From Thermodesulfobacteriota bacterium (lineage in GTDB: Bacteria > Desulfobacterota > Desulfarculia > JACQYL01), in NCBI GenBank assembly GCA_963675595.2, contig CAXXLZ010000002.1, positions 2,560,001-2,624,000 on the forward strand: 64,000 bases of DNA. Direction: 5' to 3'. The translations under genes were made by a program, and so were the position numbers. The stretch's first letter is position 1, and each line of letters opens with the position of its first letter. Below, piece after piece: positions 1-64,000 of the stretch. The notes under the pieces are model-generated. The model saw only the letters and a list, made by a program, of their open reading frames with translations. It was not told the DNA's origin and made no database searches.

Positions 1-2
1 CC

Positions 3-383
3 GTTTCCCTGGATCGGCTCTTCGGAGACCTCAGGTCGAAGCGACAACTCATCGAGACAATGCTTTGCCTCGGAGCGGATTATCGCGAGGCGACCCATGA
101 AATTCTGAGAGAGGCGGTGCGGGCGGGCATGATCCCCACCATCAATTCAATGATGGCCGTGGGGATCGTCTTCCTTCCGGGTATGATGACCGGTCAGATT
201 CTCGGCGGCACGGACCCGGTCTTGGCCATCAAATATCAAATCGTAGTCATGTTGATGCTCACCGCATCCACCGCGGCCGGCAGCATTTTGGTGACGTTTT
301 TGGTTCGACGTCGTTGCTTCACGGCGGCTCAGCAACTGATCATCGGTGCTGCAAGAAAGGAGGGAAGTCGGCCGACTCCTTAA
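3..383 (+). CDS. fetB: ABC transporter permease, FetB/YbbM (UPF0014) family, 5'-truncated by the window edge
   Basis: Family motif AGMIPTINSMMAVGIVFLPGMMTGQILGG.DP..AIKYQIVVM; frame open back to position 3. Confidence 0.85.
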   Translation, partial: VSLDRLFGDLRSKRQLIETMLCLGADYREATHEILREAVRAGMIPTINSMMAVGIVFLPGMMTGQILGGTDPVLAIKYQIVVMLMLTASTAAGSILVTFLVRRRCFTAAQQLIIGAARKEGSRPTP

Positions 384-429
384 TCCCGAGGATGTCGCGT
401 GTCTCGCTCTTCCGCCGACGCCCCGCGGA

Positions 430-458
430 TTGAAAAGGACCTGAAAACAGGGTAGGAT
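430..458 (+). promoter_or_regulatory. sigma70-type promoter for the globin-coupled kinase
   Basis: TTGAAA (430-435), 17 nt, TAGGAT (453-458), about 60 nt upstream of ATG 518. Confidence 0.5.
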
Positions 459-517
459 TATTTATTGTCCAACGCGTTCAGCTTGGAACGATCTCCCAGC
501 AAAAGACGGACCACATA

Positions 518-1663
518 ATGATTGACGTGCCGGTACCCCGAGAACGACTGCAGTTCTTTCTTTCCAAGCTGGACCTAAGTCGCGGCGACATGGCGCATCT
601 TGAGCCTTACCGATTGCGCTTCGCGGCCAAGAGCGACGACTTCGCTTCCTTCTTCACGGAATACTTTCTTCAAATCCCCCAAACCCGAATCGTCCTGGAA
701 CACGAGCGGCAACCCAATCGTTTCGAAAAAGCCCTGGCGATCTGGTTCCAAAGATTTTTCGAAGACGAATTTGCCGCCGGTTTTCTGGAATATCTCTGGA
801 AAAGCGGTCTCAAACACGTTGAGATCAATCTGGATCAGCGATACGTGAATCTCGGTTATGCGATCGCTCGTCAGTTCTGCCATGGAATGGTCCGAGAGCT
901 GGTTCCCGCAGAACATCGGGAACAAGTGTCCAAAGTTATCGACAAGATGCTCGATTTCTGCGTTCTTGTCGCCACGGATTCATTGATATCGGCAACGGCG
1001 CAGTGCGATGTCGAGGTGATCCGGGGCATTTCTCATCAGGTGAGAAACCCGGTGACGGTGATCGGCGGGAATATTCGGAGGCTGCAAAAAAACCTGGATG
1101 CGGGCAATCCTGTGTACCAGACGTACGAAGCCATTATGCAGGAAAATAGACGTTTGGAGAGAATGGTATCCGACGTGGGTGTCTATACCGATATTTTCCG
1201 CAGAGAACCGGTATTTAAAGAAGAATCCCTCTTAAAGATACTCCTGAAAGCGGTCAAGGAACTCGAACACAAATTCGCCGCCGCCGTGATCCCGATTTCC
1301 TTGGACCTGAACCCCCAACTGACCCAAGTGTACGGGGACGCCCGAGACCTGGAGTCCATGTTTTATTATCTGCTGGAAAACTCTTTTGAGGCAGTGAGCG
1401 GCCGGGGAGGAGAAATTCGGGTCCAATCCATGAAGAGCCCCCTGCAGAACTTCCTGCGGATACGCATATCAAATCCCGGCACCTTGCCCAAAGACGAAAC
1501 CATGGACAACCTGTTCGCTCCGTTTTATTCCTCCAAACCCACAGGTACCGGATTCGGTCTGCCCATCGCCTCCCTTGCCGCCCGCAAGAACCTGGGAACC
1601 CTGAAGCTGGAATCCGCGTCCGAAGGCGTGCTCTGCACGATTGAATTGCCTTCGGCCCGCTGA
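518..1663 (+). CDS. Globin-coupled sensor histidine kinase (sensor globin + HisKA + HATPase)
   Basis: Globin-like N-terminus with GLKHVEINLDQRYV (proximal His motif); H-box SHQVRNP; N-box LLENSFEA; F/G2 box FAPFYSSKPTGTGFGL; no TM segments. Confidence 0.8.
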   Translation: MIDVPVPRERLQFFLSKLDLSRGDMAHLEPYRLRFAAKSDDFASFFTEYFLQIPQTRIVLEHERQPNRFEKALAIWFQRFFEDEFAAGFLEYLWKSGLKHVEINLDQRYVNLGYAIARQFCHGMVRELVPAEHREQVSKVIDKMLDFCVLVATDSLISATAQCDVEVIRGISHQVRNPVTVIGGNIRRLQKNLDAGNPVYQTYEAIMQENRRLERMVSDVGVYTDIFRREPVFKEESLLKILLKAVKELEHKFAAAVIPISLDLNPQLTQVYGDARDLESMFYYLLENSFEAVSGRGGEIRVQSMKSPLQNFLRIRISNPGTLPKDETMDNLFAPFYSSKPTGTGFGLPIASLAARKNLGTLKLESASEGVLCTIELPSAR

Positions 1664-1760
1664 CGCGCGCCCGTGTTCGTTTGGGGACCGGAGGCATGAA
1701 CGCCCCCAAAGGACCCTCGGCGTCGGTCCGAAAGCTCCCGCAGGTCATTGCGTGATCCAA

Positions 1761-2426
1761 TTATTCGAGGTCTTGGGGGTGTTCCGCATCGAGGCGCTCC
1801 AAGGCCGCGCGAGCCGCTCTCACGAACCTGAGATCATCCAGGGAATAGGCCAAATTCTCATCTTCGACGATTTGTCGCAGCGGTTCCCGCGCCTCGGGTG
1901 TCCCGAGACTTCCCAACGCCTCGGCCGCCTTCTCCCGGACGTACATGTCGGGATGCGAGAACAGGCCGACCAGGGAGCCGAGGGCCTCCCGGCGCTTCGC
2001 CCTGCCCAAAGCCTCCGCGGCTTTCCATACCAGTTCCGCATCCGGATCGGCCAGGAAACGAATCAGCTCGGCCGCAGCCCGCTCATCTGCAAGACTTCCC
2101 AGCGCCTCCAGGGATCTCATGCGAACGTAGCGTATCGGATCCGTATGGAGGACGCGAATCAACGGCTCCACCGATTCGGGAGAGGCGAAAGACATCAGAG
2201 CATCCACCGCCTCGCTTCGCAAATAGGGAACGGGATCGTGAAGCGCTACTTCGAAAAGGGCTTGCAGGGCCTCCGCAGCCGGCGACTCTTTCAGCCTCCT
2301 CACGGCTCCGAGCCGGGCGCCCTCATCCTCGGAACGCAACTCCCGCAGGGCGCTTTCCACCGCGCACTGGTCTTCCCCTCTTCCCAAGGCAAGGTTCCTT
2401 TCAGGATTTCCGAATTTCGTTGCCAT
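1761..2426 (-). CDS. HEAT/PBS-lyase repeat protein
   Basis: Repeated D....VR..AAEALG.LG units; ATG 2426 overlaps the end of the upstream DUF1638 gene. Confidence 0.8.
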   Translation of the reverse strand: MATKFGNPERNLALGRGEDQCAVESALRELRSEDEGARLGAVRRLKESPAAEALQALFEVALHDPVPYLRSEAVDALMSFASPESVEPLIRVLHTDPIRYVRMRSLEALGSLADERAAAELIRFLADPDAELVWKAAEALGRAKRREALGSLVGLFSHPDMYVREKAAEALGSLGTPEAREPLRQIVEDENLAYSLDDLRFVRAARAALERLDAEHPQDLE

Positions 2427-3192
2427 CCGATGGGTTCGCGCCCAAAACAAATGCCTTGGCCTCTCGATAGGTTTTCGCAAGCAGGTCCAGGGTACCCGGA
2501 CGGGCCTCGGTTCTCAGGCCGAACAGTTCATTGAATTCCTGAATATTCTCTCTCATTTTTCCTTCATCGAGCAGGGGCGTGGTCACCAGGAGAGACCGTT
2601 CGTAATGGGCGAACATGCGCCGCGCCAAATCCACTCCCATCCCTCCGCGTTCGACATCCATTACGCGTCGCCAGTGATGGGTCCATCCCGGTATCATGAA
2701 AAAAGTGCCCGCAATCCTACACTGCTCACCGTAGTAGTTCTCCCGGCCGCCGATGAGCAGCCCGACGCAGTCGTCCACTGGATGGTCCTCATCCATGGGA
2801 AGAAACACCGGCGCTCCGGCATCGGATAGAAGTTCGGAAGGATTCTCCAACGCATTTCCGCACAACCCGTAGCCCAGCAGCAGCGCATCCACTCGGCTTC
2901 CCATGTCTTCTGCCGCGTCCGCCAGTCCCCGTTGAAGTCGTTTCTTGCGGTCGTGGAGCGCCAGTTCCAGCACTTGAACCAGGATATGGATGCCATCGTC
3001 CGGCATTTGAAACACGGATGCTTCTCTTAGGCACCGCACCTCCCTCGAATCCCGTTCCTCCAACAAGCGGATGAAGCGTTGGGAATGCCCGTCCTCCACC
3101 ACTGAAATGTTTACGATGTCGGGATCGGAGGCGAGCAGGTGGGCGAATTCGAGTTCGAGCACTTCGCACATCAAAATTCCCAAAGCGGGCAT
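2401..3192 (-). CDS. DUF1638 domain protein
   Basis: Motifs ILMCEVLELE, LELALH, LLGYGLCGNAL, VDDCVGLLIGG, GTFFMIPGW; AAGGAG RBS before ATG 3192. Confidence 0.75.
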   Translation of the reverse strand: MPALGILMCEVLELEFAHLLASDPDIVNISVVEDGHSQRFIRLLEERDSREVRCLREASVFQMPDDGIHILVQVLELALHDRKKRLQRGLADAAEDMGSRVDALLLGYGLCGNALENPSELLSDAGAPVFLPMDEDHPVDDCVGLLIGGRENYYGEQCRIAGTFFMIPGWTHHWRRVMDVERGGMGVDLARRMFAHYERSLLVTTPLLDEGKMRENIQEFNELFGLRTEARPGTLDLLAKTYREAKAFVLGANPSDGNEIRKS

Positions 3193-3315
3193 GGCGGGCT
3201 CCTTGACGGCGGATGGGTTCCGCCTCGGCGTGTTTATTTGTCGGGTCTTCACCAACTTGGTGAACAGGTTATCACAAAGAGCACCTACGCCGGCGCGGCG
3301 ACATGCGAGCAAACG

Positions 3316-4479
3316 CTAGCATCGATCCAGCATCCCCGGCAGGGAATCCGCCACCGCGAACCCCTTTTCCGTGGGCCGAAATCCGCTCTCGTCAAGAACG
3401 ACCAATTGTTGCAGCTCCAAAAACGTCAGGACGCTCCGATAATGTTCGTGATTGTCGGTTCCGGGTTCCAGCGCGGGATGGCCCCAGGGCATTCCGGCAG
3501 CGGTTCGAAAAGCGAAGAACAGGGCTTCCAGCCTGAATTTTTCCCAATCAATGCTTTCCCCGTCCTCCACGGGAGGTTCGCCCCGGTCCGAAGCCTTTAG
3601 GTACGACTCCAAATTCTTGTGATTCCAACGACGCCGCCCACCATCAAAGGAATGGGCCGCAGGTCCCAAACCGAGATAAGGTACGTGGGACCAGTACTTA
3701 AGGTTGTGCCGCGACCGACAATGCGGAGCGGCCGCGAAGTTGGATATCTCATAATGCTCGTATCCCTCTTTGGAGAGGAATTCGGCGGTTTCCGAGAAAA
3801 AGGCGCACGTCTCCTCATCGTTCAAGGGGACGACTTTGCCTTTCCTTCGCTGAAGATCAAGGGGGGTTCCCGATTCAAAGGTCAACTGGTAGCAGGACAG
3901 GTGTTCCGGCCGAAAATCAACTATGGAACGCAGATCGTCTCGCCAGTCCGTAAGGCTTTGCCCCGGGATTCCGTAGATCAGATCCGCCCCTATGGCCTCG
4001 AACCCCACCTCGCGCGCCCATTTCAGGGTTCGCGCCGCTGCTTCTCCCGTGTGACGTCTCCCCAGAAATCGGAGAAGCGGATCGCGAAAGGATTGAACTC
4101 CGATGCTGATCCGGTTGACACCCAAAGAGTTCAAGGTGCCGAGGCGATCCGGATTGACGTCTCCGGGATTCACTTCCATGGTGATTTCCGAAGAGTCTTT
4201 GAAGGAAAAGACGCGGCGCAGGCCGGAAAAAAGTTCTCTCAGGTCGGAACCGGTCAGAAGGCTGGGTGTGCCTCCCCCCAGGTACAGGGTGTCGAATTCC
4301 CCCCACGATTCTTCGTACAAAGAAGCTTCTTTGACGACGGCCTTCACCGTGCGGGGAATCAGATCGGTCCGGGTGTAGGACACGAAATCGCAATACCGAC
4401 ACTTCCGGGAGCAGAAAGGAATATGAACATACAATCCCGCCGGTTCGGCGGACGGGGGGGGCCCGCCTTCCAAGCTCAC
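3316..4479 (-). CDS. hemW: Radical SAM heme chaperone HemW (HemN-like)
   Basis: LYVHIPFCSRKCRYCDF, TLYLGGGTPS, HYEISNFA, HNLKYW; GTG start overlaps the lepA stop. Confidence 0.9.
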   Translation of the reverse strand: MSLEGGPPPSAEPAGLYVHIPFCSRKCRYCDFVSYTRTDLIPRTVKAVVKEASLYEESWGEFDTLYLGGGTPSLLTGSDLRELFSGLRRVFSFKDSSEITMEVNPGDVNPDRLGTLNSLGVNRISIGVQSFRDPLLRFLGRRHTGEAAARTLKWAREVGFEAIGADLIYGIPGQSLTDWRDDLRSIVDFRPEHLSCYQLTFESGTPLDLQRRKGKVVPLNDEETCAFFSETAEFLSKEGYEHYEISNFAAAPHCRSRHNLKYWSHVPYLGLGPAAHSFDGGRRRWNHKNLESYLKASDRGEPPVEDGESIDWEKFRLEALFFAFRTAAGMPWGHPALEPGTDNHEHYRSVLTFLELQQLVVLDESGFRPTEKGFAVADSLPGMLDRC

Positions 4480-6284
4480 TCCTGCTCGGACTTGAGAACG
4501 GCGATGAACGCGCTCTGGGGAACCGTCACCTGCCCGATCATCTTCATGCGTTTTTTCCCGGCTTTCTGTTTCTCCAGCAGCTTCCGTTTTCGCGTGATAT
4601 CACCGCCGTAACACTTGGCTGTCACATCCTTCCTGAAAGCGCTGATCGTGGACCGGGCGATGATCTGACCGCCGATGGCTCCCTGGATGGCGATCTTGAA
4701 CATGTGACGGGGAATTTCCTCTTTCAAGCGATCGCAAGCCTGTTTGGCCCGCAGTCGGGCCCGATCCCGGTGTGCGATCTGAGACAGTGCGTCCACCTTT
4801 TCGCCGTTGACCAAAATATCCACTTTGACCAGATCGCTGCTGCGGTACTCACCGAGTTCGTAGTCGAAAGACCCGTATCCCTGCGTGACGGTTTTGAGCT
4901 TGTCATAAAAATCATAAACCACTTCGGCCAGTGGGAGGTCCACGGTGAGCTCGATCCGCCCGGGCGTGGGGTAATTGTATCGGGGGTTTTCCCCCCTGCG
5001 TTCGAGCACCAGCGTCATCACGGTCCCCATATACCGATCCGGCATGATGATGGACGCCTTGATATACGGTTCGAAAGCCTCTTCGATCTCCACCGGGTCC
5101 GGATAATACGCCGGGTTGTCGATGACCACCAGGTTCTGATTCTTGAGCTTGAATCGAAAACGCACACTGGGCACGGTCATGATAATGGACTGATCATACT
5201 CCCTTTCGAGGCGTTCCTGAACCACTTCAAGATGAAGCAATCCCAGGAATCCACATCGAAAGCCTTGGCCCAGGGCCACGGACGAATCCTTTTCGTAGCT
5301 GAATGCCGCATCGTTCAAATGGTATTTGTCCAGAGCATCCGCCAGATCCTGATAATCGTCCGACGCAATAGGATAAATGGAGGAGAAGACCACAGGTTTG
5401 GCTTCTCGAAAGCCGGGCAGGGGTTTCGGCCGGGGGTTGGATTCCAGGGTGATGGTATCGCCGGTTCGGGTTTCCCGAACACTCTTGATTCCCGCGATAA
5501 TATAACCGACGTCTCCGGCGGTGAGCATCTTCTTGGGCTCACGGTTCACTCGAAACACACCCACTTCCTCGACCCGGTGCGTGGTCCCGCAACCCATCTG
5601 ACGAATCCAATCCCCTTGTTTAAGCCTGCCGTCTATGACCCGACAATGGATGATCGCACCCCGAAAAGCGTCGTACTGAGCATCAAAAATCAGAGCGGCC
5701 AACGGTGCATCGAGATCCCCCTCCGGAGGGGGTATCCGTTGGACAATGGCTTCCAGAACTTCCTCGATGCCGATGCCTTCCTTGGCGGAACACAAAAGCG
5801 CGCTTTCGGAATCCAGGCCCAACTCCACCTCGATCTCCTCCCGGACCCTTTCGGGTTCCGCGGAAGGCAGATCAATCTTGTTGATCACCGGAATGATGGC
5901 CAGGTCTTGTTCCATGGCCAGGTACAGGTTGGCCAGGGTCTGGGCTTCCACGCCCTGGGAGGCGTCCACCAGCAACAAAACTCCCTCACACGAAGCCAGG
6001 GCTCTGGAGACCTCGTAGGTGAAATCCACGTGGCCGGGCGTATCGATGAGGTTGAGCTCGTAGTGTTTGCCGTCCCGAGCCTTGTAGGGAAGACTGATGG
6101 CTTGGCTTTTGATCGTGATGCCCCGCTCCCGCTCGATATCCATGCTGTCCAGAAGCTGGTCCCGGAAAGCCCGCTCGTCCACCACCCCCGTGCTCTGAAT
6201 GAGACGGTCCGCGAGTGTGGACTTGCCGTGATCGATGTGCGCCACGATACTGAAGTTTCTGATGTGCTGCATCTTTGAAGTCAT
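4476..6284 (-). CDS. lepA: Translation elongation factor 4 (LepA)
   Basis: IRNFSIVAHIDHGKSTLADR, ERERGITIK, DTPGHVDF, C-terminal KCYGGDITRKRKLLEKQKAGKKRMK. Confidence 0.98.
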   Translation of the reverse strand: MTSKMQHIRNFSIVAHIDHGKSTLADRLIQSTGVVDERAFRDQLLDSMDIERERGITIKSQAISLPYKARDGKHYELNLIDTPGHVDFTYEVSRALASCEGVLLLVDASQGVEAQTLANLYLAMEQDLAIIPVINKIDLPSAEPERVREEIEVELGLDSESALLCSAKEGIGIEEVLEAIVQRIPPPEGDLDAPLAALIFDAQYDAFRGAIIHCRVIDGRLKQGDWIRQMGCGTTHRVEEVGVFRVNREPKKMLTAGDVGYIIAGIKSVRETRTGDTITLESNPRPKPLPGFREAKPVVFSSIYPIASDDYQDLADALDKYHLNDAAFSYEKDSSVALGQGFRCGFLGLLHLEVVQERLEREYDQSIIMTVPSVRFRFKLKNQNLVVIDNPAYYPDPVEIEEAFEPYIKASIIMPDRYMGTVMTLVLERRGENPRYNYPTPGRIELTVDLPLAEVVYDFYDKLKTVTQGYGSFDYELGEYRSSDLVKVDILVNGEKVDALSQIAHRDRARLRAKQACDRLKEEIPRHMFKIAIQGAIGGQIIARSTISAFRKDVTAKCYGGDITRKRKLLEKQKAGKKRMKMIGQVTVPQSAFIAVLKSEQE

Positions 6285-6373
6285 TCCTCAACCTTCCGTG
6301 GTCTTCCGCTTCGTCCGGTCCGGGAACCCCCGAAACCGCTCCGCGACCATCAGGGATGGATCCCGGAAAACCG

Positions 6374-6402
6374 TTGACAAGTGCGGCCCGATGGCATATC
6401 AG
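6374..6402 (+). promoter_or_regulatory. sigma70-type promoter for purA
   Basis: TTGACA (6374-6379), 17 nt, TATCAG (6397-6402). Confidence 0.5.
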
Positions 6403-6461
6403 TCCTTGGGTTTGCGGAAAACGCACCAACCAATAGTAGATAATCAAACGGGAATCAAGGC

Positions 6462-7760
6462 ATGCCAAACGTCGTTGTTGTAGGAACCCAGTGGGGGGAC
6501 GAGGGCAAGGGAAAGGTCGTGGACCTGCTCACCGAACACGCGGACCTCATCGTTCGTTTCCAGGGCGGGAATAACGCCGGCCACACCCTCCGGGTGGGCG
6601 AAGAGCAGTATATCCTCCACATCGTTCCCTCCGGAATCCTCTATGAAGACAAAAGTTGCCTCGTGGGAAACGGAGTCGTTATCGACCCTCTGGTCCTGCT
6701 GCAGGAAATACGAGGGCTGAAAGAACGAGGCATCGACATCCACACCCGACGCCTCGGGATAAGCGCGCGGGCTCATATGATCATGCCCTACCACCGGGCC
6801 CTCGATGCGGCTCGAGAACAGGCCAAAGGCGATACCAAGATCGGAACCACCGGCAGAGGCATCGGACCTTGCTACGAGGACAAAGCCGGGCGAAGGGGAA
6901 TCCGTTTCATCGATTTCGTTGACGAACAACGCTTTCTTTCCGTGTACCGAAGCAATCTTGAAGAAAAACGAAAGATTCTCACTCAGGTACTGGGCTCGGA
7001 CCTTCCCGTTGAGGAACCGGGAGAGTTGGACGCCCTTTTGGCTTCGGCACGAGAACTGGCTCCGTACCTTGCCGACGTTTCGGTCGAAATCAAGGAAGCC
7101 CTCGGGATGAAGAAGAACGTCCTTTTCGAGGGGGCCCAAGGAACCCAGTTGGACATCGACCACGGCACCTATCCCTATGTCACTTCTTCCAATCCGGTGG
7201 CCGGCTCGGTCTGCACGGGAGCGGGCATCGGACCGAAACACATCCATTTCGTTCTGGGAATCGTCAAAGCCTACGCCACAAGGGTGGGCGGCGGCGCATT
7301 CCCCACGGAACTCACGGACGCGGTGGGAGACCATCTACAGTCGCAAGGGGCCGAGTTTGGTGCGACCACCGGAAGAAAGCGTCGATGCGGCTGGCAGGAC
7401 CTGGTGGTTCTGCGGGACGCGGTACGCCTTAACGGTCTTCAGGGTCTCGCGGTGACCAAACTCGACGTACTCAGCGGATTGGACACCATTCGCGTCTGCA
7501 CCTCGTACGAGTGCAAAGGGAAGAAGCTGGACTCCATGCCTCCGAGTCTCGAAATGGTCGAACAATGCCGCCCCGTGTACGAGGATCATGCCGGTTGGAA
7601 GGAGGATATCGGCGAAGTGCGCGAATTCTCGGACCTGCCGGACGCGGCGAAAAAATATCTGCGACGCATCGAGGAGCTTGCCGGCACACCCATCAGCCTG
7701 ATCTCCGTGGGGGCTTCACGAGACCAGACCATCACGCTTCAAAACCCGTTTTCCATTTGA
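6462..7760 (+). CDS. purA: Adenylosuccinate synthetase
   Basis: GTQWGDEGKGK, RFQGGNNAGHT, IGTTGRGIGP, EGAQG, DHGTYPYVTSS, EFGATTGRKRRCGW. Confidence 0.98.
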   Translation: MPNVVVVGTQWGDEGKGKVVDLLTEHADLIVRFQGGNNAGHTLRVGEEQYILHIVPSGILYEDKSCLVGNGVVIDPLVLLQEIRGLKERGIDIHTRRLGISARAHMIMPYHRALDAAREQAKGDTKIGTTGRGIGPCYEDKAGRRGIRFIDFVDEQRFLSVYRSNLEEKRKILTQVLGSDLPVEEPGELDALLASARELAPYLADVSVEIKEALGMKKNVLFEGAQGTQLDIDHGTYPYVTSSNPVAGSVCTGAGIGPKHIHFVLGIVKAYATRVGGGAFPTELTDAVGDHLQSQGAEFGATTGRKRRCGWQDLVVLRDAVRLNGLQGLAVTKLDVLSGLDTIRVCTSYECKGKKLDSMPPSLEMVEQCRPVYEDHAGWKEDIGEVREFSDLPDAAKKYLRRIEELAGTPISLISVGASRDQTITLQNPFSI

Positions 7761-7774
7761 CGACGGTTCGGTTC

Positions 7775-7800
7775 AGGGCGCCCGTACATACCGGCGCCCT
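7775..7800. terminator. Hairpin between convergent purA and thiL
   Basis: AGGGCGCC, 10 nt, GGCGCCCT inverted repeat; no strong U tract. Confidence 0.4.
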
Positions 7801-7801
7801 T

Positions 7802-8803
7802 CTATCCCTTGAAGTGTTCATAGCCCTTAAGGCCGAGCCGTTCTTCCCGGCCGCCTTTCGTCAGCACAATGTCCCGTCCGTCCACGATCTCTCCCACGCA
7901 GGATACGGCGCATTGGAGTTCCTCCTTCGCCCTCCGAATGATTTTCTCCCCCGTACTTTCCGGCGCACAGAACAACAGTTCGAAATCTTCACCTCCCGAC
8001 AAAGCCCATTCCAGGGGATCCACTCCCCGGACCCGACCCCATGACGCCGCGGAAGGGGAAACGGGCAGGAGCTCGGCGGTAATACGGGCTCCGACTCCGC
8101 TTTTGCGGCAAATATGGCCCAAGTCGGAAGCGATTCCGTCGCTCAGGTCGATGCAGGCGTTCACTTTGCTTTCCCCCAGCAGCCTCCCCAAGGCCACTCG
8201 GGGTTCCGGAGTCAGGTGACGTAACCTGAGCGATTCCCCTCTCCCAAATTCCGCCGCCTCCAGGGGGTGGCGAAGCAGGTCCAGACCCGCTCCGGAATCC
8301 CCCAGGTAACCGGAGACATATATATAATCTCCGCATATGGCCCCGTTTCGATACAGAATCTTTTCTCGTTCCCCGAAGCCCATAACCACAACATTGATCA
8401 CCACGCACGGAGACGCAACCGTGTCTCCCCCCAGGAGCCGGCAATCGTGCTTCAGACTGATTTCCCGGTACCCGCGGATGAACTCCTCCATAAAGGAGGT
8501 TTTGACCGACGCGGGAGCGCCGATCGACAAAAAGGAGTGAGCCGGAACGCCCCCCATGGCGGCGATATCGCTCAGGTTCGCCGCAACGGACCGCACTCCC
8601 AGCTCCAAGGGCGTGATGGTATTCAGATCGAAATGAACTCCTTCCACCAGCATGTCCGTGGTCACCAGAACACATCGGTCGCCGCCCGTGTCGATTACGG
8701 CGCAATCGTCTCCGATGCCGCGTACCACATCAGTTCCCAACTCCGGCCAGTCTTTGGCGAACAGATCGATCAGCCCGAATTCACCCAACTCGTTCACAAA
8801 CAC
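7802..8803 (-). CDS. thiL: Thiamine-monophosphate kinase
   Basis: GEFGLI, GIGDDCAV, TTDMLVEGVHF, NLSDIAAMGG, GGDT, DLSDGIASDL, GGEDFELLF. Confidence 0.95.
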   Translation of the reverse strand: MFVNELGEFGLIDLFAKDWPELGTDVVRGIGDDCAVIDTGGDRCVLVTTDMLVEGVHFDLNTITPLELGVRSVAANLSDIAAMGGVPAHSFLSIGAPASVKTSFMEEFIRGYREISLKHDCRLLGGDTVASPCVVINVVVMGFGEREKILYRNGAICGDYIYVSGYLGDSGAGLDLLRHPLEAAEFGRGESLRLRHLTPEPRVALGRLLGESKVNACIDLSDGIASDLGHICRKSGVGARITAELLPVSPSAASWGRVRGVDPLEWALSGGEDFELLFCAPESTGEKIIRRAKEELQCAVSCVGEIVDGRDIVLTKGGREERLGLKGYEHFKG

Positions 8804-8840
8804 TGTATCACCCTTTATGACCCTGAAAAAACGACCAGCC

Positions 8841-9227
8841 TCATCGCATGTCCGTGCCTATCGCCGGTAATACCATGTCCACGTTGAAGAAAACCAGGAA
8901 TCGATCCTCGGAAGACGTACCCGGGTGAGACGATTCCGATCTCCGGGACAGAGAGTGCAGCAATTCCGAGTTGCGTTCTTCGCGAATCTTGGTCAGGAAC
9001 AGCCGAATCCCCCGCCAACCCGGCGCTTCCTCGACAAACATATAGGCCGCGTGGGGGTTTTGCTCCAGATTGTGGTGGGTCAACTTGTCCCTCATAATGA
9101 AAGCCGCGGTGCCGTCATCCATGACGTGAGGACGGGCGAACACGGCCACATCCACTTTGCCTTCACGATTCGAGGTGGCCAGGATTCCCACACCTTGAGT
9201 CTTTTCAAAATAGTCTCTTAGGTCCAA
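8841..9227 (-). CDS. Pyridoxamine 5'-phosphate oxidase-like FMN-binding protein
   Basis: GILATSNREGKVDVAVFARPHV...AFIMRDKLTHHNLEQNPHAAY; TTG start at 9227 behind GAAGGAGG. Confidence 0.75.
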   Translation of the reverse strand: MDLRDYFEKTQGVGILATSNREGKVDVAVFARPHVMDDGTAAFIMRDKLTHHNLEQNPHAAYMFVEEAPGWRGIRLFLTKIREERNSELLHSLSRRSESSHPGTSSEDRFLVFFNVDMVLPAIGTDMR

Positions 9228-9703
9228 AATATCCTCCTTCTCGGTTTCCGTTTCCGGCCGGAAGGTCTGAAAAGCGCTATGAAAGCACACCCGCCTCAGA
9301 CCTACAAACCCTATTTCGTCCCCCTGCAAAGCCTGCACGGGTTGAAGGAACTTGTCGAGACATCCTCAATACCCTATTTCATCGCCCGCATATTTGATCC
9401 CCTTGGAAAACGTCGAAAGGCGCCGAAGGCCGGTCGCTTTTTCGAAAGAAGAAAAATTAATCGGAAGATAACGGCGCACTTCTGTTGCGGCGGACTCCGG
9501 AAGCCCGGCCCGAACGTCCCTCGGCGCACCTCACCTACAAACTTCCGTTCGCCTTCAGGCGGCCGGCTTGACGGGCCCCAAGGGTCCTAAACGGCGGGCA
9601 TATGGCTCCCCCCGCACTGTCGTAAACCTCCAAACCCGGCGGAAATCGCAGTTCGGACGCGGTCGCAAATCGACACACCGGAGGAAGGCCGCGCCCGGGG
9701 CGC

Positions 9704-9732
9704 TTGACAGAACTGCAACTTACTTGCATACT
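9704..9732 (+). promoter_or_regulatory. sigma70 promoter with overlapping Zur operator
   Basis: TTGACA (9704-9709), 17 nt, CATACT (9727-9732). CTGCAAC-TTA-CTTGCAT (9713-9729) matches the Desulfovibrio-type Zur box ATGCAAC-N3-GTTGCAT (recalled) with 2 mismatches. Directly upstream of znuC. Confidence 0.75.
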
Positions 9733-9860
9733 CTTTCCGTCGGCTGTGACCCATGCCGCTAAGCTCCCCAACTCTCCCCGAAGTTTCCGCAGCCGCTTGG
9801 CACAGCTTAAAGCAATAAGTGTCTCTATTGAAAACCTTCGAGGTCGATTCAGTCAATCAG

Positions 9861-10628
9861 ATGGGCAATACAGTCGTCGAAGTCAAAGAAGTCTCTTTTT
9901 CGTACAACAGCCATCCCGTGCTGAAAGACGTCACCTTCGATATCGAACGCGGCGACTTCCTTGCGATTATTGGTCCCAACGGCGGCGGCAAGACTACACT
10001 GGTCAAGCTCATTTTAGGACTTCTGCGGCCCGACTGCGGAGTCATCCACGTTCTGGGAGAAACCCCGGGGAAAGCCTCCCACCACATCGGCTACGTTCCG
10101 CAGAGCAGTCACACCAATCCCGGCTTCCCCATCTCCGTTTTGGACGTCACGCTCATGGGCAGGCTGGGAATCTCTTCCCGCAGATGGGGGTACACTCCCA
10201 AAGATCGGGAAGCGGCCAAAGAGGCACTGCAACAAGTGGGCATGTGGAATCATCGTAATCGCAGAATCGATGAGTTGTCCGGAGGAGAACGCCAAAGAGT
10301 ATTCATCGCCCGGGCCCTCTCCTCAAAACCGGAAATTCTTTTCCTGGACGAACCCACCACGGGCGTGGACGCCAAAGGCCAGTCGGACATTTTTCATTTC
10401 CTGCATGAACTGAACCGAAACGCCACGATTGCCGTGGTAAGCCATGATGTGAATGTCCTGTCGAGTTATGTGAAGTCCGTGGCTTGTGTAAACCAGAAGG
10501 TCTTCTTCCACCACGAATCCGAAATCACACCCGAAATGATGAGAACCATTTACCACTGCCCGGTGGAACTCATTGCTCACGGTATTCCCCACCGGGTCTT
10601 GGGTGTCCACGAGGACCACGAGTCATGA
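9861..10628 (+). CDS. znuC: Zn/Mn ABC transporter ATP-binding protein
   Basis: GPNGGGKTT, IGYVPQ, LSGGERQRVFIAR, LDEPT, His-rich tail YHCPVELIAHGIPHRVLGVHEDH. Confidence 0.9.
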   Translation: MGNTVVEVKEVSFSYNSHPVLKDVTFDIERGDFLAIIGPNGGGKTTLVKLILGLLRPDCGVIHVLGETPGKASHHIGYVPQSSHTNPGFPISVLDVTLMGRLGISSRRWGYTPKDREAAKEALQQVGMWNHRNRRIDELSGGERQRVFIARALSSKPEILFLDEPTTGVDAKGQSDIFHFLHELNRNATIAVVSHDVNVLSSYVKSVACVNQKVFFHHESEITPEMMRTIYHCPVELIAHGIPHRVLGVHEDHES

Positions 10629-11467
10629 TGGAGGTCCTTCAATACGAATTCATGCGCAACGCTTTGCTGGCCGGACTTCTGGCGAGCATCGCCTGCGGCG
10701 TCATCGGTACCCTGGTGGTGGTCAACCGCATCGTCTTCCTCGCCGGCGGCATTGCCCATGCGGCTTATGGGGGCGTAGGACTGGCCTTGTTTATGGGCTG
10801 GCCTCTCACCCTGGGAGCCGCTTTGTTCTCCGTTGCGGCCTCGACGGCCATGGGAGCCGCAAGCACCGGCAGGAAACATCGAGCCGATACGCTCATCGGA
10901 GTCATGTGGGCCGTCGGCTTCGCCGTGGGCATCGTGTTTACGGACCTTACTCCGGGCTATAACGTAGACCTCATGAGTTACCTTTTCGGTAGTATCCTGG
11001 CGGTGCCTTCTTCCGACTTGTGGCTCATGTGCGCGCTGAACGCCATCATTCTCGCAGTGGTCTGTTGGTACTACAAGGAGCTGTCGGCGGTTTCCTACGA
11101 TGAAGAATTCGCCACGGTTCGAGGAGTCCCTTCCAGAGCCTTGCACTATCTTCTCATGGTCATGGTGGCCCTGTGTATCATCATGATCATCCGCCTCGTA
11201 GGGCTGGTTCTGGTCATCGCCCTGCTCACCATTTCCCCCTATATGGCGGAAGGCCTCAGCAAGTCACTCAAATCCATGATGGCTTGGTCCGTGGTATTCA
11301 GCGCCGGATTCATTCTCCTCGGGCTCTGGTTGTCCTTCACCCTCAATCTGACGTCGGGAGCTACCATCATCCTTGTGGCGGCTGCGTTCTTTTTCCTGAA
11401 CCTCACCACCGGCAATCTGATTGCACGCCGAAGGAAGACGGTCGGAAACACGTTGCGAATCTTTTGA
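10625..11467 (+). CDS. znuB: Zn/Mn ABC transporter permease
   Basis: FMRNALLAGLLASIACGVIG, GGIAHAAYGG, DLMSYLFGSIL; ATGA overlap with znuC. Confidence 0.9.
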   Translation: MMEVLQYEFMRNALLAGLLASIACGVIGTLVVVNRIVFLAGGIAHAAYGGVGLALFMGWPLTLGAALFSVAASTAMGAASTGRKHRADTLIGVMWAVGFAVGIVFTDLTPGYNVDLMSYLFGSILAVPSSDLWLMCALNAIILAVVCWYYKELSAVSYDEEFATVRGVPSRALHYLLMVMVALCIIMIIRLVGLVLVIALLTISPYMAEGLSKSLKSMMAWSVVFSAGFILLGLWLSFTLNLTSGATIILVAAAFFFLNLTTGNLIARRRKTVGNTLRIF

Positions 11468-11528
11468 CCCCACATCCAGTCATGGAAACATCGTTTATAG
11501 TAAATATGCCTGCCGGAGACTGAAAATC

Positions 11529-12014
11529 ATGTGCGTGAACTGCGATTATGAAGGTCTTCTCAAATCAAACGGTCTCAGATGTACTCCCAACCGGCTCCAC
11601 GTGCTGCGAATCATCGGCAACAGCCCCTCGCCTTTGAGCGCAATAGAATTACTGGCCACCGTGGAACGGTCCAGGCCCATGAATCGAGTTACCCTGTATC
11701 GGATTCTGGATTCTCTCGTCGGATGCAGGATCGTGGATAGGATCAGTGCGGGCGACCGCTCCTTCAGGTACGGCCTCGCCCAGAACCCCAACCACCCGGC
11801 ACACCCTCATTTTTTCTGTACCACCTGCGGCAACATGGTCTGCCTAGATCCCGGAAGCCTGGAACGGGTGGCATCGGAACTCCGAAAATTCAGGGAAACC
11901 TTCCCCGCTCTTGTGGAACGGGTGGAAATCCGCTTGGATGGTACCTGCAAGAACTGCTTGAGAAAAAGGAAGACCGACCCGGAGTCCGGCCGTACGCCGC
12001 GTGCAGCCGAGTAA
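11529..12014 (+). CDS. zur: Fur-family regulator, probably Zur
   Basis: GLRCTPNR, NRVTLYRILD, HPHFFCTTCG, GTCKNC; in operon with znuCB behind a Zur-like box. Confidence 0.75.
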   Translation: MCVNCDYEGLLKSNGLRCTPNRLHVLRIIGNSPSPLSAIELLATVERSRPMNRVTLYRILDSLVGCRIVDRISAGDRSFRYGLAQNPNHPAHPHFFCTTCGNMVCLDPGSLERVASELRKFRETFPALVERVEIRLDGTCKNCLRKRKTDPESGRTPRAAE

Positions 12015-12053
12015 GGTCCACCCTGTGCGGATATTTCAGGAGACGCTTTCTCC

Positions 12054-12356
12054 ATGAACGACGACCATCCCTCCACTCTGCGGCAACGGATTCTGGAACT
12101 GCTCCTGGAGGAAACCCTCACCGTGCGAGACCTGTCCAAAGCCCTGGGCGCTTCCGAACGCGAGGTTTTGCACCATCTGCCCTATGTTGCGCGAAGCGCG
12201 GCCCACAGCCGTCGATTTTTGATCATCCCGGCCCTTTGCCTCAACTGTGGTTTTGAGTTCAAGAAGAGGGACCGACTCACCACCCCCGGCAAATGCCCCC
12301 TCTGCAGAAGCCCAAGGATCAGCCCCCCCGCCTTCCACGTGTCCTCGTCCTCCTGA
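12054..12356 (+). CDS. Small HTH + Zn-ribbon transcriptional regulator (COG3357-like)
   Basis: TLRQRILELL..LTVRDLS...SEREVLHHL then PALCLNCGFEF...PGKCPLCRS. Confidence 0.75.
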   Translation: MNDDHPSTLRQRILELLLEETLTVRDLSKALGASEREVLHHLPYVARSAAHSRRFLIIPALCLNCGFEFKKRDRLTTPGKCPLCRSPRISPPAFHVSSSS

Positions 12357-12545
12357 CGACCCGAGTATGTTGTCGCAAAAGCGCCCCGGCGGTTAAACCG
12401 TGGATGGGTCGCCCGGGGGTCGGAATTCCCTCCCGTAGATCGTATGGAAACGGTTTTCCGATGTTCAACGACGATTGCGCAAGCCCGCGACCCGTAGATG
12501 ACGGATCGCGGAAGCGGGGAAGAAGAGCCGCCGTCCTTGGAACGG

Positions 12546-12845
12546 TTACTTGAGGGAATCGAGGTATTCTTTCCATTCCGTGGGAAGCAGGTACTTCTTC
12601 TTGATGTTGCATGTCTTACAGGCCGGTACGAGGTTACTCTTTACGCTTTTTCCGCCACGAATGATGGGAATGACATGGTCCATGGTGAGCTCGCGAGGAG
12701 GTACCTTAGCTCCGCAGAAATAGCAGACGCCTTTGCTGCGTTTGCGCTTCCACCACTCGGTATTGCGCAAGGTGCGTGCTTTGTTCCGTTCGCGACGGAC
12801 GTCTTCCTCTTTGACGCTGGTGAAAAACGGCTGTTCCCTATCCAT
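12546..12845 (-). CDS. Small stand-alone HNH endonuclease
   Basis: CYFCG...LTMDHVIPIIRGG...NLVPACKTCN. Confidence 0.85.
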   Translation of the reverse strand: MDREQPFFTSVKEEDVRRERNKARTLRNTEWWKRKRSKGVCYFCGAKVPPRELTMDHVIPIIRGGKSVKSNLVPACKTCNIKKKYLLPTEWKEYLDSLK

Positions 12846-12853
12846 GATGGAGC

Positions 12854-13411
12854 TCAAAGGTGCTCTTGGGCCGTGCTCAGCCGGGTAATTTCAACGACGA
12901 TGCGCGAAGCGGGCCGATTTGGGTCCGGCGTGAACACGATGGGTTGAATTTCATATTCTCCTTTTTTCGCAAAATCCAAGACAAATCTGGTCAATCCCCG
13001 GTCGGGATGGCGTCCCACGCGTACGATCTTAAGAAATCCCGGGTACTTGGGCTTAATGACGTCCGGCAACGAGTGTTCGTTTCCGCTCGGCACATCGATC
13101 ACCAGACGTGGTGGGTCTTTGAGCGAAAAGATGTCGGGCTCCACCTTCCGTGACAGAGCAATGACGAAGAACACCTTAGGGTTGCCCGCTTCTTCCCGGA
13201 TGAACGCATCTTGGATTTCGGGCGGTCTTTCTCCGGTCGGCTTCTCGGAGTCTCCGGAAACCGCGCGTACCGACGAAAAATGCACCAAGAGGGGAAGCGC
13301 ACAGAGCAAAAGAACGATGAACCGCGGCACGGATGTCCGAATCCGCGCACGGTCTTTTGGAGTCGGAGCTTCATTTCCCCCGAGTTTCGATCGAATCTTT
13401 ACGTGATTCAA
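12854..13411 (-). CDS. AMIN-domain periplasmic protein
   Basis: Hydrophobic signal FIVLLLCALPLLV; FSLKDPPRLVIDV and IVRVGRHP...TRFVLDF; TTG start at 13411 behind GGAGG. Confidence 0.7.
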   Translation of the reverse strand: MNHVKIRSKLGGNEAPTPKDRARIRTSVPRFIVLLLCALPLLVHFSSVRAVSGDSEKPTGERPPEIQDAFIREEAGNPKVFFVIALSRKVEPDIFSLKDPPRLVIDVPSGNEHSLPDVIKPKYPGFLKIVRVGRHPDRGLTRFVLDFAKKGEYEIQPIVFTPDPNRPASRIVVEITRLSTAQEHL

Positions 13412-13796
13412 TGTGCCTCCCGCTCTCACTCTCCTTGGACTTTTCCCGCTTATGCCGGCCGCCGGAGTCCTTCGGCACCCGGCTGGGCCGTACACGGGAA
13501 GCCTTCAAACCACAAAAAAACGTTCAATTCCGGTTCACCGGTCATTTCCCGTTCCGCCGGTCTTGCATAAAGGGGTCGGAAAGAGGTACATCGATACTCC
13601 TCACATCCGTATTAAGGATACAATGCGGGACAGGGTGGCTGCAAACCATCGCCCCCGATTCGGATGAGATGCCTCGGCCCATTTTTCGTCCACGACAAAG
13701 ACGTCTTGGACCCCGACTTAGGGAGAAACGGTCGCGTGTTTGTGTCGCCTCTGCAAACCTGAATCCTGATGGAACCTATGCATGGGACGGTAAGAC

Positions 13797-14480
13797 ATGG
13801 CAAATCCTTCGCAGAAAACATTGAACCGCGGCATACAGGGGGCCTTGGATCAGCTCGAGGAGATGCGAACAAGAGTTTCCCGAGGTGAACAGCTGGAAAG
13901 CGCGGAAGTTCATTGGCTGGTAGAGACTCTGTACAAAGCCCTCAGCGGCCTCGCTTCCACATCCCCCCCAAACCGGAAAGAAGCGAAAGCGGACGAAGGA
14001 CAAGCCGATGGGAATAAGTCCCCTTCTTTCGAGGAGGCTGAATCTCCGGACGCTGTTGAGATATTTTCCGACGGGGCCTGCAGCGGCAATCCCGGAGGCG
14101 GAGGATGGGCCGCCATTTTGAGGTGGGGGGACCGTGAAAAGGAGCTGGCCGGAAGCGCTCCGCACACCACCAACAACCGCATGGAGCTTACCGCGGTCAT
14201 ACAGGCCTTCAAGGAATTGCACAGGCCCGCGCGTGTGACGGTATACACGGATTCACAATACCTGCAAAAAGGAATGACAAGCTGGATTCATTCATGGAAG
14301 CGCAAAGGTTGGATCACGAGCAATCGTCAACCCGTTAAGAACGCCGATCTCTGGAGATCTCTCGACGAACTGACTACAAAGCATCAGGTAAAATGGGAAT
14401 GGGTGGCCGGCCATTCCGGGCATCCGGAAAACGAGCGGTGCGACGCACTGGCAAAAGAAGCGATGATGAAAGGTTCGTGA
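13797..14480 (+). CDS. rnhA: Ribonuclease HI with N-terminal extension
   Basis: [52 protein letters not shown]. Confidence 0.93.
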
Positions 14481-14751
14481 TTACTCGACGGGCTTTCCGC
14501 TTCTCCTGTGCAAAAAGCAAGGCCCGAGGCGACCGGTGCGTAGAGAATCTGATTGACAATGGGTTTGGCCATAAGCTAATCAGATAGCTAATTTGTAATC
14601 ACTTTATGGCTACCCAGGGGACTCAGGCCCTTCTACCGCCCTCGCGACGCTTCGGCTCTCTTATTCCGGGCCGAGGCAATACTTCCCACACCATGCCCCT
14701 TGAGGCCGGTCTCATCCTGAATGCTTTGAACACCCTACTCGAAGGAGGAGC

Positions 14752-16059
14752 ATGATGTCCAAGTTCTGGGATGAAAAATTCGAAACCATGCCTTATGATG
14801 AGATGGCCAAGTTTCAACTGGGTAAACTGAAGGAAACACTTTCCTGGATATACGAACGAGTTCCCTTCTATACAAAGTCTTTCGATAAATTGGGGCTCAA
14901 GCCCGACGACCTGTCCAAATTAGAAGACCTGTCCAAGTTCCCACTCACAATCAAGAACGACCTGAGGGATGAGTACCCCTTCGGACTCTGCGCCGTGGAC
15001 ATGAAGGAAGTGGTTCGAATTCACGCTTCCTCCGGAACCACCGGAAAGCCTATTACCGGTCCCTACACGGCGCAGGACAGACAAGATTGGGCCGATTGCA
15101 TGGCCCGGATGCTCTGGGCTCAGGGAGTGCGCCCCGACGATATCTGCCAGAACGCGTATGGTTACGGACTGTTTACCGGCGGCCTGGGTTTTCATCAAGG
15201 CGCCGAAGCCGTGGGAGCCACGACTATTCCCATTTCAAGCGGCCTTACCGAACGGCAGATTACCCTGATGAAGGATTTCGGGACCACGGTGCTTTTCTGT
15301 ACCCCGACTTACGCCTTGACCATCGCCGAGCGCGCCGAAATCATGGGTGTCGACGTTCACAAGCTGCCTCTCCGCGTGGGCTCGTTCGGCGCGGAACCAT
15401 GGACGCCCAAAATGCGGGACGAAATCGAACGTCGAATGGGCATCACGGCCCACGAAGCATACGGGCTGACGGAGATGATGGGGCCCGGAGTGGCCTTTTC
15501 CTGCGAAGCCAGGAACCTGCACATCAACGAAGACCACTGCCTCCCGGAAATTATCGACCCGGAAACGTTGCAGCCCCTACCTTACGGTGAAGTGGGAGAA
15601 TTGGTCTTCACGGCGCTTCAACGGCGTGCCATGCCCCTGATTCGCTACCGCACCAAAGACATCACCCGCTTGGAGAGAATCCAATGTCCTTGCGGCCGTA
15701 CGCTGGTTACCATGAACAAGGTCACGGGCCGGGACGACGACATGCTCATTATCTCCGGAGTCAACGTGTTTCCGTCCCAAGTGGAAAGCGTGGTCATGGA
15801 ATTCAGGGAAATGGAGCCTCACTACTTGATTCGGGTTCGCAAGAAAGGTTATCTGGACGTGATGTCCCTGGAACTCGAAGCCAAGAAGTCCGTTTACGGC
15901 GACGGCCAAGAAGCTCTCACCGCCTTGGCTCAGAGGGTCAGCGAGCGTATCCTGATGGTCATCGGCATCAACGTGCCCGTCACGATTGTTCCCATGAATT
16001 CCATCCCCAGAAGCGAGGGCAAGGCCAAGCGCGTGATCGATGAAAGAAACCAGGGCTAG
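14752..16059 (+). CDS. paaK: Phenylacetate-CoA ligase
   Basis: RIHASSGTTGKP, YGYGLFTGGLGFH, GAEPW, YGLTEMMGPGV, RYRTKDI, GVNVFPSQVE, PRSEGKAKRVID; GAAGGAGG RBS. Confidence 0.93.
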   Translation: MMSKFWDEKFETMPYDEMAKFQLGKLKETLSWIYERVPFYTKSFDKLGLKPDDLSKLEDLSKFPLTIKNDLRDEYPFGLCAVDMKEVVRIHASSGTTGKPITGPYTAQDRQDWADCMARMLWAQGVRPDDICQNAYGYGLFTGGLGFHQGAEAVGATTIPISSGLTERQITLMKDFGTTVLFCTPTYALTIAERAEIMGVDVHKLPLRVGSFGAEPWTPKMRDEIERRMGITAHEAYGLTEMMGPGVAFSCEARNLHINEDHCLPEIIDPETLQPLPYGEVGELVFTALQRRAMPLIRYRTKDITRLERIQCPCGRTLVTMNKVTGRDDDMLIISGVNVFPSQVESVVMEFREMEPHYLIRVRKKGYLDVMSLELEAKKSVYGDGQEALTALAQRVSERILMVIGINVPVTIVPMNSIPRSEGKAKRVIDERNQG

Positions 16060-16124
16060 CGGGCGTCGCACGAAGCCGGCCCTTCGTTGAAATACAGCCG
16101 ACGGACTGAAAAGAGAGGTACCCG

Positions 16125-17981
16125 ATGCACAAACTATTGACAGGTTCTCCTGGTGAGAAAGTACTGCTGCTGGGGAACGAGGCTATCGCCAGAGGAGCCC
16201 TGGAGGCCGGGTTGGCTTTCGGAGCCACTTATCCGGGCACACCGTCTTCCGAGATCAGCGAGAACCTCTGGCGCATTTCCCACGAGACGGACCTATACTT
16301 CGAATATTCGACCAACGAAAAGGTGGCTCTTGAGATGACCGCAGCAGCCGCGGCATCCGGCCTCAGGTCCATGGCGGTAATGAAGCACGTCGGCATGAAT
16401 GTGGCGGCGGATGCCTTGATGACACTGGCCTACGTGGGAGTCCGCGGTCCCATGGTCATTGTCTGCGCCGACGATCCCTACATGTTCTCGAGTCAAAACG
16501 AGCAGGACAACCGATATTACGGCAAGCTCTCCGGCCTGCCTATTCTGGAGCCTTCCTCGGGCGCCGAGGCCAAAGAGATGATCAAGTACGCCTTTGATCT
16601 CTCCGAGGAGTTGCACGAGCCCGTGATCTTCAGGACCACGACCAGGATCAACCATTCCTCCGACGTGGTGGAATTAGGCTCTTTTCGCGAAAGAGTCACC
16701 TCCGGCGCTTTCGAGAAAAACCCTTTTCGTTACGTCACCGTGCCGGCGGTTTCTCGGAACCTGCACAAGATACTGCTGGAGAACTACGACAAAGCGCTCT
16801 CCCTGTCCGAGAGCTCTCCCTGGAATCTTTTTCTGGGCGACGGCCCCTGGGGGATCGTCTGCAACAGCGTGAGCTTCAATTACGTTCAGGATGCCGTGAA
16901 GGACTTGAATATCGAGGACAAGGTTCGAATCCTGCGTATCGGCTTCTCCCATCCGTTCCCTTCCGGTTTGATCCATCGGTTCGTCCAGGGGTGTGAAAAG
17001 GTCCTGATTGTTGAAGAAGGCGAGGCTTACATGGAGGAAGCCGTCAAATCGGCGGCTCAGGAAGTCGGATGTGCGATACCCATCCGCGGAAAGAGCCCCG
17101 ATCTCTTTTCCAGGCTTTTCGAGTTCGATCCCAAGCTCGTGAGGGAAAAGGTCGCCGGCTACTTCGGCGTCGAGTTGATCCTCACACCTCCCGTCGAAAC
17201 CACCGGGCTGCCGGAAATTCCCCAAAGGCCGCCCAATCTCTGCGCCGGATGTCCTCACCGAGCCACCTTCTACTCGATCCGGAAGGTTCTCGGTAACGAC
17301 GCCGTGTACCCCACGGACATCGGATGCTACACCCTGGGCCTGCTGCCTCCTTTGTCCATGGCGGACTACCTCATCTGTATGGGCTCCAGCGTCGGAACCG
17401 CCGGCGGTTTCAGCAGGGCCACCGGTAAGAAGGTCGTAGCCTTCATCGGCGACTCCACCTTTTTCCATTCCGGCATTCCAGGATTGGTCAACGCCGTCCA
17501 TCACAACCATGACTTCACCTTGGTCATTCTGGAAAACGGAACCACGGCCATGACCGGGCATCAACCTCATCCCGGCGTGGATATGGATCGCATCGGCTTC
17601 GACGGATTTTCCCGAGTGGACATCGAAGCGGTGGTGCGCGGTTTGGGAGTCAAGAACGTCGTCACGGTGGAACCGCTCAAACTCAAGAAGACCCAGGAGG
17701 CGGTCAAAGCGGCGGTGGAAACACCCGGTGTCTCCGTCATCATATCGAGAGAGCTCTGTCCGCTTTTCGCGCGAGCATTGCCCGACGCCCGCAAGGAGAG
17801 AGCCTTTCACGTACTGGAATCCAAATGCAAAAACCACCGCGACTGCATCAACGACTTGGCCTGTCCCGCCTTTTATCTCGAAGAAAACCGGGTACGCATT
17901 GACGAAAACGTGTGCATCGGCTGCGCGGTCTGTGCCCAGATATGCCCGGAAAACGCCATCGTTCCGGTTAAGGCCGGTTAG
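16125..17981 (+). CDS. iorA: Indolepyruvate:ferredoxin oxidoreductase alpha subunit
   Basis: LLGNEAIARGA, YPGTPSSEI, MKHVGMNVAAD, SSQNEQDNR, CAGCPHR, GDSTFFHSG, C-terminal ferredoxin CIGCAVCAQICP. Confidence 0.95.
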   Translation: MHKLLTGSPGEKVLLLGNEAIARGALEAGLAFGATYPGTPSSEISENLWRISHETDLYFEYSTNEKVALEMTAAAAASGLRSMAVMKHVGMNVAADALMTLAYVGVRGPMVIVCADDPYMFSSQNEQDNRYYGKLSGLPILEPSSGAEAKEMIKYAFDLSEELHEPVIFRTTTRINHSSDVVELGSFRERVTSGAFEKNPFRYVTVPAVSRNLHKILLENYDKALSLSESSPWNLFLGDGPWGIVCNSVSFNYVQDAVKDLNIEDKVRILRIGFSHPFPSGLIHRFVQGCEKVLIVEEGEAYMEEAVKSAAQEVGCAIPIRGKSPDLFSRLFEFDPKLVREKVAGYFGVELILTPPVETTGLPEIPQRPPNLCAGCPHRATFYSIRKVLGNDAVYPTDIGCYTLGLLPPLSMADYLICMGSSVGTAGGFSRATGKKVVAFIGDSTFFHSGIPGLVNAVHHNHDFTLVILENGTTAMTGHQPHPGVDMDRIGFDGFSRVDIEAVVRGLGVKNVVTVEPLKLKKTQEAVKAAVETPGVSVIISRELCPLFARALPDARKERAFHVLESKCKNHRDCINDLACPAFYLEENRVRIDENVCIGCAVCAQICPENAIVPVKAG

Positions 17982-17989
17982 GAGCAATC

Positions 17990-18583
17990 ATGAAACCGAT
18001 CAGACTCATCATCGTGGCCGTGGGCGGGCAGGGCAACCTGCTGGCCTCCAGGGTTCTGGGAGAAGCCGCCTTGGCCGGCGGGATACCGGTGCGCATGAGC
18101 GAAATCCACGGCATGGCTCAGCGGGGCGGCGTGGTTGAATCCGCCGTTTTGTTCGGGGACGTTCACAGCACGATCATAGCGGACGGTGAAGCGGATGTGC
18201 TCGTAGGATTCGAGCCTTCGGAGACTTTGCGCGCGGCCAATAAATGTAATGAACACAGCTTGGTGATCACCAACTTGGGCCAGTTGCCTCCTTTCACGGT
18301 AGCCATCGGCAAAGGGGTCTATCCGGAGGTGAACGAAGCCCTGAAAACTCTCGGGGAAAGAGTCGGAAGAATTGTCGCCCTGGATGGTACCGGATTGGCC
18401 CTTGAGGCGGGAAGCACCATGTCCCTGAACATGGTCATGCTTGGAGCCTTGGCCAAGACCGGTGTCGTACCCGTATCGGCCGACCTGATCCGAAAAACCA
18501 TCGAGGAAAAGACCAAGGCCGCGTTCCGAGACATGAACATGAAGGCATTCAACTCGGGTTTTGAGGCGGTGGAATCGGCCTGA
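17990..18583 (+). CDS. iorB: Indolepyruvate:ferredoxin oxidoreductase beta subunit
   Basis: VGGQGNLLAS, SEIHGMAQRGGVV, NMVMLGAL; follows iorA. Confidence 0.93.
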   Translation: MKPIRLIIVAVGGQGNLLASRVLGEAALAGGIPVRMSEIHGMAQRGGVVESAVLFGDVHSTIIADGEADVLVGFEPSETLRAANKCNEHSLVITNLGQLPPFTVAIGKGVYPEVNEALKTLGERVGRIVALDGTGLALEAGSTMSLNMVMLGALAKTGVVPVSADLIRKTIEEKTKAAFRDMNMKAFNSGFEAVESA

Positions 18584-18604
18584 ACAGAATACTCCGGATC
18601 GTTC

Positions 18605-18640
18605 TCCCAAGGCCGGTGGGCGCGCCCACCGGCCTTGGGA
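18605..18640. repeat. Perfect 36-bp palindrome
   Basis: TCCCAAGGCCGGTGGGCG|CGCCCACCGGCCTTGGGA, 18-bp arms with no spacer. Confidence 0.9.
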
Positions 18641-18657
18641 CCCCAGGAAGGTGCGGC

Positions 18658-19056
18658 GTGAGCTTGTTCGACAAAATCCTTCAGCGAAAGCCAAAGAAGG
18701 GCATCGAGCCCAATCTCCTGTCCTTCTCCCATTTTCTCCAACTTTCCGAGCAGGAAATCGACGAGTTGATCCGAGAGAATCCCAAGTGGTTTCAGGAGCT
18801 ACCCTATGTCGGTGCCATGAGCAAGGAAGCGGCCCGCAAACTCGAAATTGAAAAACGGGCCATGTGGCGGCGCATTATCTATGACGCCAAGCGTTCCAAC
18901 CTCCCGGCCCTCAGATGGGAATGTTCCAAAGACGAGAGAGTGTGCCTACAATGTGCCGAGTTGTGCGGTCAGGTCTTCCAATTCGAGGACTACGAGAGGC
19001 TCGACGCGATTCGTATGCATGTGGGTTGCAGATGCAACCTGACGCCGGTGAGATAA
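18658..19056 (+). CDS. Hypothetical protein with phage minor head (MuF/SPP1 gp7-like) C-terminal Cys/His motif
   Basis: LRWECSKDERVCLQCAELCGQVF...HVGCRC resembles the MuF motif W....D.R.C..C..l.G..f...H..CRC; GTG start at 18658. Confidence 0.6.
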   Translation: MSLFDKILQRKPKKGIEPNLLSFSHFLQLSEQEIDELIRENPKWFQELPYVGAMSKEAARKLEIEKRAMWRRIIYDAKRSNLPALRWECSKDERVCLQCAELCGQVFQFEDYERLDAIRMHVGCRCNLTPVR

Positions 19057-19352
19057 ATCGGTTTTCGTTTTTTCCGCAGCCGCCTGTGCTGGATTTCCGA
19101 CGCAGGCGGAGTGCGTTCCATTGCTCCCATCCATTTGCCCGCCCGTTATGAGATATCGCGGCTCTTCTCAAACTAATAGACACTCCAAACCCCATCGGGA
19201 TAGGTCCAACCCTTTACTTGGATGCAGAATCGTAATAAACTGTTTCCCGTGCTGTCATTTCCCCGACTTTTTCACGCCATCCCGCAGACGGGAGAGAGAT
19301 TGTTTCCGGCACGCCACGCACTTGCCCACACGATGGAGAGGTTGCCAAGAGC

Positions 19353-20876
19353 ATGAACGGCAAAGTCCTGATTGTCGACGATGAGGCTGGAATTCGCAAA
19401 ATTCTGAAGATGCGTCTTGGAAATCAGGGCTACGAGATCCAAGAGGCGGAGAACGGACTCAGAGCCCTTCAGATTCTAAGAGACCACTCATTCGATGCCG
19501 TGCTGTGCGACATCAAGATGCCCGAAATGGACGGTCTTGAGATGATCAGTGAGCTGCGTACAACCGATACTCTTACTCCGGTGATTATGCTCACAGGTTT
19601 CATCGACCTGGAAACCGCCGTGGAGGTCATGAAGAAAGGCGCATTCGACTACCTCACCAAACCCATTCACAACGAGGCTCTGCTCCTGGCCGTGGAAAAG
19701 GCCGTCGATTTCAAGCGGGTCCTGTTCCGCAACAAACTCCTCGAAGAAGAAAAACAGCGCTACCACGAAGAGCTGAAAAGACGGGTGAACGAACAAACCC
19801 GAATCATCCGCGCTATGTTCGATCTGGCAAACCAATTGAACAGCCTCGATTCCCTCGACCTGGTATTGGAGAGCGTAATTGATGCGCTGCTCGAATTTAT
19901 CCCTTGCAGGCGTGTATGCATCATGCTCCTCGATACCGACGAAAGCATCTTGCGAATGGCTCGGTCGCGGGGCATCCCGGAAAAGTACAACACCGTACGG
20001 GATTCAATCCACGAGCCATTATGGTCCACTCTGTTTGAAAGAGGCGGCGTGCGGCTTGTGAATGCCGGGAGCGACTGGGGCGAAAGGCCGATGTCTCAGT
20101 GGATACAGCAGTTTCTGCCACACCCGTTCCTTCAGGCAGCACTGATGGGGCCCAAAAACAGGCTCGGAGTGATCAATCTGGCGGAAAAATCGAATTTATC
20201 ACCGTTTTCAGATGAAGATGCCGAGATTCTTTCTTATATCACCGCCTCCGCAGCAGTCGCCATCAACAACCAGTTCACGGAACAGAGGCTGGAAAACAGT
20301 TATTTGGCCACCATCAAAGCATTGGCGATGGCCATAGAAGCCAAAGACCCCTATACTCGCGGCCATTCAGAGAGAGTGGCGGACCTTTCCGTCCGAGTCG
20401 CTCGCCGATTGGGACTGAACGAAAAGCAGGTACGGGTGATGCGTTTCGCGGGGATCCTACATGATGTGGGCAAGATCGGTGTTCCCGGCAACATATTGAC
20501 CAAACCGGCCAGGCTCACGGTCGAGGAATTCGATCAAATTCGTCTTCACCCGGAAATCGGCGAACGAATGATTTTGGAAGCGGACTTCTTAAAGGAAGCC
20601 CGTCCGATCATCCGGCAGCACCATGAGAGAATCGATGGAACGGGCTATCCCGACGGTCTTGAAGGCGACGAAATCTGTACCGGAGCGAAAATCATGGCGG
20701 TGGCCGACGCCTATGACGCCATGACCACGGATCGGACCTACCGCACAGCCATGACCGCTCACCAAGCCGTGAAGGAACTGGTCCGGGTTTCCGGCACACA
20801 ATTGGACCCGGAGTGCGTACAAGCCCTCATCCTGGAGCTCCAAATACTCGAAGCGGGCTCCCTTCAGCACTCCTGA
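19353..20876 (+). CDS. REC-GAF-HD-GYP response regulator (putative cyclic dinucleotide phosphodiesterase)
   Basis: VLIVDDE/LCDIKMP/KP receiver; GAF-like middle; KDPYTRGHSERV, LHDVGKIG, HHERIDGTGYP, ADAYDAM. Confidence 0.9.
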   Translation: MNGKVLIVDDEAGIRKILKMRLGNQGYEIQEAENGLRALQILRDHSFDAVLCDIKMPEMDGLEMISELRTTDTLTPVIMLTGFIDLETAVEVMKKGAFDYLTKPIHNEALLLAVEKAVDFKRVLFRNKLLEEEKQRYHEELKRRVNEQTRIIRAMFDLANQLNSLDSLDLVLESVIDALLEFIPCRRVCIMLLDTDESILRMARSRGIPEKYNTVRDSIHEPLWSTLFERGGVRLVNAGSDWGERPMSQWIQQFLPHPFLQAALMGPKNRLGVINLAEKSNLSPFSDEDAEILSYITASAAVAINNQFTEQRLENSYLATIKALAMAIEAKDPYTRGHSERVADLSVRVARRLGLNEKQVRVMRFAGILHDVGKIGVPGNILTKPARLTVEEFDQIRLHPEIGERMILEADFLKEARPIIRQHHERIDGTGYPDGLEGDEICTGAKIMAVADAYDAMTTDRTYRTAMTAHQAVKELVRVSGTQLDPECVQALILELQILEAGSLQHS

Positions 20877-21087
20877 GAGCTCCGATTCCCACCATTAGGC
20901 TAATACCCGCCACACCCGAGTGCTCGTACGGTCTTGATCGCCACTGCTCCGTCAGGCTCAATGTTTTCCGTTCTTGAAAATAGTCGGCGAGAATCGCCTT
21001 CGGTTTCAGGCGCAACAACACGCAACCCGGCCTCAGACGAATACGGTTCCGAGGTCGCTCCCGGCTTCCGATCAGCCTTTTCCAGGA

Positions 21088-21981
21088 TCAGTGGAGGCGT
21101 TCTTTCCCGGCGAATCCGGGCATTTCGATGCGATGGAGCGAGAGCTTTCGCCCCCCACGAAGGAGAGAATTGAGCAAGGTTTCGGCCTCTTCAAATGCAT
21201 CATGGACCAGTTTCTGTTTGAGCTCTATGGCGGATTTGAGCAGCTTGATTGAATTCTCCATCTCTTCGAGTTCCGCATACACGATGGCCAGGTTGTAGTA
21301 AAGATGGGGATCGAACGGATTAACTTCGAGCGCACGATGGTAGGACTCGATGGCCTTTTCATACATGTTTAGTCTTCTAAGATTGATTCCGTATTCATTG
21401 AACAAATGTTTGTGCTCTTCGATGTAAAGCTCAGGGTTATTGGAAAGCTCATCGAAGATCATTCGCGCCTCTTCAAAACGCTCCAACTTGAATAAGGTCT
21501 TTCCCTTACCCAGATTTGCCTCAACATTCTTGTCGTCAATCCTGAGAGCGCTGTCATATTCATATTCCGCGCTGTAATACTCTTCTTCTTGGTAATGTCT
21601 GTTACCCGCGCGAATATGTGCATTGAGCATGCTCAACTTCATAATCAGTTTGGGATATTCATCAATATCCTCACAGATCAATTTGCATTGGGCCGCCTGC
21701 TCGACGTTGATCCGGTCGTGAAGTTCCAGGAGCCTGCCGGCGTAATCAATGACCTGAGCGCGGATCAGTCCTTCCTCATCGCGACGAAAGTCCCGAATAT
21801 AGTAGTCGATCACGTGAGTACTCTTCTTGGTGGTCTCCGCAGTCCCAATGGTGGAGGTTATGGTCAATCTGTACACACCGGCCGGTCTTCCGTTTAGAGC
21901 CGATATCAGAGTATCTTGATCCACCGTGCCGCACCTCGCGGCCCCGGATTTCGTCTTTCTTTTCTTTTCCATCTCGGCCAT
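21088..21981 (-). CDS. TPR-repeat protein
   Basis: YYSAEYEYDSALRID, HLFNEYGINLRR, YYNLAIVYAE TPR units. Confidence 0.75.
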   Translation of the reverse strand: MAEMEKKRKTKSGAARCGTVDQDTLISALNGRPAGVYRLTITSTIGTAETTKKSTHVIDYYIRDFRRDEEGLIRAQVIDYAGRLLELHDRINVEQAAQCKLICEDIDEYPKLIMKLSMLNAHIRAGNRHYQEEEYYSAEYEYDSALRIDDKNVEANLGKGKTLFKLERFEEARMIFDELSNNPELYIEEHKHLFNEYGINLRRLNMYEKAIESYHRALEVNPFDPHLYYNLAIVYAELEEMENSIKLLKSAIELKQKLVHDAFEEAETLLNSLLRGGRKLSLHRIEMPGFAGKERLH

Positions 21982-22143
21982 ACATCCTTCTCGATAAAGG
22001 TGTAGCCAACACAGATTGCTCGGAAGGCATCACGAACCGCGAAGAAGTCTTTAAAATCCCGAGTTCGCCTGGGACTGCACTGCATATATCCGGCCTTCCG
22101 GTGCCGCACCTGAGTGCGGGATATTCTCCGCCATGCTGAACCT

Positions 22144-23337
22144 TCAACCACTCATTGCCGAGTACGCGGGCCTCGCCCCATCCGCCATGCAGGACTTGAT
22201 GCGATCAAGAAGTTGGGCCGCTTCGGAAAAACCCGGGTTGAGCTCCACCGCTTGTGAGAGCGCCCGAATGGAGGCGTCGGCCTCTCTGGCTTCCAGATGA
22301 GCCACCCCCATATTGTAGTACAGATTCGCGTCATCCGGGGAAACTCGAAGGGCTTTCCTGTAATTGTCTATGGCCGCTTTGTACTTCCCCTGTTTCCTGT
22401 AGGCGATACCCAATTGATTGTACACGTGAGACACTTCGGGATTGAGGTTGGTCGAGGCCTCGAAGGCGGTTTCCGCTTCTTGGTTCAGGCCCGCCCGCAG
22501 GTAGGCTTCGCCGATTCGGGTTTCAAGTTCGGCATTGGCGGGAAAATGTTTGCGAGCGGCCCGAAACACATCATGGGCCTTTTCCAGTTCCCCCGCCTCC
22601 AACAAAGCCGATCCGTAAGCAACCTGACGATCCGGGTTCAGAGGACTCTTGCTCACCGCTTGGGCCAGCAGATTCAGCGCTTCTCCCTCGTTTCCGTTTT
22701 TCTTGAGAAGCTCGGCCATGGAGTCATAGGCCTTGACGTAATTCGGGGCCAACTCCAGCGCTCGCTTGAGGCGATTCACCGCCTCCGTATTCTCCCCTTT
22801 CGCCGCAAGTGCCTCGCCCATAAAGAAATGGACACGAGGACTGTCTTCATCCTCATTCAAGGCCCGCTCGAAATCCACCAGGGCGCCCTCGACATCACCG
22901 GATTCGAGTTTCCGGCTCCCGGACTTGATCAATACGTCGATGGTTGTTGGATTTTTGCGCCTGTCCAAAATGGACTCAAGCTTGCCGATCAGTGTTGATG
23001 CCTTAAACGGCTTGATGATGTATCCGTCGACGTCCGTCTCCAATGCCTGCATCACGGTGTGCTCGTTGACTTCGGCCGTCACCATGAGAAAAGGCATTTC
23101 CTTGAAATCGTCCTTTTCTCGAATGGCCTGCAAGACCTCAACGCCCTTCATTCTCGGCATGTTCCAGTCGCAGATCACCATATCGATACCGCCCGTTTCG
23201 ATCTTCCGGAGAGCTTCGTCCCCGTCGCCCGCACCAACCACGTCATCATAACCTGCGGTTTTCAGCATATGGCTGATGGTCAATCGCATTTTGAGGTGGT
23301 CGTCCACTACCAGAATCTTCATTTGCTTCCTGCTCAC
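22144..23337 (-). CDS. CheY-like receiver + TPR response regulator
   Basis: ILVVDD, ICDWNMP, FLMVTA, YIIKPF then multiple TPRs (YNQLGIAYRKQG, YYNMGVAH). Confidence 0.85.
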   Translation of the reverse strand: MSRKQMKILVVDDHLKMRLTISHMLKTAGYDDVVGAGDGDEALRKIETGGIDMVICDWNMPRMKGVEVLQAIREKDDFKEMPFLMVTAEVNEHTVMQALETDVDGYIIKPFKASTLIGKLESILDRRKNPTTIDVLIKSGSRKLESGDVEGALVDFERALNEDEDSPRVHFFMGEALAAKGENTEAVNRLKRALELAPNYVKAYDSMAELLKKNGNEGEALNLLAQAVSKSPLNPDRQVAYGSALLEAGELEKAHDVFRAARKHFPANAELETRIGEAYLRAGLNQEAETAFEASTNLNPEVSHVYNQLGIAYRKQGKYKAAIDNYRKALRVSPDDANLYYNMGVAHLEAREADASIRALSQAVELNPGFSEAAQLLDRIKSCMADGARPAYSAMSG

Positions 23338-23406
23338 AACAATTCTCCTCGCAAACTTCGTGGAGCAGAATGGGACTTCGCCCGCCCCACCGGAGTGCTT
23401 CTCCCG

Positions 23407-23832
23407 TCACGCTGCGGGAGTTTCATATCGATTCGTTGGGGAAGATGCGGGACAGTCGGTATAATTCAGCAACGCACTCACCGCATCTTCAATTTCTTCA
23501 GCACGAAAGGGTTTTCTCACGAAATCGTGAACCCCCACTTCCATGGCCGCATAGGCCACATCGTCGTTGATATAGGCCGTGATGAGAATCTTCACCGCCT
23601 CCGGCTGCAAGCGGCGGATCAGGTTAAAAAACATCAGACCGTCCATATCGGGCAACCAGTAGTCGCAAATAATGACGTCAAAGTATTCGTTTCTTAACGC
23701 GTTCATCGCCTCTTCCGCGGAATCGAACGACGTGAGTGAGTACCCCTGGAGACTGAAAAACAGGTCCAGTGATTCGCGAACGCCCTTGTCGTCGTCGACA
23801 AGCAGAGTCTTCCTTGTGCATAGTGGTCTCAT
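23407..23832 (-). CDS. Single-domain response regulator
   Basis: LLVDDD, ICDYWLPDMDG, LITAY, VRKPF. Confidence 0.85.
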   Translation of the reverse strand: MRPLCTRKTLLVDDDKGVRESLDLFFSLQGYSLTSFDSAEEAMNALRNEYFDVIICDYWLPDMDGLMFFNLIRRLQPEAVKILITAYINDDVAYAAMEVGVHDFVRKPFRAEEIEDAVSALLNYTDCPASSPTNRYETPAA

Positions 23833-23893
23833 CCAAGCTCTCCGAGCCGTCCCGCTTTCGGGGTTACCGTGTTCTCACTTCTCTCCGCCATAG

Positions 23894-23909
23894 AGCACGA
23901 AGCATGCCA
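23894..23909 (-). promoter_or_regulatory. sigma54 (-24/-12) promoter
   Basis: Minus strand TGGCATGCTTCGTGCT has exact GG-N10-GC spacing, about 60 nt upstream of the receiver gene and downstream of a sigma54 activator gene. Confidence 0.55.
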
Positions 23910-24393
23910 CAAAGCTCATCTCCATAACCTACCGAAACCCATCCAATTATTCGTCCAAGACTTCGATAGGAACTGGATGATCTGCAAGTTTTCCCACACT
24001 CGGAACTGCAAGAATTTGCAGATCGCCCCCCGACCATTCCAACACCCTGTATTTTGGGAAGTTTTTCGGAGAGTTGATGCGCCGGCCTACCGTTGCAAAA
24101 CGATGAGGCGCCGATTTGGCGAAATCCGAGACGTCAGGCTTCACTAAGTATGAGGAATGGACGAGACACTCGTCTTCGAAGAGCTGTTCCGTTGCGATCC
24201 CTCAGCGGGATTTTCCGGAAGTATGAGAAAATATCAACATGATCGCGGGAGGGCGTCCGGTCCTCGGCTCTCTATGGATATTCACGCGAGAGAAGCGAGG
24301 GATCACGGTAAGGGGAAAGGTGGAGACTCGCAAACAAGGACCAAGAAAGCCGACGCCTTCGGCGTTTGACGGCCGGCTTGCGGATTCTCCGAC

Positions 24394-25782
24394 TCAGCTG
24401 TTGAGAAGCTTTTTTCTTCGATACCGAAAGGTGGAGTAGTTCATGCCCAGCAGCCGGGCTGCTCTGCTTTCATTATTTCCTGCCAATGTAAGCGCGTCCA
24501 GGATGTAGGTTTTTTCCACCCTGGTGAGGGTCGAGGCCATATCCAAGCCTTCTTCCGTGAGGGGCGGTGCAACTCCTCCGTCCGTGCCCGGCTTCCTTTC
24601 TTCACTCTTCGCCGCCTGATCCAGTCCCAGGTCTTGAGGGGAAATCAGCGGGCCCGGCGCAATCAACGCCGTCTTTTCGACGGTGTTTCGTAGTTCTCTG
24701 ACATTCCCTCGCCAGTGTACACGTTCCAACAACTTCTCCGCCTCGGGATCAAATCCGGAGAATGACTTTCCGAATTTCTTGCCGAATTCCAGCAGAAAAT
24801 ATCTAGCAATGGGGACAATATCCTCTTTTCTCCTGTCCAACGAAGGAATCTCCACGGTAACCACTCCAAGCCTGAAGTAGAGATCCTCACGAAAAAGCCC
24901 GTTTTCGATCATAGCTTGCAGATTCTTATTTGTCGCTGAAACCAGCCTGGTGCGAACCTGAAGTTTGCGGGATCCACCCAGACGATAGAACTCACCGGTC
25001 TCCAGAAATCGAAGTAACTTGGCTTGAGCCTCGAAATTCAAATCACCGATTTCGTCCAGAAAGAGCGTTCCACCGGCAGCCTCCTCCACGAGTCCTTTTT
25101 TGCCGGATGTCTTGGCACCGCTGAAAGCGCCCTTTTCATATCCGAAGAGCTCGCTTTCCATGAGTTCTTTAGGAATACCGGCACAGTTGACCGGCACAAG
25201 GTGGCCCTTGAAATTGGGGCTTCGAAAATGAATGGCTCCGGCGATAAGCTCTTTACCCGTCCCGGATTCGCCTAAGATGAGCACCGGGGTATCCGGGCTC
25301 TTCGCCACGGTTTCGACAAACTGCATCACGTCCTGAATCGCTTTGCTCTCTCCAATGAAGCACGGTACGTTTTCGCGGAGGAATTTCTCCTGCAGGGTCT
25401 GAACTTCTTTCTTGAGACGGATGCTTTCGAGGGCCCGGTCGATGCCGGCCTCCAAGGTATCCATATGGATGGGTTTGACTACGTAGTCGTAGGCCCCTTG
25501 CTTCATTGCCGAGACCACGGTCGAGACGTCTTCGTAGGCCGTAATCATGACAACCAGGATCTCCGGCCATTTTTTTCGAATGCGTTCCAGCGCTTCAATT
25601 CCACTCATGCCGGGCAGTCCGATGTCCAGGAGTACCAGATCGGGGCGTTCCTCTTCCATGGCCTTCAAAGCGGGCTCGGCGGAAGTGAAGGTTTTGACCC
25701 GATGCCTCCCTTCAAGGAGCATCCGAATACCCTCGGCCAGCGCGGCTTCATCGTCGACGACATACACCGTATATTGCATCAT
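24394..25782 (-). CDS. NtrC-family sigma54-dependent response regulator
   Basis: REC; GESGTGKE; ESELFGYEKGAFSGA; LFLDEIG; WRGNVREL; Fis-type HTH. Confidence 0.92.
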   Translation of the reverse strand: MMQYTVYVVDDEAALAEGIRMLLEGRHRVKTFTSAEPALKAMEEERPDLVLLDIGLPGMSGIEALERIRKKWPEILVVMITAYEDVSTVVSAMKQGAYDYVVKPIHMDTLEAGIDRALESIRLKKEVQTLQEKFLRENVPCFIGESKAIQDVMQFVETVAKSPDTPVLILGESGTGKELIAGAIHFRSPNFKGHLVPVNCAGIPKELMESELFGYEKGAFSGAKTSGKKGLVEEAAGGTLFLDEIGDLNFEAQAKLLRFLETGEFYRLGGSRKLQVRTRLVSATNKNLQAMIENGLFREDLYFRLGVVTVEIPSLDRRKEDIVPIARYFLLEFGKKFGKSFSGFDPEAEKLLERVHWRGNVRELRNTVEKTALIAPGPLISPQDLGLDQAAKSEERKPGTDGGVAPPLTEEGLDMASTLTRVEKTYILDALTLAGNNESRAARLLGMNYSTFRYRRKKLLNS

Positions 25783-27473
25783 CGCGCCGTTCGTCTCTTC
25801 TCAATTGGGAGTTCTATCAGGAATTGGGCTCCGCCCAACGGACCGCGTGAAACTTTCAGGTACCCCCCATGATCGGTTACGATGCGGTGGCTGATCGTAA
25901 GCCCGATGCCCGATCCGAAGCTCTTTGTGGTGAAGAACGGATCGAAGATTTTCTTCATCATGCCTTTGGGCACACCCGGTCCGGAATCGGAAACGCCGAT
26001 CCGAACCCAGTTGTCTTCCATCGACGACGAAACCGCTATTCGTCTCTCGCTTCCACTCACTTTGAGAGCCTCGGCCGCGTTGTTGATGAGATTCAACAAT
26101 ACCTGCATGAGAAGTTTCGGGTCGGCGAAACATTCAGGTAGATCGGCGGCCAGGGAAGTCTCCAAGCGAATTCCCATCTTTCGGAGCGCCGATTCGGAAA
26201 GTTGAATCGTTTCTTGGACCGTGCCGTTGATATCGGTGGGGACCAGTTGAGGTGATCCCGGCTTGGAGAAATCCATGACCTTCTTAATGACCGATTCGAT
26301 ACGGTCCGAAGCACTCCCGATTTCGCCGATAACCCGTCTGCAATCTCCCAACCGTTCGTGCTCGCCGACTTCCACTTGCTCGAGTATTCTCCGAAGGGTG
26401 CTCAAATAGACGTTGATGGTGGACAGGGGGTTCCGGATTTCATGGGCGATGCCCGCGGCCACACGACCGAGCGCGCTCATCTTGTCCCGAATTCTCACCA
26501 AGTATTCGAGCTCTTTGGTCCGGGTGACATCCACCAGGTTGAGCAACAACGCCGGCCGGCCTTGATACTCGATCCGGCTTCCACGGCACTGAACCCATCG
26601 CACCTCGGAATCCTCTTCGGGTCCCGACATCATCCGGCATTCAACGCCTTCCGACGACCCCTCACCGGCTTCAAGGCTCGCCATAAAAGCTCTGACCGCT
26701 TCCAGGTCCTTCGGATGAACGACTCGAAACAACTCGGGCAGGTCCCCCCCGTTTTCAACGGCATCTTTCAGAACGGGAAGCTTGAGATTTCTGTAGGCGA
26801 TTCGATGATCCCGAACAATCAAAATGTCTACCGGGGAGTCCTCCACCAAGTTCCTGAAACGACTTTCGCTCTCTCGAAGCGCATGTTCCACCTGCACCCG
26901 TTCCTCGATTTCCCTTTCCAGGTCTCGGATGGCGCGTGTAAGATCGACCGTGCGTTCTTCCACCAGTTCTTCGAGCAAGTCACGGTACTTCCGAAGTTCA
27001 TTTTGGGCTCTGATAAGTTCGGTGATGTCATGCAGGGAGCCCAGCAACGCCGGTGTGCCTTCCCACAGCACATTGGACAAGGAACACCGCACCCAATTGA
27101 GATCGCCGTTTTTGTGCAGCAAACGAAACTCTCTTGCCGACTCGCGAGAGTCGGCATAAGAAATCGAAGGATGCGAAGAGGAATATCTCAGCCGATCCGC
27201 AGGGTGCACCAATTCAGAAAATGGGAGAGATTTCAGCTCCTCCTCCCCATAACCTAAACACTCAAGGGCATAGGGATTGGCATAAAGAATCGCGTCGGCC
27301 TGGACAAGCAGAATACCCTGCCTGGAGGACTCAGCGGCAAGCCGATACAGTTCCCCCCGCAGCTCTTCCGAAACGTAACCCGGATGGTCCGATTGAGGCA
27401 TTTCGGAACCAATGTCCTTATCCGTTGCGTTCTTTGCTTCCACTTCGTCGGGCTTCTGCTCGGATCGATGCAT
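25779..27473 (-). CDS. Cytoplasmic PAS-PAS sensor histidine kinase
   Basis: PAS motifs (VHPAD, VHPKD), AHEIRNPL, NLINNA, DSGPG, FTTKSFGSGIGL; overlaps the cognate regulator; start uncertain (27473 or 27587). Confidence 0.88.
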   Translation of the reverse strand: MHRSEQKPDEVEAKNATDKDIGSEMPQSDHPGYVSEELRGELYRLAAESSRQGILLVQADAILYANPYALECLGYGEEELKSLPFSELVHPADRLRYSSSHPSISYADSRESAREFRLLHKNGDLNWVRCSLSNVLWEGTPALLGSLHDITELIRAQNELRKYRDLLEELVEERTVDLTRAIRDLEREIEERVQVEHALRESESRFRNLVEDSPVDILIVRDHRIAYRNLKLPVLKDAVENGGDLPELFRVVHPKDLEAVRAFMASLEAGEGSSEGVECRMMSGPEEDSEVRWVQCRGSRIEYQGRPALLLNLVDVTRTKELEYLVRIRDKMSALGRVAAGIAHEIRNPLSTINVYLSTLRRILEQVEVGEHERLGDCRRVIGEIGSASDRIESVIKKVMDFSKPGSPQLVPTDINGTVQETIQLSESALRKMGIRLETSLAADLPECFADPKLLMQVLLNLINNAAEALKVSGSERRIAVSSSMEDNWVRIGVSDSGPGVPKGMMKKIFDPFFTTKSFGSGIGLTISHRIVTDHGGYLKVSRGPLGGAQFLIELPIEKRRTAR

Positions 27474-27699
27474 GACCCCTGTTCCCCTCGACCGGCAAAC
27501 CGGCGATCTGACGGAGCTTCCCGACAGGAAGCTCAACCCGCTCAGGCGCGTGGTTCTCAAAATAGAACGAGGCGACACGGTTTTCAAGGCATGCTCGATT
27601 CTACGGCCGGGAATCCACCCGAATCTCGACCGGTCCCCACCGTAAGCAATTGGAGCGGCAGCTCTTCACCTTACGGATTGAAGCGCCTTGAAGGGGTTT

Positions 27700-27728
27700 T
27701 TGTAAAACTCCGACGCTTCTGTTATAAG
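27700..27728 (+). promoter_or_regulatory. sigma70 promoter with extended -10 for the rarA operon
   Basis: TTGTAA (27700-27705), 17 nt, TATAAG (27723-27728) preceded by TG. Confidence 0.45.
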
Positions 27729-27893
27729 ACATGAAACCGGGCTGCGGGCCGGGGACGTAGAATCGTGAACGCATTGACCGGATGGACTCCCCGGAAACGC
27801 CTTTCATATCCTTTGTCCGACTTCCCAAAGCTCGATCCGCACCCGAGGTGCGACCGACGACGTATCTTGATACTCCTCACGGCACTCGATGAT

Positions 27894-29222
27894 ATGCTCA
27901 ACTCCGAACGACCAGCCGATCTCAGCCCTCGGTCCATTCCCCTGGCCCAGCGCATGCGTCCTCGGACGATGGAGGAATTCGTGGGCCAACGGCAGCTGCT
28001 CGGCCCCGGGAAAGCGCTTCGAAACCTGTTGGAACATCCTCGCAGGGCGTCTTTGATCCTGTGGGGCCCGCCCGGTTCGGGAAAGACCACCCTGTGTCGT
28101 CTGCTCGGAAATCGTATGGGCGGAAAAATCTTCATGCTGTCCGCGGTCATGGCGGGTATCAAAGAATTCCGAAACGTGGTGGAAGAAGCCCAAGGAGACC
28201 GCGATAAGGCCTCCCTCCTGTTCGTAGATGAGATTCATCGGTGGAACAAAGCACAGCAGGATGCACTCCTACCCCACCTGGAGAGCGGTTTGCTGACCCT
28301 TTTAGGGGCCACCACTCAGAATCCTTCCTTCGAAGTGATTCCACCCCTCCTTTCGAGGTGCCGTGTGTACACCCTGGAGCCTCTTACTTTGGAAGAGATC
28401 TCCGAGATTGTACGCAGAGCCTTCAACGACAAGGAGCGCGGGTTGGGAACCGAGGGCATCGAAATGGACGAGGAGGTTCCAAGCGCCATTGCGGGAATGA
28501 GTGGAGGCGATGCGCGTGTGGCGCTGAACCAGCTCGAACTGGCCGCCGGGGCGGCGACCTCGGGTGTGGACTCTCACCAACGCTTAAACCTGGACACTTT
28601 GGCCGCAGTCATTCAAGAAAGACCTCCGGGATACGACAAAGGAGGAGAAGATCACTACAACCTGATTTCCGCGTTCATCAAGAGCATGCGGGGAAGTGAT
28701 CCCGATGCGGCCGTCTACTGGCTCGCGCGCATGCTCAAGGCCGGCGCCGACCCACGATTCATCGCGCGTCGGATGATGATCCTGGCATCCGAGGATGTGG
28801 GAAATGCCGACCCTCGGGGCCTCCAGGTCGCCGTGGCCGCTTTCCAGGCCTTTGAGATCGTGGGCTTGCCCGAGGGTTTTCTTCCTCTGGCCCACGCGGC
28901 CGTTTACCTAGCCGGCGCCCCGAAAAGTAATGCAGTATACAAGGCTTACCGGGAAGCGGAAAAAGCCGTGGACACTCACGGTTCTCTCCCGGTCCCCCTT
29001 CATCTCCGAAACGCGCCCACCGGCCTCCTCAAACGGCTGGGATACGGACGAGACTACAGATATGATCACGATTACGAGCACGCCTATTCCGGTCAGACTC
29101 ACCTGCCCTCTGAAATTGAGTCCTCCGTGTTTTATCGCCCTTCGGTGCGAGGCTATGAAAAGAAGATTGGTGAATGGCTCAAATGGCTGAAACAGAGAGT
29201 GTCTTCGCGGACCAACACATAA
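27894..29222 (+). CDS. rarA: Replication-associated recombination protein A (RarA/MgsA)
   Basis: PLAQRMRP, WGPPGSGKTT, DEIHRWNKAQQD, GATTQNPSF, SAFIKSMRGSDPDAA, ASEDVGNADP, PLHLRNAPT. Confidence 0.93.
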   Translation: MLNSERPADLSPRSIPLAQRMRPRTMEEFVGQRQLLGPGKALRNLLEHPRRASLILWGPPGSGKTTLCRLLGNRMGGKIFMLSAVMAGIKEFRNVVEEAQGDRDKASLLFVDEIHRWNKAQQDALLPHLESGLLTLLGATTQNPSFEVIPPLLSRCRVYTLEPLTLEEISEIVRRAFNDKERGLGTEGIEMDEEVPSAIAGMSGGDARVALNQLELAAGAATSGVDSHQRLNLDTLAAVIQERPPGYDKGGEDHYNLISAFIKSMRGSDPDAAVYWLARMLKAGADPRFIARRMMILASEDVGNADPRGLQVAVAAFQAFEIVGLPEGFLPLAHAAVYLAGAPKSNAVYKAYREAEKAVDTHGSLPVPLHLRNAPTGLLKRLGYGRDYRYDHDYEHAYSGQTHLPSEIESSVFYRPSVRGYEKKIGEWLKWLKQRVSSRTNT

Positions 29223-29240
29223 AGGAGAAATCTCACGGAG

Positions 29241-30812
29241 ATGCAGGAACATCATAAGGTGGTCGGAACCCACCCCAAGACCGTTCATTGGCCGGGTCGG
29301 TTGCATAATCCACTGTCGATACAAGAGAACTCGGTCAAGCCTTTCCGGCTCGTCAAGTACATCTCCGTAGGCAGCTTCCTGGTCATCATGGCCGCTACTC
29401 TGCTGCTGTCCCTCTTCTTTTTCGAACGGGACCGGACTCTGCTCCTTAGGCGCAGCGAGGAGTTCGCCGTTCTTCTCGCTGAAAACCTGAACAATCAGGT
29501 TTTCCAGAAATTCGTAATGCCGACCGCATTGCTTTACGGAAAGATGTCGCTCAGAGACCCCAAGCAGTACAACCAATTGGATACCGTAGTCAGGACCACG
29601 ATTTTCGGTTTCAATGTCGAAGAAGTCGATATCTACAGCCTGGACGACCTGATGGTCTACTCCACCGAATACACCATCGAGGAAATGCTGGAGAAAAGCC
29701 GTTGGGAGACTCCGCTGGGACTGTCCGTCACCCCCACGGAAGAGCACAACAAGGCGTTGGCCGGCGCTCCCGCTTCGCGACTCATCTCGACCGGTTCCAT
29801 CGCCCGACTGTTTTACCCCGGCGACCACAAGTCCGTACGGGTGCTCAGCACTTATTCTCCCTTCCGAGTGGATCTCAATCCGGAAACCAAGACCGAAGAA
29901 GTCATCGGCGTACTTAAGATCTCGCAGGACATCACCCAAAGCTACAAGGCCATTATCAAGAATCAAGCCCTGAGCATAACCATTTTCGCAAGCGTGATGA
30001 CCTTTCTCTTTGTCAGCCTTCTAGTCATCGCCCGCAGAGCGGAGACAATCATCCATCGGCGCGCGGAGGAAAAAAAGCGACTCGAGGAAAAGTTGAATCA
30101 CGCGGAGCGACTCGCCGGTTTGGGTCAAATGGTAGCCGGTGTGAGCCACGAGATCCGCAGCCCTTTAGGAGTCATTCGAAGCACGGCCGAACTTCTTGTG
30201 CAACGTATTGAGAAGTACGAGCCGGGAAACCGCTTGGGACAGGTCATCATTGAAGAATCCAATCGTCTGGATCGAATCGTGACCGAGTTTCTGGACTTCG
30301 CCCGGCCCCAAGTACCGAATCCCGTTCCGTCCCGGCTGAACGAAATCATCCTTAGGAACCTGGAAGCGTTGACTCCGGAACTGGAACGGCTCCACATTGA
30401 AGTAGATCGAAGCGGTCTGTCCGCTTTGGATCCCGTCTACGTGGACGCGGATCTAATCTACCGAAGTCTGCTGAACGTGTTCAATAACGCCGTCCAGGCA
30501 ATGCCCGACGGGGGAACGCTCCGGGTGTCCTTGAGCAACGGCCTGCGGAACAACGCCCCGGTTCAGGTCATCCGGGTCGAGGACACGGGGGACGGAATTT
30601 CACCCGAAGTGCTGAACAGCATCTTCCAGCCTTTTTTCACCACACGAGAAACAGGCACCGGATTAGGACTCCCCATTGTGAAGAACATTCTGGAATCTCA
30701 TGGAGGGTGGATAGGAATCGAGAGTCCGGCGGAAAGTGATCTGAATCCAACGCATGACCGGGGCACCCGGGTTTCCCTATACCTGCGCGTGCGGCCGGAC
30801 CATCTCGTGTAA
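29241..30812 (+). CDS. Membrane-bound sensor histidine kinase
   Basis: Two TM segments flanking a periplasmic domain; SHEIRSPL, NNAVQAM, DTGDG, FTTRETGTGLGL. Confidence 0.9.
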   Translation: MQEHHKVVGTHPKTVHWPGRLHNPLSIQENSVKPFRLVKYISVGSFLVIMAATLLLSLFFFERDRTLLLRRSEEFAVLLAENLNNQVFQKFVMPTALLYGKMSLRDPKQYNQLDTVVRTTIFGFNVEEVDIYSLDDLMVYSTEYTIEEMLEKSRWETPLGLSVTPTEEHNKALAGAPASRLISTGSIARLFYPGDHKSVRVLSTYSPFRVDLNPETKTEEVIGVLKISQDITQSYKAIIKNQALSITIFASVMTFLFVSLLVIARRAETIIHRRAEEKKRLEEKLNHAERLAGLGQMVAGVSHEIRSPLGVIRSTAELLVQRIEKYEPGNRLGQVIIEESNRLDRIVTEFLDFARPQVPNPVPSRLNEIILRNLEALTPELERLHIEVDRSGLSALDPVYVDADLIYRSLLNVFNNAVQAMPDGGTLRVSLSNGLRNNAPVQVIRVEDTGDGISPEVLNSIFQPFFTTRETGTGLGLPIVKNILESHGGWIGIESPAESDLNPTHDRGTRVSLYLRVRPDHLV

Positions 30813-30824
30813 GTCGAGGCTCCG

Positions 30825-32192
30825 ATGGAAATCATTCTCATTGTTGATGACGAAAAGAATTATTTGATCGTTCTCGAGACGCTCCTGGGCGAGGCGGGCT
30901 ACGAGGTTTTGTCGTCGGACACCGTGGTGCAGGCCATGCGCCTTTTACGGAACAACGATGTGGACTTGATCATCACGGATATGAAGATGCCCAAAATCAG
31001 CGGCATGGAACTCCTGGAAATGGTCAAGAACAAGGACTCCGACCTGCCGGTGATCATGATGACGGCCTACGGCACGGTGGAAAAAGCCGTGGAGGCCATG
31101 AAGAAAGGCGCCTTCGACTATATCACCAAGCCGTTCCAGAACCAGGAGCTGAAACTCACCGTGGCCAAAGCGCTGGAAATGCGCAGGCTGGTCAAACAGA
31201 ACCGATTGCTGCGTGAAGAGCTCAGCAACCGTTACCATTTCGATAACATTGTCGGCAAGTCCAAGGCCATGCACCGGGTCTACGAGGTTATCAAAAAGGT
31301 GGCGGACACCAAGGCCACAGTACTGATTACCGGGGAAAGCGGCACCGGAAAGGAACTGATTGCCCGGTCCATCCATTTCAACAGCGTGCGGAAGGAGGCG
31401 CCCTTCGTCTCGGTCAACTGCACGGCTCTAACGGAGACCCTGTTGGAAAGCGAACTTTTCGGTCACGAAAAGGGGTCCTTTACGGGCGCTGTATCCATGC
31501 GCAAGGGTCGCTTCGAAATGGCGGACAAAGGTACGCTTTTCTTGGACGAAGTCGGTGAAATGTCTCCCAATCTTCAGGTGAAGCTTCTGCGCGTGCTCCA
31601 GGAAAGAGAATTTGAACGCGTCGGTGGAAACAAATCCATTGCGGTGGATACGAGAATCATAGCGGCGACCAACAAGGACCTTTGGGCGGAGGTGCAGGAG
31701 GGGAGGTTCCGGGAAGACCTGTTTTTCCGCCTCAACGTGGTCCATATTCTGGTTCCGCCGCTCCGGGAACGAGCCGACGACATACCGTTGCTCGTCTCCC
31801 ACTTCCTTCGCAAGTATGCCGAGGAAAACGATCGCAAGGCGATGGAATTTGCACCGGAAGCCTGGCGGGCTCTGCTGACCTACAAATGGCCGGGCAACGT
31901 CAGGGAATTGGAGAACGCCGTGGAGCGGGCGGTCATTCTGAACAACGGAGGAATGATCACGCCTGATGACCTCCCGGGCGAGCTCCATGTTCAGGAACCT
32001 GAAGAGTTCGATGTGGACCGTTTTCTGCCTCCCGGGAAGAAACTTCCCGAAGCCCTTGCGGAGATCGAGGAGAAGATGTTGCGCCGCGCGTTGCTCCAGT
32101 GCGGAAATGTACAAACCCGTGCCGCGGAGTTGCTGGGTATCGAGAAGAATCTACTGCGCTACAAAATGAAAAAATACAACATCGTGATTTGA
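30825..32192 (+). CDS. NtrC/AtoC-family sigma54-dependent response regulator
   Basis: REC; GESGTGKE; [15 protein letters not shown]; LFLDEVG; [10 protein letters not shown]; HTH. Confidence 0.93.
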
Positions 32193-32335
32193 ACCGGAGC
32201 TGATCGCTCCGGGAAAGACGGCTGATACGAAAATTCTTTTACTCGTAATTGATCAAAGATTGCGGTTGGTTGCAGCAAGCCTGCACTGAAAAACGACTGT
32301 TTTGTAAAATCTTTTTTACTTAATAGGGGACTTTG

Positions 32336-32361
32336 TAAGGCGGCGGCGGAAAGGACGATAA
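32336..32361 (+). promoter_or_regulatory. Candidate sigma28-like promoter facing the flagellin 3' end
   Basis: TAAG-N14-GACGATAA, with the same GACGATA -10 variant as the two promoters upstream of the flagellin. Confidence 0.35.
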
Positions 32362-32428
32362 AAAGGCGGGAAAATCCGCAAGGTTATTCCGGCTGGAAAG
32401 AGGCTCCATAGCCGGCCCGAATATTGCA

Positions 32429-32473
32429 TCACGAATAGGCGTAACCTCCCAAAACGGTAGGCGACTTTTTCAT
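32429..32473 (-). CDS. Candidate 14-aa small ORF (MKKSPTVLGGYAYS)
   Basis: GAAAGGAG RBS 9 nt before ATG 32473; TGA at 32429-32431. Confidence 0.25.
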   Translation of the reverse strand: MKKSPTVLGGYAYS

Positions 32474-32495
32474 AACTCTTTTCTCCTTTCTTGTT

Positions 32496-32540
32496 GGATC
32501 CAACCGGGCCGAAGCGGTTCGGTTGGGTCTTTCTTTTTCT
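32496..32540 (+). terminator. Intrinsic terminator (+ strand)
   Basis: GGATCCAACCGGGCCG-AAG-CGGTTCGGTTGGGTCT stem with G-U pairs, followed by TTCTTTTTCT. Confidence 0.7.
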
Positions 32541-32570
32541 TGCGGTCGAAACCGCTCTCCTCTTCCCCCC

Positions 32571-32620
32571 AAAAATAAAGAACCCTCCCGGAGGCCGGTT
32601 CTCGGCCGCCGGGAGGGGTT
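32571..32620 (-). terminator. Intrinsic terminator of the flagellin gene
   Basis: Minus strand AACCCCTCCCGGCGGCCG-AGAAC-CGGCCTCCGGGAGGGTT followed by CTTTATTTTT, 14 nt after the stop. Confidence 0.75.
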
Positions 32621-32634
32621 GAAGGGACCGTACT

Positions 32635-35505
32635 TTATCCGAGGAGGGACAGAATAGTCTGAGGCATGGCGTTCGCCTGGGCCAGCATGGCGGTGCCCAC
32701 TTGCTGGAGAATCTGATATCGCGTCATTTCGGAAATGGCCGACGCCATATCCAGGTCGCGGATCGTAGATTCCGCCGCGAGCTGATTCTCCTCCTGGATC
32801 GACAGGCTGGTCAGCGTGTGATCCAAGCGGTTAATGTATGCTCCGAGTCTGGCTCGTTCCGAAGAGACCAGCTGGATGGCCGCATCAATTCGTTCCATGG
32901 CCTGGTAGGCGGAAGCTTGATTCACCACCAGGACTCCGTTCACTCCCAGGGCCATGGTATCCATTTGGGCGATATAGGCGTCCATGGTCTGGCCCTGGTT
33001 GGCGCCGATCTGGAAATCCGTGGTGGTGCTCACCACATGCAGGTATTCCGTCACTTCGCCGGGCGCGCTGTAGAAGTCGATCTCCTTGGTCGCCGAATTC
33101 CAGGAGAAATCGATGTCCACATTGGAATCCACGATAAGGTCCACGCCCTGAATGACGCCGTGCAGGATGTTGTCGCTTACGGTGTCCACGCCGATGAGCT
33201 CTCCGGTGTGGGCATTGAAGACCTGAACCGTCAACGGATCCACCGAGTCGTTCGGGTCTTGTATGGTGGCGAGACTCAAGGCGGTCAGCACATCCTCTTC
33301 GGCGCTGAAGTACAGGTAGCCGCCGGCGCCCATCTTGGGGGAACGGATGACGATGGTTCCCGGGACCGCTTCCTGAGTATCTTCGGTGGGGTTGACCACC
33401 AAGTCGGTCACGTGATTGATCCCGTTGGAGTCTTTGGCCTCTCCGAGATTCAGGCCCGCCCAGCCCTGCGCGGTTTTCTCGAGGCTGATGATCTGCTCGA
33501 TCTTGTCCGCCAGTTCCTGAAGCGTATCTCCACCGTCGATATAGAAGGAAGCCTGATCTCCGTTCGCCGTGTAGATGTCGATCCATTTGCCGTTTTCACC
33601 CAACACGAAGTTCCCGTCGGAGTCATAGAACCGATCGATTTTGGAGAGCAGCGTGTCCGGACCCGCCGCGTCTCCCGAGCCCAGGACCGAGACGTTGGTG
33701 CTCTGGCTCTGGAAGACGGAACCGATAGTCACATCCATGGAGCCGAACTCGATTCGTCCTTCCGAGTCCATGGAGGCATAGGTCAGCGTGGTCGTCTCGC
33801 CTTCCGGAATTGCCCCCAAGTCTTCCCACAACCCGTGGTTGAAGGTCGGGTAATCCGCTCCTGCATATCCTTCCCGGCTATCCCAGTCGCCGTCGGAATT
33901 CTGCACGCGACTCCATTCACTGGCGGGACCGGTCAGACGCACCATATTGCCGGTGGCCGCTGGAATCTGATCCTGAAGTCCGAGCAGGAACTTGTCTCCC
34001 ACCTTGAACGTGCCGTTGAAATTCAGGCCGAATCGGTTCGCCGTGGAGCCCTGATCCATCAAGATGGTGCTTCCTTCGGCATAGTCCACGTAGGTGGTCC
34101 AGGTGGCGCCTTCGTCCCAGGAAACTCTGAAGTCCACAGAGCCGCTGGCACCCTCACCCGTGACTTCAATGATCACGTAGCGGTTTTCCGTCACGGCCAC
34201 GCTGCTGCCGGCTATGTCGATAGCGGTGATTTCGGCCGTTGATTCGTTGTTCCGGTAAGCGCCCAGCAGGAAGCCCATGTCCGATGTGGTCAAAGCCGCC
34301 AGACCGCTGCCGATGTCCGAATTGGCCACGGTGACGATGTCGTAGTCACCCGCCGCCAGACTGGAGGCATTGGATACGGACTCAAGCAACAGATTATCCG
34401 CCGGATTGGAATTGTCCGTTCCGAAGGTGCCTGCCACACCGGAGTTCACGCTGCCCGCGGCAACGGTAAGCAGATCGAAATCGCTGAATTTCACCGCATT
34501 GTTGAAAATGCTGGAAGAGGATGAGCTGAGTTCCCCGCCGGCCCAGTTGTGAATCTCATTCTGCCATTCGGCCGTTCCCGAACCCACTCCGCCCCCGACG
34601 GACGTAACCAGGTTCAAAGTGTAGTTGTCGCTGCCGTCCGTGGTATCCTTCGAGCGGATGATGATATCCCCCGACGAGAGGAGCTCCGCCTCCACATAAA
34701 GACTGATGGTGGCATGCTCGTTGATGCTCCGGACCAGTACTTCGGCATCGGTGAATCCATTGACGCTGCTTCCGGGAACACCCGAAAGGGAGGTGACTGC
34801 AATATCGTAATTATTGGACGGGTTTCCGTCGAAATTGAACCGGAAGGTCAACGTTCCCCTGGCGGTCACTTCGCCGTCGGTACCCAGGTTGAAGCGGAAC
34901 TGATTCGGGCTGCCGTCTTCCCTCTGTGAAATGGCCCCTTCCTTGATCTTGAAGATGTCCGTCTTGAGGACATGATTGGGAAGAGGTTCGGCGCTCTTGA
35001 CCAGTTTATAGTTGCCCTCGCTGACCTGTCCCCGAATGACGGCGGTAATGTCGTTGCCGTCCGTGCTCCAGAGGGCCGAGGCGGAACCGTCCAACAACTT
35101 CTTTGTATTGAATTCCGTCGAATAAGCGATACGGTCGATTTCCTCTTTGAGCTGATCGACCTCCGCTTGAAGTTCCTGTCGATCGTTGCTCGTGAGGACG
35201 CCGTTGGCCGCCTGCACGGCCAGTTCCCGCATCCTTTGTAGAATCGAGTGAGTTTCGCCGAGTGAGCCTTCCGCCACCTGAAGCATGGACTGAGCATCCA
35301 TGGCGTTCCGGCTGGCTGTGGCAAGACCGCGAATCTGCGTTCTTAATCTCTCGGAGATGGCGAGACCGGAAGGATCGTCGGCTGCTGAGTTGATTCTGAG
35401 CCCAGTGGAGAGGTGGGCCAAGGCGTTCTGCAGATGTTTGGTGCTACCGACCAAAGCCTGCTGGGCCGTGAAGGCGGCCAAATTGTTAACAACTGAAAGT
35501 CCCAT
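32635..35505 (-). CDS. fliC: Giant flagellin (956 aa)
   Basis: N-terminal [21 protein letters not shown]...[13 protein letters not shown]...[11 protein letters not shown]; C-terminal FQIGANQGQ...[11 protein letters not shown]...IRDLDMA...AMLAQAN; AAGGAGG RBS before ATG 35505. Confidence 0.95.
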
Positions 35506-35532
35506 GGTTAATCCTCCTTGATAAAGTACACG

Positions 35533-35595
35533 GGGGAGTCCCTTCCCCAGCGCCGACGAACGGCTGCCCGACCGACGGATAGGCGTCCCTTTGCC
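35533..35595 (-). promoter_or_regulatory. Two GGA-loop hairpins (CsrA/RsmA-type sites) in the flagellin leader
   Basis: GGC-AAAGGGAC-GCC (35582-35595) and GGGGA-AGGGAC-TCCCC (35533-35548) upstream of the SD. Confidence 0.55.
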
Positions 35596-35766
35596 CACCC
35601 GTCTTTAGTCAGGCGGCGGCATCGGCAGCAACAGGCCGCATCTTCGCTCCGAAATCCGAAACCGTCCGCCTGGTTTTACTTCACTATTCATTCTGTTCCC
35701 TCGTTGGCACCGTCCGGCTGTTTTGATTCCATTTCATTTCAGTAAGAACGGTGCTGTTTGCTTTTT

Positions 35767-35793
35767 GTATCGTCAAAGTGATGTAAAACTTTA
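35767..35793 (-). promoter_or_regulatory. sigma28 (FliA) promoter P1 of the flagellin
   Basis: TAAAGTTT-N11-GACGATAC versus consensus TAAAGTTT-N11-GCCGATAA. Confidence 0.7.
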
Positions 35794-36005
35794 CTTACGT
35801 GTCTAAATTTTTTCCTTTCTCACAAAAATCGGCTGTGCAACCGCCATCTCATTTCCATCTTCGGCCCTCCCGGTTCCATCCGGAAGCACCGGAAGACGTT
35901 GCGCCAAGGCTCGCTCCAACAGGGAGAATTATCAATCACGCCATTTAAAAGCAGCCTCGGACGCTTTACTTGAAGCCACTAAAACAAACGTCCCGGTTAC
36001 CTTTC

Positions 36006-36034
36006 TTATCGTCTTACCGGCTGTATCACTTTAG
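36006..36034 (-). promoter_or_regulatory. Second sigma28-like promoter P2
   Basis: CTAAA-N16-GACGATAA in the AT-rich region upstream of the flagellin. Confidence 0.5.
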
Positions 36035-36408
36035 CTTTCGTAATAAAAAGGAACCTTTTTTGCGCGAATACGCTTGTCGGAATCGACTGTCCCAAGTCTA
36101 TCTAATTGTTATTCCATTCTATTTTTGGTATCTCGGGAATTCTACGGGGCCATTCGGGAGAAGCAGAGGAAGAATAATCGGCCACAGAAGCGCCGATAAG
36201 AGGCTTAAGATAAGACTAAATCGCCTATTTCTTGTACCAATATGGCGAAACTACTTCTTCTTTGTTTCGACCAAACCGGTGCGATCATACCAATTTTACC
36301 TGCTGTTACAGTAAGTTAAACAACAGCAATGGGCTTGGATTACGGCGAACAAAATGGCGGGAAAACTTGAATTTTGATTCGGTACCGGCGAGTCGACTTT
36401 TCAACTTC

Positions 36409-36870
36409 TCAATTCAGCAAAACTCGCTCATCGCCGTCCGTGGAACGAAACACCCCCGACCCTTTGGACAGACGGGCCTGGAGCAGGGCGGAGTGGTCCG
36501 CGTTACGGACCGTCAGCAGGAACATGTCCCGGTATCTCAGCAAGGGCTTTTCAAAGTAGCCGAAAATATTCGGGTCGTTCAGTTCATTGAAGGTGCCGGA
36601 CTCCTCCATCTCATATAGCAGGATCACGCGAAAAAAGGGATTGGCCGCACGTAACTCTCGAAGAACGGATTCCGAATAGCGACGATAGGTGCCGTGCGAC
36701 AAAACGACCACACGAAATCCCGAGATGTTTACCCACTCTCCACGATTTTGCGGATCGGCCCGTTGCACCCGAAACCCTTTACGAAGCAGGTAGAAGGTCA
36801 GAAGCTCGCTGAACTCCTCCTCGCGCTCCAGAAGCAACACCCCTCCGGGGCTGGTTTCCGTCGCCGTCAT
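36409..36870 (-). CDS. Degenerate (pseudo-)receiver domain protein
   Basis: CheY-like pattern VLLLERE...VVVLSH (no phospho-Asp)...VILLY...YFEKPL; GGAGG RBS before ATG 36870. Confidence 0.65.
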   Translation of the reverse strand: MTATETSPGGVLLLEREEEFSELLTFYLLRKGFRVQRADPQNRGEWVNISGFRVVVLSHGTYRRYSESVLRELRAANPFFRVILLYEMEESGTFNELNDPNIFGYFEKPLLRYRDMFLLTVRNADHSALLQARLSKGSGVFRSTDGDERVLLN

Positions 36871-37101
36871 TACATTCCTCCCGCAAGTCATGGGCAAAAT
36901 GGTGACCGTTCATTGAACCGAATAACCGCCGTGGCGAACAGGCCCGTAGACCGCTCCACCCGGAAGATGTAACTCTCGCTTCCGCCTCCATTCCGAAACG
37001 CGCCTACGGACCGGGACCGCCGTCGAGAGATCGCGATCACAAGAAGATTGCCGACCCCCTGACCATATTCCGCGCAATCGGTGCGTTTCAACCAACATAA
37101 T

Positions 37102-37118
37102 AGCAAATAGCGAGCCGG
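37102..37118 (-). promoter_or_regulatory. Candidate sigma54 promoter upstream of the pseudo-receiver gene
   Basis: Minus strand CCGGCTCGCTATTTGCT has GG-N10-GC spacing with TTGC at -12. Confidence 0.4.
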
Positions 37119-37295
37119 CAAGCCATAAAATAGGCATTGATACTTCAAAATCCTGAACCATGCTACTTTTCAAGAGATTTTCTTCGGTCTACAGGGAGAG
37201 GGCCCCGCATATCCGCGGCACAAGCGAATAACTGCTCAAAGATTGGGCAACTAGTGGGGATTTGGCCAACATTTATTGATCGGAAACTGCGCAGA

Positions 37296-38669
37296 TCAAT
37301 CTTCTTCCGAGAGCCCGTAGAGCTTGATCTTCGCAATCAGGGTGTTCCGGCTCACTCCGAGAAGCTTTGCGGCCTTGCTCTGATTATACCCGGTCTTCAC
37401 AAGAGCCAGATGGATCACATGGCGTTCCATTTCTTTTAGATTCAAAGACCCGAGCCGGGGCTCCTTTTCCGTCTCCGTCGGCAGGTGACGCGATACATCC
37501 TCACTCCGAATCATTTCGTGTCTGCATGACACGCTCGCCCGAACCACCACGTTGCGCAGTTCCCGCACATTGCCCGGCCAGTCATGGGAACACAGCTGGT
37601 CCAGGGCGTGACTCGTCAGGCCTTTGATCTTGAGTCCCGATTCTTCGTTGAACACCTCCACAAAACGTCGAGCCAGCACGACAATATCTTCTTTTCGTTC
37701 TCTCAGGGGTTGAAGCTGAATTCGATACATATTGATTCGATAGTAGAGATCCTGCCGAAAGGAACCTTTTTCAATGGCCTTTTCGAGATCCTGATTTGTC
37801 GCGGTGATCAAACGAAAGTCGCTGTAGTGTCGTCGGCTGCTGCCCACAGGGTGAAAGGTCTTCTCTTCGAGGACCCGCAGAAGCTTGGTTTGAAGCGACG
37901 ACGAGGCGTCACCCATTTCATCCAGAAACAAGGTCCCGCCGTGAGCCATTTCGAAGAATCCCACCCCCTTCTCCACAGCACCGGTATACGCTCCCCGAGT
38001 ATGCCCGAAAAGCGTGCTTTCCAGAAGATTCTCCGGCAATTCGGTGCAGTTCACCGCCAGGAATCCCCGGCTCGATCGAGCGCTTAAATCATGAACCGCC
38101 CGAGCCACGAGGCCCTTCCCCGTGCCGGTTTCACCCGTAATCAACAGAGGGATGTCGAAGGGAGCCACTTCCATGACCACGTTACGCACGTTGCGGATGT
38201 TGTCGGAGACTCCCAGGATTCTTTGGTGGATTTTCGGGACGTGCGTGCTTTCCTGACGAAGACGGCTCAGCTCTCTCTCCTGTCTCGCCTTGAGAACCGC
38301 CTCTTTCAAAGTCCTCCAGAAAAGCTCCTGGTCCCGCTTGATGGGCTTTTCAAAAAAATGATAAGCACCCTCCTTCACCACCTCCACGGCCAGTTCGGAA
38401 CTCCCGTACTGGGTGATCAGTATTACCGGAATTTGAGGATCGCGGTCCCGAATTACGCGGAAAAAGTCGAGTCCGTCCAGGTCCGGCATGGAGACGTCGG
38501 TAACCACCACGTCCCATTCCCCGACGGAAAGCTGATTGATGGCCGCCAAAGGAGAGGAACAGGTGATGAAGTTCAGCCCGTTCCCCTTTCCCATTCGCTT
38601 CATCAGCTCCAAGAACTCGGGATTGTCATCCACCAGTAGTATGGCGGCGTCGGAGAAATCATAGTTCAT
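37296..38669 (-). CDS. NtrC-family sigma54-dependent response regulator
   Basis: LLVDD/VTDVSMP receiver; GETGTGKG; LFGHTRGAYTGA; LFLDEMG; [10 protein letters not shown]; HTH. Confidence 0.92.
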   Translation of the reverse strand: MNYDFSDAAILLVDDNPEFLELMKRMGKGNGLNFITCSSPLAAINQLSVGEWDVVVTDVSMPDLDGLDFFRVIRDRDPQIPVILITQYGSSELAVEVVKEGAYHFFEKPIKRDQELFWRTLKEAVLKARQERELSRLRQESTHVPKIHQRILGVSDNIRNVRNVVMEVAPFDIPLLITGETGTGKGLVARAVHDLSARSSRGFLAVNCTELPENLLESTLFGHTRGAYTGAVEKGVGFFEMAHGGTLFLDEMGDASSSLQTKLLRVLEEKTFHPVGSSRRHYSDFRLITATNQDLEKAIEKGSFRQDLYYRINMYRIQLQPLRERKEDIVVLARRFVEVFNEESGLKIKGLTSHALDQLCSHDWPGNVRELRNVVVRASVSCRHEMIRSEDVSRHLPTETEKEPRLGSLNLKEMERHVIHLALVKTGYNQSKAAKLLGVSRNTLIAKIKLYGLSEED

Positions 38670-38673
38670 CTTC

Positions 38674-40488
38674 TCAACTCACATCCGGAATCTTAGGCAA
38701 ATCGCCGCCGGCTTGTGGTGCCGCATTTGCTCCGAGCCCGCTTCTGCTCGAAACCGGCAGTCTGATATGGAACGCTGCGCCCGACCCATAGTCGGCGTAC
38801 TCGATATCTCCATCATGGGCCTTAAGCACGGATCGCGCGATGGTAAGCCCCAAACCGGTTCCGCTATCGCCTTTTGTGGAAAAAAAAGGATCGAACACCT
38901 TCACCCGTAACTCCTCGGAAACTCCCGGCCCCGAGTCCCGAATCTCCACCGCAACCCAAGCCTGCTCGGCTCGAGCCGAAATCCGCACTATTCCTCCTTC
39001 CGGCATGGCATCCACGGCATTGGTCACCAAGTTGTCAAAAACGTGCTCCAGAAGCCCCGGGTCCCCCTCCACCAATGGGAGCCCCGGTTCCACGGTCAAA
39101 TCGGCCTTAACGCCGTTCTTCGCCAGGAGGGGGGCATTCTGGTCCAGAACCGAGTTCAGAAAAGGTCCCAAGGGCAGGGGCTCGGGGCGTATCCGCCGCG
39201 CCCTGGAAAACCGCGAAAGGTCTCGGCAAAGCCGATCGATCTTTTCAACATTCCTCTCCACCGCCTCGAAAAATTTGCGGTCCGACTCGGAAACCGTCTG
39301 CTCCCGGTGCAGGTCCAACCACATGGCTATATTGGTAAGGCGGTTTCCTATTTCATGGTTCACTTTGCTCGCAGCTTCCCCAAGAGCCGCAAGACCCTCC
39401 AGCCGCGCCTTGTCCTCGACGGCTTTTCGCTCCCGTTCCATATGTTCCACCAAGCTCCGTCTCATACGGTCGAATTCACGCGCCAATTGAGCAATTTCTC
39501 CTTTGCCGCGCGCAGGCACCTCCGCACTGAAATCGCCTGAAGAAATGGCCATGGTGGAGCGATGCAACTCTTTTAGGGGACGAAGGAATCTTCGCGAAAA
39601 TGCCACGCTGAGGAGAGCGGAAACCCAAATCATAAGACCCGCGATGAGTCCTCCTTCGATATACAGATCCATTTCATGAAAAAAGAGACTCGCTTCGGGG
39701 GTACTCAACAACAGAACCCAGTCCATGCCTGGAAGCAGTTTAGCGGTGAGATAGGTTTTCCGGTCTCCCGTACCATCGGTCCAATGAGCTTCCCGTTTGT
39801 CCCCCAAACGTTTCCTGAGGTATCCGTAGGATCTTTCGGAGCGCCGGAAGGTATCTTGAAGATGGTTGGAGCAAAGCACCTTCCCCGAAGAATCAATGAT
39901 CTCGGCCCGCAGCCCGGGAATACCCGAAGCATCGGAAAAGACCTGGAGAAAATGGACGGCGTCAACCTCCATGAAAAGCACTCCCTTTTCCGATGTGGGG
40001 GAGCCAACCGGAGCTGCAGCATAGATAACGGGCAAGCCAAGCTCGGACTTCACCATCCCCCATACACGCGTTGCTGCCGGAAAAGGCCCGTTTCCTTTTT
40101 GAGCCGCGTAGATTCTCTCGATTTCCCGGAATTTGGGCACACTGGCGTTTTCAACGACGCCGTCCGATCGAAGCAAAGCGATGAAGTTGACGCCGTCAAG
40201 ACGGTCCCGCACCGAATGCATCAAGATCATTTGTTCCCAGGAATCCAGGTTTCCCAGTTCCACCACGGTGCTTAACACCTCGGCCCGCGTGCGGACCTCA
40301 TCCACGAAACCCGAAACCTGGTTTCCTATGGCTCTGCACAGGTCCCGCTGATATTCCCGGCCCTGAACCAAGCTCGATTTTCGGCTGATGGCCGTGAACA
40401 AACCGGCAGTCAAGCCCACGCTGAAAACGATCAGGGGGACTATGATGCCTAACAGTTTAAAATGGAGACTGTGTCGTAGACCGTTCAT
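38674..40488 (-). CDS. Sensor histidine kinase, TM-Cache-like-TM-HAMP-HisKA-HATPase
   Basis: Two TMs around a ~240-aa periplasmic domain; HAMP RPLKEL...GEIAQLAREFDRM; atypical H-box NHEIGNRL; NAVDAM, DSGPG, GTGLGL. Confidence 0.88.
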   Translation of the reverse strand: MNGLRHSLHFKLLGIIVPLIVFSVGLTAGLFTAISRKSSLVQGREYQRDLCRAIGNQVSGFVDEVRTRAEVLSTVVELGNLDSWEQMILMHSVRDRLDGVNFIALLRSDGVVENASVPKFREIERIYAAQKGNGPFPAATRVWGMVKSELGLPVIYAAAPVGSPTSEKGVLFMEVDAVHFLQVFSDASGIPGLRAEIIDSSGKVLCSNHLQDTFRRSERSYGYLRKRLGDKREAHWTDGTGDRKTYLTAKLLPGMDWVLLLSTPEASLFFHEMDLYIEGGLIAGLMIWVSALLSVAFSRRFLRPLKELHRSTMAISSGDFSAEVPARGKGEIAQLAREFDRMRRSLVEHMERERKAVEDKARLEGLAALGEAASKVNHEIGNRLTNIAMWLDLHREQTVSESDRKFFEAVERNVEKIDRLCRDLSRFSRARRIRPEPLPLGPFLNSVLDQNAPLLAKNGVKADLTVEPGLPLVEGDPGLLEHVFDNLVTNAVDAMPEGGIVRISARAEQAWVAVEIRDSGPGVSEELRVKVFDPFFSTKGDSGTGLGLTIARSVLKAHDGDIEYADYGSGAAFHIRLPVSSRSGLGANAAPQAGGDLPKIPDVS

Positions 40489-40525
40489 GCGAGCAAACAA
40501 GCCGTTCGGGTATTGGTGAACCCGC

Positions 40526-40555
40526 TTGACAGTAGTATTTCAGGATAGGTAAGGT
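40526..40555 (+). promoter_or_regulatory. Candidate sigma70 promoter for the TonB-dependent receptor
   Basis: TTGACA (40526-40531), 18 nt, TAAGGT. Confidence 0.35.
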
Positions 40556-40794
40556 GAATTAATGGTTGAGTCTTTTGGAAATGCTCTCGGAAGTCAAGCC
40601 GTTTCATCCAACGCGCCTCCGGTTCCTGAACTCCCGGAACGAAGGCCCGGACGCGACCGTAACGCCTCGACGCATTAGAGAACGATTTGAGGCCACGCTT
40701 TTTCAGTTTCCATGCATCGTCTCCCTCTGCAATCGGAAGTCATGCCCGTTTAAGATTCCTTCCCGCTCTTATAGGATTGCCTGCATTCCCCTGG

Positions 40795-42624
40795 ATGCGG
40801 GGCTTGGTTTTCGCCGTTTCCATTTTGGCCCTTTTCTTTGCAGCACGTCGAACTTCGGCCCAGGCGGGTCCTTCCAGCGGCTTCACTCTGGGCCCTTTGG
40901 TGGTCACCGCTACACGCAGCCTTACCGAAAAGGAATATTTAGCCGCAAATCTAATCACCGTGGACAGGGAAGAAGCGAGCCGTTTTCCCGTTGAAAACGT
41001 GGCCGAGGCACTTCGCTATCAACCCGGCCTCCATATGCACTTTAACGGTGGTCTGGGGAGCTTGGCCACGCTCGCAATCAACGGTTCGGAAACCCGGCAG
41101 GTAGCCGTGTACATGGACGGAGTCAGGCTGAACCAGTTGGCCAACCCCATCGCGGACCTGTCCCAGATCCCATGGAACCAAGTGGAACGCATCGAGGTGC
41201 TCAAAGGAGCCGGCTCCTCCGCGTGGGGTTCCGCCTTGGGAGGCGTGGTCAACATTATAACCCGTGAGCCCGACCCCGAAGAGGGCCCTGTTCCCGAACT
41301 GCACATCGCTTTGGGTGAGCACGATACCCGCATTGGTCAGGCCACCGTCAGCGGGTCTCCCTCTCCCTGGGGCTACCTGTTTTCCGCGGACCGTTTGCGG
41401 ACGGACGGCTTCGTGGATCACGGGGCTTCGGAACACGGCGACATCTACTTCAAGCTCCGAAGGCAACTGCTCGAAACCATGGAAGTCACTCTCACGGCGA
41501 ACTACTTGGACGGCTCGTTTGAGAACCCCTTGGCAACGTTGCCGTTATATTGGGAGAAGAACGTGTCCCGCCGGTTCTATCAAACCTTGCAGGCGGCGGG
41601 AACCCCCATGGAAGGATTGGGATTATACGTGTCTGCCTGGAACCAACGTTTTACCAATTATTCGGATACGCACTATACCGATGGGTCCCCCACGATTAAG
41701 CGATACCACTACGTCGAAAAGAGCCGAGGTACAAATTTCCGAACCACCTACGAACTGGGGCGACTCAGCACGACCACTCTGGGTCTGGATGCCGAATGGA
41801 ACTGCTACAGCTACAGCAACAATCCCGGAGATCAAGACGGGAGTAACCTGGCGGTCTACCTCAATGAAGTGTACAACCTGGGACCTCTCAGCCTCAACGC
41901 GGGAGTTCGTTACGACAACAATTCGGACTTCGGCAATTATTGGAGCCCTTCGGGCGGGGCGGTCCTCCGGGTGGGCCCCTGGAATACCAGAATTCGTTTC
42001 CAGGCGGCGGCAGGTTTCAACGCCCCACCCGTGCTTTGGCTGCACGATCCCAAATATGGGAATCCGGATCTCCAAGCAGAGCGTGGAATCGACCTCGAAC
42101 TCGCTTTAGAGACTTCCCCCTGGTCACGTTTCTCTTTCTCCATCAGTGGGTTCTGGGCGGATCTCGACGATCTCATCCTGTTCAATCGCATGCACGAGCG
42201 ATACGAAAATATCCGGGAAGTCCGAAGGCGAGGCGTAGCCGGTCTTGTTCGCGGAAAGCTTGCGCTGGGCTTCGAGGCGTCCTTCGGCTTCACACTCGTG
42301 GACGCGGAAAACGCGGAAACGGGAGAGACGCTGAAAGATATTCCAAGAACCATCTGGGACCTGCAGCTGAGTCACGTCTGGAAAGGTTTGTTCCAGTCAC
42401 TCACGGGCCGCTGGGCCGACACCAACTCCTCGAGCCCGGAGAGTCGTGACAAGAGGTTCGTGTTCGACTACCACATCCGATACCAAATTCCTCCAAGCGA
42501 TACACTGGGCGAATTTCAGCTGTTCGCATCGGTGATCAACCTCTTCAACACGACTTATTATTATTCCCCTGCTTTTCCACAGCCCGACCGCACCGTTCGA
42601 GGCGGATTGTCGTGGAAGTTCTGA
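40795..42624 (+). CDS. TonB-dependent outer-membrane receptor (BtuB/CirA-like)
   Basis: Signal peptide; TonB-box-like LGPLVVTATR; plug motif VERIEVLKGAGSSAWGSALGGVVNIITR; GNPDLQAE; C-terminal Phe (GGLSWKF); start uncertain. Confidence 0.9.
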   Translation: MRGLVFAVSILALFFAARRTSAQAGPSSGFTLGPLVVTATRSLTEKEYLAANLITVDREEASRFPVENVAEALRYQPGLHMHFNGGLGSLATLAINGSETRQVAVYMDGVRLNQLANPIADLSQIPWNQVERIEVLKGAGSSAWGSALGGVVNIITREPDPEEGPVPELHIALGEHDTRIGQATVSGSPSPWGYLFSADRLRTDGFVDHGASEHGDIYFKLRRQLLETMEVTLTANYLDGSFENPLATLPLYWEKNVSRRFYQTLQAAGTPMEGLGLYVSAWNQRFTNYSDTHYTDGSPTIKRYHYVEKSRGTNFRTTYELGRLSTTTLGLDAEWNCYSYSNNPGDQDGSNLAVYLNEVYNLGPLSLNAGVRYDNNSDFGNYWSPSGGAVLRVGPWNTRIRFQAAAGFNAPPVLWLHDPKYGNPDLQAERGIDLELALETSPWSRFSFSISGFWADLDDLILFNRMHERYENIREVRRRGVAGLVRGKLALGFEASFGFTLVDAENAETGETLKDIPRTIWDLQLSHVWKGLFQSLTGRWADTNSSSPESRDKRFVFDYHIRYQIPPSDTLGEFQLFASVINLFNTTYYYSPAFPQPDRTVRGGLSWKF

Positions 42625-42625
42625 C

Positions 42626-45391
42626 TTGCCGCAACGGGGATCGACCTTGATCGTTTTCGGGCGGCACTTGCGTATTCCCACCGGTTTCCCACTCAAGAAC
42701 GCGATCCTGCTTCTGGTTCTTTCAATCGTGCTGTCGCCGGCAGGCAGGCTTTCTTGGTCGAAACCACCGGTGGGTGTCGCTCTCTTCGAGCAAGACGACG
42801 CATCCGATTTACGATTGCGATTTCAAGCCGTTCGTGCGGTGGACGAGATCCGGAAATTGGGACTTTCCGCACAACTCCGCATGTTAAGCCGAGTCTCTCA
42901 GGGAGACGATCTCTCCGTCGTCCCTACTCTCCTGGCTTTGATCGTTGAAGAGAAGGCCGCGGAGGCTTGTCCCGAAATCTTGTCTTTGCTCGGTTCCGAC
43001 TCCCTGGAAGTTTTCACACCCTCCGCCTACGCCTCGGCTATGCTGGGTTGCGATTCCGCAGTCTCCAAGTTGATAGAAAAGGCGCGAAATCGAGACACTT
43101 CCGAGGAATTCGCCGTTGTAGCGGCACACGCCCTCGCTCGTTTGGGCGGGAAGCTCATAGAAGCTCAAGGCGAAGAGGAGAACCCGGATGACGCGAAGGC
43201 GCGTGTTGAGGCCGTAAAGAGCGCACTCACGGAAATGCTTCTACGACCTTCCACCCGACTCCGCGCGGAAGCGGCGGGCGCTCTGAGTTATTTGGGCGTA
43301 ACCACGGGGGACGGCGGCATTCCATCCGATCTTTGGCAGGACCCCGAATTCGGCGTCCTCGCGGGAAGGCTGTTGCTTCCGCCCGCGACGGCCGACCTCG
43401 CCAACGCCCAGGACTCGTGGATCGCCCCGCGCCGTGATCCCACACGTTTCTCCGCGGTCCTCGATTCCGAGCTCCTTTCTCGTGAGGCGGCGGAAGCCGA
43501 CAACCGGCCGGGGAGCCTAAAAAATTCGGAGAAGGCATGGCAACGAGACACAGAAGCCTTGTCCGCCGTCAGGCGCTCAATTCCGGGGGGCACCGCACCG
43601 TTGCGACTTCCCGGCTACATTCTGGTCGCCCCGGACCGTGATCGGCTACCATGGGTCGAAGACCTGATGAACGGCCCCATGAACGCACCCATCGCCCTCA
43701 TGGAATGGGCGGAGGATGCTTTGAACCGGAGTTCCGAAACCGAAATGTCGGCGGTGGATTCGCTGAATCGGATTGTGAAGCACGCTTGGTCGTTGATCTA
43801 CCCCATCGGAAACCGGAACGAAAGGAGTGTGTCGGCGATTGAAGCGCCTCCCCCTGTTCATTCATCGGGAATCAACCATGAGGAGCCCTTTGACGGCGAA
43901 CCGGGGTCTTTGGACCGGCAACGGTGGAAACGGCTGCACGATATAACGGCCCGATTGATCGATGCGGTGTCGGACTTGGAAATACAATGGCGCAACGCGG
44001 TCTCCTCCGTGTCGGAAGAGGGTCGCCGACGGATGGAAGAACTCGGAAACCTGGACCCTTCCCTCGTGGTGCTCAATTCCGAGACGATCGAAACCGCCTC
44101 GAAACTCTTCAACGAATTGGACCCGACACCCGTCCTGACGGCGCAAGTCCGGCTTTTTCGGGTATTGGACGAAGAAATCCCCAATCTCAGAGCCTTTGTC
44201 GGGTGGAGTCCGGGCGGGAACGGCGACTGGGTTGAAGAGATCGAAACCGCTTTGGGCACGGTACGCCTGTATGGTCCCGCCGCCCATGAAATTCGCACCC
44301 CCGCTCTATTGATCATCGACTTCGGTGGTTCGGACTCCTGGACGCGTGACAATGGATCCGGGGATTCCACGTTCGTTCATTTGTACCTTGATTTGGAGGG
44401 GAACGACACCTTCTACAGTGCGGACTATCCGGGACTTTCCGGAGCCGTCTTGGGGACTTCCATCCTGATGGATTTCCAGGGCGACGACATCTATTCCGGG
44501 AGTGTGGGGGCACAAGGAGCGGCCGTTTTGGGATCGGGAATCCACCTGGATATGGAAGGGAACGACCGATATTACTGTGAAAGATTCTGCCAGGGAGCCG
44601 CGCTTTTCGGCGTGGGAATACTCCATGATCGTTCGGGAAACGATCTGTATGAGGCGGGAGGCTCGGCTCAGGGATTCGGAAGCACGAGGGGAACGGGCAT
44701 TCTCCTCGAAGGCGAAGGCAACGATTCGTTCCATGCGGGCGGCCTCGACCCCGACGAAATTCGTGATCCTTCCCATTTCATCTCCCTGGCCCAGGGATTC
44801 GGTATCGGTCTCCGGCCGGAAGAGGAACACGGTGCCTTCTCCGGGGGTATCGGCCTGCTCATCGAACTAAACGGAAATGACCGGTACGAGGGTGACGTTC
44901 TCGCTCAAGGGTTGGGCGTCTGGTTCGGGATGGGCGCCATCCTCGACTTTGGCGGAGAGGATTCATACTCTTTGTTCAACTACGGCCAAGGAATGGGCAT
45001 GCACGCAGGGGTCGGCCTGCTGCTGGATCTCGACGGCGGGGACCGATACAAGGGCCGCCACCACGCCATGGGATCCGGACTGGACCGGGGCATGGGGATT
45101 CTTTTCGACGCGGCGGGTGACGATCATTACACGAGCATTTCCGATTCTCTGGGGTCCGGAGTGAAACCCCTCGGGCTGGGAATCCTGGTAGACCACATGG
45201 GAAACGACGATTACACCGCAGAGGTGGGGTTGGGCTACAGCCGCCGGCCCGCCTACTCGCCGAGCCTTTGGCCCACGGGACTCTTCTTCGATCGTGAGGG
45301 TGACGATCGCTACATGGGAAGAGCCGGAAAAGGCCGTGACGGTTTCTATTGGATTCAGAATCGTGGCGGCTTGGGAGTGGATGGAGGATAA
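42626..45391 (+). CDS. Exported protein with HEAT-like N-terminus and C-terminal Gly/Asp-rich repeat array
   Basis: Hydrophobic N-terminal segment; HEAT-like helices (LRAEAAGALSYLG); 12 [DE]xxGxDx[YFW] repeats. Confidence 0.75.
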   Translation: MPQRGSTLIVFGRHLRIPTGFPLKNAILLLVLSIVLSPAGRLSWSKPPVGVALFEQDDASDLRLRFQAVRAVDEIRKLGLSAQLRMLSRVSQGDDLSVVPTLLALIVEEKAAEACPEILSLLGSDSLEVFTPSAYASAMLGCDSAVSKLIEKARNRDTSEEFAVVAAHALARLGGKLIEAQGEEENPDDAKARVEAVKSALTEMLLRPSTRLRAEAAGALSYLGVTTGDGGIPSDLWQDPEFGVLAGRLLLPPATADLANAQDSWIAPRRDPTRFSAVLDSELLSREAAEADNRPGSLKNSEKAWQRDTEALSAVRRSIPGGTAPLRLPGYILVAPDRDRLPWVEDLMNGPMNAPIALMEWAEDALNRSSETEMSAVDSLNRIVKHAWSLIYPIGNRNERSVSAIEAPPPVHSSGINHEEPFDGEPGSLDRQRWKRLHDITARLIDAVSDLEIQWRNAVSSVSEEGRRRMEELGNLDPSLVVLNSETIETASKLFNELDPTPVLTAQVRLFRVLDEEIPNLRAFVGWSPGGNGDWVEEIETALGTVRLYGPAAHEIRTPALLIIDFGGSDSWTRDNGSGDSTFVHLYLDLEGNDTFYSADYPGLSGAVLGTSILMDFQGDDIYSGSVGAQGAAVLGSGIHLDMEGNDRYYCERFCQGAALFGVGILHDRSGNDLYEAGGSAQGFGSTRGTGILLEGEGNDSFHAGGLDPDEIRDPSHFISLAQGFGIGLRPEEEHGAFSGGIGLLIELNGNDRYEGDVLAQGLGVWFGMGAILDFGGEDSYSLFNYGQGMGMHAGVGLLLDLDGGDRYKGRHHAMGSGLDRGMGILFDAAGDDHYTSISDSLGSGVKPLGLGILVDHMGNDDYTAEVGLGYSRRPAYSPSLWPTGLFFDREGDDRYMGRAGKGRDGFYWIQNRGGLGVDGG
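44306..45313 (+). repeat. Protein-level tandem repeats of ~26-27 aa (QG.G...G.G.L.D..G.D.Y)
   Basis: DFGGSDSW, DLEGNDTF, DFQGDDIY, DMEGNDRY, DRSGNDLY, EGEGNDSF, ELNGNDRY, DFGGEDSY, DLDGGDRY, DAAGDDHY, DHMGNDDY, DREGDDRY. Confidence 0.85.
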
Positions 45392-45406
45392 CAAGCCGGG
45401 AATGGC

Positions 45407-45431
45407 GAGGCGGACGCACGGCATCCGCCTC
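45407..45431. terminator. Hairpin between convergent operons
   Basis: GAGGCGGA, 9 nt, TCCGCCTC. Confidence 0.35.
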
Positions 45432-45443
45432 CCGTCGGGTATA

Positions 45444-46385
45444 TTACTTGAATTTCCTTTTCAAAGCCTGATAACGATCCAACAATTGGCTTTGCTGTTT
45501 CCAGTCGGGATATTTGGCCAGTTCGGCCATGGTCTTTTCGATCCGCTTATCGAGAGGCGGGTGCGTGGAAAACCATGAGCCGCTTTTCTCCGATTTGTCT
45601 TCCCTGGCCTTCAGACTCCGCAACACCTCGATCATGCCGTTGGGGCCGTACCCGGTCCTGTAGGCGGTTTCCATAGCCGACGCGTCCGCTTCGAATTCCA
45701 TCCTCTGGTCCAGCCCTTTGTCGAACAAAACCGTCTGAAGATCTCCGATCATATTCTCGAACTGCTGTCCCTTTTCCCCTTCCATGGCGGCTGCGGTGAC
45801 CTTGCCTACTCCTTGAAGGAACCGCGCACGCCTGATGGACTGGAGAGCGTGCTTATGGCTCACATGGGCCACTTCGTGGGCCAGCACATTGGCGACCTGT
45901 GCTTCGGTCTGCATCATTTTCATCAGCCCATAGCTGATGAAGATGATGCCGCCGGGGCAACTGAACGCATTCAACAAATCGCTGTCCACCACCACGAACC
46001 GATAGGGAATGCCGGGTCGGATGGAATTATCGGCCAACGCCGTGCCCAACACGTTGACATACTCCTGAAGGTCGGGGTTGTCCACGGGCATGCCGTATCT
46101 CGCGAATCCCTCCAAAGCCAGGCTCTCCCCGATGGTACGCTCCGTGTCGTAGTCGATTTCCATGCTCCCCTCCACCAAGGAGCCGATTCCCTCGAAAAGC
46201 TTCCGCTCTTTGGAGCCTTCTTTGGTCAACGCATCCAGCAACCCGGCCACACGCAGTTCCGAGGAAGCCGCCGATTTCTCGACCGACGCCTCTTGTGTTC
46301 CGGTCCGATCCACCGGCGCCGCGGGACAACGCCCCCCAGCCGAAAGGGCAATGAAAGCCACGATGAGCAGGCATCCATATTTCAT
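45444..46385 (-). CDS. M48-family (BepA/LoiP-like) zinc metalloprotease, exported
   Basis: NAFSCPGG.IFIS.GL, LAHEVAHV (HExxH), EFEAD, STHPP...RI; signal peptide MKYGCLLIVAFIALSAG. Confidence 0.9.
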   Translation of the reverse strand: MKYGCLLIVAFIALSAGGRCPAAPVDRTGTQEASVEKSAASSELRVAGLLDALTKEGSKERKLFEGIGSLVEGSMEIDYDTERTIGESLALEGFARYGMPVDNPDLQEYVNVLGTALADNSIRPGIPYRFVVVDSDLLNAFSCPGGIIFISYGLMKMMQTEAQVANVLAHEVAHVSHKHALQSIRRARFLQGVGKVTAAAMEGEKGQQFENMIGDLQTVLFDKGLDQRMEFEADASAMETAYRTGYGPNGMIEVLRSLKAREDKSEKSGSWFSTHPPLDKRIEKTMAELAKYPDWKQQSQLLDRYQALKRKFK

Positions 46386-46404
46386 GGTTGTTCCTTTCCA
46401 AATC

Positions 46405-46917
46405 TCATTCAGCGTATTCACCCACTTTGCCGTCACGCAAGAAGCTCGTCACCTCTTGCTGAGTCACTTTCACGGCCAGGACTTGATCCAGAGCTTTTCT
46501 GTACTTCTCGGGTGTTTCCTTCATGGACGCGTATTTCTCGGTTTCCTTGGAGAGACCGCGCATACTTCGAGCCGTATCCGCCTCATCCGCCTTGATGCCG
46601 CTCCCTCCCAAAGCTGCGAATAGATCCGCCCCTTCCCTTTTTACTTCCGCGGAAGGCGGCGTATCGGAGACCCGGCCTCTGTACACCCAACCCTTTTGGC
46701 CTTCCGAGGTCTTGACACGGTACCACTTATCGTCCTTTTCCATCACCGAAAGTTCGGCTCCCAAGGGCAGCCCCACCACCGTTTTCGAAGAGGCTTTCTT
46801 ATCTTCCTTGAGTTTGGTTCCCTCGGAGGTCACGTACATCGTTTCCTGAGCCACAGCGGATGACAACCAGCAGACCAGAAATAAAGGGATCATCCATGCG
46901 AGATTCCTTGGTTTCAT
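46405..46917 (-). CDS. Exported SH3b-domain protein
   Basis: Signal peptide ending SSAVA; LPLGAELSVMEKDDKWYRVKTSEGQKGWV; GAGGAGG RBS. Confidence 0.8.
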   Translation of the reverse strand: MKPRNLAWMIPLFLVCWLSSAVAQETMYVTSEGTKLKEDKKASSKTVVGLPLGAELSVMEKDDKWYRVKTSEGQKGWVYRGRVSDTPPSAEVKREGADLFAALGGSGIKADEADTARSMRGLSKETEKYASMKETPEKYRKALDQVLAVKVTQQEVTSFLRDGKVGEYAE

Positions 46918-46990
46918 GTAACTTCTCCTCCTCTTTGTCCTTCGGCGATAACCGAGCCGCGGTCCATCGCCCACTGCATGATTTGCTCAC

Positions 46991-49900
46991 CTATTGATAA
47001 TCGCCGACCAAAACGAAGGCCCCCCAGTAGCCTGGATGGGGAAAACGATTCTTCACGTGAAGCATCGCCTTGCGAAGACTTTCCGACTTCTCTTCTCGAG
47101 TGTACTGCCGGTAGAACTGTTTGATCAACATGCCCGTGGAGATGTCGCTGACCCTCCAGAGAGTGGAAATCAGGGCGTGGGTTCCCGCATATAAAAAGGA
47201 ACGGTTCATACCGATGACATCATCGCCTTTGGTCACTCGACCGAGGCCGGTCCGACAGGCACTCAGAACCACAAGATCCGCATTGATGTCGAGCCCGAAC
47301 ACCTCACCGGCTTCAAGATTCCCGTCCTCTTTCAGGTCCTTGACGAGCTTTACCGAAGAGAACAGCGGATTCACCGGATCGAATTCACCGTGAGAAGCGA
47401 AGTGAATGATGCCGAATTTCCCGATATTCGCGACGATCCAGCTTTCCGTGGCCTTTTCACCGGTGAGTACCGTCACGTCCGGAAAATTCCAGTGAATGGT
47501 CTCCACCTCACGCTCCGCAAAGGGCAGTTCGAGCGCCGGGTTGTCAAGAGCCGGGTTGCCCACGGCGAGTACCCGCGTATTCTTCGCAGCTCCCCTTCTC
47601 TCCAATGTATATTTGAGCACGCCGGCGCTGGGGAGGTAAAAAAGCGGATACCGATCCACGAGATAGGACTTCCCGTTGAATAGGACGGCAAAGGAAAGGT
47701 AGTGCAGAGGTCCGTGGGGTACGATGCCCAAGACCCGCACTCCTTCCAGAGAAGGAAGTTTGCCCAACAACAAGTCGTAAATCTCTCGAGACCTGTCTTC
47801 CAGAGGCTCAAGATTCTGAATCATGCGCCGGTAACCGAGTATGGTTTCGCCGAGGCTCTCCCGCCCCAAGGGGGTTTGCACCAACTCGAAAGAACCGGAA
47901 CGAACCACCCAGCACAACACACGATCCGCTGTAACATAATAAGATAACAGCGCCGTGTCCGCGGCGATGAGTCCCCGAACCTCATCCAGGGTCATGGGGG
48001 CCACGCTCACCAGGGAGGCCAGTTCGGGATTCCGGGCTTGAATCTCCAGGAGGAGGTCCCGATAATCATCGTTCAGCCCTTGAAGCGCCTTGTCGAACAC
48101 TTCCTTTTCCGCTGGAGAATTTGCCTGCGCCGACAATGTTTCCTGCTCCCGTATGCGGGAACGCAGAGCATTCAAACGGTCGTAGTGTTCGCGGTCGGCT
48201 CCCCTCAGGGAAAGCTTTTGGTTCCCCAGCAAATCGATGAGGTTTCGAGCCCGGGACCGTTCCGCCGCGTTGAAGGCGTCCTGAGGCAATCCCATATCCA
48301 CGAGCACTTCCACCAAGGCCTCATAGACCGCCGTCTTGTTCGAAATGAAGCCGTCCTTGAGACGGTCCAGTTTGATTTCCGCCCGCATCCCCTCGATGAC
48401 GTCCACCGCCTGAGCCAGCAGGTCTCTAGCCTCCGCCCGTCGTCCCGCTCCAAGTTCGATCCGGGCCAAGCCGTATAGCGCGCGCCATATGCTCTCTCGG
48501 AGCGCCATGGAACGGGCGGCGTCCAATGCCCGGCCGTAAACCTCGCGGGCTTCGGACTCCCTGCCCAAGTCAACCAAAGCCTCCGCCAGAACCAGCAAGG
48601 TTTTCGATTCGTTGATCCGGTTTCCTATAGCCGAGGCTTCACCAAGGGCTTCCTCGAGCAACGGAACCGCCTCGTCGGTCCGACCGATACGCATGAGGGT
48701 CTGGGCTTTGTTCCTCAAATCGTAGGCCACGGCCCAGCGGGACTTGAGTTTTCGATCGATGGCGAGGGCCCGCTCCAAAGAGTCCAAAGCCTCGTCGTAG
48801 CGCCCCATCTCCCTGTATACCAGTCCCATATTGTTCAGCGTGGTGGCGACTTCATCCTTCCTCACCCTTAGCTTTTCGGCTCGTTCCAGACCATCTTCGA
48901 GGTCCCGCAACGCGCGTTCGTTGTCCCCCAGCGTCCACCAAGTCAGGCCGGAAGTATTGAGCGCGATGACCTGCTCCAAGGCCCAGTTGTGCTCACGCGC
49001 CAGGTTATGGGCGGTACGCTGCAGTTCGAAGGCCTCCTGGTAGCGGCCTTGAAACCAAGCGTTGTCGGCCTGTTCGATGATGATCCGCGCCCTCAGCCTT
49101 TCTTCCTCCGGATCATCCCGTATCAAATTCAGAGCTCGGGCGTATCTTTCGTCCGCACCGGGAAAGTCCCCCAGCAGACGACAACAACGTCCCATATCCA
49201 GGAGCATGCCGGCCATGTCCGCCGTGGCGCCCATCCCGCTGTAGATTTCATAAGCCTTCTCGTAGTTCAGCTTGGCCCGTGCGTAGTTGCTCAGCCGCAG
49301 GTCCAAAATCCGGCCGATCCCGACATATTGTCGGGCCAGGAGTTCCGATTTTCCCAGCTCCGCACTCAGACTCGCGGCGTCCTGAAAACGTTTCAGCGCT
49401 CGGTCGTATTCCGCGGCGTTTTCCAGCACCACTCCCAAGTCGGCCAATGCCTCGGCGTACAGTTCTCCAAGGTCCAGGTTCTCCATCATTTCGGCCGCTT
49501 GCTCCAAGGTGGAAATCGCCTCCTCGTACCGCTCGGCGCGCGCAAGCACCAGCCCCAGCCTCAGAAGCGCTTCCGCGTGTTGTTCCGAGTCCGGACGCAC
49601 CCCTTCCCAAAATGTGGCCAGGGTCCGGGCGTATTTTTCGGCCTTGTCGAGACGGTCGATGCGAAAAGCGCTTTCCCTGGAATATTTGTATAAGTCGGGC
49701 AGATAGTTCTTCAGCGCATCCACTTCCAGCGCCACATCGAGAGCGCTCTCGAAATCCGCCAAGGCGTCGCCGAATTGATTTTTCCGGTAGGCCCCCACTC
49801 CTCCTCGCACATAATCGTTGAATCGATTCTTCCCGAATTCGACGGCGGCTTCCGGCTCCATGCCCCAATAGCCCGAGTAGAACCAATTTGAGACGGTTTC

Positions 49901-52900
49901 GCCTTCCGCAAGAGCGGCTCGATAGCCTTCCAACGCGGATCGATCTTCATAGCTTTTCAGGAACGTCGCCACAAATGATTTGATCTCTCCTTGAGACGGC
50001 GACCACAGAACCGTGGGACAGCCCATCAGCGAAAGGAGGTGCGCCGGGGCATAGGCCGACCCTTTAGGCGGTAGAGACAGCATCATCAGAGAAACATTGG
50101 ACAACCGCCCGGCCAACCTTTCGAGAGGAAACCGCACGCCTCCGGACAACTCGAAGGCGGGAAAGGTTTCTCCTCGAACGCCCGGACGCGTCGGCACCGT
50201 GACGGCCAAATAGGTTTTCGGGTTGAGGATCACGGTATGGGATTCTCGCAAGCGGTCCAACATTTCGGGGAAGTCGGAACCCGCGCCCATGGTTGTGACC
50301 TCGTATCCGGCTTCCCGAAGCGACCGGCTGAGTTCGTCCGTGGCGGACGATTCCGGTAGTCCGATCATGAGCAGATTACGTTTGAAGGGCTTGCGGGAAC
50401 GAAATGAACGCACCAAGTGAGTCGCGTTCAAAGCCGTCGGCGTTCCCGACGACAAACCGAGAGCCCTCGGCTGTTCATAGGCCCAAATCTCCAAGGTCCC
50501 TTCCCGCGAAACGGGCCTCCCACCCGTCTTCCATTGAGTGACCTGGAAATCGTCCGGACTGAGGGAGAACGCCAACCAAGGCTCCGGATCGCCTGGAAGA
50601 GCGTACCAGCGGACGCAGACCCCGTTGTCGGGGAGGCTCTCCATGACTTCCACCGCCTCCACCGGCATGGGAACAAAAGCGGCAAGGAGGCCTTTGGAAC
50701 CCGGCTCGTTCAAGAACCGAGCGGCTCCCTCAATCTCCCGTTGATATGTTTCCACCAAAGCCTTGAGATCAGGATCCTCGCTCGACTCCCTTCCTTCGCT
50801 CACCGCCCGTTCCGCAACCTGGTCCAAATGGGCCGACAATCCCATTACAATCAGAATGCGGTTCCGTTCCTCCTCGGTGGCGCCCAAGGCTGCGGGGCGG
50901 GGCAGGCGTTCCCGGTCCTTCCCGAGCTTGAGGTCCAGAAGTTCCCGCTCCTGATCCGCCCGAGTAGAAAGGTATTCCCGATCTTCTTCCGGTGCCTGTT
51001 GGAGAGCGCTTTCCAAGTCTCGAAGCGTGAGAAGTCCTTTGTAGGATTTCGCCGCGAGCTTTCGGTCCTCCTCCCCGACACCCGCGAGGAGTAAGGGAGT
51101 CAGTCGTTGGACTCTTTCGATCTCCGAGAGCCGTTCAATCAGATTAAAGGCATCCTCCGACAGTTCTTGATCCAACATTTCTTTGATCAGCGGCGCGAAT
51201 CCCGAAGTGACTTCAAGGGGTCCGCAGTCCGCCTCGAAAAGAGGAACCTTGCCCAGCACTTCGAGCGCTTCACGATATCGTCCCAGGACGAGCAGGGCCC
51301 GCCATTCCAGAGCGGGAAGCAATCCTTTGCGTGCGGATTCCAGGGCCTTCTCTGCGAAGCTTCGAGCTTTTTCCCGGTCCCCGAATTCCTCAACGCCCCG
51401 GCAAAGATTCAGCAGCACGACGCTTCGCAGAGCCAAGGCCTTCCGATTCCGGGCAACGGAAGGGGAATCGAGCAGTGTCTCCGCTCTGAAGAAGTGCCCC
51501 ACGGCCGATTCCAGGAGAGCGGCCTCTTCCGCCCGGCCTTCAACATCCGTATCCTTCGCCCCGAGCGCGGCGTTCAACAGGAAAACCCCCATGGCGTTAT
51601 GGTAGGAGGCCGGAATCAGATTCTCGAGGACGGTGGGGAATCGAGCCATCAACATTGTAACGCGCCGGTCCAGGGCCATGAGCCGCGAACGTCGGCCTTC
51701 TCCTTTTGAGGATTCGGAGAAATCCCGTGAGAGGCACAAAGCCATGTTGGACACGTTGACGGCCGAACTGACGGGGTTGCCCAGACGGAGCGCGATTTCC
51801 GCCGACCGCTCGAAATCATCAAAGGCGTCCAGAGGTCGCCTGCGAGCGAAAGCGAGAAGCCCCGCCCGGTGGGCCAGCAAAGAGACACCGTAAAGGTCCT
51901 CTTCTCGAATCGGTTTGCCTTGGGGATACCGGGCCCATTCCCGTCTTACCGCATCTTCCGCGAGTTCCAGCGCCCCGAGTTCCGTCTGAATGCGTGCCTC
52001 GAAGGTCTCCGCCAGTCTCTTTTCCTGTTCCTCGCTGAAGCCGTACAAAGCCTGTGTGGCTCCGGTCTTGTCCAAAGCCACATCCAAGGTAAGGCTTACA
52101 AGGGCGCTCTGTTCTCTGGTGTCCTTTTTTGGGGGAGCGGTCCCATGAGCGGAAAGCAGGTCCAACACCTCACGGAAACCTTCAAGAGACTGTTTCAGCA
52201 GTTCCTCCCGAGCGGCTCCGGACATGCCCCCGGCTTCCATGTAAGCGCAATAGGCGGCGGAACGACGATTCTTGGCAAGGTTTTCCTCTCGCCCCATCTT
52301 CCGATTCAAATGGAACGCCTTCAGGAAGGAGTCACGGGCCGCCGCCCACTCTCCGGCTTCCTGGTACGCCAAGCCCAACCGATCCAACATCTCCGCCTTT
52401 AACTCGAGAAGACGTTTCGGAAGTTCCAGCGCCTCCCGAACCCGCTTCGCCATATGGGAAAGGGTTTGAATCGTTTCCTCAGGCTTGTCGAGGATCAAGG
52501 GCGGCAGTTGTTCGATAATCCGTTCCTGCTCTTCAAGCAGACCTTCCACCGCCCGACGATACTCTTCCCAGGACGGGTCGGGAGGCGGAGGCACCGTCCG
52601 CCGACTCACCTGAAAAAGCCGGTCGTTCAGCGCCGACTGTTTAACCGCCATGCCGTCGGCCCGGTCTTTCAGTCCCGGCTCTTCTCGGGCCGGTATGAGC
52701 ACCCGGTCGGAAATATACCGCTCGATGCGCCCGAAAAGCTCCGAGGCTCGACGAGGCTCGATGCGTTCATCGATGAGGTCCAGCGCTTTTCCATAGGCCT
52801 CCACGGGCTTCAGCCGGTCCCCCGACTGAAAGGCCGAAGCGCCGAATCTCCGATAAAACAGGACCTCGGTGTCGGCATTGTCGAAGGGAACTTCTGTTTG

Positions 52901-55552
52901 CGATCGACGGGAATAAAGGTCGAAAGCTCGTGCGTACCGACCCAGCAGGAAATGGATGTTTCCCATGTTCAAGAGCAGATGGGCCCGGTTCTCCGGATTA
53001 AACCGAGGGTTGTTCAGAAAGTAGGCTTTTTGGTAGGATTCCAGAGCCTTTTCCAAAAAGTCGGGTCGATGATAGACGGTTTCGAGCACCTCGTATACAT
53101 ATCCAAGGGTCTGGTGGAAAAATTCGATTTGACCCTGTTGCCGGATGCAGGATTCAAGCAGGCTTTGTGCTTCCTCCAACGCGGGCTCGGTATCGAGATA
53201 GGTGAGGCACAACCCTGCGGCGTATCTCGCCGTCACGTCGTTGGGTCGTTCCTTCACGCGTTTCCGGTATTCTTCGAGTACCGAAGTGATTTCTCCCTGA
53301 GCGGCCGCGCACTTGACATACCCTCGGTGCGCCTCCACCAAGTCCCATTCCTCCCGAATGAGATTCCGAAACATGGATCGGGCGGAGGGAACCTCTCCCA
53401 GGCGATACAGAAATTCCGCCGCGGCAACGGACTTCCGGATGTAGCCCTCGCGAGCCAATCGATAGACATAATCTTCATAGGGCCTGATCGATATTTCTTT
53501 TTCATAAAGGTCCAATGCCCGGCGAAAGCGCTCTTCGCGGTATAAAATCTCGGCCAGGGCCAGTCTCGCGGCCGCAGTCTGATTGCCGTACGGGAGAAAA
53601 TAATCCAGTACGTTGCGATAGGCTTCCTTGGCTTTCGACCATTCGTCGGCGGCGTAATACAGGTCGCCGATCCGATTCCAGGCCCCCATGGCCAGACCAG
53701 GAAGGGAACCCCTGTATTGGTCGGCAATCCCGGAGAGTTGGGATACACGATCTTCCAGTGAAGCCTCGGGCCGTTCCGATATCGCCATGTCCAGAATCCT
53801 CTCGATGGCGGCATCGGACCACTTCCACACGGCCGAATATTTCTCCACGACCTCCACATAGGCCGGGAGCACCAAATCCATGTTCCCCAAAGTGCGATAC
53901 GCGTCCGCTCGCAACACCCGAGCTTCGGCCGAGAGGTCACGTTCTCCGTTTCCTTGCCGGATCACCCAATCCAGCAACCCGACGGCCTCCGATAGACTCT
54001 CGGAGCCCGTCCCGTGTTCCATGAGCAGTACGGCCCGGTCCAAACGACTCCTGAGTGTGACCCGAAGCTCACCGGGAGTCTCCTCGGCTATGCGCGACAG
54101 GCGATCAAGCGCCGAGTTCAAACGGTTGCGCCGCTTCCCATCGGAAGAAGCGCCGGCCAAGGCTTTCCGCCCCTCGATGAGAGCGCGACCGAGGCGGCTG
54201 AGGGCCGCTTCGGGGAGGATTTCCGGGTAGGACGAAACTCCTCGGGAGAAAGCCGCGGCGGCGGCCTCCGGTTTGCCGAGGTTGAGGTAAAGATCGCCGA
54301 TGAGGTAAAGAGCCCGGGCACAAAGTGCGCGAGCCTCCGGGAACGCTTCCACCACCCGGTAATACGCCAAAACCGCGAGCAGATCGTCGGGAGGATACTT
54401 GTCCGCGATGCGGGCGGCGAGTTCCATCTGCCCGTCCGCTTCCCGCTCGGTGGGGATTTCCCCAAGTGCGGGGAGAGTCCACACGTTGCCGACGCCGCTG
54501 CGGGAAGACAGGAAATACAGTCGCCCACCCCCCACCATGGGTTGAAGCGCTTCATAAGAAGCCGAAGTAACGGGGAACACGCCGGATTCCGGCGAATGCG
54601 CCTGCGTCCTAAAAACTACCGGCGGGACTTCCCGCCCGCGTTGCGACTCGTCTAAGTCGTGCGATTCAATACGAGTGAAGTAAACGCTTTCCCCGTCCGG
54701 CGACCATTGGGGATACAAGTCTCGAGCCGGACCTTGGGTCAAAGCCTTCGAAACCCCGGTGGCAATATCCAGCAGATAGATGTCTCCGCCCGGATCTTCC
54801 CGGAAGGAGACATAAGCCACTTGATCCCCTCGGGGTGAAAAGGCGGGAAAGGAGCCGTCGCCTCCGGTTTCAAGGACTTCCGTCACCGGCCCGGGGCCTG
54901 TGAGATTCATCAGGGCCAGCTTCCGGAAACGCTCTCCGGGTCTGAGCTGATGAAACACGAGCCGTTTCCCGTCCGGAGAAAAGCTCGGCCATCCGTCTTC
55001 CGTCTCTCTTCCCGTCAGGCGACGAGGCTCGGGCGTTTGCTCGCGGGTGTCCACCAGATAGAGATCGCCCTTGACGTCATGGGCGGTGCCTGCATAAGCC
55101 ACGAGAGCGCCGTCACGAGAGACGGCCGGAGCGTACCGATCCCCGATTCCTTCATCCAGCTTGCGGGGAACCACCACCACGTCGGGATCCCCGGACCTCA
55201 ACCATAGAGAGGAAAAGTCCCGGTCGCGCTCCGTGTAAGCCATCCAACGACCGTCGGGCGTGACACAGGCGTAAGTCACCGGGTCGGGCTCGAAAGAAAG
55301 CTGCACCGGCTCGTTCACCGGGAGCCGCGGCGGCCGCACTTTCGCTTCTTTCTCGAACGGACTTCCCTCGAAATCGCTTGAAACTTCCGCAGTTGGCCGA
55401 GACCACACTTTGGATTTCAAGGACTCCCATGTGGCGCATCCCGAAAAGCACAGAAGAAGGGCGCAACAACACAGCATGGGCCAATAACCGAAGTACCGTT
55501 TGTTCTTCGGTCCCCACCCGACTGGGTCGGCGGACGGACGAAAAAGCCTCAT
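46991..55552 (-). CDS. Giant lipoprotein: TolB-like PD40 propeller + TPRs + pseudo-CHAT + TPRs + CHAT (caspase-like) protease, ~2853 aa
   Basis: Lipobox-like LLLCFSG-C; PD40 repeats PSFSPDG, PAFSPRG, PQWSPDG; many TPRs; CHAT motifs IVPHGPLHYLSF, IIHFASHG, LVVLSACRTGLG, STLWRVSD, HPGYWGAFVLVG; ATGA overlap with the upstream gene. Confidence 0.9.
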   Translation of the reverse strand: MRLFRPSADPVGWGPKNKRYFGYWPMLCCCALLLCFSGCATWESLKSKVWSRPTAEVSSDFEGSPFEKEAKVRPPRLPVNEPVQLSFEPDPVTYACVTPDGRWMAYTERDRDFSSLWLRSGDPDVVVVPRKLDEGIGDRYAPAVSRDGALVAYAGTAHDVKGDLYLVDTREQTPEPRRLTGRETEDGWPSFSPDGKRLVFHQLRPGERFRKLALMNLTGPGPVTEVLETGGDGSFPAFSPRGDQVAYVSFREDPGGDIYLLDIATGVSKALTQGPARDLYPQWSPDGESVYFTRIESHDLDESQRGREVPPVVFRTQAHSPESGVFPVTSASYEALQPMVGGGRLYFLSSRSGVGNVWTLPALGEIPTEREADGQMELAARIADKYPPDDLLAVLAYYRVVEAFPEARALCARALYLIGDLYLNLGKPEAAAAAFSRGVSSYPEILPEAALSRLGRALIEGRKALAGASSDGKRRNRLNSALDRLSRIAEETPGELRVTLRSRLDRAVLLMEHGTGSESLSEAVGLLDWVIRQGNGERDLSAEARVLRADAYRTLGNMDLVLPAYVEVVEKYSAVWKWSDAAIERILDMAISERPEASLEDRVSQLSGIADQYRGSLPGLAMGAWNRIGDLYYAADEWSKAKEAYRNVLDYFLPYGNQTAAARLALAEILYREERFRRALDLYEKEISIRPYEDYVYRLAREGYIRKSVAAAEFLYRLGEVPSARSMFRNLIREEWDLVEAHRGYVKCAAAQGEITSVLEEYRKRVKERPNDVTARYAAGLCLTYLDTEPALEEAQSLLESCIRQQGQIEFFHQTLGYVYEVLETVYHRPDFLEKALESYQKAYFLNNPRFNPENRAHLLLNMGNIHFLLGRYARAFDLYSRRSQTEVPFDNADTEVLFYRRFGASAFQSGDRLKPVEAYGKALDLIDERIEPRRASELFGRIERYISDRVLIPAREEPGLKDRADGMAVKQSALNDRLFQVSRRTVPPPPDPSWEEYRRAVEGLLEEQERIIEQLPPLILDKPEETIQTLSHMAKRVREALELPKRLLELKAEMLDRLGLAYQEAGEWAAARDSFLKAFHLNRKMGREENLAKNRRSAAYCAYMEAGGMSGAAREELLKQSLEGFREVLDLLSAHGTAPPKKDTREQSALVSLTLDVALDKTGATQALYGFSEEQEKRLAETFEARIQTELGALELAEDAVRREWARYPQGKPIREEDLYGVSLLAHRAGLLAFARRRPLDAFDDFERSAEIALRLGNPVSSAVNVSNMALCLSRDFSESSKGEGRRSRLMALDRRVTMLMARFPTVLENLIPASYHNAMGVFLLNAALGAKDTDVEGRAEEAALLESAVGHFFRAETLLDSPSVARNRKALALRSVVLLNLCRGVEEFGDREKARSFAEKALESARKGLLPALEWRALLVLGRYREALEVLGKVPLFEADCGPLEVTSGFAPLIKEMLDQELSEDAFNLIERLSEIERVQRLTPLLLAGVGEEDRKLAAKSYKGLLTLRDLESALQQAPEEDREYLSTRADQERELLDLKLGKDRERLPRPAALGATEEERNRILIVMGLSAHLDQVAERAVSEGRESSEDPDLKALVETYQREIEGAARFLNEPGSKGLLAAFVPMPVEAVEVMESLPDNGVCVRWYALPGDPEPWLAFSLSPDDFQVTQWKTGGRPVSREGTLEIWAYEQPRALGLSSGTPTALNATHLVRSFRSRKPFKRNLLMIGLPESSATDELSRSLREAGYEVTTMGAGSDFPEMLDRLRESHTVILNPKTYLAVTVPTRPGVRGETFPAFELSGGVRFPLERLAGRLSNVSLMMLSLPPKGSAYAPAHLLSLMGCPTVLWSPSQGEIKSFVATFLKSYEDRSALEGYRAALAEGETVSNWFYSGYWGMEPEAAVEFGKNRFNDYVRGGVGAYRKNQFGDALADFESALDVALEVDALKNYLPDLYKYSRESAFRIDRLDKAEKYARTLATFWEGVRPDSEQHAEALLRLGLVLARAERYEEAISTLEQAAEMMENLDLGELYAEALADLGVVLENAAEYDRALKRFQDAASLSAELGKSELLARQYVGIGRILDLRLSNYARAKLNYEKAYEIYSGMGATADMAGMLLDMGRCCRLLGDFPGADERYARALNLIRDDPEEERLRARIIIEQADNAWFQGRYQEAFELQRTAHNLAREHNWALEQVIALNTSGLTWWTLGDNERALRDLEDGLERAEKLRVRKDEVATTLNNMGLVYREMGRYDEALDSLERALAIDRKLKSRWAVAYDLRNKAQTLMRIGRTDEAVPLLEEALGEASAIGNRINESKTLLVLAEALVDLGRESEAREVYGRALDAARSMALRESIWRALYGLARIELGAGRRAEARDLLAQAVDVIEGMRAEIKLDRLKDGFISNKTAVYEALVEVLVDMGLPQDAFNAAERSRARNLIDLLGNQKLSLRGADREHYDRLNALRSRIREQETLSAQANSPAEKEVFDKALQGLNDDYRDLLLEIQARNPELASLVSVAPMTLDEVRGLIAADTALLSYYVTADRVLCWVVRSGSFELVQTPLGRESLGETILGYRRMIQNLEPLEDRSREIYDLLLGKLPSLEGVRVLGIVPHGPLHYLSFAVLFNGKSYLVDRYPLFYLPSAGVLKYTLERRGAAKNTRVLAVGNPALDNPALELPFAEREVETIHWNFPDVTVLTGEKATESWIVANIGKFGIIHFASHGEFDPVNPLFSSVKLVKDLKEDGNLEAGEVFGLDINADLVVLSACRTGLGRVTKGDDVIGMNRSFLYAGTHALISTLWRVSDISTGMLIKQFYRQYTREEKSESLRKAMLHVKNRFPHPGYWGAFVLVGDYQ

Positions 55553-56136
55553 GGTTTGGCCGACCACGTTCCGTCCTCCAGTTGGATCCGCTCTCCGGGG
55601 AGAGCCGTATCTCTGTGGATTTTGGCGAAGACCTTTCTGATTTTGGGATAGTCCTCGGCCGTAAAATTCTCATTCACCTCGATGACTCGTCCCATCACCG
55701 TCTCGCGGGCCGCGTTCACTTGAGTCAGGACGGTCTCGAACTCTCCCGATTGGTAACGTGCGGCGAAGTCCTTCAAGTCTTCAGGAACATTTTCTTTTTG
55801 CAGCGGAAAAGCCGTCAGCAGGCCGTCGAGATTCTCGCCCACCCAACCCAGACGCTTGAAACGATCCACGTCGTCCGCGTGAAACGCCAGGGTCTGCATG
55901 GCTTCCTCGGCGTGTTTGTATTCCCCACTGTGCCTGGGCGGCGTCTCCACACGTCCCATGGGATCCACGCCTCGAACCGAAGAAACCAGCAAGAGATCTT
56001 TGTTCAGGGAATTGTAGGAACCCAGTACCTGGTTCTCCAGTGCGGTGCGTTCACTCACCACGTTCACATCCACCTTGGCCAACGTACAGCCGGCGGCAAA
56101 GAGCAAAAGGAGGCAAACGAATCGAAATTTCGCCAT
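55549..56136 (-). CDS. DUF1318 (YdbL-like) lipoprotein
   Basis: Lipobox LLFAAG-C; GWVGENLDGLL, VNAAR, C-terminal PGERIQLEDGTW..K match the DUF1318 pattern. Confidence 0.7.
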   Translation of the reverse strand: MAKFRFVCLLLLFAAGCTLAKVDVNVVSERTALENQVLGSYNSLNKDLLLVSSVRGVDPMGRVETPPRHSGEYKHAEEAMQTLAFHADDVDRFKRLGWVGENLDGLLTAFPLQKENVPEDLKDFAARYQSGEFETVLTQVNAARETVMGRVIEVNENFTAEDYPKIRKVFAKIHRDTALPGERIQLEDGTWSAKP

Positions 56137-56206
56137 GTGGGCCTCTTCTTTCGGTTATCTGAAATGGAACGTTATTCGGCCGGCATTTCGGGTTCGCCGA
56201 AAGCTC

Positions 56207-64000: not shown

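Follow-up and report, generated by a model that had tools for sequence, protein, structure and literature searches.

A giant, probably exported protein carries a complete, catalytically dead TPR-CHAT module ahead of an intact one

The window analysed here, a stretch of 64,000 nucleotides, carries on its minus strand a giant gene (46991..55567, 2858 aa counted from GTG) whose product contains two complete CHAT protease modules, each following a TPR solenoid. The C-terminal module keeps the His-Cys dyad, and the middle one has lost it. Translation probably begins at the ATG at 55552, in an ATGA overlap with the upstream stop codon. Full-length orthologues have 2700–2900 aa. The order of parts is a signal peptide, a TolB-like propeller, TPRs, the middle module (aa 1445–1903), ~495 aa of TPR, and the active CHAT module. 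All features given below are on the minus strand.

A hydrophobic signal stretch (55436..55480), recognised by sequence inspection, ends at the lipobox-like Cys44. The lipobox pattern was found in 9 of the 52 N-terminally complete ORFs from the loci, and the orthologue N-termini, judged by eye, were mostly cleavable-type signal peptides. The protein is probably exported to the periplasm. The TolB-like (PD40) beta-propeller (aa ~85–372, 54452..55315) was identified by Pfam PD40 (E 3e-15) and by TolB matches in the PDB; its score against TIGR02800 was below the cut-off. The first TPR solenoid, with helical inserts, spans aa 373–1444 (51236..54451), and the second (48371..49858) links the dead and the live modules. 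Its length is near-fixed: the module-to-module spacing was 488–504 aa in 82 of 82 proteins in which both modules were scored, a few duplicates included.

The live module (aa 2400–2858, 46994..48370) has its own pseudo (47597–48031) and caspase (46994–47596) subdomains and matches Pfam CHAT PF12770 with 189 bits against a cut-off of 24. The dyad that the first-pass annotation had placed in this copy is intact (H2726, codon 47390–47392; C2771, codon 47255–47257), and His and Cys were present in 79 of 79 C-terminal copies, as was the ERSR-x-R motif (E2436, R2437, R2439, R2441). The predicted model (pLDDT 81) was closest to Csx29 (Z 32–34), separase (Z 29), and DdvA (Z 26.6); against PDB sequences, the C-terminal profile matched only DdvA, weakly (E 0.03). 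By its motifs, this module is presumably an active CHAT protease.

The middle module (49859..51235) consists of a last-TPR helix, a helical insert, a pseudo subdomain, and a caspase subdomain. The first-pass annotation had proposed a catalytically dead CHAT-fold region here, at ~49860–51170; the module in fact begins near 51235. All 14 motifs quoted there were found at their places in ORF 46991–55567(-). The pairing of WFYSGYW with FVLVGDY agrees with bridging relatives (two hhalign runs had put WFYSGYW on HPGYWG instead), and that of SHTVILNPK with GIIHFASHG needs a shift of one residue.

Sequence comparison within the clade gave little signal. BLAST of the giant protein against itself revealed no internal repeat at E<1, and the Smith-Waterman score of the middle against the C-terminal region (63) was not above chance (500 shuffles, mean 38, maximum 65). 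The suggested PF12770 search returned no CHAT match in the middle region, nor in any of the middle alpha/beta regions of 61 orthologues; among seven distant relatives scanned with Pfam, three (P0165, P0170, and P0151) had a second CHAT stretch. Family profiles of the two regions were colinear over 363–367 columns, although weakly (probability 49–54%, E 1–2e-4), and for the alpha/beta part by itself the probability was 35% over 61 columns. The middle profile had two matches among PDB sequences, both due to chance, and 68 among 1.84 billion representatives, all of the same architecture or fragments, with no ordinary CHAT protein.

Two lines of evidence were decisive. The AlphaFold model of aa 1440–1916 (pLDDT 88.4, pTM 0.89) has a caspase/CHAT fold: all 22 Foldseek matches at E<=0.001 were Craspase/Csx29, DdvA, or separase. 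The best structural match was yeast separase 5u1t (Z 19.7, rmsd 3.8 Å, 299 residues aligned); other matches were Csx29 (Z 16.5–17.4; at Z 17.4, rmsd 3.7 and 315 aligned), DdvA (Z 17.4), 7n6g (Z 15.4), and 3h13 (Z 8.1). The second line is provided by less eroded relatives. The middle-family profile matched the profile of 20 such modules (probability 99.3%, E 4e-20), these matched the C-terminal profile (100%, E 2e-43), and within these relatives ordinary BLASTP is enough to pair the middle module with the C-terminal one of the same protein (E 1e-40). Model and bridging relatives thus confirm a separase/CHAT-type fold which Pfam misses in this clade, and bear out the proposal of a dead module ahead of an active one.

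The analogy drawn earlier, with the pseudo-protease fold that separase and Csx29 pair with an active one, is not supported in that form. In Csx29, the pseudo (424–551) and active (552–751) subdomains are halves of one CHAT domain, as described in 10.1101/2022.08.17.504292. Here the middle module aligns to 7y9x 311–750 and 5u1t 1066–1629, and the C-terminal one to 7y9x 280–750 and 5u1t 1058–1626; each copy holds its own pseudo and caspase subdomains, and therefore a whole module is dead. Lying ~495 aa before the live module, it is unlike a CHAT1-type subdomain, which is short, directly precedes the active one, and shares its sheet.

Of the internal duplication that had been suggested, the presence of two full modules in one chain stands, and a duplication in preference to a fusion of two genes does not follow from the data. 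Middle modules were no nearer to the C-terminal modules of their own family than to single-module TPR-CHATs (mean bits 123/132, 121/133, and 64/67). In a tree of 17 rows, with the outgroup picked as nearest to the C-terminal module, the middle modules formed one clade (support 100/99), and a clade of middle and C-terminal modules was neither found nor rejected (p-AU 0.47; long branches, unrooted). The likeness between the first and the second TPR solenoids (probability 95%) was discarded as proof of duplication, since it occurred in several registers and reflects generic TPR likeness.

In the caspase subdomain of the dead module (aa 1725–1903, 49859..50395), the His position is occupied by K1784 (50216–50218) and the Cys position by P1833 (50069–50071). 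The loss is family-wide, as the annotation had proposed to check: in three overlapping sets of middle copies, Cys was never found at its position (0/91, 0/58, and 0/24), and His was found at its own in 0/91, 1/58, and 2/24. The His of the P0102 middle module was ruled out as a retained catalytic residue, two relatives having Pro there, and served solely to fix the alignment register. No relative with both modules active was present among the 120 matches listed of 1014. The rows left out were two among 97 middle regions (a split gene and a truncated region), 10 of 68 matches that did not span both dyad positions, one fragmented locus without an ORF of 1300 aa, and four duplicates.

Erosion extends beyond the dyad. 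The LPF-x-E-x-E and W-x-V-x-D motifs, present in 79 of 79 live modules, are missing from middle modules, and the Cys loop is ~11 residues shorter. The pseudo subdomain (aa 1622–1724, 50396..50704) is shortened and, according to secondary structure and alignment, lacks two helices that match aa 2569–2600 of the live module. Other parts are conserved: the charged last-TPR helix, R1653, E1698, ATH-x-x-R, RKPF, and core Gly and Pro, but not pocket residues. The helix E-x-L-S-E-I-E-R (51113..51136), counterpart of ERSR-x-R in the live module, has E1482 in 50/51, E1484 in 50/51, and R1485 in 51/51 matches that were not selected on this motif. Beside the lost His lies a clade-specific VP-x-R loop (50183–50197; P1792 in 58/62, R1794 in 50/62), and a G-x-x-G-M junction into the second solenoid is common to middle modules. 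The dead module is under purifying selection (dN/dS 0.11–0.27 in 11 independent pairs, much as in the propeller, 0.09–0.19, and the first TPRs, 0.10–0.27). It evolved faster than the live module in 11 of 11 pairs, and its mean identity was 35–37% vs. 72% for the live caspase subdomain.

The giant gene lies in a conserved operon with genes resembling those of a lipid bridge of the cell envelope. The first encodes an AsmA-like protein (56207..60148, ~1230 aa from the likely ATG, 48/50 loci) with an N-terminal membrane anchor; its Pfam matches to DUF748, AsmA, and YhdP are all below cut-off. The next is a YdbL-like (DUF1318) lipoprotein of 195 aa (55549..56136; 27.4 bits vs. a Pfam cut-off of 27; E. 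coli YdbL, probability 88%), found in 52 of 53 loci and missing from one. Beyond the giant gene are a secreted SH3b protein (46405..46974, Pfam SH3_3) and an M48 zinc metalloprotease (45444..46436, Pfam M48 105 bits; HExxH intact, 40/40 in the family), each in 39 of 48 loci and missing from nine. An 846-aa recurrent neighbour proved to be aconitase B. A terminator scan of 45200–47100 was near chance. With PADLOC 2.0 anti-phage profiles, the giant protein matched a generic TPR model only, and the other six queries had no matches.

The order AsmA-like gene, then lipoprotein and DUF1318, is that of E. coli ydbH-ynbE-ydbL. Unlike in E. coli, lipoprotein and DUF1318 are here one protein, the AsmA-like protein is longer than YdbH and not matched to it, and genes for the giant protease, SH3, and M48 are additional members of the operon. 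In comparisons of a single sequence with a profile, YdbH (1%) and YnbE (8%) gave no clear match; the YdbL/DUF1318 component is present. In E. coli, the amount of YdbL has to be kept in balance, and the protein is degraded by DegP in vitro (PMC11126948 and 10.64898/2026.03.16.712125). A literature search, covering top matches in main texts mostly outside subscription journals, returned no publication on the two-module architecture or the operon.

The lipoprotein carries a conserved S-V-R-G-V motif (55963–55983) and the SH3b protein an R-S-[IVM]-R-G-L motif (46549–46569, 39/40). The common pattern S-[IVM]-R-G-[LVI] was present in 52 of 53 lipoproteins and 39 of 40 SH3 proteins, and none of the 44 AsmA-like or 67 giant proteins had it. 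The pattern was spotted post hoc and may instead go with M48.

In eight proteins of 1583–1747 aa, the unit of dead module, TPR, and live module is kept without the propeller and the first TPRs. Their N-termini, as a profile, match that of the operon lipoprotein (~55978–56094) with a probability of 95% (E 5e-8, 38 columns), the eight having been chosen by eye ahead of this test; single sequences matched weakly (best E 9e-4, 4/8 at E<1). The dead module follows ~170–200 aa from the lipoprotein-like segment. Judged from sequence, these short relatives fuse the lipoprotein N-terminus directly onto the dead module.

The reading we favour, with about evenly balanced confidence, is an exported, probably periplasmic, separase-type protease that would act on partners of an AsmA-type bridge, with the dead module as the non-catalytic joint or relay that controls it. 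The first of two complete modules in series would have lost catalysis once, early, and been kept as a folded joint capping the first solenoid, its last predicted strand continuing straight into the second, which ends in the live protease. The live dyad would probably be resting and switched on via the TPRs, by analogy with Csx29. The dead module most likely would set the geometry and relay conformational input from the N-terminal part, i.e., the propeller and TPRs here and the lipoprotein anchor segment in the short relatives. A likely job would be regulated cleavage or turnover of AsmA-like or YdbL-like bridge components from the same operon; candidate cut sites would be the S-[IV]-R-G-[LV] linkers that the lipoprotein and SH3 protein carry. 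Complex prediction of the dead with the live module gave a median of 0.22 against a mark of 0.32 and carries no weight here either way. The fold, the family-wide loss of Cys, the single clade of middle modules, purifying selection, the conserved residues outside the pocket, the near-relay role of a TPR in Csx29, the short relatives, the synteny, and the E. coli YdbL data are consistent with this reading. Against it count the faster evolution of the dead module and its lineage-by-lineage erosion, as expected of a mere spacer, and the motifs of the Desulfobacterota, whose conservation does not extend to deep relatives. The weak single-sequence matches of the short relatives, the loci without SH3 and M48 or without the lipoprotein, the lack of a clear match to YdbH or YnbE, and the post hoc nature of the shared motif also weigh against it.

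Rather unlikely, in our view, is a docking role, in which the SH3 protein, the lipoprotein, or M48 would be captured by the dead module as a partner or substrate and handed on to the live one. The conserved loop beside the lost His, the motif common to two operon proteins, and the proximity to the lipoprotein-like segment in the short relatives are consistent with docking. The loss of the pocket motifs together with the dyad speaks against classic substrate binding; this clade also lacks the helices of the pseudo subdomain, and the VP-x-R loop is missing from Nitrospinota-type modules. It is improbable that the dead module folds back to block or tune the live one, for which a cFLIP-like mode is the model. 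The near-fixed spacing would suit it, as would DdvA, in which active sites face elements of the partner protomer (PMC11506125). Every caspase subdomain here already pairs with its own pseudo subdomain in one sheet, and no conserved pseudo-substrate stretch is common to the lineages.

Equally low is our confidence in an entrenched relic, i.e., a first protease that died after duplication or fusion and is kept only as a fold linking the solenoids. Helix and loop loss is progressive and lineage-specific, and in most pairs the dead module has a dN/dS two to three times as high as the live one, which would suit such a relic. Against it stand the near-invariant charged residues of the Desulfobacterota clade, the retention of the module in short forms without the first solenoid, and the lack of any relative with both solenoids but without the module in searches biased towards finding the module. 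A new catalytic or metal site built from H1717 (56/62), H1843 (51/61), E1698 (51/63), and R1653 (58/63) is very improbable, since none is invariant, Gln, Tyr, and Asn substitutions occur, and deep relatives lack them.

A wider form of the joint or relay reading is doubtful. Under it, Desulfobacterota, Nitrospinota, and other phyla would share an undescribed envelope machine that has a separase-like protease and its dead twin as a physical part of the AsmA-type bridge. The dead module would couple the assembly state of the bridge to the live protease, whose cuts would fall at S-[IV]-R|G in the YdbL-like lipoprotein and in the SH3 protein. If true, lipid transport between membranes would be gated by caspase-style proteolysis. 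Through the operon and the fusion, envelope genes of the AsmA/YdbL type are tied to a protease of the caspase family.

Among characterised TPR-CHAT proteases, Csx29, DdvA, HetF, and separase each have a single protease unit and work in defence, signalling, or division; the family described here has another complete unit, which is dead. Like the giant protein, Csx29/Craspase has a TPR solenoid followed by a CHAT of pseudo and active subdomains. It has one such unit, whereas the giant protein has two, the first dead in both halves, as well as a signal peptide and a propeller. Against the Csx29 model NF041237 (NCBIfam), the giant protein scored 38 bits, below the cut-off of 300, and no Cas gene was found among the 43 window ORFs scanned with Pfam or among recurrent neighbours. 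Activation of Csx29 reaches the active site through its eighth TPR (PMC10028731); by analogy, the conserved helix of the dead module would be the same element.

Separase shares the alpha-solenoid with pseudo and active subdomains and is the best match of the dead module; we know of no second dead unit within its solenoid. PMC11506125 describes separase as one protease unit, eukaryotic and regulated by securin, and DdvA of Myxococcus xanthus as a periplasmic bacterial TPR-CHAT found in a resting form. DdvA is itself a transmembrane anti-sigma factor with a single CHAT, the dyad of which is retained, whereas the giant protein has the extra dead CHAT; no sigma factor was found among the conserved neighbours, which are the AsmA-like, DUF1318, SH3, and M48 genes. 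Stand-alone pseudo-caspases (cFLIP, cyanobacterial pseudo-orthocaspases, and the central-pair chains 7n6g_1N and 9ijj_B) resemble the dead module in having a caspase fold without catalysis, reportedly so for the cyanobacterial ones; 7n6g_1N is presumably CFAP46, inactive. None is known to combine, in one chain, a live TPR-CHAT module with a complete dead one placed in series.

Because Pfam is blind to the dead unit in this clade, annotation gives such proteins one CHAT like any other, and pseudo-CHATs that span a whole module have probably been undercounted. An Atlas feature search, used as a lead only, pointed to CHAT at 0.94 with 106–122 shared features. The locus is present in named isolates, four Geomonas strains and Geobacter sp. 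OR-1, and is therefore open to experimental test.

A single open reading frame on the minus strand (46991-55567; 2858 aa) takes in the whole region under study, and all the motifs quoted in the first-pass annotation were found within it. The codons of the catalytic dyad also lay where claimed, H2726 at 47390-47392 and C2771 at 47255-47257. In the giant protein, Pfam recognised a single CHAT stretch (aa 2592-2856) besides a PD40 propeller and numerous TPRs. The annotation had further proposed that a catalytically dead CHAT copy precedes the active one. In pairwise comparison of the two regions alone, the repeat was not significant (score 63; shuffles mean 38, maximum 65), and the CHAT profile of Pfam did not match the middle region.

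Structure prediction recovered the fold. A search with aa 1440-1920 as the query retrieved 35 proteins, the window's own among them, and their alignment was the input for an AlphaFold model (pLDDT 88.4) of aa 1440-1916, which take in the middle module (aa 1445-1903). Foldseek gave 22 matches at E<=0.001, all 22 of them to Craspase/Csx29, DdvA or separase. In a wider structure search, the top match was yeast separase (Z 19.7, rmsd 3.8, 299 aligned), followed by DdvA and Csx29 (Z 17.4). The middle region is thus predicted to have a separase/Csx29-type fold, and the model of the C-terminal module (aa 2400-2858; pLDDT 81) covered the same parts of these structures when aligned with them. In Csx29, the CHAT domain is made up of two subdomains, one pseudo (424-551) and one active (552-751) (10.1101/2022.08.17.504292; PMC10028731). 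Both copies in the giant protein align across both ranges, so each is a complete two-subdomain unit. The suggested likeness to the known separase/Csx29 pseudo subdomain therefore fails for the dead copy, as the live copy already has its own.

When the C-terminal module served as the query, the matches listed (120 of 1014) included proteins of the same layout with a less eroded middle module. In two of these relatives, P0165 (bacterium I07 by source name) and P0170, BLASTP aligned the middle module with the C-terminal module of the same protein (E 2e-40 and 3e-41, respectively; 464-473 aa), and Pfam found two CHAT stretches in three of the seven scanned proteins with a less eroded middle. Profile comparison linked the middle modules of the window family to those of the bridging relatives (probability 99.3%), and the latter to the live module (100%). 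The register set by these relatives places K1784 at the His position and P1833 at the Cys position of the dead module.

The proposed catalytic death is consistent across homologues. In three overlapping sets of middle modules, 91 de-duplicated family members, 58 representatives covering both positions and 24 hand-picked divergent modules, Cys was never present (0/91, 0/58, 0/24), and His was found in 0/91, 1/58 and 2/24, respectively. Live modules had both dyad residues in 79/79 cases and likewise kept LPF-x-E-x-E and W-x-V-x-D (79/79), which are absent from the middle modules. When models were compared, the window's dead module had lost two helices of the pseudo subdomain, and its Cys loop was shorter by ~11 residues. 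DdvA lacks three helices that are reported to complete the pocket (PMC11506125), and the two missing here may correspond to some of them.

The dead module is real and conserved. Its dN/dS was 0.11-0.27 in 11 independent pairs, exceeding that of the live module in 11/11, and mean identity among 67 near-complete proteins was 35-37% vs. 56-72% for the live module. The spacing between the modules was 488-504 aa. Middle modules grouped as one clade (support 100/99), suggesting that catalysis was lost once. They resembled single-module CHATs at least as closely as they did the C-terminal modules of their own proteins, and a clade of middle and C-terminal modules, corresponding to duplication, was neither recovered nor rejected (p-AU 0.47). 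The two-module layout may have arisen by internal duplication, as the first-pass annotation held, or by fusion of two related genes.

One genome scan yielded 63 loci, chiefly from Geobacterales, Desulfuromonadales and Desulfobacterales, a biased sample because the scan pattern was derived from the E-x-L-S-E-I-E-R motif. Counted only at loci where the contig leaves room, the gene order was AsmA-like (48/50), DUF1318 lipoprotein (52/53), giant gene, SH3 (39/48) and M48 (39/48). The C-terminal half of the operon lipoprotein was YdbL-like (88%); YnbE and YdbH homology of operon proteins was not shown in the same comparison. By source names, the two-module layout reaches Nitrospinota among the matches listed (120 of 1014). 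Eight shorter two-module proteins, chosen by eye (P0163, P0175, P0177, P0178, P0182-P0184 and P0188), had no propeller and no first solenoid, and their N-termini matched that of the operon lipoprotein (probability 95%, 38 columns). The second solenoid or the live module was interrupted in P0182, P0183 and P0188. At four related loci (L006, L011, L052 and L058), the giant gene was broken into at least two ORFs by frameshift, decay or assembly error.

We favour a role of the dead module as a non-catalytic joint or relay and give this reading an even chance: the pocket has been erased while the framework, like a charged helix, is conserved, and the dead module, second solenoid and live protease stay together regardless of what precedes them. 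Service as a docking site is a possible but improbable alternative. Autoinhibition is less probable still, on a par with the module being a relic spacer, and new chemistry is very improbable. Pseudo-caspases and pseudo subdomains are already known; our literature search, limited in reach, found no account of an entire inactive TPR-CHAT module that is placed in series with an active one and encoded in an AsmA/YdbL-type operon.

A conserved S-[IVM]-R-G-[LVI] motif occurs in both the lipoprotein (52/53; 55963-55983, minus strand) and the SH3 protein (39/40; 46549-46569, minus strand). MALT1 cleaves at R-G sites, between the two residues. Separase is known to cleave after Arg (PMC11506125). As a lead only, the shared motif is a putative cut site.

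Small ORFs were inserted between the giant and SH3 genes at five related loci (L025:14468-14758, L029:14650-15084, L030:14487-14777, L042:14271-14829 and L061:14491-14778). On visual inspection, they look like toxin-antitoxin genes of RelE-like, PIN-like and AbrB-like types. Convergent with the operon, behind a TonB-dependent receptor gene, lies a 921-aa ORF (42626-45391, plus strand) with a C-terminal run of Asp/Gly-rich repeats of the G-x-D-x-Y type; it had no match in Pfam, NCBIfam or PADLOC and was not found beside the 63 related loci. A 121-aa ORF divergent from the AsmA-like gene (60236-60601, plus strand) had no Pfam or NCBIfam match. Elsewhere, the window encodes a protoglobin-coupled histidine kinase (518-1663, plus strand), a long flagellin of 987 aa with ~730 aa between its N- and C-terminal helical domains (32635-35598, minus strand) and a 146-aa ORF that carries a phage Mu F-like domain and stands isolated amid housekeeping genes (18616-19056, plus strand).
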